A stretch of DNA of 64,000 nucleotides from Candidatus Binataceae bacterium. GTDB taxonomy: Bacteria; Desulfobacterota; Binatia; Binatales; Binataceae. Location of the stretch: contig DATKPK010000134.1 of assembly GCA_035524095.1 (NCBI GenBank), positions 24,515 through 88,514 of the forward strand. Reading direction: 5' to 3'. Of the stretch, positions 1 to 64,000 are shown one piece after another (within the stretch, counting starts at the first letter, position 1; each line of letters begins with the position of its first letter). Both the position numbers and the translations under genes were made by a program. The notes beneath the pieces were generated by a model, which worked only from the letters and a program-made list of their open reading frames with translations, had not been told where the DNA came from and did no database searches.

Positions 1-344
1 GCCCGCACCGTCCTCCCTGTGTAGAGCACGTCATCGACCAGCACCAACCGCCGTCCTTCCAACTCGAATGGAATGTCTCGCCCGAGCAGGCGTGGATCGC
101 CGGGTGCTCCACGCCCGTCATCGCGGTACGATGAAATATCGAGAGTGCCCAAAGCGACTTCGGCCGCACCTTGCTCGCGCAATAATGCAGCTAGGCGCTC
201 CGCCAGACAGGCCCCGCGCCGAACGATGCCGATCAACGCGAGGCTTTGCGCACCGTCGTTATGCTCACCAATCTCATGCGCTATCCGCCGCACGCAGCGG
301 CCAACCGCGTCGCTATCAAGTGCGGACGATTCCGGCGGGGTCAT
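1..344 (-). CDS. pyrR: Bifunctional pyr operon regulator / uracil phosphoribosyltransferase PyrR (C-terminal part lies off the left edge of the window)
   Basis: Reverse translation from the ATG at 342-344 gives MTPPESSALDSDAVGRCVRRIAHEIGEHNDG...LVLVDDVLYTGRTVRA. This includes the PRTase motif VDDVLYTGRT and the PyrR-like N-terminus. The gene runs off the window start. Confidence 0.7.
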   Translation of the reverse strand, partial: MTPPESSALDSDAVGRCVRRIAHEIGEHNDGAQSLALIGIVRRGACLAERLAALLREQGAAEVALGTLDISSYRDDGRGAPGDPRLLGRDIPFELEGRRLVLVDDVLYTGRTVR

Positions 345-665
345 CGGTCAACGTCCTGGAGTGCTGAGCAGGCCCGTTGAAGACAAAAAAATACCGGCGC
401 ACCACTGCCGCCGGTCAAAATTCCTGATTCAATCATGTCGCTTTACCTTCTCGCCCTCGCAGGAGCGAATTTAAAGGCAACTCAAATCTAACGGCGCAGG
501 TTCAGCCGGTCAACGCGCTTTCGCCCAGAGCCGCTTCGTATCCGGTGAGTTATCGACAGCGCTTCGCGACTCTCTGATCTAATTTGACGCACCGTCGCTT
601 ATCGAAGGGCCGTATATCGATTAGGCAATCAACACCACTCTCTCGTTCATTCACCCCGCGCGATC

Positions 666-1373
666 TTAGGCCCGACGTTCGAGCTTGCGCAGTCGCTGGT
701 CTTGATCTTTGGTCTGAACGGTAATCCGATCGTCGAAGCGCTCGAACTTGCGTGCCAAACTGGTCAGCGTCTTGTTCGTTTGCTTCAACTCGGCGTCGAA
801 CTTCTTGACCATTGTGCCCGCTGACGCCGTGATTCCCGAATTAATATCCGCCGCTGCCGCCGGCAGTTCACGGCCCAAATCGCCCCGCACCGCCGCCAGT
901 TCGCTGCGCAAATTTTCGTTGGCCGCGCCGATTTCGCGGCTCAATTCCGCGCGCAAATCAGCCATCGAGCGCGTTAGCTGCGACGCGACGAATTCGCGGC
1001 TGCGTTCCGCTTCGGCCGCCGTTTCGCGTCGCAGTTCGTCCCGTACGCTGGCGAATTCTTCTCTGAAATGAACTCGCGTGCCCCCTAGATGCTCCCCGAT
1101 TCGCACCATCTCAGCCCCCAAATCAGCCCGCACCCCAGCTATCGCGTCGCGATTCTCGGCAATTCTGTCGGATAAGAACCGAATCTGCCGCCCGACTTCG
1201 GTGAACTGTCCGACCATCTCCTGGCGCAATGCTTCGAGCCGGCCACCAAAACCGGTGACGGCTTCAAGTACGAGGTCGAAGCGCGCGCCGAGTTGCTCCA
1301 TGATCGCGCCGATCTTGCGAACATCCTCGGCCACTCCTCCCGCCTCCTCCTTCACACTCACCTCTTCATCCAC
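666..1373 (-). CDS. Hypothetical amphipathic-helix protein built of 11-residue repeats (apolipoprotein/LEA/phasin-like periodicity)
   Basis: 235-aa ORF with clear 11-mer periodicity, e.g. ADLRAELSREI / GAANENLRSEL / AAVRGDLGREL and earlier LEALRQEMVGQ / FTEVGRQIRFL. It has no TM segment and no signal peptide. It lies between lepB and pyrR on the same strand. Confidence 0.6.
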   Translation of the reverse strand: MDEEVSVKEEAGGVAEDVRKIGAIMEQLGARFDLVLEAVTGFGGRLEALRQEMVGQFTEVGRQIRFLSDRIAENRDAIAGVRADLGAEMVRIGEHLGGTRVHFREEFASVRDELRRETAAEAERSREFVASQLTRSMADLRAELSREIGAANENLRSELAAVRGDLGRELPAAAADINSGITASAGTMVKKFDAELKQTNKTLTSLARKFERFDDRITVQTKDQDQRLRKLERRA

Positions 1374-1538
1374 GATTCCAGCACCCCCAACTGTCGCTTC
1401 AGGTTAGACCAAGTGCGGCGCCGAGTCTTGAGGCAGCTCCTGCATAGACTCACAGCCGTAATAATTCGGAAACGACCTCATCTCCCCAGCCTCGTTGGCA
1501 AAGACTCCCATACCTGACCACACGATCTAGCTGGCAAC

Positions 1539-2255
1539 CTAGCGGATCGCCTTGAAGAAGCGCGACCAACGGATCGGCACAAGCGAAGGACTGTCGCTGT
1601 CCCACGACCAGTAGATAAACAGCGCATGCCCCTCGATTTGGTTGAAGTTAACGAATCCCCAAAAGCGACTGTCATAGCTGTGATCGCGGTTGTCGCCCAT
1701 CATGAAGTATTCGCCCGCGGGAAGCGTCGTTGCGCTCAAAAAATCCCGCTGGTTGCCCGGCTGACGCTGGTCCTGCGGTACCTCGAAATGCGCATGAGGA
1801 TCATCCGCCGGCTTGCCATTCAGATAGACGATGGCGTCTTTGACCGCGATCGTATCACCCGGAATGGCAATCACTCGCTTGATAAAATCCTTGGTCTCGT
1901 CCTGTGGATAAACGAACACCACCACGTCACCGCGATGAACCGTGCCGAGAGTGAACAGGTAATGACCCCACGGGATCTCGTCGGCGAGCGGCGTCAAGCC
2001 GAAGAATGAATCGGGCAACCTGAAACCGTAAGCCAGCTTATTGACGATTATGTGATCACCAACCAGCAGCGTTGGCTCCATCGAACCCGACGGAATCTTG
2101 TAGGCCTGGACGAAAAAGGTGCGTAGGACGATCGCTAAAGCCAGCGCGACAAGGAATGCTTCGGTGTATTCCCGGGCTGCGGACTTGCGTGGTGGCGGCT
2201 CATCCGAATGTGGCGGTGAGACGGGCTTCGGTTGCTTGAGTAATGGCTCGGGCAC
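1539..2255 (-). CDS. lepB: Signal peptidase I
   Basis: N-terminal TM anchor followed by the SPase I boxes SGSMEPTL, RGDVVVF, KRVIAIPGDTI and GDNRDHSYDSRFWG. It sits directly downstream of lepA, the conserved lepA-lepB arrangement. Confidence 0.9.
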   Translation of the reverse strand: MPEPLLKQPKPVSPPHSDEPPPRKSAAREYTEAFLVALALAIVLRTFFVQAYKIPSGSMEPTLLVGDHIIVNKLAYGFRLPDSFFGLTPLADEIPWGHYLFTLGTVHRGDVVVFVYPQDETKDFIKRVIAIPGDTIAVKDAIVYLNGKPADDPHAHFEVPQDQRQPGNQRDFLSATTLPAGEYFMMGDNRDHSYDSRFWGFVNFNQIEGHALFIYWSWDSDSPSLVPIRWSRFFKAIR

Positions 2256-2263
2256 GCTTCCGG

Positions 2264-4066
2264 CTACTCCCCGACCTTGAGCAGGGCGAGAAACGCCTCC
2301 TGCGGAATTTCCACACGGCCCACCTGTTTCATCCGCCTTTTGCCTTCCTTCTGCTTCTCGAGCAGCTTCCGCTTACGCGTGATATCGCCGCCGTAGCACT
2401 TCGCGGTGACGTTCTTGCGCAGCGCTTTGACACTTTCCCGCGCGATAATCTTGGATCCGATAGCGGCTTGGATTGCGATTTCGAACATCTGGCGCGGGAT
2501 TAGTTCGCGCATCTTCTCACACAGCAGCCGCCCCCGCTCGTACGCCTTATCCCGATGGACGATAACCGACAGCGCATCGACGGTTTCGCCATTGATTCTG
2601 ATGTCCAATTTAACCAGATGCTGCGGACGGAAGTCCAGAAACTCGTAGTCAAGCGAGGCGTAACCGCGGCTCACCGATTTAAGCCGATCATAAAAGTCAA
2701 AGACGATTTCCCCGAGCGGAATCTCATAACTGAGGATCGCCCGCTGATGGCCCGAATAGCGCAAATCGCGCTGTATTCCTCTCCGTTCTTCGCATAGCGC
2801 CATCACCACTCCCAAGAACTCCTCGGGCACATGGATCGACGCGAGAATGAACGGCTCCTCTATTGCTTCAATCGTATTTTCATCCGGCAGATGGGCCGGA
2901 TTATCGACCATCAATGTTTCGACTCCAGTCGTCTTCACCCGATACGCGACTGTGGGCGCCGTTACGACGAGATTGAGTCCAAATTCGCGTTCAAGCCGTT
3001 CCTGCGCAATCTCCATATGCAGCAGGCCGAGAAAGCCTGCGCGAAACCCGAAACCGAGCGCTTGCGAGGTCTCCGGCTCGACGATCAGACTCGCGTCATT
3101 GAGCCGCAGCTTGTCGATCGCGTCGCGCAACTCACCGTACTGGTTCGCCTCGGTCGGATAGAGGCCGGCGAACACCATTGGCTTAAGTTCCTTGAACCCC
3201 GCTAGCGGCTCACTCGCGGGACGCTCAGCGTCGGTCATCGTATCGCCGACGCGCATATCGGCCACGGTCTTGATTCCCGCGACCACAAAACCGACCTCGC
3301 CCTGCCCTAGCGTCTCGGAAGGTTGCTCATGCGGCGTGAAATAGCCCAGTCGCATTAGTTCGCCCTCCTTGCCGGTACCGATCAGCCGGACCTTCATGCC
3401 ACGCCGCAGTTCGCCGTCAAAGACTCGCACCAGGCCGATCACGCCTTCGTAGGGGTCGTACCAGCTATCGAAGATGAGTGCGCGCGGCACGTTGCCGAGA
3501 CTTTGCTTGGGTGCCGGTATCCGTTTGACCACCGCTTCGAGTACTTCATTGACGCCAACCCCCTCTTTCGCGCTGGTCAGGATTGCGTCACTCGCATCGA
3601 GGCCGATCACCTGCTCGATCTGTTCCCGCGTGCGCTCGACGTCGGCCCCTGGCAGATCGATTTTATTGATTACCGGGATAATTTCGAGGCCGTGGTCGAG
3701 CGCCATATAGACATTCGCGAGGGTCTGCGCCTCGACTCCCTGGCTTGCGTCAACCACCAGCAATGCGCCGTCACAGGCCGCCAGGCTGCGCGAGACTTCA
3801 TAGGCGAAATCGACGTGCCCGGGCGTATCAATCAGGTTGAGGACGTAGGTTTTACCGTCACTTGCGGCGTAATTCAGCCGCACTGATCGCGCCTTGATTG
3901 TAATCCCGCGCTCGCGTTCGAGGTCCATCGAATCGAGGAATTGCTCGCGCGATTCACGCTTTGAAAGCGCACCCGTGCGCTCAAGCAGACGATCGGCCAG
4001 CGTCGACTTGCCGTGATCGATATGAGCGATTATTGAGAAATTACGAATCAGTTCGCGTGATGTCAT
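2264..4066 (-). CDS. lepA: Elongation factor 4 (LepA)
   Basis: 600 aa. N-terminal GTPase motif [20 protein letters not shown] and a DTPGHVDF switch. The length and the C-terminal LepA domain are typical. Confidence 0.95.
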
Positions 4067-4226
4067 CTAACCCCGGGCGCATACAGAGCGATTGCAACCG
4101 CTCACCATAACACATCAGCCGCGACCGCGATGGCATTTTGTTCGCAAAGTACGCGAACACTTGCGGACGCTCGCCACCCTCTGCCACTGCCTCAACTCCC
4201 AGCCCGCTTGTGCCCCTGATTGTCAA

Positions 4227-5165
4227 TTATGCGCCTTTGGCGAAGCGATCCTGGAAAAAACGATAGGTCTGCGCCAAACCAGTCGCCAACGAGACATCCG
4301 GCCGCCAGTTCAACTCCCTGGCCGCCCTCGCCGGCGATATTACCGAACGCATCTGTTCGCCCGGACGCGCGGGACCATATTCCGCCGCGCGGCTAGTGCC
4401 CGCCGCTTTCGCGAGGGTGCGAAAAAGCTGATTGACGCTGGTTTCGACTCCAGTGCCAATATTGAATGCCCCTGAAACCGGCGAGGCTACTGCGGCCAGG
4501 TTCGCCCGCACAACATCGCCGACATAAACGTAATCGCGCGTCTGCTCACCGTCGCCATAGATCGTGACCGGCTTGTCTTCCAGCATTCGCCCGCAGAAAA
4601 TCGCCACCACCCCGGCTTCGCCATGCGGATCCTGGCGCGGCCCATAAACGTTGGCGTAACGTAGCGCAACATAATCGATCTCGTACTGCGCCTTATAGAA
4701 AAACAAGTAGGCTTCGGTAGCAAATTTCGCCACCCCGTATGGGCTGATCGGCCGCCGCGGATGATCCTCATTGCAGGGAAATTGCTCCTGCTCGCCATAG
4801 ATCGCGCCGCCCGTGGACGAGAAAATCACCCGCTTCAACCCATGCTGGCGCGCTGCCTCGATCAGGTTCAGAAAGCCAACCAGATTGACTTGGGCATCGA
4901 ACGGCGGATCGGCCACCGACCGCCGCACATCCATCTGCGCCGCCAGATGGATAATCGCCTCCGGCCGTTCCTGCGCGATAATCTGCTGAACCTTTGCCGC
5001 GTCACGCAGGTCCGCTTCGTAAAAACGCGCCTTTGGATTCACCTGTGCACGTTTGCCCGCCGATAGATCGTCCAGCACGGCGACTTCGCTGCGTCCTTCG
5101 GCGATCAATGCGTCCACCGTATTCGAGCCGATAAAGCCCGCTCCACCGGTTACCAATAACCGCAT
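4227..5165 (-). CDS. NAD-dependent epimerase/dehydratase of the extended SDR family; candidate UDP-glucuronate 4-epimerase or UDP-glucuronate decarboxylase
   Basis: MRLLVTGGAGFIGSN Rossmann start and a YxxxK catalytic motif (PYGVAKFATE). 312 aa, GalE/UXS-like. It lies immediately downstream of ugd in the same operon. Confidence 0.85.
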   Translation of the reverse strand: MRLLVTGGAGFIGSNTVDALIAEGRSEVAVLDDLSAGKRAQVNPKARFYEADLRDAAKVQQIIAQERPEAIIHLAAQMDVRRSVADPPFDAQVNLVGFLNLIEAARQHGLKRVIFSSTGGAIYGEQEQFPCNEDHPRRPISPYGVAKFATEAYLFFYKAQYEIDYVALRYANVYGPRQDPHGEAGVVAIFCGRMLEDKPVTIYGDGEQTRDYVYVGDVVRANLAAVASPVSGAFNIGTGVETSVNQLFRTLAKAAGTSRAAEYGPARPGEQMRSVISPARAARELNWRPDVSLATGLAQTYRFFQDRFAKGA

Positions 5166-5216
5166 AGTTCTCTATTTCCCGCTCCACACCAAAGCTGCTT
5201 GCGCCCGGCGCGAACG

Positions 5217-6524
5217 CTAGATCGGCCGCCTGCCTATCGAATAATAACGGAATTCCAGCGCCTTCATCAGTGCGGGATCATATAGGTTGCGGCCATCAAA
5301 TATCACCGGCTCTTTGAGCTCAGCGCGAATCCGCTGAAAATTCGGATGACGAAATTCATTCCATTCGGTGAGGATCAGCAATGCGTCGGCGCCAGCCAAG
5401 GCCTCGTAGTTCGTCCGATGATAGCTGATACGATCGCCGAAAGTCCGCCGCGCATTTTCCAGCGCTTCAGGGTCATGCACCTGCACCCGTGCGCCTGCAT
5501 TCAATAGCTCCTCGATCACCACCAGCGACGGCGCCTCGCGCATATCATCCGTGCGCGGCTTGAACGCGAGTCCCCACACGGCAAAGGTCCGGCCTTTCAG
5601 GTTGTTCCCGAAATGCTGCTTGACGCGATCAACCAAGAGACCCTTCTGCTCGCGATTAACCTCGTCCGTCGCCTTGAGCAGCGTAAAATCCAGCTTGTTA
5701 TCGGCCGCACTATGCACCAGGGCTTGCACATCCTTGGGAAAGCACGACCCGCCATAGCCGACGCCGGGAAACAGGAACTGCGATCCGATTCGCCGATCGG
5801 TGCCCATCCCGCGCCGCACGTCGTTGATTTCTGCGCCGACCGCCTCGCATAGATTCGCCATCTGATTGATAAATGAGATTCGCATCGCGAGCATTGCGTT
5901 CGACGCGTACTTGGTCAGCTCCGCCGAGCGCGGATGCATCACCAGGACTGGATTATCGGTGCGTACAAACGCCGCGTGAATCTCACGCAAAATCGCGGTC
6001 GCCTGTTCGCTGGTACTCCCGATCACTACGCGATCAGGCCGCATAAAGTCCTCGATCGCTGAACCTTCCTTGAGGAATTCCGGCACTGAACAGGCGTCAA
6101 TCCGATGGTCCGCGACGCGCTCGACCAGCGCACGAATCTTGTCGTTAGTACCGACCGGCACCGTACTTTTGACTGCAATTATATGATAGCCGTTGGCCGC
6201 TTTGGCGATACTCTCCGCCGCCGCCAGCACACCCGTCAGATCCGCCGCACCGGTCGCGCTCATCGGTGTACCGACGGCGATGAACGATACCATCGAACGC
6301 TGCACCGCCGGGGCTAGTTCGGTCGTAAAGCTGAGCCGTCCGTCCTTGACGTTGCGCCGCACCAGTTCTTCGAGACCCGGCTCATAAATCGGCACCTCGC
6401 CGCGGCTTAGCTGCTCAATTCGCCGGTGGTCGATATCGACGCAGATGACCTCATTGCCGCTCTCGGCGAAGCAGGTGCCGCTGACCAGCCCCACATATCC
6501 TGTACCCACCACTGCGATGTTCAT
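5217..6524 (-). CDS. ugd: UDP-glucose 6-dehydrogenase
   Basis: MNIAVVGTGYVGLVSGTCFAESGNEVICVDID N-terminus and a catalytic Cys region GGSCFPKD. 435 aa. Confidence 0.9.
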   Translation of the reverse strand: MNIAVVGTGYVGLVSGTCFAESGNEVICVDIDHRRIEQLSRGEVPIYEPGLEELVRRNVKDGRLSFTTELAPAVQRSMVSFIAVGTPMSATGAADLTGVLAAAESIAKAANGYHIIAVKSTVPVGTNDKIRALVERVADHRIDACSVPEFLKEGSAIEDFMRPDRVVIGSTSEQATAILREIHAAFVRTDNPVLVMHPRSAELTKYASNAMLAMRISFINQMANLCEAVGAEINDVRRGMGTDRRIGSQFLFPGVGYGGSCFPKDVQALVHSAADNKLDFTLLKATDEVNREQKGLLVDRVKQHFGNNLKGRTFAVWGLAFKPRTDDMREAPSLVVIEELLNAGARVQVHDPEALENARRTFGDRISYHRTNYEALAGADALLILTEWNEFRHPNFQRIRAELKEPVIFDGRNLYDPALMKALEFRYYSIGRRPI

Positions 6525-6531
6525 CTACGAA

Positions 6532-7470
6532 TTAAAATTCCTCCTTGATCACGTAAATCGGCTTTCTCTGCGATTCGTGATAAGTCCGGGTAATCATTTC
6601 CCCAATTAGCCCCAGGCTGACGAACTGCACCCCAACCACCACCAGCAACACCGCCAGCAGGAGCGCCGGCCGGTTGCTCAACGGCCAGCCCAAGATCACC
6701 TTTTCAAAGACCAGCACGGCAGTCCATATGCTGCCAAACCCCGAAAGGAACACGCCGATCGCCCCGAACACCTGGATCGGCCGAGTCGAATAGCCCGACA
6801 GGAATTGCACCGTCAGCAGATCGAGCACCGTTCGCACGATGCGACCGGGGCCATACTTCGACTTGCCCGTACGCCGCGGACGAAAGCTGACCTGCTGCTC
6901 CGCGATTCTTGCCCCCAATTCCGATGCAATCACTGGCACGAACCGATGCATCTCGCCATAAAGCATCAGGCGCCGCGCGATATCGCCGCGATACGCCTTG
7001 AGCGTGCAGCCATAGTCATGCAGTTCCACGCCGGTCGCGCGCGAAATCATCGTATTTGCGATAATCGACGGCAGCCGCCGCGATATCCCGGCGTTACGCC
7101 AACGCTCGGTGCGCCAGCCGCTGACCAGATCGTAGCCCTCGTCGAGCTTCGCCAGCAGGACTGGAATATCCGCCGGATTGTTCTCGCCGTCCGCGTCAAT
7201 CGCGACGACGATGTCGCCCTGCGTATGCTGAAAGCCGCACGCCAATGCTGCCGTCTGGCCGGAGTTGCGCGCGAGTCGAATCACCCGGACGTGCTCATCC
7301 TCGGCCGCGATTTCACGCAGCACCGCCTCCCCGCCGTCGCCGCTGCCATCATCCACGAACAGAATCTCGTATGACCGCTTTAGCGGCTCGAGCACGTGGG
7401 TCAGTTCGCGATGCACAGGCGCCAGATTGTCCCGCTCGTTATAGAGCGGAACAACTATTGAGAGGTCCAT
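6532..7470 (-). CDS. Family 2 glycosyltransferase with C-terminal TM helices; polyprenyl-phosphate sugar transferase of the ArnC/RgtE/DPM1 type
   Basis: LSIVVPLYNERDNL, FVDDGSGDGG and DADGENNP (DxD) motifs, with two C-terminal TM segments. The ORF extends to 7533, but the ATG at 7468-7470 (MDLSIVV) gives a canonical GT2 start and only a short overlap with the upstream kinase. Confidence 0.85.
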   Translation of the reverse strand: MDLSIVVPLYNERDNLAPVHRELTHVLEPLKRSYEILFVDDGSGDGGEAVLREIAAEDEHVRVIRLARNSGQTAALACGFQHTQGDIVVAIDADGENNPADIPVLLAKLDEGYDLVSGWRTERWRNAGISRRLPSIIANTMISRATGVELHDYGCTLKAYRGDIARRLMLYGEMHRFVPVIASELGARIAEQQVSFRPRRTGKSKYGPGRIVRTVLDLLTVQFLSGYSTRPIQVFGAIGVFLSGFGSIWTAVLVFEKVILGWPLSNRPALLLAVLLVVVGVQFVSLGLIGEMITRTYHESQRKPIYVIKEEF

Positions 7471-8378
7471 CGTGAATGATGGGAATCCGTCAGCTCGATA
7501 AAGGCACGGTAGCGCGCGTCGATATCTTCCCACGCCAGTCTCGTCAGCCCATCGATCGAGAAGCGCTCGACCGCGAATGACGCCATCACCGAGCCGTAAA
7601 CCACCGCCGTCCGTAGCGCCGACTCGCTTAGTCCACCACGGCGCGCGATGAACCCCATAAACGCGCCAGCAAACGTGTCGCCAGCACCGGTCGGATCGAC
7701 CACCTCTTCCAGCGGATAGGCCGGCACGGCAAACATTCCGTCCTGGCTGAACTGCAAGACGCCGTATTCGCCGCGTTTGATTAGAACTGTACGCGGCCCC
7801 ATCCTGAGCAGCGCGCGCCCGGCCTTCACCAGGTTATGCTCGCCGCTCAACATCCGTGCCTCTTCGTCGTTAAGCGTGAGAATACCAATCCGCGGCAACA
7901 GCGCGACTAGCGCTCGCCGCTCATTGTTGATCCATAGATTCATCGTGTCAGCGGCGACCACCTTGGGACTAGCGACCTGCGCTAACACGTGAGCCTGCAA
8001 CTCAGGTGCGATATTCGCCAGAAACACATAGTCGGAACGGCGCTGATCCGGCAGCAGGTCAGGCGAGAAGTCAGCAAACACATTCAATGCGACGCTGACC
8101 GTGTCACGGATATTCATGTCCTCGTGATAGCGGCCATGCCATCGAAAGGTCGGACCGTCGCGCCGCGTCACACCACGGATATCGATGGCGCGCTCGGCAA
8201 AAATCCGCACGTCCTCGTCGCGAAAATCCGTGCCAATCGCCGCCACGATACTGACCGGCGAAAAAAAACGCGCCGCCAGGGCGAAATAGCTCACCGACCC
8301 GCCGATCGCCGACTCCGCCTTGCCGTGCGGCGTCTCGATCGTGTCATAGGCCATGCTGCCGACTACCAGAATACTCAT
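7455..8378 (-). CDS. PfkB-family carbohydrate kinase
   Basis: Ribokinase-like fold with the anion-hole/ATP motif DPTGAGDTFAGAF near the C-terminus. 307 aa. It overlaps the start of the GT2 gene, which suggests co-transcription. Confidence 0.8.
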   Translation of the reverse strand: MSILVVGSMAYDTIETPHGKAESAIGGSVSYFALAARFFSPVSIVAAIGTDFRDEDVRIFAERAIDIRGVTRRDGPTFRWHGRYHEDMNIRDTVSVALNVFADFSPDLLPDQRRSDYVFLANIAPELQAHVLAQVASPKVVAADTMNLWINNERRALVALLPRIGILTLNDEEARMLSGEHNLVKAGRALLRMGPRTVLIKRGEYGVLQFSQDGMFAVPAYPLEEVVDPTGAGDTFAGAFMGFIARRGGLSESALRTAVVYGSVMASFAVERFSIDGLTRLAWEDIDARYRAFIELTDSHHSRWTSQ

Positions 8379-8465
8379 TTATTAGAATTCAACCTGTCTG
8401 CGGCAATGCCGCATCTAAATCTAGTCTATTTTGATTATTTCGCGAGGCGACTTATCACTGCCGGA

Positions 8466-9326
8466 TTACTTCAGATACTTACCGATAAGCGGCCGCAACT
8501 TCGCAACCGTTTCCGGCGGGAGCATCGATTGATCAGTGATAATCGCGTTAGCCAGCGCGTCGGCGCAGCCGCAACTTCGCACCCGCGCACCGACCGCCCG
8601 TGCCAGATTCACCACCGCACGCTGCGCTTTTTCGACATTGAGCCGCATCACCCGCAGGATTTCGCCGATATCAACCGCCGCGACGCTTTCATGCCAGCAG
8701 TCGTAATCGGTCACCAGCGTCAGCACTGCGTAACAAAGCTCGGCCTCGCGTGCGAGCCGCGCCTCCTGCATCGCCGTCATACTGATTACGTCTACATCCC
8801 AGCTGCGATACAGCCGCGATTCGGCGCGCGTCGAAAACTGCGGCCCCTCGATACATAGATAGGTTCCACCTTCGTGGACTTGCGCGCCGGTCGCGCGGCT
8901 CGCCTCCACCAGCGCACCACTCAAGCCCGCACAGACCGGATCCGCCAGCGACACGTGCCCTACAATACCGTCGCCGAAAAAGCTCGCCCTTCGTGCATAG
9001 GTATGATCGATGAACTGGTCTGTCACTACGAGGTCGCCCGGCGCGATCGTCTCTTTCATGCTGCCGGCCGTGCTCACCGAAACCAGATGATCAACGCCGA
9101 GCTGCTTCATGCCATGGATATTCGCCCGATAGTTCAGCTCGCTTGGCAATATCCGATGACCCCGGCCGTGGCGGGAAAGAAAGACTACTTCAGTATTCCC
9201 CACCGATCCTCGATAATAATTATCCGACGGCGGCCCAAACGGCGTTTCGAGCGTGATCGGCTCGACCCGTTCGAGTCCCTCGATTTGATAGAAACCGCTG
9301 CCGCCGATTACACCAAGTACTGCCAT
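8466..9326 (-). CDS. mtnP: S-methyl-5-prime-thioadenosine phosphorylase / purine nucleoside phosphorylase
   Basis: MAVLGVIGGSGFYQIEGL N-terminus. 286 aa, PNP/MTAP family. Confidence 0.85.
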   Translation of the reverse strand: MAVLGVIGGSGFYQIEGLERVEPITLETPFGPPSDNYYRGSVGNTEVVFLSRHGRGHRILPSELNYRANIHGMKQLGVDHLVSVSTAGSMKETIAPGDLVVTDQFIDHTYARRASFFGDGIVGHVSLADPVCAGLSGALVEASRATGAQVHEGGTYLCIEGPQFSTRAESRLYRSWDVDVISMTAMQEARLAREAELCYAVLTLVTDYDCWHESVAAVDIGEILRVMRLNVEKAQRAVVNLARAVGARVRSCGCADALANAIITDQSMLPPETVAKLRPLIGKYLK

Positions 9327-9410
9327 CGGATCTAAGCTATCGCTCCATTCTCATTGTCTGGCTTCTTGCATCTGCGCGGACGCCTAACGACCTACCCGCC
9401 GCATCCCTGG

Positions 9411-10535
9411 TTACTCAACCGTCCCTTCGACTACTGGCGTCGGTGGTTCTGCCCGTCCACCACGGTCGTGCTCTGCAAACAATTGGCCGCACGCCGCCGC
9501 GATATCGCGTCCGCGACTTTCCCGGATCGTGGCGGTCAAGCTACCCCGATGGAGCAACGCTTGAAAGGCTTCGACTCGCGCTCGCGGACTCGGCGCAAAT
9601 GGCGCTTCTGGAAACGGATTGAAGAAGATCAGGTTGACCTTCGCCCGCAAAGGACCAAGCATCCGCGCCAGCCGCCGCGCCTCATTATCCGAATCATTGA
9701 CGCCATCGAGCATCACATACTCGAACATGATCCGCCTACGCCGCGCGAGCGGAAGGTTCCGGCACGCGGCAATTAACTCATCGAGCGGATAACGCCGGTT
9801 GATTGGCGCGATCCGATCACGCAATTCATCGGTGGTCGCGTGCAGCGACACTGCCAGGTTCACCCGAAACTCGGATAGCAGCCGTTCCATCATCGGAATC
9901 AGGCCGACCGTCGAGACCGTAATTCGCCGCGGCGAGATTCCCATCCCCCACGGCGCCGTCATAATCGTCAATGCCCGCGCCAGCCGCTGATAATTGGCGA
10001 GCGGCTCGCCCATACCCATGAAGACATAGTTGGTCAGCGCCTCGCCTTCGGCCAGGTAACGCCGCGCCGCGAGAATCTGCCCAAGAATCTCATTGGCGGC
10101 AAGATTCCGCCGCAATCCCATTCGCGCGGTCGCGCAGAATTCGCAGGCCATCGCGCAGCCCGCCTGACTCGAGATACACAGCGTCGTGCGATCGTCCGCC
10201 GGGATGATCACACTCTCGATTGCCTCGGCGCCTGCCTGTAGCAGCAGCTTGCGCGTACCATCGGCCGAACGCGCAATTTCGATCACGTTCGCATCGACTG
10301 CATCGAGCTGCCAATTCGCCGCCAGCCAAGTACGAAGCCCCGCCGGCAGATCACTCATCGCCTCGAACGATTCGGCGCCGCGCTGCCACAACCAGCCCAT
10401 AATCTGCCGCGCGCGGAACGGACGCTCGCCGATTTCCCCGAGCGTTTGCTCGGCTTCGGCGAGCGTCAGGTCGCGAATCACGCGCTTCACGCCCGCCACT
10501 GGGGCTGGAATCTCAATCGTCGCCGCCGCATTCAC
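9411..10535 (-). CDS. rlmN: 23S rRNA/tRNA adenine-C2 methyltransferase RlmN (radical SAM)
   Basis: Radical SAM cluster motif CAMACEFCAT and the conserved RlmN framework. 374 aa. Confidence 0.9.
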   Translation of the reverse strand: MNAAATIEIPAPVAGVKRVIRDLTLAEAEQTLGEIGERPFRARQIMGWLWQRGAESFEAMSDLPAGLRTWLAANWQLDAVDANVIEIARSADGTRKLLLQAGAEAIESVIIPADDRTTLCISSQAGCAMACEFCATARMGLRRNLAANEILGQILAARRYLAEGEALTNYVFMGMGEPLANYQRLARALTIMTAPWGMGISPRRITVSTVGLIPMMERLLSEFRVNLAVSLHATTDELRDRIAPINRRYPLDELIAACRNLPLARRRRIMFEYVMLDGVNDSDNEARRLARMLGPLRAKVNLIFFNPFPEAPFAPSPRARVEAFQALLHRGSLTATIRESRGRDIAAACGQLFAEHDRGGRAEPPTPVVEGTVE

Positions 10536-10630
10536 GCCATCTATTGTAGAGGAAAATCCTCCGCACCCAAGCTATTCCGTTCAATAGGTTGTGGCTTGGA
10601 TAGCTGCCACCAGATGCTGTTGGCAGCGCG

Positions 10631-11356
10631 CTACGCGCGCTTCAGTTCCGCGAACCGCCATAGACCCAGCTCCGGCTGCTGCATGTCGAGACGCGAATCG
10701 TTCAACAGCCGCTCAGGTTGTGGCAGGTCAAACGGCGCGATCGTCAGATTCACCGGCCGAAAGCTTCCCGGCCAGATATCGTGATTGAAGGTGACACGCG
10801 GTGAAGTTGTGGCCAGCAGATATTTCGCGCCGGTTGCCGCGAGGTTGCTCAGCGCCGACTTGATTTGCCGGTTCGACAGATGGATCAGGCAATGACGGCA
10901 GAGTACAGCGTCGGCGGCCGGTAACCGATCGCGGGTGATATCGGCCACCATAAAGGTGCGTTCGGCCGAAGCGTAAAATTCGATATTGCGCCGGATCAAC
11001 TCGTCGACCACGTCGATCCCGCAATACTGAACATCTCCCAAATCGACCGTTTTGAGCCAGTTGAAGTCGCCACAGCCGGCATCCAGCAGCGTCTGTACGT
11101 GAAGCTCAGCAAGGATCGTGGGCAGTTGCCCCCGAATCGCCGCGCTGAGTTCGAGCGTCGATCCCGCACCGGAAACCGATTCGTCTGATCTCCACAAGTT
11201 ATTTCGATAGATCTCGCTGAACGTGCGCCGGTTCGATCGCATTTCCAGCCATCGGATATGCCACCGCGCGTAGGCTTCGTCGCCGAGCACCCGCCGCATG
11301 ATCGCGCCGAGGTCTGGTCTTGCTCGCGGCCACCAGCCTTTTGCATCCTCCCCCAT
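10631..11356 (-). CDS. Class I SAM-dependent methyltransferase
   Basis: LLDAGCGDFNWL SAM-binding motif I. 241 aa. Confidence 0.7.
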   Translation of the reverse strand: MGEDAKGWWPRARPDLGAIMRRVLGDEAYARWHIRWLEMRSNRRTFSEIYRNNLWRSDESVSGAGSTLELSAAIRGQLPTILAELHVQTLLDAGCGDFNWLKTVDLGDVQYCGIDVVDELIRRNIEFYASAERTFMVADITRDRLPAADAVLCRHCLIHLSNRQIKSALSNLAATGAKYLLATTSPRVTFNHDIWPGSFRPVNLTIAPFDLPQPERLLNDSRLDMQQPELGLWRFAELKRA

Positions 11357-11416
11357 CTTCCTTACTCACCCAGATTGAATCGCCCGGTGTGCCGTTCGCC
11401 AGTCCCTCCCTCGCGC

Positions 11417-12469
11417 TCAGCGAAAGCCTTGGATCGTCACGACTGCGGTCGCACCCATCCGGAACGGAAACCGCTCATCGTTCGGCCCCATGATCACGCG
11501 TACGGGGAAGCGCTGCGACAGCCGAACCCAGTTGAGCGTCGGTTCGATCTGCGGTAGCCCGGCCACGGTCGCGCCATTGTCCTGATAAAGCGCCCATCCA
11601 GTGCCTTGTACGGTGCCGCGAAACGGATGGTTCGGGTAACTCCGCAAATAAACCTGCGCAGTCATCCCGGGCAGAATATGCTCCAGGAAATCCTCGCGAA
11701 AATTCGCCAGCACGTACCAGTTACGATTGTCGACCAGACTCAGTACTTCGCGGCCTTCGTTGCCGTATTGTCCCACCGCGATATTAAGGTTGGTGACATA
11801 CGCGTCGAAGGGTGCTTTGACATAGCAATACTCGACATTCAAGTTCGCATCGTAGACCGCTGCCTCCGCCGCCTTGCGCCGGGCATTTATATCGCCATAC
11901 TGCCCCAACTCGTTGGTTGAGCGCTGGACCTCGCTATGGGCGCTCGCGATTGCCGCCTCGTCTGCCTGCACGCGGCTGCGCGCATTGAAAACGTCGTTGG
12001 CGGTAACGAAATGGCGTGCGAGCAGCGGTTCGATCCGTTGCAGGTATTGCCGGTCGTAGCTCTCCTCGGCCATCAACTGCTGTTGGCGCGATCCGGCTGA
12101 GCGCACCGCGTCCTCTAACGCCCGAATCTGCAGATTGGTCAGCATCAGGTTGGCTTGGGCATTATCGAGCGCCGATTGATAAGGCCGCGGATCGACCACG
12201 AACAGGAGTTGTCCTTGCGCCACATGTTGATTGTCGTGAATCGGCAATTGCACGATCGGGCCGCTCACATGTGGCGCCACGCCCACGATATTCGCCCGCA
12301 CATAAGCGTCATCGGTCCGCGGAAAGATATAGTAGAGCCGCGTGACATAGGCTCCCACCACCAGCGCCGCGATTACGATCGCAATCCCTAGCAGGCGCCC
12401 GGCCACCACCTGAGCGCTGATTCGCGGCCTGGTGGTTGTGATAGCCGGCGGTTCAGCGATAGCGGCCAC
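11417..12469 (-). CDS. HlyD/EmrA-family efflux membrane fusion protein
   Basis: N-terminal TM anchor, then a conserved HlyD signature RTDDAYVRANIVGVAPHVSGPIV...VVDPRPYQSALDNAQANL, a coiled-coil middle region and a C-terminal beta-barrel. Confidence 0.85.
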   Translation of the reverse strand: MAAIAEPPAITTTRPRISAQVVAGRLLGIAIVIAALVVGAYVTRLYYIFPRTDDAYVRANIVGVAPHVSGPIVQLPIHDNQHVAQGQLLFVVDPRPYQSALDNAQANLMLTNLQIRALEDAVRSAGSRQQQLMAEESYDRQYLQRIEPLLARHFVTANDVFNARSRVQADEAAIASAHSEVQRSTNELGQYGDINARRKAAEAAVYDANLNVEYCYVKAPFDAYVTNLNIAVGQYGNEGREVLSLVDNRNWYVLANFREDFLEHILPGMTAQVYLRSYPNHPFRGTVQGTGWALYQDNGATVAGLPQIEPTLNWVRLSQRFPVRVIMGPNDERFPFRMGATAVVTIQGFR

Positions 12470-12472
12470 GAT

Positions 12473-12736
12473 TCAGATCCGATTGAAGAAGATCAGCCAG
12501 GTAATACAGCCGATCAGAAGCACCAGGCACGGGTAGATCAGCAAACCGGGGCCCATATGCGGCTCGATTCCCAGCGCCGCGAACAGCAAGTGCAGGACCC
12601 CCGCCAAAGCGATTCCCACGATCGAGCACAGCAGCCACCCCGGAAAGTTCGCGCCCCCGATATTGATCACCGGGTCGCATCCCACCGACGCCATTGCCAG
12701 CATCATCACTAATCCGGCGTCGGCCAACCTTCTCAT
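12473..12736 (-). CDS. Small two-TM membrane protein (DUF1656/AaeX-like), partner of the HlyD gene
   Basis: Short hydrophobic ORF ending 4 bp upstream of the HlyD gene, a typical aaeX-aaeA-like arrangement. The start is taken at the internal Met (MRRLADAG); the longer ORF extends to 12817. Confidence 0.5.
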   Translation of the reverse strand: MRRLADAGLVMMLAMASVGCDPVINIGGANFPGWLLCSIVGIALAGVLHLLFAALGIEPHMGPGLLIYPCLVLLIGCITWLIFFNRI

Positions 12737-12993
12737 GGACGCTCCCTCAACCGAATCGGTACGCGTTGGGTCATTTGAGCCGCGATTTTGACCGATTATC
12801 GCGCCCCGAAGCAACATTGCTGTAGTCTCACCCTATCGGCGCGACGAATCCCGACACTATCGGCGGTCCACCCTCTTGCGCTGCTACTCTGGTTGACAAC
12901 TACACTCCCCGCTGATGACTATCGACGCTCGGACGGTATCTCTGTCCGTCACGACTATAGCCAATCCACGCGGACCACTTCACGGAGGCCACG

Positions 12994-14241
12994 ATGAACA
13001 ACGAAATCACTCAGGTTGACGAAAAAAATCGCTGGCGGCTCGAAACTCCCGGCCACGACGGCTGGCCGCGTACCGCTCGCCCCGAGGACCCCGCCAAGTA
13101 CCTGATGATTTCGGCTGACTGCCACGCCAACGAGCCGAGCACGCTTATGTATCAGCGTATCGATGAGAAATTCCGCAACCGTCTCCCGCATATCGAAGTC
13201 GATGACAAAGGTCAAAAGTGGATGGTCGTCGAGGGCTATCAGCGTTCGCGCGTCCGTCCGGTCACCACCGACGACGCGCCCAAAGGCGGCGAAGACCGCC
13301 TGCGTGGCCACGCCGGACGCGACCCGCTCGACCGTATCCGCGATCACGCGCGTGACGGCATCGATGCCGAGATCGTCTTTCCCAACAAAGGCCTCTCGAT
13401 TTGGGCCACTCAGGACGCCGAGTTCGGCAACGCGCAATGCCGCGTCTGGAATGATTGGGCCTGGGAAAACTTCGGCCAATACAACGACTTCATGTCACCG
13501 ATGGCGGCCATCTTCACTTCTGACGTTGATCTGGCCATCGCCGAAATTCAGCGCGTCGCGAAAATCGGTTTCCGCGGCCTGACCCTGCCGTGCAAGCCCG
13601 TATGGGGTGCGCACGACGCGCGTCATCCCAATTACAATCTCGATCTTTACAATCCGCTGTGGGCGGCGATTCAGGACTGCGACATTCCGATCACCTTCCA
13701 CGTCTCGACCGGCCGCGATCCCCGCGCCGCCCGCAAAGATGGCGGTGCGATCATCAACTATGTCTCCCATTCGCTCTCGCCCACGATTGAGCCGGTCGCC
13801 AATCTCTGTGCCTCAGGCGTGCTCGAGCGCTACCCGCGAATTAAGTTCGCTGCCGTTGAATGCGGTATCGGATGGGTTCCATGGGCGCTCAATGCGATGG
13901 ACGAGGCTTATCGCAAGCATCACCTGTGGGCCTTCCCAAAACTGAAGCATCTGCCGAGTGACTATTTTCGGAGTAATGGCGCCGCGACCTTTCAGGAAGA
14001 TCCCGCCGGCCTCGATCTGGCTGTAAAGTATAATCTGGTTGATAATTTCATGTGGGCGAATGACTATCCCCATGCGGAAGGCACATGGCCCCATTCCGCC
14101 GAAGCGATCGAGCGCGAGATGGGCGCGTTGAACGACGATCAGCGCGCGAAGATTCTCGGCCTCAACGCAGCGCGGATGTTCAAGTTCGACACCGCGAAAC
14201 TCCTCGCCCGCCGCTCCTCGACCCACGCCGCGGTTCAGTAA
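12994..14241 (+). CDS. Amidohydrolase-2 family protein (ACMSD-like metal-dependent hydrolase/decarboxylase)
   Basis: 415 aa with a TIM-barrel amidohydrolase_2 pattern: His-containing motifs (CHANEPS, FHVSTG) and a conserved Asp near the C-terminus (ANDYPHAEG). Confidence 0.75.
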   Translation: MNNEITQVDEKNRWRLETPGHDGWPRTARPEDPAKYLMISADCHANEPSTLMYQRIDEKFRNRLPHIEVDDKGQKWMVVEGYQRSRVRPVTTDDAPKGGEDRLRGHAGRDPLDRIRDHARDGIDAEIVFPNKGLSIWATQDAEFGNAQCRVWNDWAWENFGQYNDFMSPMAAIFTSDVDLAIAEIQRVAKIGFRGLTLPCKPVWGAHDARHPNYNLDLYNPLWAAIQDCDIPITFHVSTGRDPRAARKDGGAIINYVSHSLSPTIEPVANLCASGVLERYPRIKFAAVECGIGWVPWALNAMDEAYRKHHLWAFPKLKHLPSDYFRSNGAATFQEDPAGLDLAVKYNLVDNFMWANDYPHAEGTWPHSAEAIEREMGALNDDQRAKILGLNAARMFKFDTAKLLARRSSTHAAVQ

Positions 14242-14286
14242 CGGCGCAGCGTCATCTGGTAGAAAATCCAGCGGCAGCAAAATCCA

Positions 14287-14322
14287 CGCAACCGAATCGC
14301 CTATGCGGTTCGGTTGCGTTTA
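14287..14322 (+). terminator. Rho-independent terminator after the amidohydrolase gene
   Basis: Perfect 10-bp inverted repeat CGCAACCGAA / TTCGGTTGCG with a 12-nt loop, followed by TTTAA. Confidence 0.5.
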
Positions 14323-14416
14323 ACTCCAGCCATGTCATTCTATTGCGCGATGCAGCCGCGAGACGCATTTTCAGGCGCACGGCTCATCACATTAGCTAGA
14401 TGATTGGGGGTTTACC

Positions 14417-14875
14417 TTGTCGCGCGTGATCCGATTTTTCTCTTCGCTCGGTATCGTGTTTCTCCTCGGCGGCATTCTTGCTCCGCTCGCCCAGGCGCAG
14501 TCCGAACCGCCTGACGTCTTTCAGCCACCCAACATGCAGGCGCCCACATCCGGTAAGGCAGATTTCATGCGCAACTGCGCCTCATGCCACGGCGCCAACG
14601 GCAAGGGCCACGGTCCCGACGTTGCTGCCCTCGGCATCAAGCCCAGCGACTTGACCGCGATCAGCTTGCGTAACGGTGGCGTCTTCCCCTTCAAACAGGT
14701 CGAGAACGACATCGACGGCCGCAAGACCGTCCCGGGCCACAAGCGTTTCGATATGCCGTTTTGGGGCACCACCTTCCAGCCCGACGGCAAAGAGTTCACG
14801 CCCGAAAGCGAGGCCAAGGTCCAAGCCCGCATCGACGCACTCGTCAACTACATCAAGTCCATCCAGCGCCAATAA
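14417..14875 (+). CDS. Secreted c-type cytochrome
   Basis: Signal peptide, heme-binding CASCHG motif and a distal Met ligand region. 152 aa. Confidence 0.8.
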   Translation: MSRVIRFFSSLGIVFLLGGILAPLAQAQSEPPDVFQPPNMQAPTSGKADFMRNCASCHGANGKGHGPDVAALGIKPSDLTAISLRNGGVFPFKQVENDIDGRKTVPGHKRFDMPFWGTTFQPDGKEFTPESEAKVQARIDALVNYIKSIQRQ

Positions 14876-15400
14876 GTGGAGCGAACTCGTATGGCATGGA
14901 GTGCCCCCCTCACAGTCCATCAGCTCCTGCAGCGAGTCATCGACCATCGCCTAACCTGGCCCGACTCTGCGATTTGGCCAATCCAACCGCGCGGCGTGTA
15001 TCTTGTCTCGGAGCATCCGTGGGCCTTCTACCCAAACCCAAACTTAATGAGCACTCCTAGGGATCCTCTTGTTAGGTATGTAGGCAAGAGCGACGCGAAA
15101 ACGCCTCAGTTCGCCGCTAGGTTTGGCCAGTTGGTGATAGGGCTCGCTGGTTATGGGGACCGAACTTGGATTGGCCACCAAGGCGCGTACAACCTTCTTG
15201 AGTACGTCAGCTGGGAAAATCCTATCATTAATCCGCTGAATTTTTACGTCGCTTGGCGTACCGATTACGTTTGCCCAAGCTGTGCAGAGATCGGACTATA
15301 CGGATGGTTCAGGTGCAGCTTAAAACAAAAAAGACCTCGCCGCTGTGCTAGCCACAACCCTTCGTATCACATGACGGCGACTCTGGAATTGGAGCACTAA
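14876..15400 (+). CDS. Hypothetical protein in a low-GC insert; weak GIY-YIG-like (GVY...YVGKS) and C-terminal Cys-cluster features
   Basis: 174-aa ORF exactly filling the gap between the cytochrome c gene and glyA. GC drops to roughly 47-50 % from about 15000 onward. The composition is protein-like (W/Y rich). A CPSC...C...C cluster lies near the C-terminus. An alternative ATG start is at 14891. Confidence 0.45.
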   Translation: MERTRMAWSAPLTVHQLLQRVIDHRLTWPDSAIWPIQPRGVYLVSEHPWAFYPNPNLMSTPRDPLVRYVGKSDAKTPQFAARFGQLVIGLAGYGDRTWIGHQGAYNLLEYVSWENPIINPLNFYVAWRTDYVCPSCAEIGLYGWFRCSLKQKRPRRCASHNPSYHMTATLELEH

Positions 15401-15412
15401 ACACTCTTCTAT

Positions 15413-16684
15413 TTAGTTCAGCAAGCCGGGCGTCGGGAAGCGACGCGCAAACGCCTGTACCTCATCTGCGATACGTGCGATCACTGCCTCGTCATCAACA
15501 TGGCCAATGACCTCATCCATCCACGCCGCTATTGTGCGCATGTCCGCCTCACCCATCGCGCGCGAAGTCACCGCGGGTGTCCCCAGGCGAATTCCGCTCG
15601 GGCTGAATGGTTTTCGTGGATCGTACGGCACTGTGTTGTAATTACAGACGATCCCCGCGCGGTCCAGCGCCTTCGCAGCTTTCTTGCCGATAACGCCCTT
15701 GTTCGTCAGATCCACCAGCACGAGATGGTTATCCGTTCCACCTGAAACCACGCCGAAGCCACGCGCCATCAGTTCAGCCGCCAGCGCCTTCGCATTGGCT
15801 ACGACCTGCCGTCCGTATTGCTTGAACTCTGGTGTCGCCGCTTCCTTCAACGCGACCGCAATCGCGGCCGTCGTATGGTTATGCGGGCCGCCTTGCAGTC
15901 CCGGAAAGACCGCCTTATCAATCGCCGCCGCATGCTCCTGCTTGCACAGGATCATTGCACCGCGTGGTCCGCGCAGCGTCTTATGGGTCGTCGTCATCAC
16001 GACGTCCGCATAGGGCACCGGGTCCGGATGCATCCCCGCCACGACCAATCCCGCAATATGTGAAATGTCGGCCAGCAGATACGCACCAACTTCCTTCGCG
16101 ATCTCACTGAAAATCTTGAAGTCGAACTGGCGCGGATAGGCGGTAGCACCGGTCACAATAATCTTCGGCCGTTCCTTGCGCGCGAGGTCCCGCACCGCGT
16201 CATAGTCAATCCTTTGTGTTTCGCGATCGACTACGTAATGAATCGGCCGCCAGAACGATCCGGTGATGCTGACGTTCCATCCATGCGTCAGATGGCCACC
16301 CATCGGCAGCGCCAGACCCATCAGGCCGTCGCCCGGTTTGAGCAGCGCAAAATAGATTGCCAGATTCGCTGGCGATCCCGAATACGGCTGAACGTTCGCA
16401 TGTTCGGCTCCGAACAGCGCCTTGGCTCGCTCGACCGCGATCGTCTCGATCTCGTCGATATAGCGCTGACCTTCGTAGTAGCGCTTATGCGCGTAACCCT
16501 CCGAGTATTTATTCGCGAGGATTGAACCGGTCGCTTCGAGCACCGCTTTCGAGACGTAATTCTCCGACGGAATCAGGCGCACCGAATCGACCTCGTAGTG
16601 CTCCTCTTCCTTGATCAGATTGTATATTTCGGGATCGGTCCGCCTTAGTTCGTCCACGCCGCCATCTCCGTCGAGACTAATCAC
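15413..16684 (-). CDS. glyA: Serine hydroxymethyltransferase
   Basis: RLIPSENYVSKAVLEATGS motif and the PLP-lysine region TTTHKTLRGPRG. 423 aa. Confidence 0.95.
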   Translation of the reverse strand: MISLDGDGGVDELRRTDPEIYNLIKEEEHYEVDSVRLIPSENYVSKAVLEATGSILANKYSEGYAHKRYYEGQRYIDEIETIAVERAKALFGAEHANVQPYSGSPANLAIYFALLKPGDGLMGLALPMGGHLTHGWNVSITGSFWRPIHYVVDRETQRIDYDAVRDLARKERPKIIVTGATAYPRQFDFKIFSEIAKEVGAYLLADISHIAGLVVAGMHPDPVPYADVVMTTTHKTLRGPRGAMILCKQEHAAAIDKAVFPGLQGGPHNHTTAAIAVALKEAATPEFKQYGRQVVANAKALAAELMARGFGVVSGGTDNHLVLVDLTNKGVIGKKAAKALDRAGIVCNYNTVPYDPRKPFSPSGIRLGTPAVTSRAMGEADMRTIAAWMDEVIGHVDDEAVIARIADEVQAFARRFPTPGLLN

Positions 16685-16765
16685 TAGAGCCTAACGGCGC
16701 GCCCGCCCTAAGGCAAAGGGGGCTTTCTCAAGGGGGCAAACTATGTGCCCGCGGATGGTTCGCGG

Positions 16766-18133
16766 CTAATGCAAATCGGGCGGCGTCATTTTCTTGACCC
16801 AACCGCGATAGCTGCCGTCGTATCCGACCGCCGCCTGCCGCTCCCGCACCAGCTTCTCGATTCGCCCGATCGCTTCTGGCGTCAGTCCCGCGCGATGCTC
16901 GACGTCGGCCGCCATTGCCTCCGCCTCCGCCGCGGCTTCGCGCCGGGCTAGTTCGCTGAGCTCAAACCGCGCACCGTCTTCGGCCAATCCCAGGTACTGT
17001 TCCGCCACATGAATTCCGATATGTGTGCCGCTCACCAGCGAATCCTTGATATTGCCCTTGCCGGTCAGCACGTTACCCGACGCGTAAACCGCCGTCCGTC
17101 CTTCCAGCACGAGGCCGACGTTCTGCTCAACATAACGGTACACTTCACCCGCCTGTGGAATCCCCGGTATCGCCTCAGGAATACTGCCGATTGAGCTGAT
17201 CGTCATCGGCCCGGTGACATCGTATTCACTGCCCGCGAGCTTACGCGCCTTGCCCTCGATTACTTCTGTCCGCGTCATCTGGATTCCGGTCAGCCGCCCG
17301 TCCTTGACCATCAACCCGGTCGGCATATTCTGATCATGGAACTCGAACAGAAACTTACGCTGTGCCTTGTCGAGAATCTTGCTCCGCGCCGCCCTCAGCG
17401 ATTCCGCTCGCTTGGCCGGCGTTCCTTCCGGAATATCCGATAACGGCATATCGAGCACGCGCCGCCGATAGAACAACTTACACGACTCGATACCAAGGTC
17501 CGCCCACGCCAGTCCGTGACTTTTCAGCACTGGCTCGATTCCTTCGCGTTCGAGCCGCAGCATATCTTCCCTGATCCCGCGCTGCCTGAGCCCGGCCAGC
17601 GCCATCTCGATCTGCAACACTTTGACCACGTCAATTGACGCGAGTCCGCCGCCAATCACTATCGTCCCCGGCTCCAGCCGATAGCGCGGACCGTCATACC
17701 CGGCTTCCGGATAATGGTTAAACCAGTAGATCAGCGGGTTCTGATAGACCAAGCCCTTATCGACGTAGTGATCGGCCCCGTCGACTGGAAACGGCCGGTC
17801 GCGCCACGCGCCGTTCGCCAGCACAATCGCGTTCAGCCCCCAGCTTTGGCGCAATTCCTCGAATTCCAGGTCACGGCCCATCCGCGTTAGCGGCAGATAT
17901 AGGATATTCGGATTGTCGAGGCGGCGGTTGATCTCTTCATACTCGTCCAGCCGTTGCTTGACGTGCCAGCGCGGCAACCCATCCTCGATTTTCCCGTAAG
18001 GACGCGGGTTCTGTTCAATCACTATCACCAGCGCACCGCGGCCGGCGAATACCCGGGCGACCTCCGAGCCGGCGGTGGCTCCTCCGATTACAGCGACAAC
18101 ATGGCGGCGACTGGTTTTGTTGGTTTCTGCCAT
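16766..18133 (-). CDS. FAD/NAD(P)-binding oxidoreductase (adrenodoxin-reductase / FprA-like or glutamate-synthase small-subunit-like)
   Basis: Rossmann GxGxxG motif HVVAVIGGATAG twelve residues after the Met at 18133, and a second dinucleotide motif IVIGGGLASID. The ORF track extends to 18256; the internal ATG at 18131-18133 gives a canonical N-terminus. Confidence 0.7.
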   Translation of the reverse strand: MAETNKTSRRHVVAVIGGATAGSEVARVFAGRGALVIVIEQNPRPYGKIEDGLPRWHVKQRLDEYEEINRRLDNPNILYLPLTRMGRDLEFEELRQSWGLNAIVLANGAWRDRPFPVDGADHYVDKGLVYQNPLIYWFNHYPEAGYDGPRYRLEPGTIVIGGGLASIDVVKVLQIEMALAGLRQRGIREDMLRLEREGIEPVLKSHGLAWADLGIESCKLFYRRRVLDMPLSDIPEGTPAKRAESLRAARSKILDKAQRKFLFEFHDQNMPTGLMVKDGRLTGIQMTRTEVIEGKARKLAGSEYDVTGPMTISSIGSIPEAIPGIPQAGEVYRYVEQNVGLVLEGRTAVYASGNVLTGKGNIKDSLVSGTHIGIHVAEQYLGLAEDGARFELSELARREAAAEAEAMAADVEHRAGLTPEAIGRIEKLVRERQAAVGYDGSYRGWVKKMTPPDLH

Positions 18134-18354
18134 TGATCTTTGGTTCACACCGCACACAATTGCCGGTGCTGGATTCTCTACCTGTTGATAATTCAGGATT
18201 ACCTGGCTGGATAGCAGCAGCTTTCGTTTTCGTTTGCGCAGGTTAGCTGGCGTCACTTTCTATCACAACTACCCTCGCAACTGGAAAGCTGTCCTGGCGC
18301 GTCCCGAGTCTTCCGCTTGCGCACATCGGAGGCGCATGTTTTCCTGTTCCCCTG

Positions 18355-19047
18355 ATGGGCTGGCGACGTAACTCCGCGCTTTCATGGTTGTTCGCCGGGG
18401 CTGTATGCGTGACGTCGGCGGTCGCGGGATGCGTCGTCGGCCAACATCACGAGACCGCGCACTGGACCGAGGCTGACACTGCCTTAGGCGAGGAGCATGA
18501 GGTTCCCTACGATCAGGCTCAGGCTCGCCAGTACATGCAGGACGCATTGCGCGGCGACGGCATCCTCTTCGAGGTCCAGCCCGACAATTCGATTATCACG
18601 CTCTGGCGCAACGCCGACCAGCAGGCGGCAACTAGCTGGTTGATCATCAGCACACCATCACGTTACCGCTACGAAATCGAGTTCGTCCCCGAAGGCAGCC
18701 ACCGGACCAAAATCATCGTGAATGTCCGCACGGAGGGCATTCCGGACGACCAACTGGCCAGTTATAAGGCCAGCAACCGCTTCGAGCTATTCAAGGAAAT
18801 CGATGAGCTGGCCGCGAAGGAACCACCGCCTTCAGCTGTGCCGTCGTCGGGTGGGGTCAATTTCACTTTGTTACCCAACGAAAATCTTGAGACGCTGGCG
18901 CAGCGCGTCACTGGCAACGAGGCGAATTGGCGACAGATCGCCAGTGACAACGGCCTGAAATCACCGACGGATGTGACCCCATTCGAAAGCATCTGGGTGA
19001 GGTCGAATCTGTTGCCGAAAGGCTCAGCAAATTCGGCCGGTGATTAA
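18355..19047 (+). CDS. Lipoprotein with C-terminal LysM-like domain
   Basis: Lipobox VAGC after a hydrophobic h-region. The C-terminus LAQRVTGNEANWRQIASDNGLKSPTDVTPFESIWV resembles a LysM peptidoglycan-binding motif. Confidence 0.55.
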   Translation: MGWRRNSALSWLFAGAVCVTSAVAGCVVGQHHETAHWTEADTALGEEHEVPYDQAQARQYMQDALRGDGILFEVQPDNSIITLWRNADQQAATSWLIISTPSRYRYEIEFVPEGSHRTKIIVNVRTEGIPDDQLASYKASNRFELFKEIDELAAKEPPPSAVPSSGGVNFTLLPNENLETLAQRVTGNEANWRQIASDNGLKSPTDVTPFESIWVRSNLLPKGSANSAGD

Positions 19048-19260
19048 GCCGTGTGTACCGCAGTCATGAGGGACGTGATCCTTGAGAGGATCGTCGAGGG
19101 GAGGATGAGGTATGAGGCGAGGTTCGATGACTGCTCCGCGCTACTCCGTGACCGATGCGACGATCGCGCGGTCAATTGTAAGACCCGGTCTGTGCAATCG
19201 TCACACCGCGCGACGGAACCGTCGGGTCTGTACCCCCCGCCGGGGCTTGAGACTCGCTCC

Positions 19261-19578
19261 CTAATCGCTCAGATTGGCGCCGCCATCTTCGTACTCGGGC
19301 ACCAGGCCAGAAGGGCTAACCGCCGCTACCACGGCGAGGAACTGCTCGAAAGTCATCTGCAGGTTCAGGAACCCGCCCTGGCAGAAAACCCAGCCGTAAT
19401 AGTCGAGAATCTCATCCGGAATCACGAGCGGCAAACGCGGCAGAGTCGATACCAACGGAAAACGCCGCGGTTCGTCAAAGCGGCGCCGTTCCGCAAAGCC
19501 GTCGGCAACCACATCCACTCCGATCGCATGGGCTTCCCGCAGCGGGATCACATTACGTTTGGAGCTTCGAACCATCAC
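19261..19578 (-). CDS. Hypothetical small protein
   Basis: 105-aa ORF with a protein-like composition (IPDEILDYYGWVFCQGGFLNLQMTFEQF). The overlapping plus-strand ORF 19051-19581 is Arg-rich and junk-like, so the minus ORF is preferred. No recognised motif. Confidence 0.35.
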   Translation of the reverse strand: MMVRSSKRNVIPLREAHAIGVDVVADGFAERRRFDEPRRFPLVSTLPRLPLVIPDEILDYYGWVFCQGGFLNLQMTFEQFLAVVAAVSPSGLVPEYEDGGANLSD

Positions 19579-19789
19579 TAAAAACCCTCCGAGCCACGCG
19601 ATGCCGCGCGACTCTAAATACTATTGGCTCCCTGGCTTTCTGCCAAGCAACCACATCGCCACGTGTGATTGCGCCCACTATAACACGAATGGACTCAAAT
19701 GGTGAGCCTCTAGGGCAATTTATGATCGCCAAATCTTCGATACTTGACATTGCCAGCGCAAGTGCAGTCAAACCGGCTGCGGGAGGACG

Positions 19790-20584
19790 TTGATGGTCAC
19801 CTCTCCCCAATTTCAGGCCGGCGTATTGGGTGCCGTCCAGGGCCTCACCGAGTTTCTGCCGGTCTCCAGTTCAGCTCATCTGGTCATCGTACCGTGGCTC
19901 TTCAAGTGGACCGATCCAGGCCTCGCTTTCGACGTCGTGCTGCATCTCGGCACCCTCGTAGCGCTATTGATCTATTACTGGCGCGAATGGCTGACGATGG
20001 CCGCGTCGCCGTTCAACGGTGACCTCAAGAATCGTCGCCTGTTGATCCTCCTTATCGTCGCCTCGGTACCCGGCGCGATAATCGGGGTTTTGCTTGAAAA
20101 ACAGGCCGAAACGGTCTTCCGCTCGCCGCTTCTGATCGCCGTGACGCTCGGCCTGATGGGCCTCGTGCTATGGTTCTTCGACTGGATCGCTCCCCAACGG
20201 CGCAAGATCGATAACCTGACCATCAAGGATGCCTTGATCGTCGGCTTCTGCCAGGCGCTCGCGATCATCCCGGGCGTCTCACGCTCTGGCGCAACCATCA
20301 CGATGGCCCGTATCCTCCACCTCGAGCGCGAAGACGCAGCCAATTTCTCCTTTCTGATGGCGACGCCAATCATCGCGGGCGCCGGCCTGAAGGAATCTGT
20401 TCACCTCGTCCATAATGGGATCAATGCCGCTCTTGCTGTCGGCTTCCTGGCCTCCTTCGGCTTTGGCATCGTCGCTATTGCTTTCTTGATCCAATACGTG
20501 CGGAGCCACAGTTATCGTTCCTTCGGATGGTACCGCCTGGCCGCCGCCATCTTCGTCGCCGCGGTTTATATGCTGCGTCATTAG
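19790..20584 (+). CDS. uppP: Undecaprenyl-diphosphatase
   Basis: GLTEFLPVSSSAHL motif and the PGVSRSGATI motif. 264 aa, 8 TM. A strong SD GGGAGGA lies 7 nt upstream of the ATG. Confidence 0.9.
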   Translation: MMVTSPQFQAGVLGAVQGLTEFLPVSSSAHLVIVPWLFKWTDPGLAFDVVLHLGTLVALLIYYWREWLTMAASPFNGDLKNRRLLILLIVASVPGAIIGVLLEKQAETVFRSPLLIAVTLGLMGLVLWFFDWIAPQRRKIDNLTIKDALIVGFCQALAIIPGVSRSGATITMARILHLEREDAANFSFLMATPIIAGAGLKESVHLVHNGINAALAVGFLASFGFGIVAIAFLIQYVRSHSYRSFGWYRLAAAIFVAAVYMLRH

Positions 20585-20682
20585 GCCTTACTGGAGCCGC
20601 TCAAGCCTTGTTGCCTCCTGTAAATGCTCCGGGCATTTCAACGCTTCGGCGGCCGCCTCTCTGATGGCGAACCGAGTATGAG

Positions 20683-22173
20683 ATGACCATCTTGTCGGAC
20701 GATCCCGGACAGTCTGAGCCTCGGGACCCTGTTACGGAGGCCAATACTGATCCGGAGAGGCTAAGGAATCCAGGGCCAGCGAGCCACCGCAACGGATGGT
20801 GGATGCTGCTCGCGATTGCTCTCGTGACAATCATCGTCCGGCTGGCGTTGTTGCCAGACCGCGATGGCACGCGGGCACTCGACCCCAGTGGCGACTCGCT
20901 TGCTTACGTCGAATTAGCCGAGGGCTTGCGTCACGGATGCGGCTTCGCGCGGCTCCACGACGGCAAGTGCCTTAACCCCGAAATCGACCGCACTCCCGGC
21001 TATCCCCTCTTCCTCGCAACGTTCTCAAATTTTCGCGCCGCACTGATCGTGCAGGTTTTGCTCGCCGGAGTGATCGTTTTCGCCGCCGGCGCCTTCGTCT
21101 ATCTGAACTGGGGTATCGGCGCGGCCCTCGTGGCCTCGACCTTTATCGCCCTCGACCTGCCTAGCATCGTTTACGCCGCCGAGTTGATGACCGAGACGCT
21201 ATTCACGGCCTGCTTCGCGCTCGCCACCCTTCTCGCCCTTTACGCATTGAACGGCAACCCACGAGTGCAACGATTGCTCATCCCGATGCTCGGGGCATCC
21301 GCGCTGCTGAGTTTCGGCCTGCTGACTCGCCCGATTGGCGAATTCGGCTTGGCCGTACCCGCGATTCTGGTGCTGCTCGTCAGCTCGGCCCCTTGGCCGC
21401 AGCGGCTCGGCCTCCAGCTTCTATTACTCTCGCTTCCACTTCTGACGATTGCCGGGTGGTCGCTCCGCAACCATGCTGTGGCTGGCGTCGCCGCTCCTTC
21501 GAGCATCGGCGCCTCTAACTTTTTCTACTATCGGGCAGGCGGGACACTCGCCTTCTCGTCGGGCAGCGGATGGCTTGGCGCAGTCAACCAGTTGGGGACC
21601 CGCCCGGAAAACCACCTAACCAGCGATGCCTTCGCGATTATTGAACAGCACCCCCTGGCTTTTGCTGAAATGACCACATGGAGCCTGCTCTTTGTCGCTT
21701 TGGCGCCGGTGCGAACGCCCTTGGATCACATTCTGGGCGTGCAGCAGTCCTTCCCCATCCAGGATCCGGGTTCAATCCGCCTGCGTGCGGATCTCCGGAC
21801 TCTTGCAACCTCGCCTCGCGCCGCCCTCGTCACGATCTATCGCAATGAATTCGACGGTTCACCCGCCATCACAGCCCTGACCGGTCTCCAAATGTTTTCG
21901 GTAATCCTTCTCTGGATTGGAGTGATCGCCGGGTTGAGCTTCGCCTCGACCCGTTCGTATCGCGGTGCCTGTATCCTGATTCTCGCGGCCACTGCCTTCG
22001 TCCTGATGCTACTCGCGGCCGGCCCCGAGGGTACTGCCCGCTTGCGCATCCCAACCTTGCCCTTTCTCGCGATGGTCGCCGGCGTCGGCTGGACTCGCCT
22101 CGCTACACGCCGGCGCGCGCAGCGACGACGGCGGAGGATTCAGCCGTCCTCCCTACGCGCCTCCCCAACCTGA
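20683..22173 (+). CDS. GT-C fold membrane glycosyltransferase, PMT_2 / ArnT-like family
   Basis: Polytopic membrane protein. The first periplasmic loop carries DSLAYVELAEGLRHGCGFARLH ... EIDRTPGYPLFLA, typical of the PMT_2 (GT39/GT83-like) family. It is Arg-rich at the C-terminus. Confidence 0.75.
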   Translation: MTILSDDPGQSEPRDPVTEANTDPERLRNPGPASHRNGWWMLLAIALVTIIVRLALLPDRDGTRALDPSGDSLAYVELAEGLRHGCGFARLHDGKCLNPEIDRTPGYPLFLATFSNFRAALIVQVLLAGVIVFAAGAFVYLNWGIGAALVASTFIALDLPSIVYAAELMTETLFTACFALATLLALYALNGNPRVQRLLIPMLGASALLSFGLLTRPIGEFGLAVPAILVLLVSSAPWPQRLGLQLLLLSLPLLTIAGWSLRNHAVAGVAAPSSIGASNFFYYRAGGTLAFSSGSGWLGAVNQLGTRPENHLTSDAFAIIEQHPLAFAEMTTWSLLFVALAPVRTPLDHILGVQQSFPIQDPGSIRLRADLRTLATSPRAALVTIYRNEFDGSPAITALTGLQMFSVILLWIGVIAGLSFASTRSYRGACILILAATAFVLMLLAAGPEGTARLRIPTLPFLAMVAGVGWTRLATRRRAQRRRRRIQPSSLRASPT

Positions 22174-22337
22174 AAACGCGAGCCCCCAGCCGGTGCGTTC
22201 CGCATCGGCTGGGGGCTCGCGCAAACTAAGAGAGGGGGCCGGAACATCACGGCGTTCGGGCCCTGATGCTCCGGCCCCTCCAATCCCCGGAAACGGTGCG
22301 GGACGGCTATGCCGTCCCGCACCGTTTCCGACTCCCG

Positions 22338-22604
22338 CTATTTTACCGGCGTACGATTGCCCGCAGTGTCGTACGAGAACACCTCGGCGCCCTCGTCCCG
22401 CGTCTTCTTATGCGTGCCGTCACAGTACGGCTTGTTCTTCGACAATCCGCATGCGCAGATCCAGACCGGCAATTCGGTCCCTTCTGCAATCTCGTACGGC
22501 CCCGTCTCTTCATGCTTTACCAGTCGCGCCATGACTTCCCTCGCTCTTTTATGGGCGCCCGGAAGTCCCTTCCGTGCGCACGTTGTAGCGCGATCAAAGA
22601 CCAC
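22338..22604 (-). CDS. CDGSH-type iron-sulfur domain protein
   Basis: [18 protein letters not shown] matches the C-x-C-x2-(S/T)-x3-P-x-C-D-G-(S/A/T)-H signature. 88 aa. Confidence 0.8.
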
Positions 22605-22721
22605 CGATGCCTCTCAAGTCAAATTCTCCCGCACCATGCATTCGACCGACGCCACCGCTATCCTTACGCCGATGGCTCTTCACGCATCCCCGGCCTTCTC
22701 TGCTTCACCTGAACCGATCGT

Positions 22722-24548
22722 ATGAAGACCAATCCGCTTCACGGGAAACCAACTAACGCGACCTTGCCCGTAACGGCCGATCAGCCGCTAAATGCGGCCG
22801 TGGAGTCCGCCAATCCTCCAACGCAATCTGTTGCTTCTGATGAAACTTATGCCCTCGACCGCCGCCTCGCGCTCCGTCTCGCGACCCTCACAAGTCCGGC
22901 CGTCGCGATCCCGCTGATACTGGTCGTCGGTGCGGTTCTCTTTCTCGTAAATCTAGGCGGCGCACCTATTTATACCAAGGGCGAGGCTCGTGAGGCCGTC
23001 ACCGTATTTGATATCGCGCATGGGGGCGGCGTCATCCTCCCGATGCGCGCTGGGGTCGAAATCCCTTCAAAACCCTTGATGATGCACTGGCTGGCCGCAC
23101 TCATCTCGCTCATCGCTGGTGGCGTCTCCGCCTGGACCGTACGGTTGCCTTCGGCGCTCCTCGCCATCGCAGGCGCCCTCGCCAGCTATCTCTATGTCCG
23201 CCGGCTTTTCGAGGCCCGCAGCGCTCTCCTCGCCGCCCTTATCCTCCTGACTTCAATCCAATATCTTCAGGCTGGCACCGGTTCGCGCGTCGATATGACG
23301 CTGACCTTCTTTCTCACCATCGCCTTCTTTGAATTTCTGATGGTCGCCGAAGGTCTTCGCTCCCCGCCGATCTTCTTTTACCTCGCTGTCTCTATGGCCG
23401 TCCTTACCAAAGGTCCCGTCGGCGCTCTCCTGCCCGGGATCGTCGCCTTCATCTGGATCATCCTGTGTTGGCGATGGTCCTTGCTGCGCCGGATCCAACT
23501 CCTGCGCGGCGCCTTGATCCTCGGCGTCCTGGGCGGCGGATGGTATCTCCTCGCCATCCTGACCGGCGGCGAAGCCTTCATCCATAAGCAGATTCTCGCC
23601 GAGAACCTTTACCGTCTCACCGGCCATGCGGGCGTCAACGAGGGCCACGCGCACCCCTTCTACTATGAGGACGCCGCCCTGCTCGCCGGCTTCATGCCAT
23701 GGACGCCCGTCGCTCTGATTGCCCTCGTTCAGGCGATTCGCCGCCGCCGCCGCCTTGAGCCACGCCTCGGCTATTTGCTCGTATGGTTTCTGACTGTGCT
23801 GATTTTCTACAATCTGCCGGAAAGCAAACGCGGAGTTTATCTTCTTGCCTCATATCCCGCGGTCGCGACGATTATCGCTCTCTACCTCGGTGACGCAATT
23901 ACTTACCCCGACCTTACCGCTCGAGTCAGCCGTGTGATTGCCCTCATCATCGGCTTGGCCTTCGTCCTTATTGGTGGCGCTGCTGCGATCGGCCTGGGTT
24001 TGCTCTATATCTCACCCGCCACTCTCAACGACATCCTCGCGCCGATCCGAATCATCGTCGCCGAATTGCCAACCGCACTCCGGAGCAACGTAACGCACTA
24101 TCTCCCAATCGCGATTGCACTACCCATCATCGTGCTGGCGCTCGGAGTTTTTCTGCTCCGCGCTCGCCCGCGCGCCGACAAGATCGTCTTCGCGATCACC
24201 GGCGCGATGGCCGCAATCGCTCTCGCTGTCAGCCTGATTATCCAGCCTGCCCTTGGCAACAGCCTGACGGTCAAGGATTTCGCGGTCTCCGTGAATCAAA
24301 CTGCGGCTGGGATGCCGATCGGCTACTTCGGTACCGTCGATTATGCCTTCGCGTTCTACAGCGGTCGCGACCTGGATTTGATTAACGACCGCGACGTGAA
24401 CCCGCCCGCCTACATCGTTTGCTCAGATGACGGCCTGCGCCTGATGCCTCCCGCGATGCGCTCCCACTACACCATCGTTCTGACCAGCCATCCAACCGAG
24501 CTCGACGGCACCGGCGTCATGTATCTGCTCCACCACAACGCAACTTAA
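22722..24548 (+). CDS. ArnT-like (GT83/PMT_2) polyprenyl-phosphate-sugar-dependent glycosyltransferase with C-terminal periplasmic domain
   Basis: N-terminal ArnT-like signature GAPIYTKGEAREAVTVFDI...ILPMRAGVEIPSKPLMMHWLAA, and TKGPVGALLPG. About 13 TM segments, then a roughly 100-aa soluble C-terminus. Confidence 0.8.
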   Translation: MKTNPLHGKPTNATLPVTADQPLNAAVESANPPTQSVASDETYALDRRLALRLATLTSPAVAIPLILVVGAVLFLVNLGGAPIYTKGEAREAVTVFDIAHGGGVILPMRAGVEIPSKPLMMHWLAALISLIAGGVSAWTVRLPSALLAIAGALASYLYVRRLFEARSALLAALILLTSIQYLQAGTGSRVDMTLTFFLTIAFFEFLMVAEGLRSPPIFFYLAVSMAVLTKGPVGALLPGIVAFIWIILCWRWSLLRRIQLLRGALILGVLGGGWYLLAILTGGEAFIHKQILAENLYRLTGHAGVNEGHAHPFYYEDAALLAGFMPWTPVALIALVQAIRRRRRLEPRLGYLLVWFLTVLIFYNLPESKRGVYLLASYPAVATIIALYLGDAITYPDLTARVSRVIALIIGLAFVLIGGAAAIGLGLLYISPATLNDILAPIRIIVAELPTALRSNVTHYLPIAIALPIIVLALGVFLLRARPRADKIVFAITGAMAAIALAVSLIIQPALGNSLTVKDFAVSVNQTAAGMPIGYFGTVDYAFAFYSGRDLDLINDRDVNPPAYIVCSDDGLRLMPPAMRSHYTIVLTSHPTELDGTGVMYLLHHNAT

Positions 24549-24674
24549 AATGTCGCTCGTTCTTTCCGCCCATTTTGCAGAATCGCAAATGTATTCTTGA
24601 ACGAAGATTCAAACATCACTAGCCTCACAACCATCGAACCCGTGTCATCGCGGCAACCTCATGGACCTACATCA

Positions 24675-25694
24675 ATGGCGACTGACTACATCCTCTACGG
24701 TGCGGAACTCAGCCTCTTCACGCGCAAGCTCGAAAGCGCTCTGATTTGGTACGGTATTCCATTCGTCCGCCAGGCCAAAACTTCTCAGTCACGCACTGAA
24801 ATAGACCGGCGCAGCGGCACCCATCAGATGCCCGCCCTGCTGACCCCCGAAAATTGGATGCTCGCTGACACCACTCCCATCCTCATGCTGCTTGACGCCC
24901 GCTACCCTCGGCGCGCGATGTTCCCATCCGGTCTGGCGGGCGTGATGGTCCATGTGCTCGAAGAATTCTTCGACGAATGGGCCGCACGCGTGATGGTCCA
25001 TTATCGCTGGCATTATCCGGCCAGCGCCAAATTTGCCGCAGAACGGCTAACGCGAGAACTCTTCCCTGACGCCGACGAGGCCACCCTCGCCAAGGCCGTC
25101 GCAGAATCGCCAGTAGCCGACTGGGGCCTCCGCGCTTGCCGCGCCACTGGAACCGGATCACCGCATCAGCAACGTGCCGCCGAGCATGAATATGAAGGCC
25201 TGCTCGAAGCGATTTCCCAGCAACTCACGAGGACGCGCTTCCTGCTCGGCGACCGTCCCTGTGCCGTTGACGCGATCGTAGTCGGAGGCTTGTTAGCCCA
25301 TACCTACATGGATCCAGATCCAAAGCGGGTTGTGGCTCGCTATCCGCGCGTTGTCCAATGGTGCACCCAGGACGCCCGCCAATGGGACGGCGGCGGCGAA
25401 CTCGCACCATTTCCGACCTCGACCCCGTTTGCGCAAACTGTCCTCTCGGCTATGGCAAGCACCTACGTCCCGTTCGTGCTCGGCAATTCCCGAGCGCTCG
25501 CGAGCAACGCCAAGGCCTTCACCATCAGCACCTACGGCGAAGAAGTCAGTTATCTCGCACGCCCCTATCCCGAACGCTCACGCCGTATGATCGGCGATCG
25601 CATTCGTCATCAACTCGATTACCGGGAACGGTTGACGGTCTCCGCATGGCTCCGCGAATGGGGTCTTCAGGACTGCTTTGAGACCGCCATGTGA
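24675..25694 (+). CDS. Glutathione S-transferase-like protein (thioredoxin-fold N-domain plus helical C-domain)
   Basis: YILYGAELSLFTRKLESALIWYGIPF and DTTPILMLLDARYP resemble a GST N-domain. FLLGDRPCAVDAIVVGGL resembles a GST C-domain. The ORF extends upstream to 24597; the ATG at 24675 (MATDY) is preferred. Confidence 0.6.
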   Translation: MATDYILYGAELSLFTRKLESALIWYGIPFVRQAKTSQSRTEIDRRSGTHQMPALLTPENWMLADTTPILMLLDARYPRRAMFPSGLAGVMVHVLEEFFDEWAARVMVHYRWHYPASAKFAAERLTRELFPDADEATLAKAVAESPVADWGLRACRATGTGSPHQQRAAEHEYEGLLEAISQQLTRTRFLLGDRPCAVDAIVVGGLLAHTYMDPDPKRVVARYPRVVQWCTQDARQWDGGGELAPFPTSTPFAQTVLSAMASTYVPFVLGNSRALASNAKAFTISTYGEEVSYLARPYPERSRRMIGDRIRHQLDYRERLTVSAWLREWGLQDCFETAM

Positions 25695-25707
25695 TGGGAC
25701 ACCAGAA

Positions 25708-26511
25708 TTACGATAGCTTCGCCCGCCGCAAGTCCGCGATTGCCCCAATCAATCGTGGCATCACCTCGCCCGTCGGCCCGCGCAAACTGATATCCGCGAG
25801 CGGCGTCAGCTCCGACTCGTAGAGATTCGCCTCGATCATCAAGCCCCCGCGCCGCTTGACGTCGATCGCAAAGCCCGCCGCTGGATAAACCGTCGCCGAC
25901 GTTCCCGCGACGATCACCAGGTCTGCGCGCCCCGCGTGCTCGATACATTGCGCCAGTACGTCACGCGGAATCGGTTCGCCGAACGCAACCGTGTCGCCCT
26001 TCACCAGTCCACCACATTCAGGACACTGCGGGGGCAACACTTCCAGCGAAATTTTCGCGGCGTCGAAACGCAGGCCGCATTCGATACACCGGATCAGCTT
26101 CCAGTTGCCGTGAATCTCCGCCAGTGACGATTGTCCGGCCTGCCGGTGCAAATCGTCGACGTTCTGAGTAATCAGAAACCGCAGTACGCCAAGCTCTTCC
26201 AACTCGGCGAACGCGTGATGGCCCGGGTTGGGCTGTGCAACCTTCAGCGGTCCCCACAACTCGTCATTCTGCCGCCTGATCCGATCTTCCCACGCCTTTT
26301 TGGGATCCTGAAGAAATATCTGATAACCGTTCATCGGCGGCTCGCCGTATTTGGTCCACAAGCCGCCGGGACCGCGAAACGGCGGAATCCCGCTCTCGAC
26401 CGACATCCCGGCCCCCGTTAGCGCGATCGCATATTGCGCCTCGAGGATTGCGCGCGCCGCCGCGATTATCTCCTGGTCTGTCGCTCTCGGCTCCGCTTGC
26501 GCTGCCATCAC
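25708..26511 (-). CDS. cobB: NAD-dependent protein deacylase (Sir2/CobB family)
   Basis: GAGMSVESGIPPFRG and QNVDDLH motifs, a catalytic HG, and a zinc ribbon CIECG...CPECGG. 267 aa. Confidence 0.85.
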   Translation of the reverse strand: MMAAQAEPRATDQEIIAAARAILEAQYAIALTGAGMSVESGIPPFRGPGGLWTKYGEPPMNGYQIFLQDPKKAWEDRIRRQNDELWGPLKVAQPNPGHHAFAELEELGVLRFLITQNVDDLHRQAGQSSLAEIHGNWKLIRCIECGLRFDAAKISLEVLPPQCPECGGLVKGDTVAFGEPIPRDVLAQCIEHAGRADLVIVAGTSATVYPAAGFAIDVKRRGGLMIEANLYESELTPLADISLRGPTGEVMPRLIGAIADLRRAKLS

Positions 26512-26601
26512 GATCCTCCGTTCTTCTTGTCGGTCTCGCTATCGCGACCCTGGCACATCATCGCATCGCCCGATTAGCGACCTCGCGCCATTCGCAATTC
26601 T

Positions 26602-27429
26602 TCACTGCATAACTTCTTTGACGAATCCGCTGATCAATTCTCCAAGCTCATGCGGACGTTCGAGCGGCAAATGATGATGCGCCCCCTCGAGCACCTTCAG
26701 TTCCACCAGCTCATTCGACGCCGCAGCCTGCTCAGCCGCCTCCGCCATCATGATCCGGCTGAGGCCCGCCCTAATCAGCAGGGTCGGAATTTGCGCGGCG
26801 GCGATCGCCGCTTCGACATCCAGCCCGTCCCCGCCATAAAAGCTCTCACGATCGAATTTCAGGGTATAGCAGCCGTCATCCCTCCGACGCAGGCTCCTCC
26901 GCGCAATCTCCTCCACCACTTCTTGCGCGATTTCGCCATCTTTCGGCAACAGCCTAAAGCGCGCGACCGCCGTCTCAAGGTCCGGATAGTTCACCGTCGG
27001 CAGCGCCTTCAAGCGGTACAGAAAACGATTACGGCGTGGCGTCGAATTCACCGCGATATCGATCGCGATCGCTGCCCGCGCCATCCTCGGATATTCCTGC
27101 GTGAATGCTGCGACCGCGATCCCGCCCATGCTATGACCTGCGACGATCGGCCGCTCGATCCCAATTGTTTCGATCAGCCGCGCCAGGTCGTCCGCATGAT
27201 TCGCTGGACCGTACGCCGCCGGTCGCACCCATTCGCTATCACCATGCCCCCGCAGATCGATCGCGATCAGCCAGTACGCCGATGGCATCGACGCCGCCAT
27301 TCGCGCCCACCACCACGCGTTCGCCGTATTCCCGTGCAGCAGCAGAATCGTCGTGGCGCCATTCGGATTCCATTCCAGGCAATGCAGCCGCGGGCTGCCT
27401 TCGACGAACAGGCTGCGCGGCGCGCTCAT
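26602..27429 (-). CDS. Alpha/beta hydrolase (paralog 1)
   Basis: LLLHGNTANAWWW, DLRGHGDS and the nucleophile elbow GHSMGG. 275 aa. Confidence 0.8.
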   Translation of the reverse strand: MSAPRSLFVEGSPRLHCLEWNPNGATTILLLHGNTANAWWWARMAASMPSAYWLIAIDLRGHGDSEWVRPAAYGPANHADDLARLIETIGIERPIVAGHSMGGIAVAAFTQEYPRMARAAIAIDIAVNSTPRRNRFLYRLKALPTVNYPDLETAVARFRLLPKDGEIAQEVVEEIARRSLRRRDDGCYTLKFDRESFYGGDGLDVEAAIAAAQIPTLLIRAGLSRIMMAEAAEQAAASNELVELKVLEGAHHHLPLERPHELGELISGFVKEVMQ

Positions 27430-28241
27430 CCAAGCTCGTCAAGGAATTCGCGCAGCACCTTGACTAGTCCAGCAGGATTGTCCAGCGGCACGTGATGGTG
27501 CGAGTCGGGCACCGTCGCGACCCGTCCGTTCGGCACCTTGGAGATAATCTTGTCCGGCACCCACGGTTGGATCGCGCTGGTCCCCGCTCTGATATACAGC
27601 ATCGGGCACTGGATCTTCGGCAGGTAATCCCACACCGAAATCGGTTCGCGCAGCATCGTCCGCCGATCCATCTTATGCATCCAAGCGCCCTCACCGTCTT
27701 GCCGGAACGAATAGCGTGCGGTGTTCGCCAGGATTTCCGGCGACGCGATTGTATTGCTCGGGATCGTTTTGAAATTTGTGATCGCCTCTTCCAGCGTCTG
27801 GAAGCGCCGCCCCGGCTTCTCAGCGATCCCTCGCAGCATTTCGGTCGCATCCTTCGGATACGACGCCGGGCTATCAATCGCCACCGCCGCTCGCAATGTC
27901 TCGCTATGCTGCCCGGCGTACAGCATGACGTTATGCCCGCCCATCGAATGGCCCACTAAAACCGGCTCACCTAATCCCCATGCCCCGATTACCGCCGCCA
28001 GGTCTGCGACGTAATGGCGCGAGCCGTAGGCCCATTCGTCGAACCACGGACTATCCCCATGGCCGCGCTGGTCGAGCGCCAGCACATGACAGCGATCGGT
28101 TAATTCCGGCCCTACAAAGTCCCACCAGCGAGCATGCGCCGATCCGCCATGCACCAGCAGCATCGATGGCTTGCCTCTTCCGCCATAATCGACGGCGTTG
28201 AGCGGCTGGCCGTCAGCGCCCTTGAATGTAAGTGTTTCCAT
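27426..28241 (-). CDS. Alpha/beta hydrolase (paralog 2)
   Basis: LLVHGGSAHARWW, DQRGHGDS and GHSMGG. Its stop overlaps the start of paralog 1 by 4 bp (ATGA). Confidence 0.8.
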   Translation of the reverse strand: METLTFKGADGQPLNAVDYGGRGKPSMLLVHGGSAHARWWDFVGPELTDRCHVLALDQRGHGDSPWFDEWAYGSRHYVADLAAVIGAWGLGEPVLVGHSMGGHNVMLYAGQHSETLRAAVAIDSPASYPKDATEMLRGIAEKPGRRFQTLEEAITNFKTIPSNTIASPEILANTARYSFRQDGEGAWMHKMDRRTMLREPISVWDYLPKIQCPMLYIRAGTSAIQPWVPDKIISKVPNGRVATVPDSHHHVPLDNPAGLVKVLREFLDELG

Positions 28242-28387
28242 CAGTCCTCATGTCCGGTTACGCCAGCGCGGTCTCTCCCGCAGCAACTTGTGCGTTTGCG
28301 CTTACGTCCTTTGCAACCGAAAACTTTCCTGCCAAGATCATAGCGTCGGAAGTGACGACATTTTAACTGTTACCTGTAACCCATCTT

Positions 28388-29023
28388 ATGCCCAAGAGGC
28401 CATCGTCACGAAGTCCGCACCGCGACCGGCGGCCATTCCCGACCGTCGTCCGGGTGACTCTGATATTGCTCATCGCCGGCTTTATTTGGCCGCCTCGTCT
28501 GCACGCCGACAACGCCCCGCCGGTCGGCGGCGTCAGCGACTATGCCGCAACTTCAAACGCTGAGAAGGCTCAGGCGCTGGTCAAGACCGCGATTAATCTT
28601 ACTGACAGCGAACAGGCGTTGAAGCTTCTGTGGCAGGCTACCGACATCGACCCCCAGCTTGAGGATCCTTACGTCTATCTCGGCCTCTATTACAATTCAC
28701 GCTCCGATTTTGAAAACGTCATCAAGGTCTATCAGAAGCTGATTAAGTATGAGCCCAAGCAATCCAGCGCGTACCTGAATATCGGCGAGGCCTATATGTC
28801 ATTCGATCCGCCGCGTACGGATCAGGCCCTCACCTACTATCAGAAAGCGCTCGATCTTGATCCGTCATCTTCATTTGCCGCCCTACGAATGGGCGAAATT
28901 TATGCCGCGCAAGGTAACCGCGAGATGGCCGTCCGCTATCTCAAGCTCGCTGGAAGCGATGCCAAGAATCCGGACGTCGCCGCCGAAGCCAATCATTACC
29001 TGAGCCAAATGGGCGCTTCCTGA
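28388..29023 (+). CDS. Secreted tetratricopeptide-repeat protein
   Basis: N-terminal hydrophobic signal, then several TPR-like units (A/Y/L periodicity, e.g. YLNIGEAYMS, ALTYYQKALDLDP). 211 aa. Confidence 0.7.
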   Translation: MPKRPSSRSPHRDRRPFPTVVRVTLILLIAGFIWPPRLHADNAPPVGGVSDYAATSNAEKAQALVKTAINLTDSEQALKLLWQATDIDPQLEDPYVYLGLYYNSRSDFENVIKVYQKLIKYEPKQSSAYLNIGEAYMSFDPPRTDQALTYYQKALDLDPSSSFAALRMGEIYAAQGNREMAVRYLKLAGSDAKNPDVAAEANHYLSQMGAS

Positions 29024-29208
29024 GAAACTCAGATACACCCGGAGTCCCCATCCGTGAAACCCGCCGCGTCATAATGTTGGATCGCCCGCGGCCCAGTCCG
29101 CCCAAGGCTGGGCGGATATAGACCAAGGTCCGCTTGCGCTGTTTTTTGGCGTAGCCCACAATCAGTTCTTACGCGCAACACTTGCCGCTATAACCCGCGA
29201 AAGGCCCC

Positions 29209-29928
29209 ATGACGACCATGCTCTCGAACTCCCAGAAATCCCCGATCCGCCGTGCACTAGCGTTCACAGGCTCTGTGACCGCCCTGACGTTACTCTTGAT
29301 GGCATCCGCCTGCCACAGCCAGTCCGCCCAGACCAACGCCTCACCCCTGCCGCCCGCTCAGCCAGTTGCCGCTGCCACTCCCGCACCGGCGCCGGCCGCG
29401 CCGCCATCTTCCGCCGAAGCGGCGACACCTTCGCATGAGCACATCCACGGTCTCGCTTCGGCGACCGTCATCACGATCCACGGCAAAGTCGTCGCGGTTG
29501 ATCGCCCGAAGAAGACCGTCACGCTCGAAGGCCCGAACGGTAAACTGGTCACCGTCCACGTCTATAATCATTACAATCTTGAACAGGCCAAGGTTGGCGA
29601 CCGCTTCGTCGCCAAGTTCTACGAAATCATCACCATCCTCAGGCAGAAGCCTGATACCTCAATTCCATCAGTCTCGGTCGATCAGGGCATCGTTACCGCC
29701 GAACCCGGACAGCCTGCCGGTGCCGCCTTCGGCCGCTCGATTCGCGTGGTCGCCACCATCGACGCAATTAATCACGCCGAGCGCACCGTTGTAATCAAAG
29801 GCCCCGACGGCGCCGAGGAGACCGTTAAGGTCAATCATCCCTTTAGCCTGAAGCACGTTAAGGTTGGAGACCAAATCGTTATGACTCTGACCAACGTCGT
29901 CGCCATCTCACTCAAGCCCGAGGCGTAA
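29209..29928 (+). CDS. Secreted protein with an Ala/Pro-rich linker and two tandem about-55-aa beta-domain repeats (CusF-like fold, no obvious metal ligands)
   Basis: Signal peptide ending ASAC. Low-complexity PAQPVAAATPAPAPAAPPSSAEAATP. Internal repeat VVAVDRPKKTVTLEGPNGKLVTVHV...KVGDRFV versus ATIDAINHAERTVVIKGPDGAEETVKV...KVGDQIV. Confidence 0.55.
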   Translation: MTTMLSNSQKSPIRRALAFTGSVTALTLLLMASACHSQSAQTNASPLPPAQPVAAATPAPAPAAPPSSAEAATPSHEHIHGLASATVITIHGKVVAVDRPKKTVTLEGPNGKLVTVHVYNHYNLEQAKVGDRFVAKFYEIITILRQKPDTSIPSVSVDQGIVTAEPGQPAGAAFGRSIRVVATIDAINHAERTVVIKGPDGAEETVKVNHPFSLKHVKVGDQIVMTLTNVVAISLKPEA

Positions 29929-30240
29929 GGCGCGAGGCTATCCTCGCGCTAACTGTCTCCGGCAGTCGCCTTCTGCGACGACTGCCGGATTCCCTCGGCT
30001 GATGGCTGACGAATCAACCGGGATCCATCAGCCGTACCCATCACTTAACGGACCGACCTCGCCTCGCCGCTGATAATTCCATTGGCCTAACAATATGGCG
30101 GATTTTATGCCGCCCAATTTTGCAACGAGTGCCGCTCTCTGCTACTCAATAGCTCCCGAAAGCAACCTAATTCACCAAGCATATTTACTGCTTATGGTTA
30201 GCCGCTACCGTCGGTTCACTCCGACATCGAGTCAAAACCT

Positions 30241-31542
30241 ATGCCGACACTCGCCGACCATTTCGCGGCCATGCTCAAAGATGCGACCCTTCATAACACT
30301 ACTCTCATCTTCGAGGGTGCTCGCCGTAACATCCTTAGTAATCTGGCAAAGGCCGCAAAGGATCCCGCCGCCCAAAACGTCCAACTGCCGGAGAATGCAA
30401 CTCCGGACGATGTCTTGAAGCAAATTGTGGACTCTCCGATCGATCCAGGCGTTATCGACTCGCTCGCGGAGGCCGTGGGCTTCTCTGAGTTAGCAGGCTT
30501 CGGCAAATACGAGACTGGCGATCGCGGATGGATCGGATGCCTCCTGAATTACTACAGATTTCTCCACGACAAAGCGGGCTTTCCTTTGCCGCCGGTGCCT
30601 GCCAACGGCAACTCTATCGAGGGTGTCACTAACTTAATCGCCGAGCCCGCCGATAGATCTGGAATTAAAATTGGGATCGTCGGCGATTGGGGCACTGGGG
30701 TTTGGGACGACGGCAAGAAGAATGTAGCCAAGAACGTGATCGATGCCATGCGGCAGCATCGGCCCGACTACGCGATTCATCTCGGTGACGTCTATTACTC
30801 AGGCGACGCCAAGCAGGAAATTAGTAATTTTCTTCAGCTTTGGCCCTTCACCAATCACCGCAGCTACGCTCTCAACTCCAATCACGAAATGTACAGCGGC
30901 GGCCACGGCTATTACGGTACGTTGCTGAAAGACCCTGAATTCCAGCATCAGCAAGCCGGCTACTTCGCTCTGACGAATGCCCAATGGCTGATCATCGGGC
31001 TCGACACCGCCTATTACTCTACCAGTCATCTCTATCAGGAAGGCGCTATCCGCGATCCGAACGATCCTTCGAGCATGGCCCAGGCTGATTGGCTCGCGCG
31101 AGTTGTTAGCGCCAACCCCGGCAAGCGCGTGATCATGATGACTCATCACGACGGCTTCGACGTCGACGGTGAGACACTCAAGGTCGCGTTCAAGACCCTC
31201 TACCAGCAGATCGCTTTGCTGTTGCAGGGCGTCAGCGAATGGTGGTGGTATTGGGGCCACGTCCATACCGCAATCGTCTATAGCCCTGTCTCGCCCTTCC
31301 ACAATTCGTTGCTTCACGCGCGCTGTGCCGGCCATGGCGCAGTCCCCTACATGCCGTTCACCAAGCGCCTCGGCAAAGAAGTTATCTGGACCGAATACGG
31401 CCTCGCCAACAACCCCAACGACACGGGCGTCGACCGAGGCCGCGCCCCCAACGGCTTCGCGATACTGACTCTGACTGGCCCCGATTTGAAGGAAGAGTTT
31501 TACGACGAGAACAATCGTCTGCAATGGACCGGCGATCGTTAG
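30241..31542 (+). CDS. Calcineurin-like metallophosphoesterase with about-130-aa N-terminal extension
   Basis: Motifs GIVGDWGTG, HLGDVYY, NSNHEMY, MMTHHDGF and GHVH match metallophos signatures. There is no signal peptide. It lies in a lower-GC (low-to-mid 50s %) segment. Confidence 0.8.
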   Translation: MPTLADHFAAMLKDATLHNTTLIFEGARRNILSNLAKAAKDPAAQNVQLPENATPDDVLKQIVDSPIDPGVIDSLAEAVGFSELAGFGKYETGDRGWIGCLLNYYRFLHDKAGFPLPPVPANGNSIEGVTNLIAEPADRSGIKIGIVGDWGTGVWDDGKKNVAKNVIDAMRQHRPDYAIHLGDVYYSGDAKQEISNFLQLWPFTNHRSYALNSNHEMYSGGHGYYGTLLKDPEFQHQQAGYFALTNAQWLIIGLDTAYYSTSHLYQEGAIRDPNDPSSMAQADWLARVVSANPGKRVIMMTHHDGFDVDGETLKVAFKTLYQQIALLLQGVSEWWWYWGHVHTAIVYSPVSPFHNSLLHARCAGHGAVPYMPFTKRLGKEVIWTEYGLANNPNDTGVDRGRAPNGFAILTLTGPDLKEEFYDENNRLQWTGDR

Positions 31543-31560
31543 CCACGGCAAGGAAATCCG

Positions 31561-32475
31561 ATGATCACTTCAGCTGACTCTCTCGCGTATGCTGTCACGG
31601 CCTCGATGCAGAATGGACTCGCCGCGGCCATAGCTGGCAATCTTCCGCTCATCATGCTGAATACTGCCGAAGGCAGCAGCCTGGCGCATGATCTCCGCTC
31701 CGGCTATCTCATTCCCCGCAGCATCTCAGTCGATTACACGCCCTTATTCGATATTCTCCATCTTTCAAGCTATGGCCAGCCGCAACTCAAGCTCGAAAAC
31801 GTGATCGCCACGATTATCGAGCCTCGCGGCCTACTCAAGGACATCTTCGCCACTAACAGCGATCCGCGCGGGATGCTCAGTCAGGTCCTGAGCTTTCTCA
31901 GCCAGCCGAACTTCGCTCCCCTGCTCGGGACCTTCGGCTCCTATCTCGAAGGCCAGTTCGGCATCGCGCTGTCGCTCGTCACCACGCTCAAGAATCTCGC
32001 CAGCCCGACCTTTCCGCGCGCGATCGCCGATGCCGTTCTCGCCTACTTCTTCAATGAAAACGGCTTCGTCACCGTAGACAATATCCAGTATATGCCGCCG
32101 ATGAACTTCAGTGGCACCGCCCAGACGTCAGCCGACCTGCAGCACGCCTTGGTTCCCAAAAGCGGCGAACGCTATATCCGAGATCTGATAACGGTCACGG
32201 TCGAGGCCGCCGGCGACGTCCAATACCAGTTACGCGACCGCTACCATCAAATGGCCGCGAAGCTGACCGTCCCCCAGCAGGGCGTCGCCATGCGATGGTG
32301 CAAGGGCTTCGCCGCGATGGCCGAGTCGGGCGTGCTCACCGCTGTCGAAGAGACACTGCTCGGCATCGGCCAATTCCGCACCAATCCGATAATTGCAGCC
32401 GCAGCCGGAACCTATGCTGGCGCGATCGCCCGCAAGGCTACTCAGCATGTATTCCTTAAAGAATTTGGCGTTTAG
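31561..32475 (+). CDS. Hypothetical protein (no recognisable motifs), co-operonic with the metallophosphoesterase
   Basis: 304-aa ORF starting 18 nt after the upstream stop, with SD AAGGAAA 6 nt before the ATG. Soluble, no TM. Lower GC like its partner. Confidence 0.55.
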   Translation: MITSADSLAYAVTASMQNGLAAAIAGNLPLIMLNTAEGSSLAHDLRSGYLIPRSISVDYTPLFDILHLSSYGQPQLKLENVIATIIEPRGLLKDIFATNSDPRGMLSQVLSFLSQPNFAPLLGTFGSYLEGQFGIALSLVTTLKNLASPTFPRAIADAVLAYFFNENGFVTVDNIQYMPPMNFSGTAQTSADLQHALVPKSGERYIRDLITVTVEAAGDVQYQLRDRYHQMAAKLTVPQQGVAMRWCKGFAAMAESGVLTAVEETLLGIGQFRTNPIIAAAAGTYAGAIARKATQHVFLKEFGV

Positions 32476-32537
32476 GACTTAGGATCGAGGACGCAACTAC
32501 TGCTCAAGGGCACTGGCGTCGACCGCAAATAGCGCAG

Positions 32538-32975
32538 CTATTCCGCCGGCGCCCCCGGCGTCGGTGTCGCTGCCGGCGAAGCCCATGGTGGCGGAGGGAC
32601 TTGACCCTGTTGCTCCAATTGCTCGGCCTCGCTACGGAAGCGCGGCGGTACGAAATTCTGATCAAAACGCGCCTGCTGCTCCGGTGTCAGCACCGTCCGA
32701 ATCTGGATATATGCGTTCAGTAGAACTTTACGCCGTTGCCGCTGAAAGTTCCGTCGTAGCTGGCTGACATGCGCACGCGTATCTTCCATCACCTCGCCAA
32801 CCTGTTCCCGCTGGCTCGGTGTCAGATTCAACTCACGCGTCATCTTTTCCACCGGACCCTCGCCCGGCGGACGCAGCCATCCCAGCCGGTAAGCGGTAGT
32901 CGTGCCCGCGAATCCCAACGCGAACCCGGCCAGCAAAGCGGCGCATAGCAGGACGATTCCGTTCTTACCCAGCAA
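32538..32975 (-). CDS. Periplasmic LTXXQ-motif protein (Spy/CpxP/ZraP family)
   Basis: Signal anchor, then two LTXXQ motifs (LNLTPSQ, VLTPEQQ) and a Pro-rich tail. 145 aa. Confidence 0.6.
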   Translation of the reverse strand: MLGKNGIVLLCAALLAGFALGFAGTTTAYRLGWLRPPGEGPVEKMTRELNLTPSQREQVGEVMEDTRAHVSQLRRNFQRQRRKVLLNAYIQIRTVLTPEQQARFDQNFVPPRFRSEAEQLEQQGQVPPPPWASPAATPTPGAPAE

Positions 32976-33471
32976 GACCTTCGGATTGGACGGGGTTGTT
33001 ATCAGGCGCCAACGGCTCCTGTACTGAAGGATCAGTGCCGATTACATCCTGGCTGAAGATGCCCGCATCGGGCGTATAGCTGACTGGCTCAACCGCCGGA
33101 TCATCACCGGCAATCGCTTCCATCACGTCCTGACTTGCCGGCGCTGCAGCCCTCCAGGCCGCTGTCCCGCTGATGATCAACAGAATCGCCGCCGCAGCCA
33201 TTGCTCGCCACGGCGCCATCCCATTTCTTTGCGACGGCACGCGGCGCGCCGCCAACGGCCGCACCGCACTTCGCGCCGTTCCGGCCGGACGCGGCCGTGG
33301 CTCCGGTTCGCGCTCCGAATGGAGCACCGGCGCACTCAGCGCAAAGGTCCTGAACGACCTATCGCACTTCGCACACCTGCCCAGATGGGCACTGAAGGCC
33401 ACCCGCATCTCGGGCGTCAGCGTCCGGCACCAGAACGCGCCAAACTCCTTGCGCGCTTCAAAGCAATTCAT
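32965..33471 (-). CDS. Zinc-finger (HC2-type) anti-sigma factor
   Basis: N-terminal C..H...C..C pattern (CRTLTPEMRVAFSAHLGRCAKC), a central TM (AAAILLIISGTAAW) and a periplasmic tail. It overlaps the ECF sigma gene by 4 bp. Confidence 0.6.
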   Translation of the reverse strand: MNCFEARKEFGAFWCRTLTPEMRVAFSAHLGRCAKCDRSFRTFALSAPVLHSEREPEPRPRPAGTARSAVRPLAARRVPSQRNGMAPWRAMAAAAILLIISGTAAWRAAAPASQDVMEAIAGDDPAVEPVSYTPDAGIFSQDVIGTDPSVQEPLAPDNNPVQSEGLAG

Positions 33472-34103
33472 CTTGCCACCCGGCCCTTGTGCGACGAAAG
33501 AATCTTCTCGGCTTGTGCGCGCATCAACTGACGCGCACGAAATGCCCTTATCTTAACTTTGGCCACACTCCAGCCCATAATTTCTGCGATCTCGTTAACG
33601 CTCAGCTCCTCGGTCTCCTTCAAGACCATGACCATCCTGTCGTCCGGTTTGAGCGCGTCGAGTAGCCGGTGCGCCAAATCGTGCGCTTCACGCCTCTGCT
33701 CGGCTGCGTTGACTATATCTTCCGGTGTAGCTTGATTAACCAGTTGCGCCCAGTTCTGCTCCGCCGCACCGAAATCCCCAACCAAATCTTCTGGACGCCG
33801 TTGCCGCCGCCGCAATTCGTCGTAGCATACGTTTGCCGTTATCGCACGCAGCCATCCGCTGAACGGCATCTCGGCGCGATACGTCGCCAATCCGGTGAAG
33901 GCCCGCATCAGGCTTTCCTGCGCCAGGTCGCGCGCCATTTCACGATCGCTGAAAAACCGCTGGCACAGCCTCTCCACCTTCTCGCGATGGCGCGCAGTGA
34001 GTTCAGCGAAAGCGGCCGTCCGTCCGCCGAGGACTTCGGCTATCAGATCCTCGTCGGAATTAACGGCGCCTCTCCAGTTCCGTATTGCGGCGAGTGCAGC
34101 CAT
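33468..34103 (-). CDS. ECF (sigma-70 family group 4) RNA polymerase sigma factor
   Basis: Region 2 (DLAQESLMRAF) and region 4 HTH (LSVNEIAEIMGWSVAKVKIR). 211 aa. Confidence 0.85.
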   Translation of the reverse strand: MAALAAIRNWRGAVNSDEDLIAEVLGGRTAAFAELTARHREKVERLCQRFFSDREMARDLAQESLMRAFTGLATYRAEMPFSGWLRAITANVCYDELRRRQRRPEDLVGDFGAAEQNWAQLVNQATPEDIVNAAEQRREAHDLAHRLLDALKPDDRMVMVLKETEELSVNEIAEIMGWSVAKVKIRAFRARQLMRAQAEKILSSHKGRVAR

Positions 34104-34217
34104 TTTCCTCTGACTTTAACTACGGCCATTGCCCCCGCCTGGTTACAAATACCAGAGATTTTTTGCGCAATTTCCATCGCTTGGCTGCACTTCAAGCTCT
34201 TACGCCGCCACGTCCCG

Positions 34218-34829
34218 CTATTGCTCTGATGGCAGCCGCAATCCTGCCTCGGCCAAATCTGCAGGTGTATCCAGATCTTGTACCGTCCCTGCGTCCTCCA
34301 CGTCGGCATACCCAACCCGCGATGGCTCCCGATTCACTACCACCCGTGCGCCCTGGTCCTCCGGCGCATCCATCAGTTCCTTGAATACCGATCGATCAAA
34401 TAGCACCGGATGGCCTCGCCGACCCTGGTAACGCGCTATCACGATTGGCTTCCGCGTGCGCTCATATTCCGCTGCGACCGCTTGAAAGGTCGCGGAATCC
34501 ACCAGCGGATGGTCTGCCAGATGAACCATCACTGCTTCCGTGTCCAGCAAAACTTGAGCCAGCCCCACCCTCAACGATGAAAGTTGCCCGCGTGCGAAAT
34601 CTGCATTGTAAGCCACTACGATTCGCGCGTCGTCTGGCACCGACGCCGCTATCCGTTTCCGATGCGCCCCTAGCACCACAATCAGCCGCTCCGCCACTTC
34701 CAGCATCGCCATGGCGCTCTTGGCCACGAACGTCACGCCGCCGACCTCTAACAGTGGCTTCGGAAAACCCATCCGGCTCGATTTACCAGCCGCCAGCAGC
34801 AGCCCTTCGATCCGGTTAATGGGCGCCAT
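34218..34829 (-). CDS. MobA-like nucleotidyltransferase, likely molybdenum cofactor cytidylyltransferase (MocA)
   Basis: LLAAGKSSRMGFPKPL N-terminal NTP-transferase motif. 203 aa. Sits next to XdhC. Confidence 0.75.
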   Translation of the reverse strand: MAPINRIEGLLLAAGKSSRMGFPKPLLEVGGVTFVAKSAMAMLEVAERLIVVLGAHRKRIAASVPDDARIVVAYNADFARGQLSSLRVGLAQVLLDTEAVMVHLADHPLVDSATFQAVAAEYERTRKPIVIARYQGRRGHPVLFDRSVFKELMDAPEDQGARVVVNREPSRVGYADVEDAGTVQDLDTPADLAEAGLRLPSEQ

Positions 34830-34853
34830 CTAATCTGATGTAATACTTGAGCT

Positions 34854-36029
34854 TCAGCGCGAAATCGGCCGCAGCCGTCCGGACTTGGTCCCCAGCGTCA
34901 GTCCGTCGCGCACACCCGTCCGCCGTTCCCGGATGATCTCGGCGATAATCGCGATCGCGATCTCCTCCGGCGTCTCCGCCCCGAGATCGAGCCCCAGCGG
35001 CGCATGAATCTCATCCAGCCGTTTAGGATCGAAACCCTCTTCTTCGAGGCGCGCCAGCATCGCCCGCACTCGCCGCCGCGATCCGATCATCCCGACAAAA
35101 CCGCACGGCTGTTTGAGCGCCGCGCGCAGCGCCTCTTCATCAAACGCATGGCCGCGCGTCACCGATATCAAATAGCAATGTTGATCGAGATTAAGCGCAT
35201 CTATCGCCGCAGCGAACGGCCTCACGATAATTTGATCGGCCGTCGGAAAGCGCTCACGGTTCGCGAACGATGCCCGATCATCAATCACCGTCACATGAAA
35301 CCCGAGCATCGCCCCGAGTTGGCAGAGCGGCTGCGCAATATGGCCAGCCCCAACGATTATCAAGCGTTGCGCCCCGGTTATGGGATCGAGAAAAACCCGC
35401 GGCGCGCCATTCGCTGCAATATGCGTTATTGGCTTGAGCGCTCCGTCGCGATCGACCTCGAGTAAGCCTGCCACTGAATTGGCGGTGCGTTCCGCCAGTT
35501 GCGCAAGCGCCGCTTCTTCCAGTCGCGCCAAACGCTGATCCGCTTCGTATTTCGGGGGCGTTATCACGGTCTTCGCACCCGATGGCGTCTCACCCCACGC
35601 CCCCGGATCGACCACCGTGAGGAGTGCGGCGGGCCTGCTATGCTCCGCAGCGTCGGCCAGCTTGCGTGCGATCGGGAGGTCCGGATCCTTCCACATGTCG
35701 ATGAAGACATCCATCAGACCACCACACGTGCCGATCTCTTTCTGATCGAAATCGCCGGTCAAATCGATTTCGGCCAGCCGCGCACCGTCGCCTGCCGCCA
35801 GCATCAGCCGAGCCTTGCGAAATACCTCCGCTTCCCCGCAGCCGCCACCGATCGTCCCGAACTGGCCATCCTCACGTATGATCATCTTCGCGCCGACTTC
35901 CCGTGGCGTCGAACCTCGCACATTGATTACGGTCGCGAGCGCGAATGGCTGCCCACGTTCCAGCGTGCGCACCGCTTCCGGCCAGATTTGGTCAACCGCA
36001 GACATGCAAAGCTCCTGCGACGCCCTCAT
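34854..36029 (-). CDS. XdhC/CoxI-family molybdoenzyme maturation protein
   Basis: Two-domain XdhC architecture with a Rossmann-like C-domain (IIVGAGHIAQPL). 391 aa. Confidence 0.75.
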   Translation of the reverse strand: MRASQELCMSAVDQIWPEAVRTLERGQPFALATVINVRGSTPREVGAKMIIREDGQFGTIGGGCGEAEVFRKARLMLAAGDGARLAEIDLTGDFDQKEIGTCGGLMDVFIDMWKDPDLPIARKLADAAEHSRPAALLTVVDPGAWGETPSGAKTVITPPKYEADQRLARLEEAALAQLAERTANSVAGLLEVDRDGALKPITHIAANGAPRVFLDPITGAQRLIIVGAGHIAQPLCQLGAMLGFHVTVIDDRASFANRERFPTADQIIVRPFAAAIDALNLDQHCYLISVTRGHAFDEEALRAALKQPCGFVGMIGSRRRVRAMLARLEEEGFDPKRLDEIHAPLGLDLGAETPEEIAIAIIAEIIRERRTGVRDGLTLGTKSGRLRPISR

Positions 36030-36187
36030 ATGACGCCGCCTCGGAGGAAGATCAAAGTGTATTGTGACTTAAAGCGGCCCGCGCTTTCCAGTGCCCGGAA
36101 CTTTACCGGGCAACTGTGCGTACCGTCGACGAGGGCCGATCCCTCTCGGAACCTAACTTCGCATACGAATGTGGAGGGAAGCGGCGC

Positions 36188-37501
36188 CTAGAGCAGTCCC
36201 GACCCCGAACCCGTCTCTCTCGGCCCGGGCGGACCCGGACGGCGCCGGCCGCCATCTTCCGCCAGACCGTACCGCGTCAGCATCCGGTAAAGCGTCGAGC
36301 GTGAGATTCCCAGTAGGTCGGCCGCCCGCCGGCGGTTGCCCTCGGTTTCTTCCAGCGATCGGACCAGCGTGCGCTTGATCACCTCGTCGAGCAGCAACGG
36401 CGCCTGCGCTTGTCCAGGATTCGCCGTGGGCGCTGCGGCCGCCTGACTCTCCAAAAAGCTATCGCCGAGTTCGATCGGCGTTTCCGTCGGATTATCAGCC
36501 GATGGCTCGGACCGCGGATAGGTGCGGTTCATCACATGGTCGGGCAGCGCATGAGTATCTAAACGATCGCCGTCGGTCAGCATGACTGCGCTCTGCACCG
36601 CATGAGCAAATTCGCGGACATTACCCGGCCAGTCATATTCGCGCATCACATCGAATACCCGCCGCCGCACGTAGCGAATCGCTTTGCCGAACAAGCGATT
36701 GTAATGCTCGATAAAATGACCGGTGAGCGCTTCAAGGGCGTCACGCCGTTCGCGCAGCGGCGGAATCAGAATCGCAGTCGCGCTCAGCCGATAGTAAAGA
36801 TCGTCGCGGAACTCGCCCAGCTTGACCATCGCGCGCAGGTCTCGATTCGTCGCCGCAATCAGCCGGATATCGACCTTGTAACTCGCCGCTGACCCGACCG
36901 GCTGCACCTCATGGGTCTCCACGGCTCGCAAGAGTTTGGGCTGCAAGCGCAAGGGCAACTCGCCGATCTCGTCCAAAAACAGCGATCCGCCGTTGGCCGA
37001 CCGGAAATACCCGAGCGAATCCTCTCGCGCGTCGGTGAACGCTCCTCGCACATGACCGAATAGCTGCGACTCGGCCAGATTCTCCACCAGATTCGAGCAG
37101 TTGAAAGTTACAAATGGTCCTTTCGGCACGGGTCCCAGCGTATGCAAAGCGCGCGCGACCAGCTCTTTTCCGGTTCCCGATTCCCCGTGAATCAATACCG
37201 TCGCCTTGTATGGGCCCAAACGAGCGATCGTTTTGAGCACGCGACGCATATTCGCCGATTGCACGACCATGCCGCCGACGTTTTCGGCCCCAAGGCCGAG
37301 TGTGTCGATATCAACCCATTCGTTGTCCGCTCCACCCGGACGAAGTTCTTCCGGCGGTCCCATGCGATTTACTACTTCTACAGAATCATCCAAATCCCAA
37401 ACCTTCGGACAGGGCGCTCTTGCGATCCCCATAGCGCCTCGACAAGCCGCTCCCCAGCAATCGCCACCGTCCGGCGGCTGATAAAGCAAGTCGAGGGCCA
37501 C
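36188..37501 (-). CDS. Sigma-54-dependent transcriptional activator (bEBP) without canonical receiver domain
   Basis: AAA+ sigma-54 interaction domain (VLIHGESGTGKELVARALH and a GAFTGA-like loop GHVRGAFTDA), plus a C-terminal Fis-type HTH (ADLLGISRSTLYRMLTRYGL). The N-terminal region is too short for REC or GAF. Confidence 0.85.
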   Translation of the reverse strand: MALDLLYQPPDGGDCWGAACRGAMGIARAPCPKVWDLDDSVEVVNRMGPPEELRPGGADNEWVDIDTLGLGAENVGGMVVQSANMRRVLKTIARLGPYKATVLIHGESGTGKELVARALHTLGPVPKGPFVTFNCSNLVENLAESQLFGHVRGAFTDAREDSLGYFRSANGGSLFLDEIGELPLRLQPKLLRAVETHEVQPVGSAASYKVDIRLIAATNRDLRAMVKLGEFRDDLYYRLSATAILIPPLRERRDALEALTGHFIEHYNRLFGKAIRYVRRRVFDVMREYDWPGNVREFAHAVQSAVMLTDGDRLDTHALPDHVMNRTYPRSEPSADNPTETPIELGDSFLESQAAAAPTANPGQAQAPLLLDEVIKRTLVRSLEETEGNRRRAADLLGISRSTLYRMLTRYGLAEDGGRRRPGPPGPRETGSGSGLL

Positions 37502-37785
37502 TGTGAAAACTAGCCGAGAAATCTCGTTAAATCGTGAATTTCGACCAGCTTAAAGCGACATGTAGCGACAAATTGATGGCGAAGTGACCGTGATTTGGCG
37601 CATCTCTGCACCAAAAAACATTTACGACTCATTTCCGCGAGACATTGGCTTACTCCGGCGGCTGCTGAACAGACTTGGCACTACGTGCGTCATCGAGACC
37701 AGTCAGTCACTGCTTTACGGCTCGCCTACTAATTATTCACCGGTTTCCGCTGCTGCGCTCGCGGATTTTTCAGAGGCGCTGAGAC

Positions 37786-38247
37786 TCATAGCCCAAGCGC
37801 ATCGATTAACACCTGTGCCGCATGGTCGCGCGGGTCGACCTTGTCATAGACCCGCTCAATCACACCCTCGGCATCGATCAAATAGCTGATCCGTTCGGCA
37901 TACCGAGCCTTGCGATCCCCGCAAGCCCCGTATGCCATTCCAACCTCGCGTTCAGGATCCGACAGCAGCGGGTATTCGAAACGATATTTCGCCGCGAACG
38001 CGGCATTGCGCTCGCAATCATCAAAGCTGATTCCGACAATCGCAATATCGCTTTCATCGTAGTAGCCCTTCTGATCGCGCAGGCTGCATCCTTCGAGCGT
38101 GCATCCGGGCGTCTCGGCTTCGGGGTAAAACCAGATCAGCACCCGCCGTCCGCGACTCGCGCTGAGGGTAAACGGCGCGCCCTGATGATCACTGAGGGTG
38201 AAATCAGGTGCTTGATCGCCCGGCTTGAGCAAACTTGCCATTGTCAC
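37786..38247 (-). CDS. bcp: Thioredoxin-dependent thiol peroxidase (Bcp/PrxQ)
   Basis: APDFTL...VLIWFYPEAETPGCTLEGCSLRD, a peroxiredoxin CxxxxC active site. 153 aa. Confidence 0.85.
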   Translation of the reverse strand: MTMASLLKPGDQAPDFTLSDHQGAPFTLSASRGRRVLIWFYPEAETPGCTLEGCSLRDQKGYYDESDIAIVGISFDDCERNAAFAAKYRFEYPLLSDPEREVGMAYGACGDRKARYAERISYLIDAEGVIERVYDKVDPRDHAAQVLIDALGL

Positions 38248-38376
38248 GAATATCCGTCTAGACGCGACGCTTCTGGCGATCCGTTCCCTGCACTTACCGC
38301 CTCGTCGCTAGCGCCTAACTTTCTAGTTTAGACGGCTCGATGGGCCTCCGCCAATCTTTATTGGTCAGCGCCAATG

Positions 38377-47997: not shown

Positions 47998-48756
47998 CTA
48001 TGCTACGCCGACCGCACCAGCTACCGCCGATTTAGCATTCAGCGCGTCCGACAATACGCTGGCGATCAGGCTGTACACTTCGCGATTCACAATCAACCCG
48101 ATATGGCGCCCGCCAACTTCGCAATTCCGGCCGCCCTGATCGAGGCATGTGCGCCAATCAAGGACCTCGTCTTCGCGCGTGTAAATCGACGTGAAGGCCC
48201 GCAAATCACGCGTCGCCATCTCCAGGATACGCGCGAAGCCGCACTTGCATTGCGCTGTCCCGCATTCCGGGGGCGCACCCGCAATCCTCTGCCACAGCCC
48301 CGCAACGCTCTGCATCAATGGCCGCACTTCATGGTTAATGGATTCCCAATCATTGCTGATCGGCGCGCCAAGCCCAATCACGTGGCTGACATGCTCTGGT
48401 ATCCCGATACCGATTGAGCGCGCCATCACTCCGCCCAGACTATGTCCAATAATCGAGACGCGTCCGTGCCCTTCCTGCGCGATACCTTTGACTCGCGCCT
48501 CAAGCCGCTCGAGCTTCTCGCGTGGACAGCCGAGATTGAGATCGATTCCCGAAAGGTAGGGTTGATAGCCGATTCGCTTCAGCCAGCGCGCCATCGGCGC
48601 CATGATCCAGTCCCCGGCAAAGAAGCCCGGAATCAGCAGGACGGGTTGGCCGCTGCCGTGCTTTACTTCCCGGCCGTAGCAGATTGGATTCCGCAGCAGC
48701 CCTGCTAGCTGCTGGTAATAGTCCATGGTGGAAGCGGTAGTAAGCTCAAACAGCAC
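47998..48756 (-). CDS. Alpha/beta hydrolase (lipase/esterase-like)
   Basis: GHSLGG nucleophile elbow and a PGFFAGD oxyanion region. 252 aa. Adjacent to the PHA locus. Confidence 0.7.
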   Translation of the reverse strand: MLFELTTASTMDYYQQLAGLLRNPICYGREVKHGSGQPVLLIPGFFAGDWIMAPMARWLKRIGYQPYLSGIDLNLGCPREKLERLEARVKGIAQEGHGRVSIIGHSLGGVMARSIGIGIPEHVSHVIGLGAPISNDWESINHEVRPLMQSVAGLWQRIAGAPPECGTAQCKCGFARILEMATRDLRAFTSIYTREDEVLDWRTCLDQGGRNCEVGGRHIGLIVNREVYSLIASVLSDALNAKSAVAGAVGVA

Positions 48757-49055
48757 AGCGCCAGCTAGCCTTTCACAATACAGATTTCGGCGATACTAGA
48801 CAGCTTAGCCGCTGATAGTAAAGCCTCTGGCGGCAATGAAAAGCTCACGACCACAAGCGGCCCCCAACCTGAATCAACAGTGGGAAAATACGCTGGAGCG
48901 TGGCTCCCCGATCCTGGCTGTTCTCCCATCCTGAGGCCGCGCCTCTCACTGACGACGGCATCCGCGAGCCGTCATCTCGCCGCCAAAAGAAAAGCGCCCG
49001 TCATCGACGGGCGCTTCACTCCGGCGTCAGTGCTTGGAGGCCAAGCACGGCAACT

Positions 49056-49328
49056 CTAGTTCTGCGCTTGCAACTGCCATAGCGAACGCGCCGTTGAGAC
49101 CGAGCGCTCGATCAGCTTGCGCGCCAGTTTCTGCTGCGCTTCGATCATCGGTGCGAGTGGCGTCTCCTTGGCCCAGCCCGTCACCTTCTCCTGCATCTCG
49201 AGCGCCTGCGTCGCGAACTTCTCGCTCGCATCGATATACCAGGCGGCCGCTTTCTTAGCGCCCTCGAGGTTCACGAACGGGTTCTCGCCAAGTTTGCTGA
49301 ATGCCTCAAAATATCCTTTTTCCGCCAC
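49056..49328 (-). CDS. Small helical phasin-like protein
   Basis: 90-aa amphipathic helical protein immediately downstream of phaC. Annotation rests on context only. Confidence 0.4.
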   Translation of the reverse strand: MAEKGYFEAFSKLGENPFVNLEGAKKAAAWYIDASEKFATQALEMQEKVTGWAKETPLAPMIEAQQKLARKLIERSVSTARSLWQLQAQN

Positions 49329-49448
49329 TGACTATTCCTCCATGCCCGTTTCGGGTCGATTTTTACCGCGTCTCCCTGACGCCGCTATCTCACTAATTTA
49401 ATCACTCAAACTCGTGCGCCGTGAGGCGTTTGGTCACTTTGGTGACAC

Positions 49449-50570
49449 TTAATTACGATTCTCTAAGCCGTTCGCGTCGCGCTCGGCCAGCCATGCGCCG
49501 ATCTGCGGCCACAGCTTCTTCATCGCTCCCGCACTTACCACCGCTCCCAGATGCCCCGTCGGAAAAGTCAGCGTGCGCTTGTCGGCGCTGCCGATCTTTT
49601 CGACCATTCCGAGGCTTGAACTCGGATGCACCACGTCGTCATGCTCTGCGATTACGTTCAGCACCGGGCAATTTATCTCGCCCAAATCCACCAACCGGTC
49701 GCCGACTTTAAACTCGCCCTTCGCCAACAGGTTGCGCTTGAAGATTTGTCCCGTCAGCTCCTTGAAAATCCGCCCGGCCAGCGGCACATCGCTCTGCATC
49801 CACAGCTCGAACAACTCGAACATATCGGCATAACCGTCACGCTCGGCGTTGCGGTAAAGTCCCACGTACTTGTCAAATGCATGATGGACTGGCGCCATCG
49901 CCGTGAACCCCATGTTCACCATCCACGCCGGACAATTGCCGTAGACCTTCGTGATCAGGTCGATCGTCGAGTCGTTCATCCCGTCCATCACGTTGTAGAT
50001 CGAAATCTCCCGCGTGCTCATGTCGAACGGGATCGTCAGCGTCAGCAGATTCGCGACGTTTTCCGGATGCAGAGCGGTATAGAGCAGGCTCAAAAGTGCT
50101 CCGAAGCAATAGCCCAGCACGTTGACCTGTTCTACCCCCTCTTCGATCTGCACCGCTCGTACGGCGTTGGCCAACTCCTCGTTTACGTAGGAATCAAACC
50201 CGCGCCACGTGTCGCCTTCGGCTGGCGGCAGCCAGTCGATCAGATAGACCTCGAAGCCCTGACTCAGCAGGCTCCTGACCACCGACTTGTCTGGCTGCAA
50301 ATCAAGGATAAACGGCCGCTTGATCAGCGCGTACACGATCAGCACTGGCGTCGCATGCTTCCGCACTTCAGGCCGGTAATGCCGCAAGCTGACCACGCCC
50401 GCGCGGTAGATTACTTCGTAAGGCGTCACCGGCGCCGGGTCGGCTTCGACTTGTGAGCCGAAGCCGCGGCCAACCGCGTCGAAAGTCCGAAGCGCGCCTT
50501 CCATCCAGTAGCTGGCGATATCGTTAAAGAGCGACACTCTTCTTCTCCTGGCGCTGTTGACGTGGCGCAT
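49449..50570 (-). CDS. phaC: Poly(R)-hydroxyalkanoate synthase, class III/IV-type PhaC subunit
   Basis: Alpha/beta-hydrolase fold with the lipase-box Cys GYCFG, a downstream Asp (AEHDDVVHP) and His (PTGHLG). 373 aa. A possible later ATG (MEGAL) would remove the overlap with the upstream gene. Confidence 0.8.
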   Translation of the reverse strand: MRHVNSARRRRVSLFNDIASYWMEGALRTFDAVGRGFGSQVEADPAPVTPYEVIYRAGVVSLRHYRPEVRKHATPVLIVYALIKRPFILDLQPDKSVVRSLLSQGFEVYLIDWLPPAEGDTWRGFDSYVNEELANAVRAVQIEEGVEQVNVLGYCFGALLSLLYTALHPENVANLLTLTIPFDMSTREISIYNVMDGMNDSTIDLITKVYGNCPAWMVNMGFTAMAPVHHAFDKYVGLYRNAERDGYADMFELFELWMQSDVPLAGRIFKELTGQIFKRNLLAKGEFKVGDRLVDLGEINCPVLNVIAEHDDVVHPSSSLGMVEKIGSADKRTLTFPTGHLGAVVSAGAMKKLWPQIGAWLAERDANGLENRN

Positions 50571-51063
50571 CTGACGGCTTCATGCCATTCCAGATAATCT
50601 GGGCCGACGCGTTCTGGGCTTCCGCCGCACGCGCCGCCGCATAAACGTCATCGATCGGGTCGAAGCTCTCTTGTGCCGCCCGCAACGCACGGACCTCTTC
50701 GCGCAAGCCCTCGACCGTCCGATTCAGCCGCTCGACATCCTTTGCCGCCGGCAACCCTACTACCGGCAGCAGATCGCGGAAGATTCCCGACGCCATCGCA
50801 TCGCTCGCGCGCCGCGCTTGCAGCCCGATTTCGAGCGTCTGTGCCGCTATCTGTCCGAATGCCGGGTTTGCATAGAGCTCATTCGCCGATTCATTGGCGA
50901 TTCGCACAAACGCGTCATAAGCCTTCCAGCCCGCCGCATACAGCGCTTGGTCGTCTTTCTCTTCAGACAGCAGCCGTCGCGCTGCTGCCGTCGGCAGCTC
51001 TATAAGAGCCGCTTCAAAGAAATTTGCCACATCGCTCATCATCTTCGACTGTTTGTTGCTCAT
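50524..51063 (-). CDS. Putative PHA synthase PhaE/PhaR-type small subunit
   Basis: 179-aa helical protein directly upstream of and overlapping phaC, as in phaE-phaC / phaR-phaC operons. Similarity is judged from position and composition only. Confidence 0.45.
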   Translation of the reverse strand: MSNKQSKMMSDVANFFEAALIELPTAAARRLLSEEKDDQALYAAGWKAYDAFVRIANESANELYANPAFGQIAAQTLEIGLQARRASDAMASGIFRDLLPVVGLPAAKDVERLNRTVEGLREEVRALRAAQESFDPIDDVYAAARAAEAQNASAQIIWNGMKPSDAPRQQRQEKKSVAL

Positions 51064-51283
51064 CTTAATTCAACCCCACCCTACTTGTGCCTACTTCCTG
51101 CGCCTATACGCTCACTGTTTGTCATCTCTAACAGTCAGAAGTTTAGGTCAGGTTAACGCCGTGTCATAGATTAGCGATGCTTAAGTCTGTCACGCACACG
51201 ACCAAATCTCCCGATCGCTTCGCTTTAACCCCTTTATTTGTCGCCTTGGCGACATCTCCCCGCCCTGTGCTACGACTCCCAGT

Positions 51284-51991
51284 GTGGTTTCTCATTCCAA
51301 CATCGACGCCAGGATGCTGGGCCGGCTGAAAACTCTAGCTTGGCTTAGCCGAGACCAGCTTGAAGGACTTGCACAAAGCCTAACTCCGCTACGGGTGAAA
51401 CGCCGCGATGCCATCTTCCACGAAGGCGAAGCCTCCAACCGCGTCTTCGTCCTTCTTTCCGGCGTCGCCAAACTCTCTTATGTCAGCCGCGACGAGCCAG
51501 TTCTGGTTGGCCTTGTCGGCCCTGGTGAGATTTTCGGCGTCTCCTCTCTCCTCCCAAGCGCAACCCGCCCCTTTCGCTGCGAGGCGTTTAGCGATTGTCT
51601 GGTCGGTGTCAGCCGTCCCGAGACCTTCGTCGGCCTCATGCTGGGTGTGCCGATGGAACGCTTCAGCCGCACGCTCGACGTCACCGTCGGACGTTGGTGG
51701 ACAATGCTCCAGCGCTACACCAATTTTGTCGGTCTGAGCGTGCGCGAACGCCTCGCCGGCGCCCTGCTCGAACTCGGGCTCAAATTCGGCGTCGAGGATT
51801 CACGCGGCCTGCTGTTGACTCTCAAACTGACCCACGCGGACCTCGCCGAGCTGGTCGGCGCCTCGCGCCAGCGCACCACCGAGCAATTGAACGATTTCGA
51901 AAACGAAAAAGTCCTTTTGCGTGACGGCCGCCGGCTGATTATCGTGCCCGACCGGCTGCGCGAGTTGGTACAAGCGTCTCCAATCGAATAA
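51284..51991 (+). CDS. Crp/Fnr-family transcriptional regulator
   Basis: cNMP-binding-like beta-roll (GEIFGVSSL) and a C-terminal HTH (LTHADLAELVGASRQRTTEQL). 235 aa. Confidence 0.8.
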   Translation: MVSHSNIDARMLGRLKTLAWLSRDQLEGLAQSLTPLRVKRRDAIFHEGEASNRVFVLLSGVAKLSYVSRDEPVLVGLVGPGEIFGVSSLLPSATRPFRCEAFSDCLVGVSRPETFVGLMLGVPMERFSRTLDVTVGRWWTMLQRYTNFVGLSVRERLAGALLELGLKFGVEDSRGLLLTLKLTHADLAELVGASRQRTTEQLNDFENEKVLLRDGRRLIIVPDRLRELVQASPIE

Positions 51992-52073
51992 CCTACGCCG
52001 AGTCCTCGTAAGCCTCGCCGGCTAGCCGGAAGCTTCCGAGGCATGCGCACAAGGATAAGGACTAAGGATTACG

Positions 52074-52910
52074 ATGACGGCGCAAAGCAAATTCATCGAC
52101 GCCAACGGCCTCCAACTGCATTATCTCGATTTCGGCAATTCCAGCGCGCCCCCAATCATCTGCATCCACGGCCTGAGCGGCAATGCTCATAACTTCGATG
52201 GCCTCGCTCCGCGCCTCGCAAACCGTTACCACGTACTGTCACTCGACGTCCGTGGCCGCGGCGACAGCGCGTGGGGCCCCGCCACCGACTACAATCCCGT
52301 CACTTACGTCGCCGACCTCGACGCTTTTATCAGTGCGCTCAGCCTCGGCCGTGTCAGCCTGATAGGCACTTCGATGGGCGGTATCATCTCGATGATCTTC
52401 GCGGGTGGGTATCCTGAAAGGGTCGAACGGCTAGTCCTCAACGACATCGGTCCCGAAATCGATCCGGCTGGCTTGAAGCGCATCACCGATTATTTCACTG
52501 AAGCGCCCACTGAGTTCCACGATATGGCCGAAGTCGCCGCTTACTATCGCGCCAACTATCCGTTCCTGACTCACGCACCCGAAGCTGAGTTGATCGAGTT
52601 CGTCAAATGGGCGGTCAAACCGACACCCGAGGGCCGCTTGACCTGGAAGATCGATCCCTCCGTGCGCAACGTCCCGCGCACCGGTGCCGCTGCCCGCCCG
52701 ATAGATATGTGGGTGCCCTTCGCCCGCATCCAGGCCCGGATGCTAGTGATTCGTGGCGCCGACAGCGACATCCTCGCCGCCGCCACCGCCGAGCGGATGA
52801 CGATGGTGGTCCCGGGCACTCAGACCGTCGAGGTTCCCGGCGTCGGTCACGCCCCGACCCTCAACGAATCCGCTGCCACGTCCGCCATCCTTCATTTCTT
52901 CAACGCCTGA
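52074..52910 (+). CDS. Alpha/beta hydrolase
   Basis: ICIHGLSGNAHNF, DVRGRGDS and GTSMGG. 278 aa. Confidence 0.8.
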   Translation: MTAQSKFIDANGLQLHYLDFGNSSAPPIICIHGLSGNAHNFDGLAPRLANRYHVLSLDVRGRGDSAWGPATDYNPVTYVADLDAFISALSLGRVSLIGTSMGGIISMIFAGGYPERVERLVLNDIGPEIDPAGLKRITDYFTEAPTEFHDMAEVAAYYRANYPFLTHAPEAELIEFVKWAVKPTPEGRLTWKIDPSVRNVPRTGAAARPIDMWVPFARIQARMLVIRGADSDILAAATAERMTMVVPGTQTVEVPGVGHAPTLNESAATSAILHFFNA

Positions 52911-53138
52911 CAACTCGGCGCCATGGCGCGCCTACTCAAGAACTGTGTTTCTCAGTTGGAGAGAGGTGCCCGCACTTAAGCACCGTTATCTTCGTTGTCC
53001 TCCGAGAACCCAGAGTGATTGCGACCCACGTGTATTGTGATATTCGCCATCAGGCTCAACGCCGGCATCGCACTGTATCCGGGACGTTCCGAGTCAAACA
53101 TTAACAATTCCGATGAAATCGCCAGTACCGTCCGCTGC

Positions 53139-54224
53139 TCAGTTCGCCGTCGCGAGGCGTCGGCGCAACCGCTCCGATTCCTGGCCGATCGCGCGCGCGA
53201 CTCCAAGACCAATTGCCTGCCACGGCGGTATTCCTGCGAATGCCTCGCCGATCGCGTAGAGCGTCCGCATCGAAAACCGCGGCTCGTTCGCGATCGCGAA
53301 AATCGTCTCCCAGTGCTTCGGCGCCATCTTCATCCGAAACCGCTCGAGCCCGCGAAAATTGTAAAAGCGATTCGCATGTGCCCGCGCGATCATCATCATC
53401 AGCCGCAGCCACCACGGATTCGTTTTGATACCCGCCGCCCGCGTTGATAGCGCCACCAATCCGAGCGTCGCGAAATCCCGCCCTTCGTCGGCCAAGTGGC
53501 GCATCGCTGCGTCAATCAAAAGCTCGCTGGAGCCATTCGGCGCCCACGGCGATCGCGCTACCTGTTCGATCAGATAGCCGTTGCGCGCGGCCACCGGTGA
53601 CGCCACCAGAAAGGCGACTGCTTTCTCCTCGCGCCGCGCCACCATCGTCATCCGATCCGGATGCTCTGCGCGCGCAATCTGTGGTTCAACCAGAAAATGC
53701 AGCGGCGGCAAGGCTCGCGCGTTGAGCCACTCATCAAGGATCCGTTGGAGTTCAGACTCCGCTTGCCCAGATCTATCAGCGATCCTCTCGACTGTTAGCC
53801 CTTTGTTCCGTGCCCGTGCCACCTGACTCCGAATCGCCCGCCGCGCCACTGCAAGCTCCGGCCATTCCTGTGGATTCCACACGGGCTGCGCGCCGATCAC
53901 GATCGTCGAATAGCCGCTCGACCCCTGCACGGTCTCGCGTAAGCGGTCGGCCGCGCAGACGTAACAGACGCGGCAGCCGGCACCGCTCGCGAAGCGCTCA
54001 AACTCGCCGATGACTCCAACAAGCGCCTCCGCTGGACATACGGGGGCACCCGCGACCACAAAAATGTTCCGGCGGCGCATATACGCGACCACCGCTGGCG
54101 TGTTTGGCGCGAACCAGTACTCAAAGCCGGGATTCAGAATTTGATAGGCTGTCGTATTCCAGCCGTAGGTCATCACGAGTTCTCGCACATCCTCGTGATT
54201 CTGCTCCGTACTCGAGTCAGGCAT
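53139..54224 (-). CDS. DUF2156 / MprF C-terminal-like domain protein (aminoacyl-phosphatidylglycerol synthase-like GNAT fold), stand-alone without TM flippase domain
   Basis: 361-aa soluble ORF. N-terminal YGWNTTAYQILNPGFEYWF and overall length are consistent with the LPG_synthase_C family. The assignment rests on motif recall and is not verified. Confidence 0.5.
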   Translation of the reverse strand: MPDSSTEQNHEDVRELVMTYGWNTTAYQILNPGFEYWFAPNTPAVVAYMRRRNIFVVAGAPVCPAEALVGVIGEFERFASGAGCRVCYVCAADRLRETVQGSSGYSTIVIGAQPVWNPQEWPELAVARRAIRSQVARARNKGLTVERIADRSGQAESELQRILDEWLNARALPPLHFLVEPQIARAEHPDRMTMVARREEKAVAFLVASPVAARNGYLIEQVARSPWAPNGSSELLIDAAMRHLADEGRDFATLGLVALSTRAAGIKTNPWWLRLMMMIARAHANRFYNFRGLERFRMKMAPKHWETIFAIANEPRFSMRTLYAIGEAFAGIPPWQAIGLGVARAIGQESERLRRRLATAN

Positions 54225-54463
54225 ACTCAGCGAAACTTTATCATCAGAGGCTATTTAATTTCTTCTCCTCGCCAAGGCAGCGCAAAAGACGCCAGAACCA
54301 AGCCGTCCATGAGCGCTCGTTTACGCACTGACAGCGCGAAGCGGAACCGCGTGAAATCGTTTACGGCGTTGTCGCTCAGACTGACAGACTGAGCACTGGT
54401 TCAGTTTGCCGCGACTGACCACTCTTGACCAACACCCCCACCGACTGTTAGCTAACAACGGTT

Positions 54464-54757
54464 ATGCCGCATATTCCCGTTCATCCGTCGGCGGAAAAGC
54501 GTTTCCGTCAAAGTGTCAAACGCCAACTCCGCAATCATGCGATTAAAACTCGTGTGCGTACCGCCACTAAACGCGCCCTCGAAGCGATTACCGGCAATGA
54601 TCAGGCTGCCGCGGCTGATGCTTTGCGCAACGCCATGAAGGTCCTCGACAAAGCCGTAACCAAGGGTACGATTCCAAGGAACACCGCCTCACGCAAAATC
54701 GCGCGGCTCTCCAAGCGCCTTCACGCTTCTCACGGTACGGCCAAAGCTCAGGCTTGA
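54464..54757 (+). CDS. rpsT: 30S ribosomal protein S20
   Basis: AEKRFRQSVKRQLRNHAIKTRVRTATKRA ... TIPRNTASRKIARLSKRL. 97 aa. Confidence 0.9.
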   Translation: MPHIPVHPSAEKRFRQSVKRQLRNHAIKTRVRTATKRALEAITGNDQAAAADALRNAMKVLDKAVTKGTIPRNTASRKIARLSKRLHASHGTAKAQA

Positions 54758-54806
54758 GCCTCACTACGCCGCGGCGGCTTAGGCTGCTCGATTCGCCCTA
54801 AAATAA

Positions 54807-54835
54807 AAGAGGCGCCCATTATCTCGGCGCCTCTT
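54807..54835. terminator. Bidirectional rho-independent terminator between rpsT and ppk2
   Basis: Perfect 10-bp inverted repeat AAGAGGCGCC / GGCGCCTCTT with a 9-nt loop. It is flanked by AAAATAAAA on the left (a U-tract for the minus-strand transcript) and CTCTATTCC on the right. Confidence 0.6.
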
Positions 54836-54878
54836 CTCTATTCCTTCCAGGCCGATGAGGGTCTCGCAATAGCCATCC

Positions 54879-55826
54879 TTAGTAGTAGTCAGGCACGAAG
54901 GTCTGATCCTCCATCGGCGGACGCACGTAGTCCGTCGGCATCTCCGGACGCGGCGGCAATGCGAACGGTGTCGGCGGCAAATCCTCGTACGGAATCAGGC
55001 TCAGCAGATGACGAATACAGTTCAGCCGCGCCAGCTTCTTATTGTCGGCCTTGACCACCCGCCAAGGCGCCATCTTATGGTCCGTGTGGCTGAACATCGC
55101 GTCCTTAGCCTTTGAATAATCGACCCAGCGGTTACGCGATTCGACGTCCATCGGACTCAGCTTCCAACTCCGTGTCGGATCATTCATGCGGCCCTGGAAA
55201 CGCAGCTCCTGCTCCGCGTCACTAACCGAAAACCAATACTTCACGAGAATCAGCCCGGATCGACACAACATCTGCTCAAATTCTGGGCAACTGCGCAAAA
55301 ATTCGCGGTACTCATCTTCCGTGCAAAAACCCATAACGTGCTCGACACCGGCGCGGTTGTACCAGCTCCGATCAAACAGCACCATCTCGCCCGCCGCCGG
55401 CAGATGCGCGGCGTAACGCTGAAAGTACCATTGGGTTTTTTCCTTTTCGGTCGGCGTGCCCAGCGCGACCACGCGGCAGATACGCGGATTCAACGTTTCG
55501 GTGATTCGTTTGATTACACCACCCTTGCCGGCCGCATCACGGCCCTCGAAAAGCACCAGCACGCGCAGGCCTTTAGCCTTGATCCAGTTCTGCATTTTGA
55601 CCAATTCGATCTGCAGCCGCGCGAGTTCTGCCTCGTAAACATCATTCTTGATTTTGCGCGCTTCGGCCTTGACGTCCCCGTGATGAATCGGTGGTGTCGC
55701 GCCGTTCATATCGCCATTGGCCGCACCGTTTGACGTCACCGTTTTGGCGATGATCACCGCCGGGTCTTTTTCTTTGCCCTTCTCTTTTTTCTTCTTGTCT
55801 TTCTTTTCTTTGGATTTCGCTTTCAT
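54879..55826 (-). CDS. ppk2: Polyphosphate kinase 2
   Basis: Walker A LFEGRDAAGKGG and the PPK2 lid region. Unusual Lys-rich N-terminal tail MKAKSKEKKDKKKKEKGKEKD. 315 aa. Confidence 0.85.
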   Translation of the reverse strand: MKAKSKEKKDKKKKEKGKEKDPAVIIAKTVTSNGAANGDMNGATPPIHHGDVKAEARKIKNDVYEAELARLQIELVKMQNWIKAKGLRVLVLFEGRDAAGKGGVIKRITETLNPRICRVVALGTPTEKEKTQWYFQRYAAHLPAAGEMVLFDRSWYNRAGVEHVMGFCTEDEYREFLRSCPEFEQMLCRSGLILVKYWFSVSDAEQELRFQGRMNDPTRSWKLSPMDVESRNRWVDYSKAKDAMFSHTDHKMAPWRVVKADNKKLARLNCIRHLLSLIPYEDLPPTPFALPPRPEMPTDYVRPPMEDQTFVPDYY

Positions 55827-55967
55827 ACGATGACTCCCGCGCGATGGCCGATCATACTCGATAGCCCCGCAACGCTCGATGCAAATCCCGCGCCCTTACT
55901 CCACGAAACTGACATCTGAAGATTTCTAAGCCAGTCTCAACTTTAATCAACGACGATTGAGCTGATT

Positions 55968-57797
55968 TCAGTCACCAGGTGAATCAGGAGATTGCTTAGT
56001 CACAAGCGCCCGCGGCTTGAGCAGTATCCAGCCCTCAAACTGAGTTGACGGATAGTCCGGGGACGGCCGCACAACAATTAGCAGTGCGGGCATGTTCCCG
56101 TCACAAGCCTCTCGCGTCACCGTCCATTCCGGTCCCGCCGGGTCTCGCGGCTTGGGATCGAAAACCGAGGCAATATCAAAACTTGCTTTGTCGCCATTTT
56201 GGCTGGCCGTAACGAAGTTGCCCGATCGCGAGAGCGCGATTTCACCGATTGCGAGATGGTCCGACCAACTGCAGCCCGACACGCATCCGCTAAGTCCTGC
56301 CGGCACCGGCCTGATCCAGAAGGGCCCTATCAGCCGGTCGTAGTCGCGGGTGTCAACCGTGATCCCGGCTGTGACCGGTGGACGGCTCGGCGAGCTGTTC
56401 AAGGGGAATCCCCAAGTGCTAAGTCCGAGTGTGCCAAGGCGAGCTTCCGCCTCTTGAGGATTGGCAAAAGGGCTGTCCGTAACACTGCTGAACATCGCCG
56501 CGAGCCGCTCCAGCGCGTCAAGATCGTAAAGCGATGTCACGATTGACGCGACCCGTTTATTCGCCGCTACAAGCTGCTTGAAAGTCGCAAGCCGTGGCGG
56601 ATAGAGTTTCAGCTTTCCATCGTCCAGCAGTTTTTGTTGATTGAGCACAATTCGCAGTTGTTCAAGTTGGCTGCGAACTGATACTGCGATAGCGCCCCAC
56701 GGCCCGAAGGACGAAATGATCAGTCCAACCGCAAGACTCGCCGGGATGACGCGCAAGTCTATCCGCCCGCGCGCCCATGCCATGCATCCCGCCATCGCGG
56801 CTAGCCATAGCGCAAAGAGCACCAGGCAGTAGCGTTCGGGCGTGACGCCGTATTGATTTATTCGCTGCCATGCCGCAAGCACCAGCAGTGTCGTCGGCAC
56901 TATCATCAGCCAGCACCACCACCGCATGAACCATCGCACCGCGCGGAAGCCTGCGTCACGCCATGGATATGAGATCATGTAGGTCGCGGTACCGATGACT
57001 CCGAAAGCCACTACCATCCAGCCGATCTCGCCCTTTGGCATTGCGCGCAAGACCGCGATTTTCAGTGCGTAGACATGAAGCACCACAGCGAAGATGACAT
57101 GAAGCACCACAGCGAAGATCAGGATTAGTGGGATCAGCGCGAAATTAATTACGCTTGAAACGGATCTTTCGATCAGATTCGGTTCGGCGCTCAGGACGAA
57201 GCGTTCATCAAAATCTACTGGCACCATCGAAAGTGCATACAATGGTGCAAACAGCGTGCAGCCGGTGCTCCAGATGTAGCCGTATGAATGGTCCAAGTTG
57301 AAGTCGAACAGGAAACTCAAGCTGGCGACTACCAGCGATAACCCTCCGCATACAATCAGCAAAGCAACCAGCGCCATCGCGACGGCGATGCCGAGCTGCA
57401 GATTGAAATGCCAGAACGACTCAATTCTGGCGTTTCGGCGCAGATAGCCGGCAACCATCACTGCCAGCGCCAAGCCTAAAAGCGCAACTAGATTTTGATT
57501 GTAAACTTCGCCATGGAAATGCTCGATCGCACCTGCGCTGGCGCACGCCGCTACCGTCACTCCAAGCTTGATGCTGCCCGCATAACCCCGGCTGATCGCC
57601 CAAAGATTCGCTGCGACGCCCGCCAGAAAGGCTCCGGGACTAATGATGATTATTTCGGCTTCGAGCGAATCATTCAGTTTGAGGACGTGTGCCAGCTCCA
57701 GGTTGAGGGTAAGCGCCAGGCTCACCGCGATCGCGACCGGCACCGGAAATCTCAACAACGAACGAATTTGGCTCGGTAAATCCGCAAACCCCTTCAT
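55968..57797 (-). CDS. Polytopic membrane protein of unknown function with soluble C-terminal domain
   Basis: 609 aa with at least 10 predicted TM helices, then an about-200-aa hydrophilic C-terminus. Contains an in-frame 24-bp tandem duplication. Confidence 0.55.
   Translation of the reverse strand: MKGFADLPSQIRSLLRFPVPVAIAVSLALTLNLELAHVLKLNDSLEAEIIIISPGAFLAGVAANLWAISRGYAGSIKLGVTVAACASAGAIEHFHGEVYNQNLVALLGLALAVMVAGYLRRNARIESFWHFNLQLGIAVAMALVALLIVCGGLSLVVASLSFLFDFNLDHSYGYIWSTGCTLFAPLYALSMVPVDFDERFVLSAEPNLIERSVSSVINFALIPLILIFAVVLHVIFAVVLHVYALKIAVLRAMPKGEIGWMVVAFGVIGTATYMISYPWRDAGFRAVRWFMRWWCWLMIVPTTLLVLAAWQRINQYGVTPERYCLVLFALWLAAMAGCMAWARGRIDLRVIPASLAVGLIISSFGPWGAIAVSVRSQLEQLRIVLNQQKLLDDGKLKLYPPRLATFKQLVAANKRVASIVTSLYDLDALERLAAMFSSVTDSPFANPQEAEARLGTLGLSTWGFPLNSSPSRPPVTAGITVDTRDYDRLIGPFWIRPVPAGLSGCVSGCSWSDHLAIGEIALSRSGNFVTASQNGDKASFDIASVFDPKPRDPAGPEWTVTREACDGNMPALLIVVRPSPDYPSTQFEGWILLKPRALVTKQSPDSPGD
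57073..57120 (-). repeat. 24-bp direct tandem duplication (2 copies, one mismatch) inside the membrane-protein CDS
   Basis: ACATGAAGCACCACAGCGAAGATG followed by ACATGAAGCACCACAGCGAAGATC. This encodes the duplicated peptide HVIFAVVL HVIFAVVL. Confidence 0.9.
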
Positions 57798-57932
57798 GGC
57801 TGGCTCGTTGCCACATTGATTAGCACAGCGCGTGCTTAATGCTTCATTGATAACCGCCGCATGAATGAATTGAACTAGCGTAAGTTGCCAGGGCTCAGAG
57901 CCGCCGGACGGGATTTGCCGGCAGTTGGCCGC

Positions 57933-58991
57933 TCACTTCGCAGACCCCATCAGGTCCAACAGCATCCCCGCGATCGCCGCTTCGCGTTCCTTCAGTAATC
58001 CGGCCTTGAAGCTCGCATCCAGCAGCGTTGCCTTTCGATGAGCCACCGCTAGCCGCTCGGCCCCGAAGCGCCGCGCTCCGTCCAGCGCCCGCATCATCAA
58101 CCCGCTCGACGGTGGTAGGCCGAGCACCCGCCCGATCGCTGCCGCACCTTGGCGTTTTTCTAACAAGACCGCCGCAGTCAGCATCCGCCGGATTAAAGGG
58201 ATAAGTTCCACCGCCAGCAATTCAATTGGGTCGCGCCCGGTCTGGATCGCTCGATCGAACAGCGCCAGCGTCTCGTTGAGATTCCCGCGCGGTACGCTCT
58301 CCGCCAATTCGAACAGGTCCGGTACTCGCGACGCGCCACCGCCGCCCAAATCCGCCTCGTCGATCTTCCCACCGCCATCTGCCGCAATCGCTGCCAGACT
58401 CAACGCATTGGCGATCGCAGCCAGGTCACCACCATGGCGAACGGCAAGCAGGTCAGCCGTATCCCGAGCCAGCTTAAGCCCCAGCGCCCTCGCAAAGACC
58501 TCGGCATATTGGCCGATCTGATTGTCGAACGGCCGCATGCAGTTGATCACGACGCCCGCGCCTTCAGCCGTCCGCCGGATCTTCGCCGGCGCATTGTCTC
58601 GCTCATACACCAGTCCGAATCTCACGCTCGGTCCAATTTTGCCGATAGCATCGATCAACGCGGCTTCACCGCTGCCCCCGGCGGCCACTGCTTCCCCGCT
58701 GCTATCGTCATCGCCCCCGCGCTCCCGATAGCTCTTGAGCACCCGGCAGGCGACAAAGCGCCGCGGTGCAAACAGGTCCGCCGCTTCGAGCTCGCGGATT
58801 ACGGCGCCAAAGCCTTCCGATCCACCAGCCTGAAACGACCGATACTGGAAGCTTGCCGCCGCCATCCGCTTGCGCAAATTATCGAGGACATATTCCCGCA
58901 GGAACGGTTGCGGACCCGCAACCACATAGACCGGCGCGTCCATCGGCGCGCCGCCAGCACGAAGAAAGCCTAGCGCATTCTCAACCGCCAT
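57933..58991 (-). CDS. holA: DNA polymerase III delta subunit
   Basis: 352 aa. N-terminal PVYVVAGPQPFL. Conserved lptE-holA gene order. Confidence 0.75.
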   Translation of the reverse strand: MAVENALGFLRAGGAPMDAPVYVVAGPQPFLREYVLDNLRKRMAAASFQYRSFQAGGSEGFGAVIRELEAADLFAPRRFVACRVLKSYRERGGDDDSSGEAVAAGGSGEAALIDAIGKIGPSVRFGLVYERDNAPAKIRRTAEGAGVVINCMRPFDNQIGQYAEVFARALGLKLARDTADLLAVRHGGDLAAIANALSLAAIAADGGGKIDEADLGGGGASRVPDLFELAESVPRGNLNETLALFDRAIQTGRDPIELLAVELIPLIRRMLTAAVLLEKRQGAAAIGRVLGLPPSSGLMMRALDGARRFGAERLAVAHRKATLLDASFKAGLLKEREAAIAGMLLDLMGSAK

Positions 58992-59042
58992 CTGATTTCG
59001 ACGCGGCCGCCCGGGTACGCGCGCCAGATACCTGACGCGGCC

Positions 59043-59648
59043 TTAGAAGCCCTCAGACATCGAAGCGTAGAGGTTCTGCGCCAACTGCTGCATCACAAGA
59101 TCTTGCGACGACGCTTCCTGCGTCTGCTGGACCTGGATATTCGTCATCTGCGCGATATCTTGCGAGCGCAGGTTCTGCTGAAGAAAATATGGCGAAGTCG
59201 TGACCAGTGATTGCGAGACCGCCGCGTACTGCTGCGACCCGCTGATTCCGCTGCTCGCCCACACCACCTTATGGGTATGATTGTCGATCAGTTGAGCGTC
59301 CGCCGTTATCGTATTCGCATAGAGCGTCGGTTCGCTCGCCGTATTGAACGCAACCGGCTCTGACTCGGCATAGTTGATTCGCCCACTCAGCGTTAAATCA
59401 GCCTGCGACGCACTATCTACTATTTCCAGCCGCTTGCGATCGTCGATTTCGTCCTTGATATAACGCATGAATTGATCGTTTAGTCCGGTCACGCGCGTAC
59501 GGTTCGAGAACCTCTCGACGTAGATCGTCTTGGCTTGCGGCGGCAGCCCACTGCCCTCGGCCTCGAAATGATAGCCGCAACCCGCCACAGCGATCGTTGC
59601 CAGCAACAACCCGATCCCGCCCCCGAGCGCAAATCCGGCTCCGCTCAA
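59043..59648 (-). CDS. lptE: LPS assembly lipoprotein LptE
   Basis: Lipobox VAGC. 201 aa. Located immediately upstream of holA, as in many proteobacteria. Confidence 0.7.
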   Translation of the reverse strand: MSGAGFALGGGIGLLLATIAVAGCGYHFEAEGSGLPPQAKTIYVERFSNRTRVTGLNDQFMRYIKDEIDDRKRLEIVDSASQADLTLSGRINYAESEPVAFNTASEPTLYANTITADAQLIDNHTHKVVWASSGISGSQQYAAVSQSLVTTSPYFLQQNLRSQDIAQMTNIQVQQTQEASSQDLVMQQLAQNLYASMSEGF

Positions 59649-59649
59649 T

Positions 59650-60102
59650 CTATGCCTGATGAACCTTCGCAGGATTGCTCTCCTCCCCCTTCGCCTTCAG
59701 ATTGAGCCGCCCGGCTAGTTGATCGAGCACGCCATTAACGAACCGGCCTGAATCCTGATCGCCGTACGTCTTGGCCAGCTCTATCGCCTCATCAATCGTA
59801 ACCCGCGCAGGTACGTCCTCCACCCGCATCAACTCATAGAGCGCCATTCGCAGAATATTATGATCTACCCGCGAGAGCCGGCCAATCGACCAATGCTCCA
59901 GCGCCGCCGCTACCTGCCGATCAAGTGCGATCTGTTCGCCCCGCACCCCCTCAACCAGCCGTGTGGCAAACCTGCGAACCTCATCAGATGCGGTGAACGT
60001 CTCGAACAACAGGACCAAATCCTCATTCGACGCATCCGCGCGAATATCCATTTGATAAAGAGCCTTGAGCGCCAGCTCACGGCCCAGATGCCTCGTTCCC
60101 AT
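59650..60102 (-). CDS. nusB: Transcription antitermination factor NusB
   Basis: RELALKALYQMD N-terminus. 150 aa. Confidence 0.9.
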   Translation of the reverse strand: MGTRHLGRELALKALYQMDIRADASNEDLVLLFETFTASDEVRRFATRLVEGVRGEQIALDRQVAAALEHWSIGRLSRVDHNILRMALYELMRVEDVPARVTIDEAIELAKTYGDQDSGRFVNGVLDQLAGRLNLKAKGEESNPAKVHQA

Positions 60103-60164
60103 GTCAGCGCCTGCGTTGGTCCAGCCTCGCCTATGGCCGCTTGGCAGCGCCCTGCTGGACCGTT

Positions 60165-61376
60165 CTAGGTAACCACCTTCAGTTGCGTAAGCAGATGGCC
60201 CAATTTTTCCTGCTTCGTGCGCAGGTAATCGATATTCCCAGGATGAGGCGGAACTTCGAGCGGCTCCCGCACGACCTTGACGCCATAGCGCATCAGGCTC
60301 TCGATCTTGTGCGGATTGTTGGTCAGCAACCTGACCTCGCCCACCCCAAGATCGCGCAGGATTTGCGCGCCGATTCCGTAATCGCGCAAATCATCCTTGA
60401 ACCCGAGTTGCAGGTTGGCCTCGACCGTATCGAGTCCCTGATCCTGCAACGCGTACGCCTTGATCTTGTTGCCTAACCCGATCCCGCGCCCCTCTTGATG
60501 CAAATAAATTATCAGTCCTGCATCCGCGTCTAAAATCCGCTGCAGCGACTCTTCGAGCTGTTCACCGCAATCACACCGCTGCGAACCGAATACGTCACCC
60601 GTCAGACATTCCGAATGGAGCCGCACCAGCGCCGGCCGGCCATTGCCAATCTGGCCCTTGATCAGCGCCAGATGCTCTCGCCCATCCACGATATTGCGGA
60701 ACACCAGCGCCTGCAGCTCGCCACCTGCGAGCGTGAACTGACTTTCCGCCACTCGCTGCACCAGAATCTCATTGGTCAGCCGGTACGACACGAGGTCGCG
60801 GATATGGCACATCGGCAGCTCGTTCGCCTCAGCGAACTCCCGCAACTCGGGCAACTGCGCCGACTCGCCATCATCGCGCAAGATCGCGCACATCGCCGCC
60901 GACGCCCGCATCCCGGCGCTCCGCACCAGATCGACCGCGCCTTCCGCCCGGCCCATGCGCAGCATCACGCCGCCACTCAAGGCCATTAACGGTAATACAT
61001 GGCCCGGCATCACGATATCTTCTGGACCCGATTTCGCCGACGCCAGCACCTGGATCGTGCATGCCCGATCGTTCGCCGAGATTCCCGTCGTCACACCGAC
61101 GCGCGCCTCAACCAGGGCGCCCGCCTGCTCCAGCATATTGTCACCCTGGCTCGATTGCACCAGCGGAATTCCCAGCTCGCGAATCCGCTTTTCCGGCAGT
61201 GCAACCGACACCACTCCGCGCGCATTGGTCACCATGAAGTTCACGTCCGCAGGCGTGACTTTTTCGGCGGCCATCACCAGGTCGCCTTCACATTCGTCAC
61301 CCTCGCCTGCGACCATCACGGCCATCCGCGCGGACCGAATCTGACTAAAGACCTCTTCCAATGACGTTGCTGGCAC
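60165..61376 (-). CDS. ribBA: Bifunctional 3,4-dihydroxy-2-butanone-4-phosphate synthase / GTP cyclohydrolase II
   Basis: DHBP synthase N-half (REGEGDLV-like) and the GCHII C-half with CxCGE zinc motif (CDCGEQL). 403 aa. Confidence 0.9.
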   Translation of the reverse strand: MPATSLEEVFSQIRSARMAVMVAGEGDECEGDLVMAAEKVTPADVNFMVTNARGVVSVALPEKRIRELGIPLVQSSQGDNMLEQAGALVEARVGVTTGISANDRACTIQVLASAKSGPEDIVMPGHVLPLMALSGGVMLRMGRAEGAVDLVRSAGMRASAAMCAILRDDGESAQLPELREFAEANELPMCHIRDLVSYRLTNEILVQRVAESQFTLAGGELQALVFRNIVDGREHLALIKGQIGNGRPALVRLHSECLTGDVFGSQRCDCGEQLEESLQRILDADAGLIIYLHQEGRGIGLGNKIKAYALQDQGLDTVEANLQLGFKDDLRDYGIGAQILRDLGVGEVRLLTNNPHKIESLMRYGVKVVREPLEVPPHPGNIDYLRTKQEKLGHLLTQLKVVT

Positions 61377-61431
61377 GACTCGACCTCTAGAGGGCGCATA
61401 CTACCACCGCGACTGTCGATTCAAAAGCGCG

Positions 61432-62610
61432 CTACTCCGCATGCGGCCCTTTACTTTTGTTCGACTTGCGGGGCACTACGTCGGCTTCGATTAGCCAGTC
61501 CACCCCGCTCGCCCGCGCCGTCATATTATCCAGCCGAATCGAATCCTTGACCGCCGCCTCGCTCAACCCTTCTATCGCTGACAGTCCCGATCCGAGTATC
61601 CGCGGCGCGAGAAACATCGCTATTCGATCAACGATCCCCGCACCGATCGCCGCACCCGCCAGATGCGCCCCGCCCTCGATCAGCACCCGGCACCATCCCC
61701 GTTGCCCGAATTCTTTCATCAACGCGCCGAGATCGATCTTGCCGCACTCGCCCGCCACTCCGATTACTTCTGCATTCACTCCCCGGTAACGCTTCTGCGC
61801 CCGCGCCAGATTCGCCGCCGTCGTCACCAAAATCGTCGGCGCCGACGACTCCTGCGTAAATACCGTCGCGCCCGGCGGCGTCTTCAGCCGTCCGTCGACA
61901 ATCACTCGCACCGGGTCGCGCCCACCAGCGATACGACATGTGAAGCGTGGATTATCCGTAATCACCGTTGCCGCACCGGCCATCACCGCGTCCGCCTCGC
62001 GCCGCCACCGATGGACCAGCTCACGCGATTCCTCCGAACTGATCCATTGTGAGTCGCCACTCGCCGCCGCGATCCGCCCATCAAGCGTCGCCGCCAGTTT
62101 GAGAATCCCCATCGGCCGCCCGCGCGTGACCCGCGTGAAAAAGCCCCGATTCATCCGTTGGCATTCTGCCTCGAGCACGCCAATCGTGACGTCCATCCCA
62201 GCTCGTTTGAGCATCGCGATTCCGCGCCCGCGCACCGCCGGATAAGGATCACTGCAACCCACCACCACGCGCGCGACACCCGCCTCGATCAATGCCCGCG
62301 CACATGGCGGCGTCCGTCCGCGATGGGCGCATGGCTCGAGCGATACATACGCCGTCGCTCCGCGCGCCAATTCACCGGCCTCGGCCAGCGCCTGCGTCTC
62401 GCCATGCGGCCTGCCGCCGGCTGCAGTCACTCCACGCCCGACAACCTGACCATCGCGCACGATCACACACCCGACCGCCGGATTCGGTGTGGTCAGCCCT
62501 AGCATCCCTTCCGCCAGCGCCAAGGCTTCGCGCATGAAGCCTTCGTCGCGCGTCCCGCTAGCCTCATTAACGCTCGTCACCCGCTCCGCCTTCGCCGCGC
62601 GCCTACTCAT
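61432..62610 (-). CDS. ribD: Bifunctional riboflavin biosynthesis deaminase/reductase RibD
   Basis: CMP/dCMP deaminase zinc motif (HGETQA...EPCAHRGRTPPC) plus a C-terminal RibD reductase domain. 392 aa. Confidence 0.9.
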   Translation of the reverse strand: MSRRAAKAERVTSVNEASGTRDEGFMREALALAEGMLGLTTPNPAVGCVIVRDGQVVGRGVTAAGGRPHGETQALAEAGELARGATAYVSLEPCAHRGRTPPCARALIEAGVARVVVGCSDPYPAVRGRGIAMLKRAGMDVTIGVLEAECQRMNRGFFTRVTRGRPMGILKLAATLDGRIAAASGDSQWISSEESRELVHRWRREADAVMAGAATVITDNPRFTCRIAGGRDPVRVIVDGRLKTPPGATVFTQESSAPTILVTTAANLARAQKRYRGVNAEVIGVAGECGKIDLGALMKEFGQRGWCRVLIEGGAHLAGAAIGAGIVDRIAMFLAPRILGSGLSAIEGLSEAAVKDSIRLDNMTARASGVDWLIEADVVPRKSNKSKGPHAE

Positions 62611-62728
62611 TCGACTAGTAATTTTAGTAGTGATGAAACGGTTGCCGCAGAACTGGTTAAAGATGCGATAGGATCAGGCTGACCCGATCCCGCATCGGAG
62701 CCGATTGCACGCTTACGGTAACTTTTAC

Positions 62729-63235
62729 TCAGCGGAGCGGCTCGTCCTTCTTGGCGCGCGGACGGACCGTATCGTCCTGCTGCCGCAGCCGGATCAGATC
62801 TTCCAGCTCGCGCATGAATTCGTCGATATCCTTGATGGATCGATAGACCGACGCGAAGCGCTCGTACGCCACCTGGTCAATTCGATGCAGTTCGTTCATG
62901 ACCGCGCTGCCCACAAATGAGCTTGCTACTTCCTTGCCGCCTGCCTCGGCCAGCGCGGCCTCGATTCGATCGGCAATCTGCTCTATCGTCTCCATCGAGA
63001 CCGGCCGCTTCTCGCATGCCCGCTTGATTCCGGCGATAACCTTGCCGCGATCATACGGCTCACGCCGGCTGTCCTTCTTGACCACCATCGGCGTCGCTTC
63101 TTCTACCCGCTCATAGGTGGTGAAGCGTCGCTCGCACGACGCACACATCCGCCGCCGGCGAATCGTCCCGCCGTCGCCCGAAATCCGCGAGTCGACCACG
63201 CGGTCTTCACGATTGCGGCAATAAGGGCAGCGCAT
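62729..63235 (-). CDS. nrdR: Transcriptional repressor NrdR
   Basis: N-terminal zinc ribbon [17 protein letters not shown]...[12 protein letters not shown], then an ATP-cone. 168 aa. Confidence 0.9.
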
Positions 63236-63352
63236 TTCTTCCGATCAATCCGATCAGAACGGCCCGCCACTGTCGTCAGGGCAGGCCGAAGCGTACAGCT
63301 CACCGTCGATGCTGCGCGTCAACGATGGCGCAGCCTATAGCTCTCAGGAGGA

Positions 63353-63592
63353 TTAGCTCTTGTGTACTTCGATATAGCTGACGACATCCTTGACGGTGCG
63401 AATCTTCTCGGCATCCTCGTCCGAGATCTCCATCCCGTATTCTTCTTCCAGCGCCATCACCAACTCGACGATATCCAGCGAATCCGCTCCCAGGTCCTCG
63501 ATAAACGAGGCTTCCGGCGTCACTTCATCCGCCGACACTCCGAGCTGCTCGCTGATTATCTCGCGGACTTTTGCTTCGACGTCACCAGCCAT
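63353..63592 (-). CDS. acpP: Acyl carrier protein
   Basis: Start taken at the internal ATG (63590-63592), giving a 79-aa ACP with the phosphopantetheine site LGADSLD. The ORF track extends further upstream. Confidence 0.9.
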
Positions 63593-63788
63593 CTTGTTTC
63601 TCTTTCCCGTTCCTCTTTTGGGCCAACGCGGCGCCGCCGCATTCTCCTGCCGCGTTTCCAGTTGCGCTTTAGCGATGCCCGGATTCTCTATCCGGCAGCT
63701 TAGGGACTTGAGGCTATGTAGGCAAGTTACCCGCTGCCGCTCTGGCGCCAAAAGTTAGCGCCGCATTACCAGTCTTTCCCACTCTATT

Positions 63789-64000
63789 TCAGGCTTTGGC
63801 AGTGAGCGCTTTGACCGTCGCCTCGATCGCCGCCGGCGTATCCGCCTGATGAACCTTCACGCCGCGATTGATTCGCCGCATCAGGCCCATCAGCACCCGT
63901 CCCGCACCGAATTCAATCGCCTCTTCGCCTCCCATCCGCACCAGCGTGCCCATCGACTCTTCCCAGCGCACCGGCGCGACGATCTGCTCCAGCAGTAAAG
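63789..64000 (-). CDS. fabD: Malonyl CoA-ACP transacylase FabD (C-terminal fragment; gene continues beyond window end)
   Basis: Reverse translation from the window end gives ...QIVAPVRWEESMGTLVRMGGEEAIEFGAGRVLMGLMRRI..., the conserved FabD C-terminus (PVRW, E.GPGkVL.gL). Confidence 0.7.
   Translation of the reverse strand, partial: LLLEQIVAPVRWEESMGTLVRMGGEEAIEFGAGRVLMGLMRRINRGVKVHQADTPAAIEATVKALTAKA

Follow-up and report, generated by a model that had tools for sequence, protein, structure and literature searches.

Gene content and order of the locus

The window, a 64-kb stretch of DNA from the uncultured soil bacterium Candidatus Binataceae, carries four genes on the minus strand, all confirmed as open reading frames. 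They encode a PfkB/ribokinase-family kinase (7455-8378, 307 aa; Pfam PfkB, 8e-24), a predicted ArnC/GtrB-type polyprenyl-phosphate glycosyltransferase (GT2; 6532-7470, 312 aa; Glycos_transf_2, 3e-31), a UDP-glucose 6-dehydrogenase (Ugd; 5217-6524, 435 aa; three UDPG_MGDP_dh Pfam domains) and a predicted short GalE-type NAD-dependent UDP-sugar 4-epimerase (SDR; 4227-5165, 312 aa; Pfam Epimerase, 3e-65). At least 15 independent contigs show a matching gene order, so these are not chance open reading frames, and the four genes described in an earlier note on this DNA do exist.

The start of GT2 was placed at ATG 7470 and not at GTG 7533, where the mechanical ORF (333 aa) begins, because 118 of the 120 best GT2 homologues and a 100%-identical database protein are 312 aa long, and because homologue gene calls start at the equivalent ATG (MDLSIVVP). 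With this corrected start, the overlap between GT2 and PfkB shrinks from 79 to 16 nt; Ugd begins 7 nt past the stop codon of GT2, and a gap of 51 nt separates Ugd from SDR. In Binatia, these genes are part of a conserved block, tightly packed throughout, in the order (NDK)-RlmN-MTAP-PfkB-GT2-Ugd-(UXS)-SDR-LepA-LepB. Adjacency alone is thus weak evidence, since the flanking unrelated housekeeping genes are packed equally tight.

The glycosyltransferase and its active site

GT2 aligned with the PDB sequence of ArnC across residues 3-310 (35% identity, 195 bits), and with that of GtrB at 29% identity (134-137 bits). Its GT-A domain carries D92-A-D94 and is followed by two C-terminal hydrophobic (TM) segments (residues 234-256 and 263-294). 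In the full-length alignment, 12 of the 13 ArnC functional residues checked, whose roles were taken from PMC12690121, are identical (P15, Y17, E19, D48, N77, D100, D102, R128, R131, R137, S141 and R205 in ArnC numbering), the single difference being ArnC Q104, which is E96 in GT2. On the strength of this machinery, GT2 is predicted to be a bona fide polyprenyl-phosphate glycosyltransferase of the ArnC/GtrB type, in agreement with the earlier note, which saw in it an ArnC/DPM1-type loader of polyprenyl-phosphate. ArnC proper was rejected, the corresponding NCBIfam equivalog model giving 213.6 bits for a cut-off of 529.

The comparison of 121 Binataceae GT2 sequences with 13 from Binatia operons containing UXS (UXS-type) revealed four fixed changes adjoining the active site. 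Three are substitutions (Binataceae/UXS-type): S70/F (ArnC Y78), E96/Q (ArnC Q104) and F196/H (ArnC H202). The fourth is the insertion of W124 in the R123-R131 loop of the Binataceae enzyme. This remodelling tracks the absence of UXS, and none of the four changes adds a positive charge obviously suited to carboxylate binding.

Nucleotide-sugar enzymes in the window and in other Binatia

Ugd scored far above the cut-off of NCBIfam TIGR03026 (452 bits versus 190) and reached 533 bits with the TuaD-type UDP-Glc 6-dehydrogenase model. Its translation contains the catalytic-Cys motif GGSCFPKD, and it follows GT2 in all Binatia loci long enough to show that position. Its assignment as the producer of UDP-glucuronate was therefore upheld.

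The SDR belongs to the short GalE clade. It is approximately 50% identical to the GalE proteins of T. maritima (PDB, 318 bits), M. tuberculosis (Rv3634c, GalE1; 281 bits, 48% identity) and T. thermophilus (279 bits), with which it shares the YGPRQDPHGEAGVVAIF loop and a Ser gatekeeper. Residue mapping indicated T118/Y143/K147 as catalytic residues and Ser274 as the small gatekeeper, and Met78 at the position where UDP-GlcA epimerases carry Pro (PMC12338863). Rv3634c uses UDP-Glc/Gal and UDP-GalNAc (PMC5389812). The earlier note had proposed that the SDR was either a UDP-GlcA 4-epimerase or a decarboxylase. A decarboxylase was ruled out, as the SDR matched human UXS1 with just 115 bits, versus 357 bits for the UXS of L015, a locus from another Binatia member. 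Membership of the characterised UDP-GlcA-4-epimerase clade was likewise ruled out, BcUGAepi and MoeE5 giving 132 bits versus 318 for T. maritima GalE. The SDR may still act on UDP-GlcA or UDP-Xyl, because short GalEs are broad-specificity enzymes. The earlier note had regarded a GalE-like SDR together with a capsule-initiator-like GT2 as contrary to its proposal; the SDR does group with GalE, but the GT2 is of the ArnC/GtrB type.

Other Binatia carry an operon made of GT2, Ugd, UXS and an epimerase (SDR2), found in 8 complete and 2 partial loci with overlaps of 4-8 nt. In L086 and L087, such start-stop overlaps occur at GT2/Ugd and Ugd/UXS, and SDR2 of L086 overlaps LepA by 4 nt. Among Binataceae, GT2-Ugd was found in five loci, and the SDR lies directly 3' of Ugd, with no UXS, in the four (4/4) that were long enough. 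The window SDR and SDR2 (50-57% identity) are monophyletic with 94% NJ bootstrap, and are orthologues forming sister groups. The one relative UXS tested, that of L015, is genuine by its match with human UXS1. L015 keeps UXS, and its epimerase slot is occupied by a non-orthologous classical GalE (TIGR01179, 452 bits; 33% identity to the window SDR); the epimerase gene was replaced in situ, and its function was therefore retained. In this GalE, the residue equivalent to E. coli K84 is Ala, as reported for UDP-xylose 4-epimerases (PMC12338863). GT2, Ugd and an epimerase constitute the conserved sugar core in Binatia.

The presence of UXS between Ugd and the epimerase implies a route from UDP-Glc to UDP-GlcA, UDP-Xyl and then UDP-L-Ara in those other Binatia. 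The pentose idea of the earlier note is unexpectedly supported by these sister lineages, but not in the form of a window SDR acting as a decarboxylase. Neither the 64-kb window nor roughly 50 kb of further Binataceae sequence contained a UXS, and the 120 best UXS homologues (down to 72% identity) include Binatia-named but no Binataceae-named sequences. The Ugd-SDR gap being just 51 nt, UXS is cleanly absent from the window locus. With one extra gene in the operon of relatives, lineages may differ in their sugar, some using a pentose and others a sugar acid.

Proposed pathway and competing readings

We propose, with a probability of about 45%, that GT2, Ugd and SDR form a three-gene envelope-glycan module within a longer housekeeping operon, in which an Und-P-sugar synthase is fed by Ugd and a 4-epimerase, with a uronate as the favoured sugar. 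Such a module would be ordinary-looking, an activated sugar being made and then loaded on a membrane lipid carrier for envelope decoration. Ugd, from its family membership, would convert UDP-glucose into UDP-glucuronate. The SDR, from its family and catalytic triad, would invert C4 of a UDP-sugar. GT2, anchored by its two C-terminal helices and using DXD/Arg/Ser machinery as in ArnC, would then catalyse the attack of undecaprenyl phosphate on C1 of the UDP-sugar, yielding an Und-P-monosaccharide at the cytoplasmic face. Flipping and transfer to an envelope acceptor by a GT-C enzyme would follow. The favoured route runs from UDP-GlcA through UDP-GalA to Und-P-GalA, or directly to Und-P-GlcA; this non-decarboxylated counterpart is preferred because UXS is missing at the locus and because of the four fixed GT2 changes. 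Against a uronate count the substrates of the nearest characterised relatives of the SDR (UDP-Glc/Gal, UDP-GalNAc), Met78 in place of Pro, and the lack of an added positive charge among the four GT2 changes.

The candidate for the last step is an ArnT-like GT-C (22722-24548, plus strand, 608 aa; Pfam PMT_2, 2e-15), 14 kb from the cluster and on the opposite strand. Its only PDB match is ArnT 5ezm (58 bits, residues 64-555), and it reached 93 bits with NCBIfam ArnT, for a cut-off of 567. UppP/BacA, an undecaprenyl-diphosphate phosphatase (19790-20584, plus strand; TIGR00753, 223 bits, cut-off 217.5; Pfam BacA, 3.5e-80) with a predicted role in carrier-lipid recycling, lies upstream of two putative GT-C genes. 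The presence of both UppP and the ArnT-like GT-C in the window counts for the module. The matching GT-C transferases that the earlier note placed 12 kb away are real genes (12-14 kb), one of them with an ArnT match, but their linkage to the cluster is absent in relatives: within 3-10 kb of the cluster, flanks ending at contig ends, no GT-C was found in other Binatia loci, including other Binataceae. The 608-aa protein might use the lipid-linked sugar in the periplasm, which would make it a putative partner of the cluster.

Several known systems offer points of comparison. The E. coli/Salmonella Arn pathway (L-Ara4N on lipid A) also needs UDP-GlcA made by Ugd and ends in ArnT; its ArnC (PmrF) shares with GT2 its architecture, the DXD, the R128/R131/R137/S141/R205 equivalents and the two TM helices. 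It differs in its partner SDR, an oxidative decarboxylase and not a 4-epimerase, and in the residue at ArnC Q104. The classical Ara4N route was excluded, as the earlier note had concluded, because neither ArnA formyltransferase nor ArnB aminotransferase was present among the window ORFs scanned; ArnD and ArnE/F were not among them either. In Rhizobium, RgtE, LpsL and Exo5 together with RgtA-D decorate lipid A and core with GalA from a lipid-linked donor. That system, as described, likewise uses Ugd, a C4 epimerase and a GT2 making polyprenyl-P-GalA, followed by GT-C transfer; by contrast, the window SDR is in the short GalE clade and not with LpsL/GlaKP/BcUGAepi, and the window genes form one operon with an unlinked GT-C.

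A pentose route is a possible but doubtful alternative. UXS would lie elsewhere in the genome, the SDR would be a UDP-xylose 4-epimerase and GT2 would form Und-P-L-arabinopyranose (or Und-P-xylose), which would correspond to the ArnC product without its amino group. In line with this, orthologous SDR2 directly follows UXS in at least 8 other-Binatia loci, the L015 slot holds a GalE with the Ala reported for UDP-xylose 4-epimerases, and ArnC, the closest characterised GT2, takes an L-arabino-configured pentose. Sinorhizobium meliloti Uxs1/Uxe and plant UXS/UXE synthesise UDP-Xyl and UDP-L-Ara, and the sister-lineage operon gives a matching nucleotide-sugar route; unlike these systems, Binatia couple it to a polyprenyl-phosphate glycosyltransferase, a coupling for Xyl or L-Ara of which we found no description in a full-text literature search. 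Against a pentose in the window stand the absence of UXS from the Binataceae sequence searched, its clean absence from the locus, the lack of Binataceae names among UXS homologues (a weak argument) and the remodelling of the GT2 active-site surroundings precisely in the UXS-less lineage.

It is rather unlikely that no dedicated pathway exists, the GT2-Ugd-SDR order being inherited housekeeping synteny, with the SDR a general UDP-Glc/Gal (and UDP-GlcNAc/GalNAc) 4-epimerase, Ugd serving other polysaccharides and GT2 loading Und-P with a common sugar such as Glc, GlcNAc, Gal or GalNAc. GtrB, PpgS and FlmF2 are the systems likened to GT2 here. The similarity of the SDR to three GalEs agrees with this, as do the close packing of genes that have nothing to do with one another (RlmN, MTAP, LepA, LepB) and the varied neighbours of GT2 homologues elsewhere (GT4, AsnB, methyltransferases, flippase-like proteins). 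GT2 homologues (39-55% identity) in 80 genomes from other phyla showed no Ugd or epimerase linkage, which, like the non-syntenic GT-C, counts against the module. An epimerase of this kind probably supplies the polyprenyl-P-GalNAc synthase PpgS in M. tuberculosis. The mycobacterial set of GalE1, PpgS (Rv3631) and Rv3779, which leads through polyprenyl-P-GalNAc to GalN on arabinogalactan, resembles the window in combining a short GalE, a polyprenyl-phosphate glycosyltransferase and a GT-C; however, GT2 shows little similarity to PpgS (37.7 bits with its model, versus 213.6 for ArnC), and neither Ugd nor the UXS of relatives has a role there. GtrB (Synechocystis sll0501; phage/Shigella Gtr), an Und-P-glucose synthase, has the same fold and topology, but GT2 is nearer ArnC, with no GtrA flippase or GtrV-type partner beside it. 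Functional independence is hard to reconcile with the co-variation of the sugar genes as a unit within Binatia (UXS presence, L015 epimerase swap, GT2 changes), and the short GT2/Ugd and Ugd/UXS overlaps of L086 and L087 also oppose it.

The M. tuberculosis methylthioxylose (MTX) cluster comprises an MTAP, a GalE-like epimerase, the GT2 MtxS and the GT-C MtxT. A comparable role of MTAP and PfkB here, yielding a 5-methylthio-pentose on the lipid carrier or some other sugar derived from ribose-1-phosphate, is highly improbable: MTAP-PfkB-GT2 adjacency is kept in all Binatia loci, with the 16-nt PfkB/GT2 overlap in Binataceae, but Ugd and the epimerase, with UXS in some lineages, already give the operon a complete UDP-sugar route of its own, no nucleotidyltransferase is present for sugar-1-phosphate activation, and the position of PfkB beside NDK and MTAP suits a role in nucleoside salvage. 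Rv0539 (mtxS) encodes the GT2 making the MTX lipid donor (PMC12088412). The earlier note had read the PfkB overlap as a sign of an additional sugar-phosphate step. This was not borne out: the whole RlmN-to-LepB block being tightly packed, gene overlap is no evidence for PfkB involvement, PfkB and MTAP were absent beside GT2 in all 79 non-Binatia-block genome loci (the 80th, L015, carries the block) and in all metagenome loci outside it, and no PfkB-GT2 fusion occurred in the 10 long homologues examined. PfkB is probably co-transcribed with its GT2 neighbours and most likely lies outside the sugar-loading pathway. It reaches no NCBIfam equivalog, and the structure nearest to it, 3kd6 (320 bits), is that of an uncharacterised carbohydrate kinase of the PfkB family. 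PfkB follows MTAP, an S-methyl-5'-thioadenosine phosphorylase outside the module (8466-9326, minus strand; TIGR01694, 289.5 bits, cut-off 274.85), in every Binatia locus; with no tie to the sugar pathway found, the two are nucleoside/MTA-salvage neighbours in a long housekeeping syntenic block.

Gene content and setting of the cluster

The earlier note had placed four genes in 4227-8378 and had read them as a route to a lipid-linked acidic or pentose sugar donor. The observation was confirmed, all four genes being real, and on the minus strand, as judged from their translations and from Pfam and NCBIfam matches, while the interpretation held only in part, as detailed below. The genes encode an extended SDR of 312 aa (4227-5165), a UDP-glucose 6-dehydrogenase, Ugd, of 435 aa with all three family domains (5217-6524), a family-2 glycosyltransferase, GT2 (6532-7470, start corrected), and a PfkB kinase of 307 aa (7455-8378). 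Ugd scored 452 bits against TIGR03026 (cut-off 190) and its translation carries the catalytic Cys motif GGSCFPKD, which, together with the three-domain architecture, identifies it as a UDP-glucose 6-dehydrogenase. The GT2 gene was set at 6532-7470 because its homologues measure 312 aa in 118 of the 120 closest listed and because gene calls on identical contigs open at MDLSIVVP. Once the start is so corrected, the overlap between PfkB and GT2, previously put at 79 nt, amounts to 16 nt (7455-7470, ATGGACCTCTCAATAG); it is kept in three other Binataceae loci (L004, L168 and L169), and 4-138 nt lie between the two genes in other Binatia. In the window, 51 nt lie between Ugd and the SDR, and 160 nt between the SDR and LepA.

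A long and tight run of unrelated housekeeping genes (1539-10535, including RlmN, MTAP, PfkB, LepA and LepB) encloses the sugar genes. In relatives this run is preceded by Mdh-SucC-SucD-NDK, an upstream part which is replaced in the window by a methyltransferase gene and an HlyD-like gene (10631-12469). Neither promoter-like sites (6 vs 4.3 ± 2.5 expected) nor terminator-like sites (4 vs 9.2 expected) in 2000-11500 provided a usable operon boundary.

Family assignment of the glycosyltransferase and the epimerase

GT2 (Pfam Glycos_transf_2, 3e-31) has three ArnC structures as its best solved relatives (194-195 bits, 35% identity over residues 3-310), as compared with 134-137 bits and 29% identity for Synechocystis GtrB and 61 bits for archaeal DPMS, and its alignment to both ArnC and GtrB extends through residue 310. 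A 2025 study of ArnC by cryo-EM and simulation assigned the residues that coordinate nucleotide, metal, lipid phosphate and sugar, the sugar position being modelled and no donor-bound ArnC structure being cited there (PMC12690121). In ArnC-type GT2s, the first Asp of the DXD motif is the proposed catalytic base, and R128, R131, R137, S141 and R205 of ArnC coordinate the lipid phosphate and the donor diphosphate (PMC12690121). Our GT2 has a GT-A domain in which D92-A-D94-G-E-N aligns to 100-DADLQN-105 of ArnC, and R120, R123, R131, S135 and R199 occupy the positions of that Arg/Ser set. Indeed, P15, Y17, E19, D48, N77, D100, D102, R128, R131, R137, S141 and R205 of ArnC are all identical in GT2, and Q104 is replaced by Glu96. 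Two hydrophobic segments (234-256 and 263-294) form a two-TM C-terminus. GT2 displays all the testable features of a polyprenyl-phosphate glycosyltransferase, from which transfer to Und-P is predicted.

The cluster belongs, on sequence grounds, to a known class that joins nucleotide-sugar enzymes to an ArnC/GtrB-type Und-P-sugar synthase, and it differs from the Ara4N pathway in being devoid of Ara4N-specific enzymes. Neither ArnA (formyltransferase/decarboxylase), nor the ArnB aminotransferase, nor the ArnD deformylase, the genomic associates of ArnC proper, was present among the scanned window ORFs or in any Binatia locus of the cluster, and the absence of ArnA and ArnB from those window ORFs bears out the earlier view of a route without such enzymes. 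GT2 as ArnC proper was ruled out by its score against the NF007986 equivalog model (213.6 bits vs a cut-off of 529).

The SDR carries GGAGFIG at residues 7-13 (the GxxGxxG NAD site of extended SDRs). Its three closest characterised relatives, to which it is 48-51% identical, all belong to the short GalE clade: T. maritima GalE (318 bits), 7ys8 (281 bits), which we take from its sequence to be M. tuberculosis Rv3634c, and T. thermophilus GalE (279 bits). Lower scores were obtained with BcUGAepi (6zl6/6zla) and MoeE5 (6kv9) (132 bits), human UXS1 (115 bits) and E. coli GalE (110 bits). A classical long GalE is ruled out by its TIGR01179 score, which stays below the cut-off (206 vs 262 bits). The two activities that had been proposed for it were not upheld by similarity. 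A decarboxylase would be expected to resemble UDP-xylose synthase (UXS); the SDR scored 115 bits to human UXS1 vs 357 for a true UXS from another Binatia locus (L015), and it is only 27-29% identical to these UXS proteins, which are not its closest kin. As to a UDP-GlcA 4-epimerase, the 132 bits to BcUGAepi and MoeE5 compare with 318 to T. maritima GalE, and the closest similarity does not lie in the BcUGAepi/MoeE5/GlaKP/LpsL clade. The SDR falls within the short GalE clade and is predicted to act as a 4-epimerase, and the cluster epimerase is in this sense a member of the GalE clade, not of the UGAepi clade.

Residues were mapped by alignment to an E. coli GalE sequence, the numbering of which agrees at K84, S124 and Y149. 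The catalytic triad T118/Y143/K147 of the SDR aligns to S124/Y149/K153 of E. coli GalE and to S121/Y146/K150 of Rv3634c. The gatekeeper residue, Y299 in E. coli GalE, is Ser274 in the SDR; all short GalEs share this Ser, from which a roomy sugar pocket is predicted. Where BcUGAepi has P85, Pro is found in UDP-GlcA epimerases, Lys in GalE-active enzymes and Ala in UXE/UXS, and UDP-GlcA epimerases also carry a Ser/Thr carboxylate network and Arg185 (PMC12338863). In the SDR, the residue at the E. coli GalE K84 position is Met78, which is neither Pro, Lys nor Ala, and the catalytic T118 is followed by G119-G120 in place of Ser/Thr.

Binatia loci with and without UDP-xylose synthase

Homologues of GT2 (39-55% identical) were found in 80 genomes from many phyla, and in tblastn searches of these 80 loci the combination of Ugd, SDR, PfkB and MTAP was found beside the GT2 homologue only in L015. 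A Gemmatimonadota EPS cluster (L081) showed a looser association, with Ugd and SDRs near the GT2 homologue. The other neighbours were mixed (GT4, SDRs, asparagine synthase, methyltransferases, LPG_synthase_TM), and no ArnT-like GT-C was detected near GT2 homologues in the 80 loci.

In Binataceae (the window, or L001, and L004, L155, L168 and L169), the gene order is (NDK)-RlmN-MTAP-PfkB-GT2-Ugd-SDR-LepA-LepB. In other Binatia, represented by 8 complete and 2 partial loci, the block is the same except that an extra gene, of 312 aa, lies between Ugd and the SDR. The resulting order, GT2-Ugd-UXS-SDR2, where SDR2 denotes the epimerase that follows UXS, occurs in L086 (5754-9871, from GCA_046757725.1), in L087 (5745-9871, on a 3.4-Mb contig) and in L089-L092, L096 and L098, with genes overlapping by 4-8 nt. 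The extra gene of L015 is a genuine UXS (357 bits to human UXS1), and that of the remaining loci is 74-80% identical to the UXS of L086. SDR2 and the window SDR share 50-57% identity, and the flanking orthologues have diverged similarly (GT2 53%, PfkB 54-56%, Ugd 59%); in 94% of NJ bootstraps, the two epimerases form a monophyletic group that excludes the enzymes of T. maritima, T. thermophilus and M. tuberculosis. At the positions of E. coli K84, N179, R231, Y233 and Y299, window-type and UXS-linked epimerases have identical residues; they differ at T118/S, L74/H and Y203/N-H.

In L015 (12245-14166), UXS is retained and the epimerase slot is occupied by a classical, non-orthologous long GalE (TIGR01179 452 bits, 33% identity to the window SDR). 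At the E. coli K84 position this enzyme has Ala, as is reported of UDP-xylose 4-epimerases (PMC12338863). This swap is a non-orthologous replacement that preserves function, and since the epimerase slot survives gene replacement, it argues that GT2, Ugd, UXS where present and the epimerase would cooperate in Binatia. If these genes do cooperate, the end product in UXS-bearing lineages would be UDP-L-arabinose, the 4-epimer of UDP-xylose. Stereochemically, UDP-L-arabinose is the non-aminated form of the ArnC donor.

No UXS was found in the 64-kb window, and the gene is absent from the cluster locus in Binataceae. Among the best 120 homologues listed for the L015 UXS, which reach down to 72% identity, Binatia-named entries were present and Binataceae-named ones were not, and none of those listed lay on the long Binataceae contigs that carry GT2 homologues. 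UXS, Ugd and LPS go unmentioned in the supplementary material to the Binatota genomics paper.

The glycosyltransferase also differs between the two groups. Comparison of 121 Binataceae-type with 13 UXS-type GT2 sequences revealed 14 positions fixed differently between the groups, four of them beside functional ArnC residues. The Binataceae enzymes have S70 where UXS-type ones have F (ArnC Y78, beside N77), E96 where these have Q (ArnC Q104, a metal ligand of the DXD motif) and F196 where these have H (ArnC H202, beside R205), and W124 is inserted in their R123-R131 loop, an insertion not seen in the UXS-type. At all four sites, UXS-type GT2s either agree with ArnC or have a related residue (F in place of Y78), and F, Q and H also occupy the three sites of substitution in a consensus drawn from 29 GT2 homologues of many lineages. 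Because the UXS-type residues match both ArnC and this consensus, the remodelling of the donor-side surroundings falls precisely on the lineage from which the decarboxylase was lost.

The simplest reading of UXS loss together with GT2 remodelling, which we favour at slightly less than even odds, is that the lipid-linked sugar in Binataceae may be Und-P-GalA or Und-P-GlcA. The pathway would then end one step earlier, running from UDP-GlcA through UDP-GalA to Und-P-GalA, or yielding Und-P-GlcA. The UDP-GalA route was one of two alternatives in the earlier note and is favoured as a reading. Our confidence is limited because no obvious carboxylate ligand appears among the four Binataceae GT2 substitutions, because the characterised relatives of the SDR are not known to use UDP-GlcA, and because a UXS may lie elsewhere in Binataceae genomes, the list of UXS homologues, in which no Binataceae names appear, stopping at 72% identity.

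The existence of the operon with and without UXS, together with matching changes in the transferase, suggests that the lipid-linked donor may have switched between pentose and uronate. In its fullest form, to which we give about one chance in five, the proposal is that Binatia possess a non-aminated counterpart of Ara4N, an ArnC-like GT2 loading on Und-P the L-arabinopyranose supplied by Ugd, UXS and a 4-epimerase, and that UXS loss and the four GT2 substitutions changed the donor from L-Ara to GalA in Binataceae. If this is true, a single gene would have acted in evolution as a toggle of envelope charge, a uronic acid taking the place of a neutral pentose. A full-text search of the literature turned up no account of Und-P-L-Ara or Und-P-Xyl as donors. 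Known bacterial lipid-linked sugar donors form a short list (Ara4N, GalA, GalN, GlcN, Glc, GlcNAc and Man), which a new donor would join if the pentose or uronate reading is true; if false, the cluster would be one more ArnC/GtrB homologue beside common nucleotide-sugar genes. The two operon versions offer a natural experiment on donor choice by polyprenyl-phosphate glycosyltransferases. Binatota are an abundant phylum of soils and sponges of which, to our knowledge, no member has been cultured and the envelope chemistry has not been described; the cluster, with three soluble or membrane enzymes, offers a testable entry to this chemistry.

Neighbouring genes and the wider window

PfkB belongs to its family by a Pfam match (8e-24) and by the motifs IGGS, LNDEEA and DPTGAGD in its translation, which answer to the GG lid, the NxxE motif and the C-terminal DTxGAGD anion hole of the family; it reached no NCBIfam equivalog model. 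Its only close solved relative is 3kd6, an uncharacterised PfkB-family kinase (320 bits), a Chlorobium tepidum structural-genomics entry, of which a literature search found no mention. Its listed homologues bear generic names only and include no fusions. The overlap with GT2 had been taken as the sign of an additional sugar-phosphate step, an argument which loses its force because gene overlap is uninformative in this block: in L086, even LepA is overlapped by the epimerase, by 4 nt. In Binatia, PfkB always follows MTAP (8466-9326 in the window), and often NDK-RlmN too, and in the genome and metagenome loci scanned it was never alongside GT2 homologues outside the Binatia block. Among the best 150 representatives of 50%-identity clusters of GT2, about 20 measured at least 490 aa, and the 10 of these that were scanned contained no PfkB-GT2 fusion; they were GT2 duplications or had TPR, LPG_synthase_TM (flippase-like) or PAP2 domains as fusion partners. 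Since PfkB is always linked to MTAP, absent from GT2 elsewhere and unfused, and its overlap uninformative, PfkB and MTAP are treated here as likely salvage neighbours of the cluster. The presence of MTAP in the block also led us to consider a methylthio-pentose pathway resembling the mycobacterial MTX cluster, which includes Rv0539/mtxS (PMC12088412); we regard this as remote and rate it unlikely.

The earlier note had also pointed to matching GT-C genes nearby. One of them, a 608-aa membrane protein (22722-24548, plus strand), is indeed ArnT-like (PMT_2; NCBIfam ArnT 93 bits; ArnT 5ezm as sole PDB match), and UppP (19790-20584, plus strand) lies upstream of it; both are plausible downstream partners of the cluster. 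In other loci, other Binataceae included, no GT-C was found within 3-10 kb of the cluster (flanks limited by contig ends), so little can be read into the 14-kb proximity in the window. The protein of 496 aa at 20683-22173, also proposed as a GT-C, has many hydrophobic segments, and its sequence matched nothing in Pfam, NCBIfam or the PDB; this assignment was not confirmed. The two large membrane-protein genes are separated by a 548-nt gap (22174-22721), in which the sole ORF (22266-22712, 148 aa) is Arg-rich, non-hydrophobic and without Pfam match. It is probably non-coding, and a GtrA/ArnE-like flippase was ruled out.

Most of the called ORFs of the window are on the minus strand. Every 2-kb bin has a negative GC skew (-0.04 to -0.23) and the cumulative curve is monotonic; the window shows no signature of a replication origin or terminus. 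A tRNA scan found no tRNA gene in the whole window, and neither an FMN riboswitch nor any other Rfam family reached gathering score in the 64 kb, in which the riboflavin genes ribBA and ribD occupy 60165-62610. A Tad/type IV pilus-like secretion set, with two T2SSF proteins, a T2SSE ATPase and a ParA/MinD-like ATPase, lies at 38377-43399. At 53139-54224, the window encodes a stand-alone homologue of the C-terminal (lysyl-transferase) part of MprF (LPG_synthase_C, 3.6e-36), which lacks the membrane flippase domain and is possibly another modifier of envelope charge.

Follow-up and report, generated by a model that had tools for sequence, protein, structure and literature searches.

Between a cytochrome c gene and the convergent glyA of a Candidatus Binataceae bacterium lies a small open reading frame (ORF) of low GC content, and the locus raises the question of what this frame encodes and how it came to be wedged between two conserved genes. 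The window, as we call the whole stretch of DNA that was analysed (64,000 nucleotides), had been read from its letters alone in an initial annotation, which saw in the frame a GIY-YIG-like motif pair and a cysteine cluster and considered a small selfish or homing-type nuclease or the remnant of an insertion. We lean towards the view that the frame is a functional gene for a stand-alone GIY-YIG nuclease, that it was acquired horizontally and that it acts as a single-gene mobile insert, for which a selfish lifestyle appears the most likely one.

The gene between cytochrome c and glyA

According to Pfam, the neighbours of the frame are an Amidohydro_2 gene (12994-14241), a Cytochrome c gene (14417-14875) and, on the reverse strand, an SHMT gene (glyA, 15413-16684). 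The mechanical ORF (14876-15400, forward strand) encodes 174 amino acids from a GTG that abuts the cytochrome c stop TAA at 14873-14875, and its own stop TAA (15398-15400) is followed by 12 bp (15401-15412) and then by the convergent glyA stop (15413-15415, reverse strand). The frame fills the cytochrome c/glyA gap just as described earlier, and the ends given for the mechanical ORF are correct, but the codon directly after the cytochrome c stop is in all likelihood not the start of the gene. The true start is almost certainly the ATG at 14891, because a GGAG ribosome-binding box is found at 14878-14881 and the full-length homologues are all 169 residues long with an N-terminus of the form M-[AT]-W; the GGAG-N9-ATG layout is common to the window gene and its closest homologue. 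With this start, the coding sequence including the stop codon spans 14891-15400 on the forward strand and encodes a 169-residue, stand-alone protein, and it is preceded by a 15-nt leader (14876-14890) that contains the mechanical GTG and the GGAG box.

Neither terminator-like nor promoter-like sites were detected between 14200 and 15700, and an Rfam search of 14000-15800 gave no match. The absence of terminators had been anticipated from the tight packing, the non-coding DNA being reduced to 15 nt on one side of the gene and 12 nt on the other. The 12-bp spacer between the two convergent stops forms, together with both of them, the palindrome ACTAAA-N10-TTTAGT. Since the GGAG box lies in the 15 nt that follow the cytochrome c stop, the 169-residue gene is probably co-transcribed with cytochrome c.

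The GC content amounts to 53.7% for the ORF, 51.4% for 15000-15400 and 59.2% for the whole window. The drop in GC reported in the initial annotation is thus real, but its figure of 47-50% was somewhat overstated, single 200-bp windows dipping to 49%; equally low 400-bp windows make up 1.2% of the 64 kb. At third codon positions the ORF has a GC content of 59.4%, the lowest among the 53 genes of the window (mean 70.0%, sd 3.6), and the base composition of the gene is foreign. Comparison with the 72%-identical homologue (locus L001) revealed 37, 26 and 92 differences at the first, second and third codon positions, with a pN of 0.165, a saturated pS of 0.79 and a pN/pS of 0.21. These values exclude a chance ORF, and the frame, which had already been thought to be coding from the look of its protein, is a genuine gene under purifying selection.

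An unannotated family, its predicted fold and its active site

Searches of Pfam, NCBIfam, PADLOC and PDB sequences with the protein returned no significant match, and those of PHROGs only noise. The search with the Pfam GIY-YIG profile (PF01541) and its relatives, which had been suggested as a check, therefore found no matching family, the signal being invisible to the GIY-YIG profiles of Pfam; among 47 family members, the best values were E 0.23 for PF01541 and E 0.17 for PF20815, each in one member. When the family profile was run against the PDB, only spurious WD40-repeat matches came up. Neither the window protein nor the family member P0078 had a match in phage and plasmid databases, and scans of viral contigs with single proteins gave no match; a 12-sequence core alignment, run against 2.9 million viral contigs, retrieved 3 loci.

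Relatives were recovered from protein collections. A word-indexed search of 5.8 billion proteins yielded five, a HMMER search, run exhaustively with a profile of four sequences, yielded 47, and a second round brought the family to about 80 sequences, which are typically about 160 residues long (median 158) and every one of which is annotated as "hypothetical". They come from Binatota, Chloroflexota, Myxococcota (Myxococcus, Corallococcus, Stigmatella) and Planctomycetota, and share the consensus W.GP…PP..GVY.VS..W..P…LYVG..T…FR.R.GDL.AD..GF…GHHSGG…PLDLY.AW…C.RCAE..L…L.P.LN..P..C..H. The family is sparse and represents a previously undescribed and unannotated kind within a known superfamily, that of GIY-YIG.

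The fold support on which the GIY-YIG proposal had been made to depend was provided by structure prediction. With the 47-sequence family alignment, AlphaFold produced a confident model (pLDDT 86.8, pTM 0.83) of β-β-α-α-β-α topology, and with only 4 sequences the pLDDT was 32. In the model, helices flank a sheet of three strands (b-b-a-(a)-b-a), and this core can be superposed on GIY-YIG domains of solved structure; outside it there are just a helix at the N-terminus and a basic tail with Cys and His residues. In structure comparison, the best matches were R.Eco29kI (7.9), the UvrC N-terminal domain (6.9), T4 endonuclease II (6.6), I-TevI (5.9), the GrxS16 N-domain (5.8) and PD-T4-3 (5.1), and the next, unrelated match scored 3.6. 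Foldseek searches with the model were not significant (best E 2.6 in the PDB and 0.03 in BFVD). An hhalign comparison with a two-sequence I-TevI/UvrC alignment, the two reference sequences having been verified against PDB entries, placed the motifs in sensible register at low probability (E 0.0014, 7%). We consider it very probable that the protein has the GIY-YIG fold. As a separate observation, the weak Foldseek matches include Eco29kI and GIY-YIG phage proteins.

Invariant or nearly so in the 83 aligned sequences are Y37, Y63, G65, R77, G79, G87, W122, C128, C131, E133, C152 and H155, and hhalign pairs Y37 with Y6 of I-TevI, Y63 with Y17, R77 with R27, E133 with E75 and position 145 with N90. 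The tyrosines that had been picked from GVY and YVGKS, read as a GIY-YIG motif pair with a longer spacer, turned out to be the two invariant tyrosines of the family. The first belongs to the "GIY" motif G35-V36-Y37 (codons 14993-15001, forward strand as for all codons given here; Y37 in 81/81) and the second to the "YIG" motif Y63-V64-G65 (15077-15085; Y63 in 82/82, G65 in 81/82), and the spacer between them is of 25 residues in the window protein (GVY 35-37, YVGKS 63-67) and of 18 in most family members. The conserved GIY-YIG arginine, R77 (15119-15121), is present in 82/82. The His or Tyr expected four residues after this arginine is absent, position 81 being Leu in 75 of the 83 sequences; the conserved histidines of the family belong instead to a GHHSGG loop and come 18-19 residues past the Arg. 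Of these, the window clade lacks one and keeps H96 (15176-15178) alone; it has also lost the Asp after Gly79 and carries a 7-residue insertion between the two tyrosines. At the site of the typical GIY-YIG Asn, which 69 of 78 members retain, Lys (K145, 15323-15325) is found in the window protein and in the three relatives closest to it.

The putative metal ligand E133 follows a pair of cysteines in C128-P-S-C131-A-E133 (15272-15289), in which C128 is found in 80/80 sequences, C131 in 79/79 and E133 in 79/79, and the CxxC knuckle sits at the N-terminus of the Glu helix (residues 129-139 in the model). A CxxH motif, C152-A-S-H155 (15344-15355; C152 in 75/77, H155 in 69/76), lies further downstream. 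The CxxC…CxxH arrangement, nearly invariant and bracketing the Glu helix, suggests a structural zinc site, and C128/C131 with C152/H155 probably form a CCCH site of this type. The cysteines C128, C131, C142 and C152 noted earlier are all there, but they do not make a C4 zinc ribbon: C142 is not conserved in the family, and the conserved ligands are C128, C131, C152 and H155. Judged from the alignment, a GIY-YIG core may thus hold an embedded putative metal site and dispense with the canonical His/Tyr at Arg+4. A role in haem binding or cytochrome maturation was considered separately and rejected, the motif being CxxCAE and not CxxCH and the family showing no linkage to cytochromes elsewhere.

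That the protein is an active nuclease is a prediction we hold with moderate confidence. Catalysis would follow the one-metal GIY-YIG mechanism: strands 1 and 2 would supply Tyr37 and Tyr63 and helix 1 Arg77, the metal would be bound by Glu133, and the zinc held by CxxC 128/131 and CxxH 152/155 would pin the C-terminal tail to the Glu helix. The activity may be altered or lost, because the His/Tyr at Arg+4 is absent, the Asn is replaced by Lys and one His of the loop is missing. It is nonetheless quite improbable that the gene is a decaying or catalytically dead copy, either of a formerly selfish nuclease drifting after fixation or of one kept only as a DNA-binding protein. The changes in the window clade (Asn to Lys, one His and the Asp after Gly79 lost, seven residues inserted between the tyrosines) speak for such a copy, as do the near-identical relatives P0004 and P0005, which are truncated or have unrelated N-termini, and the Asn mutants of R.Eco29kI, which keep only ~10% activity (PMC1952068). 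Yet six contigs from several samples share the same intact frame, pN/pS is 0.21 at saturated synonymous divergence, and Y37, Y63, R77, H96, E133 and the four putative zinc ligands have all been kept, while Slx1-type GIY-YIG enzymes function without the Asn (PMC1564403).

Empty sites, a mosaic patch and the contexts of homologues

The comparison of the locus among relatives, which the initial annotation had recommended, shows where the gene is found and where it is not. The ORF is present with an identical, intact frame at the same position in the window and in six contigs from several samples. Relatives of the cytochrome c gene place the organism in Candidatus Binataceae. Some 20 related Binataceae genomes all lack the ORF, and other genes separate cytochrome c from glyA wherever the two have remained neighbours in these. 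In the metagenome contig L050, from the same sample series, the stops of cytochrome c and glyA are separated by 74 bp without an ORF, and the encoded proteins are 97.4% (GlyA), 99.6% (the next gene) and 95.6% (the amidohydrolase end) identical to those of the window. The spacer is likewise empty, with about 75 bp, in a second metagenomic relative (L051). The similarity of the alleles ends precisely at both stop codons, and no trace of an ORF remnant was found in the empty spacers; that of L050 revealed no terminator and no promoter, and spacer sequence folds no better than when shuffled.

With the site empty in L050, a nearly identical sister strain, we are confident that the ORF is a recent horizontal insertion. 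The insertion proposed earlier is in this respect borne out; a remnant it is not, because its frame is intact and under purifying selection. That it might instead be native, with an accessory role in the cytochrome c operon or in DNA repair, and simply lost from the relatives without the ORF, could be thought from its close translational coupling to cytochrome c (15-nt gap, GGAG box), its CxxC and CxxH motifs and its fixed position in six of six contigs of the strain. This is very improbable given that the gene is missing from all related genomes examined and from two close relatives, whose empty spacers hold no remnant of it, that its base composition is foreign, that its closest homologue resides in an unrelated context and that the family is never beside cytochrome c elsewhere.

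The insertion does not stand alone in the alignment of the two alleles. Window positions 14088-14214 are 100% identical to positions 1-127 of L050, and the similarity then breaks. The left part of the divergent patch (14215-14875, forward strand) comprises the last amidohydrolase codons, the spacer and the cytochrome c allele, the DNA of which is 79% identical to that of L050. On the other side of the ORF, two blocks of glyA differ on the reverse strand: the 3' end of the gene (15413-15534), which has 32 differences from L050 and accompanies the ORF in every contig that bears it, and a second block (15653-15845), with about 24 differences, mostly at third codon positions. Window and L050 show 56 differences in 15413-15812 and none over 16013-17412, and are identical beyond ~15900, so that the divergent patch, from 14215 to ~15900 or about 1.3-1.6 kb, lies amid otherwise identical DNA. 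Because the outer flanks are identical while cytochrome c and the two glyA blocks diverge, the ORF is embedded in a mosaic patch, and this patch is of recombinational origin. All of these comparisons are drawn from metagenome assemblies, among which strain chimeras occur, an example being the ORF-bearing contig L007, which has glyA block 2 of the L050 type. Co-conversion would fit the patch, but ordinary recombination between homologous sequences would fit it equally well, and L050 rather than the window may be the strain with the imported allele.

At the borders of the ORF there is no flanking repeat pair, no terminal repeat, no attC site and no target-site duplication; the target-site signatures that had been proposed as a mark of insertion are accordingly missing, and the ORF does not resemble a transposon, an insertion sequence or an integron cassette. 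Nor were tRNA genes found as an integration target in the window or in 10 loci. The same spacer is occupied in another contig (L105) by a different low-GC gene, which encodes a 286-residue Methyltransf_24-like protein, and L050 carries, on the other side of cytochrome c, a second and unrelated GIY-YIG-like low-GC gene (a 162-aa ORF). The cytochrome c locus is therefore an insertion hot spot. The 162-aa ORF was tried as a possible member of the new family and rejected (no family-HMM match, hhalign probability 2%).

Outside this locus, the closest and only close homologue is P0002 (L001), with 72% identity, its similarity at the DNA level being confined to 14883-15401. This copy, of 50% GC, belongs to a low-GC island and begins 28 bp after the tyrosine integrase gene (PF00589, 8e-22; 62% GC) that precedes it; ATPases resembling BrxC/BrxD, BrxD/SngB and HerA/mad8 are encoded in the island as well, and another member of the family also follows an integrase. 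Other members are found on the opposite strand in a contractile-tail-like cluster (Myxococcus), on a viral contig near a capsid-like gene, or singly between housekeeping genes. No partner gene recurs across these contexts, and no cytochrome c neighbour was found elsewhere in the family. A methyltransferase adjoins the family member neither in the window nor in L001, L039, L045, L047, L122, L123 or L125, and a restriction enzyme was rejected for want of such an adjacent gene.

The contexts bear on a further explanation, namely that the gene is passive cargo of benefit to its host, a one-gene nuclease defence against phages or plasmids (of the "moron" or defence-island kind) that is moved about by islands, integrases and homologous recombination and is not spread through its own cleavage. 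The integrase and the island of ATPases beside the closest homologue fit this explanation, as do purifying selection and the several members that lie, like morons, on the opposite strand of prophage-like structural modules. We nevertheless regard it as unlikely: most contexts are plain housekeeping regions and not defence islands, the defence models of PADLOC-DB 2.0 match neither the window protein nor three other members (P0078, P0053, P0059), no methyltransferase or immunity-protein partner recurs, and regulated toxic defence nucleases are not typically packed so tightly, and without a promoter, into a housekeeping operon.

The favoured reading, a mobile nuclease gene that is most likely selfish, can be put as a sequence of events. 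The gene would have come into one Binataceae lineage within an imported patch of ~1.3-1.6 kb, taken up between cytochrome c and glyA by homologous recombination through the flanking conserved genes, and would be read from the cytochrome c transcript. Its selfish component would be that of a free-standing homing endonuclease, which cuts alleles without the ORF or a nearby conserved gene, the ORF then being copied in with flanking sequence during repair of the break. Such homing-like self-spread is plausible in our analysis, and we put it forward only tentatively. Several observations weigh against the favoured reading: no sequence profile recognises the domain, the active site departs from the canonical one, a separate DNA-binding domain such as homing endonucleases employ is missing, the borders carry no element signatures, and the family is rare in collections of mobile elements. 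Further reaching, and in our view doubtful, is the idea that a new zinc-bearing GIY-YIG family provides Binatota soil bacteria and other phyla with free-standing homing endonucleases encoded on the chromosome, which spread between strains by cutting ORF-less alleles and being copied in along with their flanks; the two unrelated GIY-YIG-type genes that sister strains carry in the spacers on either side of cytochrome c could then be competing elements, and their activity could explain the 21% divergence of that gene within DNA that is otherwise identical.

Homing-type gene drive is well known in phages and organelles. The present locus would permit a direct test of such a drive between bacterial chromosomes in soil communities, as it offers a natural test case: alleles with and without the ORF exist, the mosaic tract is defined, and a second GIY-YIG-like gene is inserted close by. 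The family itself adds about 80 "hypothetical" sequences from at least four phyla, small predicted nucleases that current profile libraries have missed, and the enzymes, if site-specific, would be compact new scaffolds for cutting DNA.

Comparison with known GIY-YIG systems

Among characterized GIY-YIG proteins, UvrC/Cho and I-TevI have only 10-11 residues between the two tyrosines, compared with 18-27 in the new family. The residue at Arg+4 is His in I-TevI (H31) and in Eco29kI (H108) and Tyr in UvrC (Y43), and is missing as such in the new family. Unlike UvrC/Cho and I-TevI, the family has the additional GHHSGG loop and Cys ligands flanking the Glu, and is not part of a multidomain repair protein. 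The superfamily Asn, 12-15 residues past the Glu, corresponds to Lys145 in the window protein, and Slx1 is also without that Asn (PMC1564403). In COG1833/DUF123, a small GIY-YIG domain is followed by Cys/His residues, with a presumed structural metal near the place of the C-terminal Asn (PMC1564403), and the window protein is similar in this respect. It shows no detectable relationship to that group and differs in that there is no Pfam DUF123 match, that two of the ligands precede the Glu inside the core and that most members of its family keep the Asn; moreover, COG1833 is mostly archaeal, whereas the new family belongs to bacterial soil phyla.

The nearest structure is that of R.Eco29kI, yet sequence similarity to it is not detectable (17% identity in the structural alignment). 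The R.Eco29kI/Cfr42I type and the window protein are both small, stand-alone proteins without a separate DNA-binding domain, and both have a long spacer between the tyrosines (Y49-Y76 in Eco29kI, Y37-Y63 in the window protein). R.Eco29kI also shows the same 12-residue distance from the Glu to the Asn position and an N-terminal extension before the core (PMC1952068). In contrast to R.Eco29kI, the family has no adjacent methyltransferase in about ten contexts and no His at Arg+4, and the CxxC…CxxH embedded in the window protein has not been reported for Eco29kI. The Ssn group of single-stranded site-specific nucleases (cd10448, SsnA) is recognised by standard GIY-YIG models and typically flanked by hairpin repeats (SRM; PMC11893778); the window gene is not recognised by GIY-YIG models and has no intergenic room for such repeats, and the lack of a Pfam GIY-YIG match argues against membership of Ssn.

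A precedent exists in phage T4, whose seg genes lie in the spacers of conserved genes and encode free-standing GIY-YIG endonucleases; these cleave a neighbouring site in genomes from which the gene is absent, and the gene is passed on along with co-converted flanks (PMC2988022). The window gene differs from SegA-G in belonging to a bacterial chromosome (Binatota) and not to a phage, in having no Pfam GIY-YIG match, and in that its cleavage activity and any biased inheritance are predictions only; at 169 residues, it carries neither a NUMOD nor a helix-turn-helix DNA-binding module, and because it has no DNA-binding module it is not Seg-like by family. Its way of life may be closer to theirs. 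Like SegA-G, it is a lone GIY-YIG gene in the spacer of conserved genes, present or absent among close relatives, with flanks that may have been replaced together with the gene, in a pattern resembling a co-conversion tract, and with expression that probably relies on the promoters of neighbouring genes (PMC2988022).

The cytochrome c/glyA spacer and its neighbour

The spacer between cytochrome c and glyA, which in the window holds the GIY-YIG-fold ORF (14891-15400, plus strand), is a hot spot at which single foreign genes insert, because the relative L105 carries a different low-GC gene in the same place. This gene (L105 467-1327) is Methyltransf_24-like, encodes 286 amino acids and has a GC content of 46%. 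The L105 GlyA is 94% identical, and apart from this gene the glyA-proximal part of the L105 spacer matches the empty spacer of L051 almost exactly.

The sister strain L050, which lacks the ORF, has another low-GC gene in the opposite spacer of the same cytochrome c, between the amidohydrolase and cytochrome c (L050 262-750, minus strand; 162 aa, 47% GC, GC3 51.5%), and the corresponding amidohydrolase-cytochrome c spacer of the window measures only 175 bp. Membership of this gene in the family of the window ORF was ruled out. Its protein has 61 homologues, which form an unannotated family of their own, and among 30 members of this family weak matches to Pfam GIY-YIG were found in 13 (best E 1.4e-3) and matches to T5orf172 in 10. 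Weak matches to UvrC-N and to PADLOC PDC-S14 were seen as well.

Repeat, palindrome and glyA alleles

An 18-nt direct repeat, identical at 17 of 18 positions, links the interior of the ORF (window 15089-15106) with the 3' end of glyA (15439-15456), and such a match arose in none of 30 codon-shuffled ORFs. Three of the sites that distinguish the ORF-linked glyA allele from the ORF-less one (15442, 15443 and 15454) lie within this repeat, and the differences raise the similarity of the glyA copy to the copy in the ORF. The ORF stop codon is paired with the glyA stop codon by a short palindrome, ACTAAA-N10-TTTAGT (window 15396-15418), the fold of which is not more stable than that of shuffled sequence.

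The ORF-bearing contig L007 combines a window-type glyA block 1 (window 15413-15534) with an L050-type block 2 (15653-15845), and in the region equivalent to window 15653-15866 it differs from the window at 30 positions, mostly third-codon ones. Either L007 arose by natural recombination and has a shorter imported tract, or it is a chimera from metagenome assembly; the ends of several contigs fall near the point where the strains turn identical.

On a larger scale, GC skew is negative in nearly all 1-kb bins of the window (1-64000) regardless of gene orientation, with a cumulative value of -8.9, which makes it probable that the plus strand serves as lagging-strand template over the whole window.

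Genomic contexts of ORF relatives

At three loci, L125 (5001-5474), L128 (5001-5438) and L126 (5001-5420), a member of the ORF family runs antisense to the genes around it. Among these loci, the Myxococcus sp. AM011 gene lies inside a contractile-tail-like cluster (PhageMin_Tail, CIS_tube, Phage_T4_gp19), and two are IMG/VR viral contigs with the same arrangement, one of which has an SU10-type capsid-like gene near the family member (E 4.9e-5). P0004 and P0005, two truncated relatives with an identical core, come from JGI contigs; one stops short of the second Cys/His pair, the other has an unrelated N-terminus and neither Tyr motif, and they may be decaying copies or artefacts of gene calling or assembly. 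In L001, an integrase and a 72%-identical copy of the ORF adjoin a cluster of ATPase genes (L001 3430-11078; BrxC/BrxD-like, BrxD/SngB-like and HerA/mad8-like), which also encodes several proteins without a family and looks like a defence island.

Follow-up and report, generated by a model that had tools for sequence, protein, structure and literature searches.

Two GT-C glycosyltransferase genes flanking a CDGSH gene in a Candidatus Binataceae genome: a probable mosaic of conserved backbone and recent insertions

Introduction

A locus in a Candidatus Binataceae genome carries uppP followed by two genes for large membrane glycosyltransferases, with a CDGSH iron-sulfur gene between the latter two. 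Do the two transferases form a functional pair that draws on one sugar donor, or are they neighbors of unlike origin? We analyzed the locus in a window of 64,000 nucleotides (the whole stretch of DNA under study) and compared it with 80 Binataceae loci around orthologs of the 608-aa transferase (18 kb or longer in 56 cases; 10 kb of flank each). The reading we favor, with a probability of roughly 0.6, is that the locus is an ordinary mosaic, in which two recent insertions interrupt a conserved backbone, and not a two-transferase system.

Layout of the locus

The coordinates and strands that the initial annotation gave for five ORFs were all reproduced (Table 1). The CDGSH gene, described there as antisense between the two GT-C genes, does lie on the opposite strand but overlaps neither of them.

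Table 1. Features of the locus and candidate donor-synthesis genes (positions in the window).
Feature	Position	Strand	Remarks
uppP	19790-20584	+	264 aa; Pfam BacA 3.5e-80; TIGR00753 223.0 bits (cutoff 217.5)
GT-C-fold membrane glycosyltransferase, 496 aa	20683-22173	+	Small divergent family, without periplasmic domain
Three consecutive hairpins	22177-22330	no strand	MFE and inverted-repeat search
CDGSH 2Fe-2S gene, 88-aa ORF	22338-22604	-	zf-CDGSH 9.4e-12, 45.4 bits (PF09360 threshold 29.5)
ArnT-like GT-C, 608 aa	22722-24548	+	PMT_2 2.2e-15; PMT 2.5e-7
GST-like protein, 365 aa	24597-25694	+	GST_N_3 30.7 bits, GST_C_6 31 bits; both barely over cutoffs
Sir2/CobB-type deacylase	25708-26511	-	Pfam SIR2 6.3e-43
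GalE-like 4-epimerase	4227-5165	-	Candidate donor-synthesis gene
UDP-glucose 6-dehydrogenase (Ugd)	5217-6524	-	Candidate donor-synthesis gene
ArnC/GtrB-type GT2	6532-7533	-	Structure matches ArnC, GtrB

The 496-aa GT-C gene

Both large proteins had been annotated as GT-Cs bearing a PMT_2 signature. The GT-C assignment holds for both and the signature for the 608-aa protein, but no PMT_2 (PF13231) match to the 496-aa protein was detected by Pfam, NCBIfam or PDB sequence searches, even at E = 10 or with the family profile. Some of its homologs do bear PF13231 (P0005, P0037 and several distant ones, P0048-P0062). Structure prediction and remote homologs alone reveal the GT-C nature of the 496-aa protein: its model has the multi-helix membrane fold common to ArnT, PMT, STT3, ALG and Aft enzymes, and the closest fold for both GT-Cs of the locus is ArnT. 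The two families are joined by a remote, in-register profile match (E 2.8e-4), in which the motifs RTPGYPL and LTR-PIG of the 496 family align with PSKPLMM and LTKGPVG of the 608 family. The acidic residue of the first periplasmic loop is D71, shared by at least 90% of 38 family members; it opens the first juxtamembrane helix (H71-83) and is followed by an invariant Y75. On the strength of the structural model and the remote homologs, we concluded that the 496-aa protein is a predicted lipid-carrier-dependent membrane glycosyltransferase.

The gene itself is foreign to the neighborhood of the 608-aa gene. It is absent from all 80 of the fetched Binataceae loci around 608 orthologs, including those of at least 18 kb (0/56), which speaks against the cooperating pair flanking the CDGSH gene that had been proposed at the outset. 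Conversely, the fetched loci of other 496-family members contain no UppP, CDGSH or 608 homolog, except in two close relatives of the window (L003 and L004). Elsewhere, members of the family are located inside polysaccharide clusters with Wzz/GNVR kinase, Wzy_C-TPR and GT4 genes (in L096 and L097 the gene immediately follows Wzy_C-TPR); one 64%-identical homolog instead adjoins phage-like genes, and viral contigs gave a single weak match. In the two relatives that share the gene, its product is only 65-70% identical, compared with 95-97% for SHMT, 93% for SIR2 (L004), 86% for UppP (L003) and 79% for the 608-aa protein (L004); no other gene of the block has diverged as far. Judged by this distribution, the 496-aa gene is a putative recent, lineage-specific insertion from polysaccharide gene clusters.

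The gap between the convergent 496-aa and CDGSH genes is filled by three consecutive long GC-rich hairpins with an MFE of -129.5 kcal/mol (z -13.95 vs. shuffles). The arms at 22177-22221 and 22288-22330 exceed all other inverted repeats of the window in length. Hairpins of different sequence are found at the same place in relatives. Although no T-tract is present at the hairpins, they are probably terminators or insulators, closing the uppP-GT-C unit on one side and the CDGSH transcript on the other. The 496-aa gene would have been inserted between uppP and CDGSH and closed off by strong hairpins. It would probably be transcribed by read-through from uppP, the basis for co-transcription being the 98-bp spacing, and the 496 ortholog in L004 is present without uppP. 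Its product may act in the periplasm on a surface polysaccharide, adding or modifying a sugar in the manner of serotype-type modifying enzymes.

Candidate donor genes

The earlier model, in which the two GT-Cs work as a pair (like RgtA/B vs. RgtD), draw on a shared donor made by the 4.2-7.5 kb genes and serve two lipid A/LPS sites, appears unlikely to us. In its favor is the GT2, which had been named as the maker of a polyprenyl-P-sugar; this assignment was borne out by a full-length match to ArnC structures (1.5e-56, residues 23-331), C-terminal membrane part included, and a match to GtrB 5EKE (7e-39), with a score of 214 bits against the NCBIfam ArnC equivalog cutoff of 529. The GT2 gene adjoins those for Ugd and the GalE-like 4-epimerase, and an RgtE-like donor pathway encoded by the three genes is plausible; it could make the donor for either GT-C. 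The likeness of both transferases to the ArnT fold is also consistent with a pair, as is the arrangement in Rhizobium, where the Rgt transferases and the donor synthase RgtE are likewise scattered around the genome.

However, the GT2 gene is on the other strand, 13-15 kb from the GT-C genes and behind housekeeping genes that include MTAP, RlmN and SHMT. The expected co-occurrence was not seen: the 10-kb flanks of the 608 orthologs contain no GT2, ugd or epimerase gene, and an ArnC-like GT2 occurs near a 496-family member in just three distant cases. Since the gene content upstream of SHMT differs in L007 and L008, we argue that the GT2 linkage, at 15 kb (vs. ortholog flanks of 10 kb), is probably not conserved. 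The histories of the two GT-Cs are also unlike, a core gene on the one hand and on the other a gene absent from 56/56 loci and found elsewhere in Wzy-type clusters. Finally, three hairpins and an opposite-strand gene split them into separate transcription units.

The conserved backbone and the CDGSH gene

Comparison shows a conserved backbone in Binataceae, in the order SHMT(-), oxidoreductase(-), orf230(+), orf105(-), UppP(+), EamA transporter, CDGSH, ArnT-like GT-C(+), SIR2(-). A single strand carries UppP, EamA, CDGSH and the GT-C in most species; the clade nearest the window has an inverted EamA-CDGSH segment, and EamA is missing in the window's lineage and lost in several other species. 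UppP, whose gene product in the window passes the equivalog model TIGR00753, accompanies the 608 ortholog in 42/56 loci (it is gone from the locus in L004), and SIR2, convergent and downstream of the 608 gene, in 47/56. By synteny, uppP and SIR2 both belong to the conserved Binataceae backbone. The GST-like gene follows the 608-aa gene after a gap of 48 bp and precedes SIR2. It is not found between the 608 ortholog and SIR2 in L004, L007, L008 and L009; GST-like paralogs are present elsewhere in eight loci and are merely 25-27% identical. It is evidently a genome-specific insertion, and a partnership with the GT-Cs is not supported, the gene being absent from L004, the closest relative with both GT-Cs.

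The CDGSH gene had been considered an unusual companion, and the opposite turned out to be the case: it is the most conserved neighbor of the 608 gene, within 10 kb in 68/80 loci. The ORF contains the complete motif C-X-C-X2-(S/T)-X3-P-X-C-D-G-(S/A/T)-H (16 residues in the protein). Since CDGSH homologs are 64-67 aa long, the true start is probably the ATG at 22532, giving a 64-aa product (22338-22532) that is, as predicted from motif and Pfam, a single-domain 2Fe-2S protein.

This persistence raises the possibility that the CDGSH protein, together with EamA and UppP where present, works with the 608-aa GT-C as one module, in which EamA would act as flippase for the lipid-linked sugar, the carrier would come from UppP, and redox or iron status would be sensed by the 2Fe-2S protein or relayed by it to the glycosylation step. 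Consistent with such a module, CDGSH is directly upstream of the 608 ortholog on the same strand in 36 loci and stays near it even in loci whose 10-kb flanks yielded neither UppP nor EamA; UppP and EamA are spaced by 3 bp in L043; and the ArnE/ArnF flippase subunits are EamA/DMT-type proteins. Against it, synteny extends over the entire block of 12 genes, and the adjacency may therefore reflect inheritance and not selection. In the window CDGSH is divergent from the 608-aa gene; across the loci the pair is inverted in 19 and interrupted by other genes in 13 (for example, an opposite-strand SDR gene in L043), and the loss of EamA noted above also weighs against the module. No link is known between a soluble cytoplasmic Fe-S protein and a transferase at the periplasmic face, and a full-text literature search found no CDGSH-glycosyltransferase link in bacteria. 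We consider the module rather improbable and retain the mosaic as the preferred reading.

The 608-aa ArnT-like transferase

The 608-aa protein has the full-length ArnT architecture, with transmembrane helices and an alpha/beta periplasmic domain at about 520-608. The C-terminal domain that the initial annotation had noted is thus present but not extra, being the ArnT-type periplasmic domain. As for the ArnT/PMT catalytic acidic residues, on which that annotation had staked its assignment, the outcome was divided. The first-loop motif reads Y-T-K-G87-E88-x-R-E91, and in a sequence alignment (not superposed coordinates) Gly87 is aligned with ArnT Asp55, leaving the Glu alone of the DE motif. The Gly is invariant in 38 close homologs and present in 107/119 wider representatives. 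The adjacent Glu88 (ArnT Glu56) is kept in 115/119, and the D158 equivalent is kept as well: K117, K230, D191, R298 and Y373 (ArnT K85, K203, D158, R270 and Y345) are invariant in the family and found in 103-119 of the 119 wider representatives. In ArnT, Asp158, Arg270 and Tyr345 reportedly figure among the residues of interest. ArnT E84, H265 and H267, which we take to be zinc ligands, align with Ser, Ala and Asn in the 608-aa protein. Asp55 of CmArnT is described as essential, with substitution by Glu or Asn abolishing function (PMC8698208 citing Petrou 2016; PMC7801869), and Lys85 and Lys203 are essential also (PMC8698208). Since the 608 family is without this Asp, its chemistry or acceptor may differ from that of ArnT.

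We concluded that the 608-aa protein is a predicted lipid-carrier-dependent, ArnT-like membrane glycosyltransferase encoded by a Binataceae core gene. It would transfer sugar from a polyprenyl-phosphate-sugar to an envelope acceptor at the periplasmic face, with lipid A or LPS core as the likeliest target. K117, K230 and R298 would serve the donor phosphate; as Gly takes the place of the canonical first-loop Asp throughout the subfamily, the acidic residues would be D191 plus E88 or E91.

A bolder proposal treats the protein as a member of a large, uncharacterized ArnT-like K-G-E-x-R-E subfamily, in which the supposedly universal catalytic Asp is changed to Gly and another base or acceptor may be used, and links this to the persistent pairing with CDGSH in Binataceae, often as a UppP-EamA-CDGSH-GT-C unit. 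We hold this linked proposal to be quite improbable; if true, the pairing could point to a coupling between envelope glycosylation and redox or iron status. Little credence is likewise given to the 608-aa enzyme as a PMT/GT39-like protein O-glycosyltransferase rather than one for lipid A/LPS, with the Asp loss marking a hydroxyl instead of a phosphate acceptor: Pfam PMT is passed (30.9 bits vs. the PF02366 cutoff of 22.7), a 100%-identical protein is named "glycosyltransferase family 39 protein" at NCBI, and Gly87 replaces Asp55. The structure is nearer to ArnT than to Pmt4.

Comparison with known systems

The 64-aa CDGSH product resembles bacterial single-domain CDGSH proteins (3TBN, 3TBO and 3TBM) in its complete cluster-binding motif, with PDB matches at E 2.5e-9 to 3e-7. 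We know of no assigned cellular role for these three proteins, and our full-text literature search returned no description of a conserved CDGSH position beside an ArnT-like gene.

GtrC-type serotype-converting GT-Cs are encoded in gtrABC of Shigella and Salmonella phages. Likened from its general description, a GtrC-type enzyme is, as the 496-aa protein would be, an accessory, fast-diverging and patchy membrane transferase dependent on a GtrB/ArnC-like GT2, and the homolog beside phage-like genes fits this likeness. The 496-aa gene differs in that no gtrA or gtrB is adjacent and the usual context of its family is Wzz/Wzy/GT4.

PMT (GT39) enzymes belong to the same GT-C clan as the 608-aa protein, which matches Pfam PMT and PMT_2 and has Pmt4 and Pmt1/2 among its structural matches. 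The structural match is weaker than that to ArnT, the Asp of the DE motif is absent, and the Pfam scan reported PMT_2 and PMT as the only matches, with no C-terminal PMT domain. ArnT itself (PmrK; undecaprenyl-phosphate-L-Ara4N:lipid A transferase, GT83; Cupriavidus metallidurans 5EZM/5F15) differs from the 608-aa protein in having Asp55 where the latter has Gly and Y59 where it has Glu. The NCBIfam ArnT equivalog (PRK13279) gives 93.1 bits vs. a cutoff of 567, and the 608 gene is surrounded by UppP, EamA, CDGSH and SIR2 and not by an arn operon (ArnB, ArnC, ArnA, ArnD, ArnE/F). The 496-aa protein is further from ArnT, with no periplasmic domain, no detectable sequence similarity and another genomic context.

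RgtA, RgtB, RgtC and RgtD of Rhizobium are galacturonosyltransferases of the ArnT-like GT-C type that use a polyprenyl-phosphate uronic acid from an ArnC-like GT2 (RgtE) encoded elsewhere. Compared from descriptions and not from sequences, the Ugd/4-epimerase/ArnC-like GT2 trio at 4.2-7.5 kb follows the same logic; here, however, the two GT-Cs appear to be without a common evolutionary history.

Gene content and transcription units

A mechanical ORF listing of the window, which comes from a Candidatus Binataceae bacterium, recovered exactly the genes of the initial annotation, in which two ArnT/PMT_2-like GT-C transferases (here the 496-aa and 608-aa proteins) flank an antisense CDGSH gene. 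Since its homologs are 64-67 aa, the CDGSH protein probably starts at 22532 and has 64 aa. The GST-like protein is unusually long, running ~100 residues past the GST_C domain. An Rfam scan found no families in the window, and a tRNA scan found none near the locus.

Features of the window, with strands and the matches obtained
Feature	Position	Strand	Match or content
GalE-like SDR	4227-5165
GT2	6532-7533	-	ArnC structures over full length (1.5e-56); GtrB 7e-39; NCBIfam ArnC model 3.3e-63, below model cutoff
orf230 (230 aa), region directly upstream of uppP	18355-19047	+	only a weak AHSA1-like match
orf105 (105 aa), region directly upstream of uppP	19261-19578	-
uppP	19790-20584	+	Pfam BacA 3.5e-80; TIGR00753 above cutoff
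496-aa ORF	20683-22173	+
Three GC hairpins	22177-22330		stems of 21, ~18 and 20 bp
CDGSH ORF	22338-22604	-	Pfam 9.4e-12; complete CxCx2Sx3PxCDGTH motif
608-aa ORF	22722-24548	+	PMT_2 2.2e-15; PMT 2.5e-7
GST-like ORF (365 aa)	24597-25694	+	GST_N_3 and GST_C_6, each barely over threshold
Sigma-54 activator	36188-37501
Tad/Flp-type pilus gene set	38377-43399		two T2SSF, T2SSE ATPase, CpaE/TadZ-like AAA_31 protein

The 496-aa gene follows uppP on the same strand after 98 bp. In the 164-bp gap between it and the convergent CDGSH gene, three long GC hairpins stand end to end and fill the space (MFE -129.5 kcal/mol, z -13.95 vs. shuffles); two of them exceed every other inverted repeat of the 64 kb in length. 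Relatives carry hairpins at the same place without sequence conservation, and we infer that the hairpins are terminators lacking a T-tract, or insulators. The CDGSH and 608-aa genes are divergent across a gap of ~117-189 bp. A spacer of 48 bp separates the 608-aa gene from the GST-like gene downstream, whose stop codon is 13 bp away from that of the convergent SIR2. Consensus promoter and terminator scans returned hits at chance level only. Because of the hairpin-filled gap, the convergent 496/CDGSH arrangement and the divergent CDGSH/608 arrangement, the two GT-C genes are assigned to separate transcription units.

A conserved backbone with two recent insertions

Contigs of homologs were looked up and one genome per species was scanned with the 608 family alignment, giving 193 relatives; nearly all of the best 80 are labelled Binataceae/Binatus or delta-/proteobacterium MAGs. 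In 56 loci of at least 18 kb, we counted the genes lying up to 10 kb from the 608 ortholog. CDGSH was found in 52 of the 56 loci, SIR2 in 47, UppP in 42, the EamA transporter and the oxidoreductase in 41 each, and SHMT in 39. The ORFs just upstream of uppP were kept at similar levels in these Binataceae loci (orf230 in 41, orf105 in 42). The 496-aa gene was present in none (0/56), and neither were GT2, ugd or epimerase genes within the 10-kb flanks (the window's own GT2 lies 13-15 kb off).

The prevailing order is SHMT(-), oxidoreductase(-), orf230(+), orf105(-), UppP(+), EamA(+), CDGSH(+), GT-C(+), SIR2(-); in the clade nearest the window it is UppP(+), CDGSH(-), EamA(-), GT-C(+). A CDGSH(-) gene directly divergent from the GT-C gene with no EamA match, as in the window, occurs in loci L010, L017, L019, L020 and L069, and UppP was also seen in 4/5 of these. 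No EamA or AhpC ortholog was found anywhere in the 64-kb window. Among the 80 loci, CDGSH lies directly upstream of the 608 ortholog on the same strand in 36, on the same strand with 1-7 kb inserted in 13 (e.g., an opposite-strand SDR in L043) and on the opposite strand in 19; it was undetected in 12, mostly short contigs or longer paralogs. These position counts make CDGSH the most faithful neighbor of the 608 gene and no intruder between transferases; with CDGSH in 52/56 loci, its earlier description as an unusual companion between two GT-Cs is not supported.

On longer contigs, a 496 ortholog was found at this locus in only two close relatives, L003, where it follows uppP, and L004, where both uppP and the GST gene are missing. 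Identity of the 496 protein in these two is only 65-70%, compared with 95-97% for SHMT, 93% for SIR2 (L004), 86% for UppP (L003) and 79% for the 608 protein (L004); judged by these identities, it is the fastest-diverging protein of the block. The GST-like gene is absent from this position in every relative examined, including L004, which carries both GT-Cs, and its reading as a partner is not supported; around other 608 orthologs, the GST-like matches are paralogs (25-27% identity) at another position. Both the 496-aa and the GST-like gene are recent additions to a core backbone. The initial annotation had read the adjacency in one genome as two transferases forming a system alongside an Fe-S protein; across the 80 related loci it resolves into one core gene and two recent insertions, and the architecture is a lineage-specific accident. 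That the two GT-Cs work as a cooperative pair would fit the ArnT-like fold of both; we regard it as unlikely given the 0/56 count and the separate transcription units.

In most Binataceae (L029-L088), uppP, CDGSH and the gene for a 10-TM EamA/DMT transporter run in one direction, closely packed, upstream of the ArnT-like gene, with a uppP-EamA spacing of 3 bp in L043 (example stretch 6778-8867). ArnE/ArnF offer an analogy, by which the EamA/DMT protein could be a lipid-linked-sugar flippase. A genuine UppP-EamA-CDGSH-GT-C functional module would agree with the neighbor counts; the window itself holds no EamA ortholog, and we regard this explanation as unlikely too, marginally more so than the cooperative pair. 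We found no relevant literature linking CDGSH with a glycosyltransferase, or on Binatota LPS. The conserved neighborhood is among the few genomic handles on bacterial CDGSH protein function.

The 608-aa protein has an altered first loop

The 608-aa ORF has a 100%-identical counterpart in NCBI, titled "glycosyltransferase family 39 protein". The protein falls under the NCBIfam ArnT equivalog cutoff (93 vs. 567 bits), and no arn operon surrounds the gene. For the ArnT alignment the numbering offset of the 5EZM chain (native + 3) was applied, and residue roles were drawn from general knowledge and from PMC7801869 and PMC8698208. K117, D191, K230, R298 and Y373 align with ArnT K85, D158, K203, R270 and Y345; they are invariant across 38 homologs and nearly so across 119 representatives (50%-identity clusters reaching down to ~30% identity). 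That the protein is instead a PMT-like protein glycosyltransferase would suit its PMT match; we regard this as unlikely, marginally more so than the functional module.

The first-loop motif reads Y-T-K-G87-E88-x-R90-E91, vs. G-P-D55-E56-G-R58-Y59 in ArnT. The equivalence of Gly87 and Asp55 was placed at the sequence level, by pairwise alignment and by adding part of the ArnT sequence to a MAFFT alignment; the 608-family profile aligns to PDB entries only from residue 113, and therefore was of no help in placing this motif. The Asp55 position is Gly in 107/119 representatives, while Glu88 is retained in 115/119 and Glu91 in 116/119. The first Asp is kept by all GT-C/PMT-clan transferases compared in PMC7801869, and PMC8698208, citing Petrou 2016, describes CmArnT D55, K85 and K203 mutants as dead and Glu or Asn in place of that Asp as inactive. 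On these grounds we class the protein as ArnT-like, not ArnT: a full-length ArnT-like enzyme that departs in one notable respect and belongs to a large subfamily with a changed first-loop acid. Its consensus is (Y/H/F)(T/S)(K/R)-G-E-x-R-E (residues 84-91; homologs P0184-P0331), found across 119 or more 50%-identity clusters, and we know of no characterized member. Longer paralogs of 660-856 aa occur in a different context (L041 9902-12472, L050 10031-12475, L089 9890-11872); they are uninformative on context because their upstream neighbors (488-650 aa) have no Pfam domain.

The 496-aa protein family

The 496-aa protein had no match in Pfam (even at E = 10), in NCBIfam or in a phmmer search of PDB, and its 38-sequence family profile gave nothing meaningful against PDB (only PsbY fragments, E ~0.4). 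The family is small (63 matches in a word-prefiltered search of 5.8 billion sequences), with PF13231 in some, mostly distant, members. D71, which opens the first juxtamembrane helix, is present in at least 90% of members and is followed by an invariant Y75, resembling ArnT D55...Y59. R103-T104-P105, Y107, R216-P217, W259, R262 and N263 are also invariant, and LTRPIG (R216-P217) compares with ArnT LTKGLVG. Profile-profile comparison with the 608 family was weak (probability 41%, E 2.8e-4) and in register over the shared motifs. The ArnT/PMT_2 signatures claimed for this protein are borne out in substance by these motifs and their register, even though sequence models do not report them. By predicted structure and remote homologs the protein is a GT-C enzyme overlooked by current Pfam and NCBIfam models, and its family can now be annotated from structure.

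Elsewhere the family sits in Wzy-type polysaccharide clusters, with genes for Wzz/GNVR tyrosine kinase, a 960-990-aa Wzy_C-TPR protein, GT4 and methyltransferase (L005/L006, L096, L097, L111), directly after Wzy_C-TPR in L096 and L097. Only three family members, all distant, have an ArnC-like GT2 within 10 kb, and in the fetched loci from beyond the window's own lineage the family is never accompanied by UppP, CDGSH or a homolog of the 608 protein. In L001/L002 (8001-15449) a 64%-identical homolog abuts Mu-type portal, 1242-aa pectate-lyase-like (tailspike-like) and Gp53-like genes, which hints at occasional phage carriage. A phage origin is unsupported as the general case, because viral contigs gave a single weak match.

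Candidate donor genes and proposed function

The initial annotation's assignment of the GT2 to the polyprenyl-P-sugar synthase type was borne out by its ArnC and GtrB matches. It is adjoined by UDP-glucose 6-dehydrogenase and a GalE-like SDR (4ZRM 6.8e-94); a UXS-type decarboxylase was ruled out for the latter. By analogy with the Rhizobium RgtE pathway, a polyprenyl-phosphate hexose or uronic-acid donor is a reasonable guess for what these three genes would make. They lie 13-15 kb from the GT-C genes on the other strand, with PfkB, MTAP, RlmN, methyltransferase, HlyD, amidohydrolase, cytochrome c and SHMT genes between; upstream of SHMT, gene content already differs in relatives L007 and L008.

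We favor, at roughly 60%, a core envelope transferase working in the manner of ArnT (608) and an accessory polysaccharide-modifying GT-C from a Wzy-type cluster (496). The 608-aa enzyme would use a polyprenyl-phosphate-sugar donor at the periplasmic face, most likely on lipid A or LPS core, with Glu88 or Glu91 and Asp191 standing in for the usual Asp. The 496-aa gene has moved in as an accessory and may now be carried on the uppP transcript. Fold, motif conservation, synteny and the history of insertion are demonstrated by the comparisons; the substrates, the co-transcription and what the hairpins do are inferred.

The result chiefly corrects an over-reading of gene adjacency in one genome and has so far no bearing on any long-standing question. 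The remaining interest lies in the Gly-for-Asp subfamily and the conserved CDGSH neighbor, neither of which was found described in the literature searched. Both GT-Cs belong to known enzyme kinds, and public records already list the 608-aa protein as GT39/ArnT-family; its large Gly-at-Asp55 subfamily would allow an inexpensive test of how invariant the GT-C catalytic motif is.

Follow-up and report, generated by a model that had tools for sequence, protein, structure and literature searches.

Two adjacent genes in the 64,000-nucleotide stretch of DNA analysed here (the window), which comes from an uncultured soil bacterium of the Binataceae, encode a metallophosphoesterase (MPE) with an unusual N-terminal extension and a partner protein that belongs to no recognised family. 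They raise the question of whether they form one functional unit and, if so, of what kind and of what origin. The initial annotation took them for a compact, horizontally acquired accessory module, an enzyme with a partner of its own. The first part of that proposal, the functional unit, is considered below separately from the second, the foreign origin.

The physical layout is as first described: two ORFs separated by 18 nt, a Shine-Dalgarno sequence before the second gene, a noncoding stretch of about 310 bp before the pair and a convergent ECF-sigma module on the far side are all present (Table 1). The AAGGAA sequence lies 7 nt ahead of the partner ATG and, together with the short spacer, indicates a two-gene operon. 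On the upstream side, the stop codon of a 239-aa gene is followed directly by two strong stem-loops; the region 29926-30000 folds at -38.8 kcal/mol (z = -4.56), and none of 200 shuffled sequences folds as well. These stem-loops are likely to mark the transcript boundary between the pair and the upstream gene, and the promoter of the pair presumably sits in the 312-bp gap, in which neither a sigma-70-like site nor an Rfam match was found. The equivalent spacer at a syntenic locus in another Binataceae species (L008) is only about 140 bp long, and it is poorly conserved relative to the gap in the window. No paralogues of the pair occur elsewhere in the window.

Table 1. Features of the two-gene locus and its borders, in window coordinates.
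Feature	Position	Strand	Basis
Two strong stem-loops, directly 3' of the stop codon of the upstream 239-aa gene	29926..29990	+	RNA fold
Non-coding region 5' of the phosphoesterase gene, 312 bp	29929..30240	+	Sequence
Phosphoesterase (MPE) gene, 433 aa	30241..31542	+	ORF confirmed
Helical N-terminal region of the phosphoesterase, residues 1-130, specific to the MPE family	30241..30630	+	AF2 model, conservation
Catalytic domain of the phosphoesterase, residues ~139-433, plus stop codon	30655..31542	+	Metal-ligand motifs of purple acid phosphatase (PAP) type
Intercistronic spacer, 18 nt, with AAGGAA ribosome-binding site	31543..31560	+	Sequence
Partner gene, 304 aa	31561..32475	+	ORF confirmed
Variable N-terminal half of the partner, residues 1-124	31561..31932	+	Alignment identity
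Conserved core of the partner, residues 125-304, plus stop codon	31933..32475	+	Alignments, AF2
Convergent LTXXQ / anti-sigma / ECF sigma operon, 3' of the pair	32538..34103		

The phosphoesterase matches the Pfam Metallophos family (PF00149) over residues 142-342, with a score of 32.7 bits against a gathering score of 21.5, and matches no NCBIfam model. The calcineurin-like motifs noted earlier are present as GDWG (148-151), GDVYY (182-186), SNHE (213-216), THHD (301-304) and GHVH (339-342). Their key residues are invariant in 51 homologues, with G148, D149, G151, D183 and Y186 invariant across the MPE family, and the predicted ligand set comprises Asp, Asp, Tyr, Asn and three His. These five motif blocks carry the metal ligands on the superfamily fold and place the protein in the calcineurin-like superfamily. 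Within it, the seven-residue ligand pattern, the DxG form of motif I and the Tyr of GDxxY are shared with the purple acid phosphatases (pig and human ACP5 and the plant PAPs), which are also the closest structural neighbours; the glycerophosphodiesterase GpdQ and sphingomyelinase-like enzymes are among the structural neighbours as well. Identity to PAP structures is however only 12-18%, no PDB relative is detectable by sequence, and the signal peptide that would place the protein with the PAPs by location is absent. The family also differs from the PAPs in being paired with, or fused to, a helical partner. Judged from its motifs and its model, the enzyme is most likely a cytoplasmic, binuclear phosphoesterase of the PAP type.

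The extra N-terminal region of about 130 residues that had been pointed out falls outside the Pfam match and is helical in the AF2 model (helices at 4-17, 31-45, 55-64, 69-79 and 96-107; pTM 0.90 for the whole protein). It takes the place of the N-terminal domains of plant PAPs, and is kept in all family members, even those that have additional N-terminal domains. W97 is invariant and G86 and D94 are nearly so, while residues 1-130 as a whole are the fastest-diverging part of the enzyme. Neither protein of the pair contains a hydrophobic segment (the highest 19-residue Kyte-Doolittle means are 0.94 for the phosphoesterase and 1.13 for the partner), so that neither a transmembrane helix nor a signal peptide is apparent in either, in agreement with the earlier description.

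The partner was originally described as having no recognisable motif, and this is borne out: no family was matched in Pfam (E up to 0.1), NCBIfam, PADLOC or PHROG, no relative was found in the PDB, and no Pfam family is common to 63 diverse members of the partner family. It does not resolve into a housekeeping family, and both genes are lineage-restricted and conserved as a pair. The AF2 model is all helical (pLDDT 83, pTM 0.86), with pLDDT above 90 across two long C-terminal helices. Identity to distant Binatia relatives is 33-41% in the N-terminal half vs 61-63% in the C-terminal part, and the N-terminal half is missing or unalignable in many distant members. Conservation is all but complete in the final 65 residues (32278-32472), whose signature is W-x-G-F-x-x-M-A-E-S ... 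V-E ... F-Q-T-N-P-L-I-A-A-x-A-G-T-F-A-G-T-x-A-R-K-x-x-Q-H-x-F-L. A profile search detected 132 partner clusters among 1.84 billion representatives, most of which match residues 125-304; the metagenome scan was run with a trimmed C-terminal alignment. A further search with the C-terminal profile returned fragments only and no new architectures. Among species genomes the family is rare and patchy, occurring in 15 of 185,579. Lif is an all-helical protein of about 300 aa that is encoded beside the lipase it serves. The partner resembles Lif (PF03280) in size, in helical content and in its position beside an enzyme gene, but has neither a Pfam Lipase_chap match nor a membrane anchor. The partner is best read as a non-catalytic protein of a previously undescribed family.

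The proposal that the pair is compositionally foreign and horizontally acquired finds no support. The segment is lower in GC than its surroundings, as had been stated, but the dip is small (56.7%, the 9th percentile, against a window mean of 59.2% with a standard deviation of 1.6% for windows of the same size), and the surroundings are not in the mid-60s to 70s % as claimed. The lowest-GC stretch of the window lies elsewhere, at about 43-46.9 kb, and GC3 is ordinary, at 0.69 and 0.725 for the pair vs 0.64-0.72 in nine measured neighbours, which is at or just above their range. A dip of this size is no evidence for foreign origin. In L008 the pair occupies exactly the same site, with the same ten neighbours around it, and in a second group of loci ECF sigma genes lie at similar distances from the pair. 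Searches of plasmid and phage collections and of the viral sequences of IMG/VR gave no partner relatives. The base composition, GC3, window-wide GC distribution and synteny with L008 argue against a recent transfer, and the pair was probably inherited vertically in the Binataceae lineage. Neither a defence island nor a mobile element was found near the pair, and the neighbours in Binatia are metabolic, housekeeping, regulatory or pilus genes. Relative to L008, identity is 50% for the phosphoesterase and 73% for the partner, against 77-95% for most flanking genes and 68% for the anti-sigma gene.

The proposal of a functional unit fares better. An MPE gene lies directly upstream of the partner gene on the same strand, mostly with a short gap, in 10 of the 11 species genomes with a full-length partner; the exception (L001/L011) has the partner alone, with no MPE within 8 kb. 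The same order is found in metagenome contigs, and adjacency is retained between proteins 42-50% identical, across several distinct genomic settings. In 17 further MPE/partner cluster pairs the longest contigs are of equal size, which suggests that these pairs are also co-located. The two proteins are joined in a single natural polypeptide of 710 aa (P0242), in which residues 76-278 align to the partner (33% identity, E 2e-23) and residues 325-706 to the phosphoesterase of the window (35% identity, E 3e-66). Together with the varied hydrolase links described below, the conserved pairing and the fusion support the claim of an undescribed functional unit of enzyme and partner.

In other uncultured soil lineages, relatives of the partner are found beside enzymes of several other kinds. 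A Tle1-like gene lies directly downstream of the partner relative in six loci (L022, L032, L035, L037, L073, L110), and a Lipase_3 gene lies downstream in four more (L098, L104, L106, L111). A patatin (L021), a PLDc_2 protein (L100) and a second, unrelated MPE family (L020, L108, L063, L065) also occur beside partner relatives, and phospholipase C is encoded near at least one. CHAT proteins adjoin relatives in L020, L039, L063 and L065, a TIR protein does so in L034, and TPR-S, SLATT and M15 neighbours occur as well. In another natural fusion (P0280), the N-terminal partner domain is followed by peptidoglycan hydrolases of PG_binding, M23 and SLT composition that have no signal peptide. Many loci in the census have only metabolic neighbours or none, and the association frequencies are rough, because the ORF caller was a crude greedy one, the metagenome contigs were short and partly redundant, and at least one recurrent neighbour was spurious. 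The one concerned, a 517-aa upstream gene that has no Pfam or PDB match and reads as a spurious antisense ORF, was discarded. The census supports the view that the linked hydrolases are varied and typical of toxin or defence effectors.

Given the adjacency and fusion of partner relatives to other hydrolases, the two genes probably encode a single bipartite enzyme module of a novel type. The partner is best read as its constant, non-catalytic subunit, to which different hydrolase effectors may be coupled in turn. It is a more tentative suggestion, to which somewhat less than even confidence is attached, that the two genes encode a partner-controlled hydrolase module of the conflict type, acting in defence or programmed self-damage. 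In such a module the variable N-terminal half of the partner would bind the cognate enzyme, here via the helical N-terminal region of the phosphoesterase. The near-invariant C-terminal helical pair would contact a target shared by every version, be it the membrane or a conserved component of the cell. The partner could thereby govern the site or timing of a hydrolase that works within the producer cell and may be harmful, and the likely substrate would be a nucleotide or the head group of a membrane lipid, attacked at a phosphoester or phosphodiester bond. The physical complex and its interface, the docking to a membrane or other target, the role of the partner as regulator, targeting subunit or adaptor, the substrate and the role in conflict are all putative.

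Signs of conflict-type evolution may be seen in the fast divergence of the MPE, in the fast N-terminal parts of both proteins and in a TIR fusion of the MPE family that adjoins a SLATT gene. The lack of a conserved gene for a secreted immunity-like protein next to the pair points the same way. The arrangement also resembles conflict systems with a constant component (the Lamassu LmuA variants, CBASS effectors and TPR-S/CHAT/EAD systems), in which a conserved module is combined with lipase, phosphoesterase, TIR, CHAT or other hydrolase effectors. TPR-S/CHAT/EAD systems have been described previously, and calcineurin-like phosphoesterases are among the effector domains of such modular systems (eLife 2020 e52696, eLife 2021 e70394). 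The TPR-S, CHAT, TIR and SLATT genes beside partner relatives extend the likeness. Unlike these systems, the pair lacks a recognisable sensor enzyme such as an NTPase or a cyclase, and in Binatia it is vertically inherited and never lies in a recognisable defence island. No PADLOC-DB 2.0 model matches the window proteins, distant members of the partner family, the P0242 fusion or either of the two MPE types, which also counts against the conflict reading, and the stable synteny in at least one species pair fits an ordinary physiological role as well.

The strongest competitor, which is nonetheless rather unlikely, is such an ordinary role: the enzyme would be an intracellular phospholipase-C-like enzyme or phosphatase of membrane-lipid or phosphate metabolism, analogous to PlcP, which strips phospholipid head groups under phosphorus limitation, and the partner, a cofactor that binds lipids or membranes, would supply lipid hydrolases of all kinds with their substrate. 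PlcP is likewise an intracellular metallophosphoesterase, and it acts on membrane phospholipids in lipid remodelling (PMC4796936). Most of the enzymes linked to the partner family act on lipids (Tle1-like, Lipase_3, patatin, PLD-like and a nearby phospholipase C), and a role in lipid metabolism without conflict would explain them equally well. The vertical inheritance and synteny of the pair, the GpdQ and sphingomyelinase-like structural neighbours of the enzyme and a weak Phasin_2 match in a single partner-family member (E 6.6e-4) are in keeping with this role. Lipid-related genes also recur by Binatia pairs, with Lipase_3 and CDP-OH_P_transf in L004, Lipase_GDSL_2 in L028, MMPL and PLDc_2 in L029 and two alpha/beta hydrolases in the window itself, but this argument is weak because lipid genes abound in Binatia genomes in any case. 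A lipid role leaves unexplained why the partner domain is fused to peptidoglycan hydrolases (M23 and SLT), why the relatives have CHAT, TIR, TPR-S, SLATT and M15 neighbours and why the enzyme has diverged so much faster than the genes that flank it. General lipid remodelling would, moreover, call for a family much less rare and patchy than this one.

It is less probable still that the enzyme is an inter-bacterial effector, secreted as cargo by a contractile or some other system, with the partner as a new cytoplasmic adaptor or loading domain in the manner of DUF4123. Type VI secretion (T6SS) adaptors of the DUF4123 family (Tap-1/Tec/Tla) are, like the partner, non-catalytic cytoplasmic proteins of about 300 aa with a conserved and a variable part, and they adjoin lipase effector genes, as distant relatives of the partner do. 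The Tle1-like and class-3 lipases directly downstream of those relatives belong to classic T6SS lipase effector families, and DUF4123 adaptors for Tle1 are on record. The conserved C-terminus and variable N-terminus would suit one machine with many cargoes, and the peptidoglycan hydrolases of P0280 would need export in order to act. Against this, the partner (E up to 0.1) and 63 family members (E up to 1) give no match to the DUF4123 profile, the partner matches no other adaptor family, and it is also found fused N-terminally to an enzyme. VgrG, Hcp, PAAR and eCIS genes are all absent from the 6-10 kb around the pair, both in the window and at the annotated Binatia loci, and the sole PAAR-like link is a DUF4280 gene 2 kb upstream at one locus (L022). 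Conserved immunity-like genes, whether for secreted or periplasmic proteins, are lacking next to the pair, and none follows the Tle1-like gene of L037.

That the pair consists of a toxic phosphoesterase and a specific neutralising partner, as in toxin-immunity or toxin-antitoxin systems, is very unlikely. The tight operon of conserved order, the fast evolution of the enzyme and the lack of any other candidate protective gene speak for such a pair. A single partner family that associates with unrelated folds (metallophosphoesterases, alpha/beta-hydrolase lipases, patatin and PLD) is however unlike a specific inhibitor, the most conserved part of the partner is identical across versions with different enzymes, and the partner is fused in cis to enzymes in P0242 and P0280. 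The fusions, and the range of enzymes with which the partner is associated, lead to the rejection of this explanation, and equally of the highly improbable one that two unrelated genes are neighbours by chance, which adjacency at 42-50% identity in several neighbourhoods and the P0242 fusion contradict.

To return to the partner-controlled conflict module, the 304-aa protein, founder of an undescribed family for which no structural relatives were detected, may, on an equally tentative reading, be the constant hub around which two-part conflict modules of a new class are built in the uncultured soil phyla Binatota and Methylomirabilota/Rokubacteria. It would hold, target or trigger interchangeable envelope- or nucleotide-directed hydrolases, for anti-phage defence or effector delivery, and would do so without an NTPase or other known sensor domain, which would be a new mechanism for controlling toxic effectors. 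With its two genes, a fusion that occurs in nature and well-marked invariant residues, the pair is precise and open to testing. If many hydrolases do share the partner as their control or targeting subunit, it would represent a new protein family, probably with a new fold, and a new wiring of systems that combine a constant module with swappable effectors. The phosphoesterase would then belong to a cytoplasmic, partner-dependent branch of PAP-like enzymes, which are otherwise regarded as secreted phosphatases, and all examples would come from phyla known only from metagenomes, in which the biology of conflict and of the cell envelope is almost blank.

The metallophosphoesterase (MPE) gene and the gene for its partner are separated by an 18-nt spacer, with AAGGAA 7 bases 5' of the partner ATG, and are preceded by a gap of 312 bp. 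Two strong stem-loops (-38.8 kcal/mol, z = -4.56) open this gap directly 3' of the stop codon of the gene for a 239-aa protein, and the pair thus looks like a transcription unit of its own; searches of the gap yielded neither a sigma-70-like promoter nor an Rfam element. Eleven species genomes encode a full-length partner, and in 10 of them the gene directly preceding it in the same orientation encodes an MPE of this family. The exception (L011/L001, contig_6691) encodes a full-length, 50% identical partner at L001:8001-8936, with no phosphoesterase within 8 kb. Downstream of this partner lie a 144-aa gene that lacks Pfam domains and then an alpha/beta hydrolase gene.

For 17 further pairs of MPE and partner clusters, the longest contigs are equally long for both members. 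The 710-aa protein P0242 is a natural fusion, in which residues 76-278 align with partner residues 98-304 (33% identity, E 2e-23) and residues 325-706 with MPE residues 30-429 (35% identity, E 3e-66). Adjacency maintained across differing neighbourhoods, together with this fusion, provides strong evidence for a functional link; a physical link is probable, in what would be an MPE-partner complex. The initial annotation had described two closely spaced ORFs with a Shine-Dalgarno sequence, an upstream gap and a convergent ECF sigma module, all of which are present, and its proposal that a compact enzyme and an uncharacterized partner form an undescribed two-gene system is supported by the conserved adjacency and the fusion.

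MPE matches the Pfam Metallophos family above threshold, and 51 aligned homologues show full or almost full conservation of its ligand residues (in GDWG, GDVYY, SNHE, THHD and GHVH). This motif set is that of the purple acid phosphatases, which MPE resembles in the replacement of DxH by DxG and in the tyrosine ligand. AF2 modelled MPE with confidence (pLDDT 87, pTM 0.90), and no PDB relative was found by sequence. Residues 1-130 are helical, form part of the family core and are present in all relatives; W97 is invariant there, and G86 and D94 are almost so. Neither a signal peptide nor a TM segment was found, and MPE adds a new and divergent enzyme, cytoplasmic in location, to a known superfamily.

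The wider MPE family comprises 3199 matches, some with added N-terminal domains. In P0160, a TIR domain is fused N-terminally to a phosphoesterase domain that may be inactive, given its altered motifs II (GGVYY, in which the bridging Asp is gone) and III (NSCHE); its gene (L025:6001-8058) is divergent from a SLATT_3/DUF4231 gene. Two further, unassigned N-terminal domain types, of about 230-300 aa each, are carried by P0152, P0173, P0186 and P0202 and by P0187 and P0193. One contains the motif W-W-L-V-I-L-D...S-H-E-L-L-E-M-L-A-D-P and the other S-P-W-S-H-C-F-L-L, and the representatives scanned (P0152 and P0193) have no significant Pfam match. The gene for P0181, a family member with an extra N-terminal domain that is likewise unassigned, lies near an eCIS_core gene.

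The partner lacks Pfam, NCBIfam, PADLOC and meaningful PHROG matches, as well as PDB relatives by profile, and AF2 predicts an all-helical structure for it with confidence (pLDDT 83, pTM 0.86). No Pfam family is common to 63 diverse relatives; a weak Phasin_2 match (E 6.6e-4) in one member of the family alignment may reflect only amphipathic helices. The family that the partner represents is undescribed, has no structural relative that could be detected and is rare, with 83 clusters in a set of 5.8 billion proteins, 132 clusters among 1.84 billion representatives, and occurrences in 15 of 185,579 species genomes. In the species-genome search it was found in Binataceae and 'delta proteobacterium' MAGs and in a few Rokubacteria and Methylomirabilota; an identical protein is on record from a Candidatus Binataceae MAG. 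All subfamilies show striking conservation of the last 65 residues, and the N-terminal half is variable.

Ten genes are collinear between the window and L008, a locus from another Binataceae species: alpha/beta hydrolase, TPR protein, 239-aa protein, MPE, partner, LTXXQ protein, anti-sigma factor, ECF sigma factor, NTP-transferase and XdhC. Identity is 77-95% for most flanking proteins (anti-sigma factor, 68%), 73% for the partner and only 50% for MPE (window 30241-31542 vs L008:2340-3611). MPE evolves unusually fast, and divergence is fastest in its first 130 residues and in the partner's N-terminal half. In a second locus group (L006, L017, L018 and L019; partly L010 and L013), ECF sigma genes recur with comparable spacing, about 2.6 kb away on the downstream side of the pair and about 4.3 kb away on its upstream side. 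Within 10 kb on either side of the window pair are glycosyltransferase, GST, SIR2, hydrolase, regulator, peroxiredoxin and Tad-pilus genes, and no defence island, secretion-system cluster or mobile-element gene was found there. The SIR2-family gene, presumably encoding a housekeeping deacetylase, adjoins two tandem alpha/beta-hydrolase genes (26602-28241); the pilus set (two T2SSF, a T2SSE ATPase and a CbiA/CpaE-like ATPase) lies downstream of the pair, at a distance of about 6 kb. Neighbours at other Binatia pair loci are likewise metabolic, and no partner relatives were found in plasmid, phage or IMG/VR collections. Given this synteny, the missing mobile hits and the metabolic neighbourhoods, the pair is a lineage-restricted accessory unit that is vertically inherited.

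Composition had led the initial annotation to propose horizontally acquired DNA between flanks of mid-60s/70s % GC, and this part of it fails. The window mean is 59.2%; the MPE/partner stretch, at 56.7%, lies in the 9th percentile among equal-sized windows, and the GC3 values of its genes (0.69 and 0.725) are like those of neighbouring genes (0.64-0.72). The dip is real and small, and is no evidence for foreign DNA. The lowest-GC part of the window is at about 42900-46900 (about 55% over 2.5-kb windows).

Distant partner relatives lie beside a variety of enzymes (see table). In a rough census, for which ORFs were called crudely on contigs that were short and in part redundant, Pfam-supported neighbours are overwhelmingly toxin/effector-type hydrolases, mostly lipid-directed; one apparent recurrent neighbour was an artefact. 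In L022, a DUF4280 (PAAR-like) gene lies upstream and a CAP12-type TIR gene downstream. In L037, no signal-peptide immunity candidate follows the Tle1-like gene; a short ORF directly 3' of it (L037:3856-4416) resembles the N-terminal part of a class-3 lipase and may be a decayed second lipase.

Features of the window and enzymes encoded beside, or fused to, distant partner relatives
Feature	Location	Strand	Remarks
MPE ORF	30241..31542	same as partner	433 aa
Partner ORF	31561..32475	same as MPE	304 aa
LTXXQ / anti-sigma / ECF sigma operon	32538-34103	-	convergent, abuts pair; conserved in L008
Tad/Flp-type pilus gene set	about 38377-42500 (L112:16817-20915)	-	
SIR2-family gene	about 25708-26508 (L112:4148-4948)	-	266 aa
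Second, unrelated Metallophos family + CHAT + TPR-S	L020		trio rearranged in L063, L065
Second, unrelated Metallophos family	L108		directly downstream of partner relative
Patatin	L021		
Tle1-like lipase	L022, L032, L035, L037, L073, L110		directly downstream
Class-3 lipase	L098, L104, L106, L111		
PLD-like protein	L100		M15 peptidase upstream
TIR protein	L034		
CHAT-HEAT protein	L039		
PG_binding + M23 + SLT	P0280		fused to partner domain

The biological role of the pair, like the substrate of MPE, is something that we infer. Tentatively favoured is a conflict-type effector module that would act inside the cell under the partner's control, since the pair has neither export machinery nor an immunity gene, MPE evolves fast, relatives lie beside CHAT, TIR, TPR-S and SLATT genes, and calcineurin-like phosphoesterases are already recognised effector domains in conflict-type systems. 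The bias of the associated enzymes towards lipids, the lipid genes close to several Binatia pairs and the PlcP precedent would instead fit a physiological lipid or phosphate role with the partner as a lipid-binding cofactor, which we consider unlikely. Less probable still is a secreted effector with a new kind of adaptor, to which the links of partner relatives with Tle1 and class-3 lipases, the one PAAR-like neighbour and a peptidoglycan hydrolase fusion without a signal peptide point. A toxin-immunity pair is very improbable, because enzyme folds so unrelated are beyond specific neutralisation by one protective protein and the partner is fused in cis to two of the enzyme types. Chance adjacency is scarcely credible beside the conserved pairing.

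Within the favoured effector module, the partner behaves as the component that stays constant, and the enzyme as the one that varies. The near-invariant C-terminal helices of the partner suggest contact with a shared target, which may be the membrane or some conserved component of the cell. Its N-terminal half is variable, diverges in parallel with the MPE N-terminal region and would be the likely cargo-binding side. Combining a constant module with swappable hydrolases is an established design principle, for which new parts are used here.
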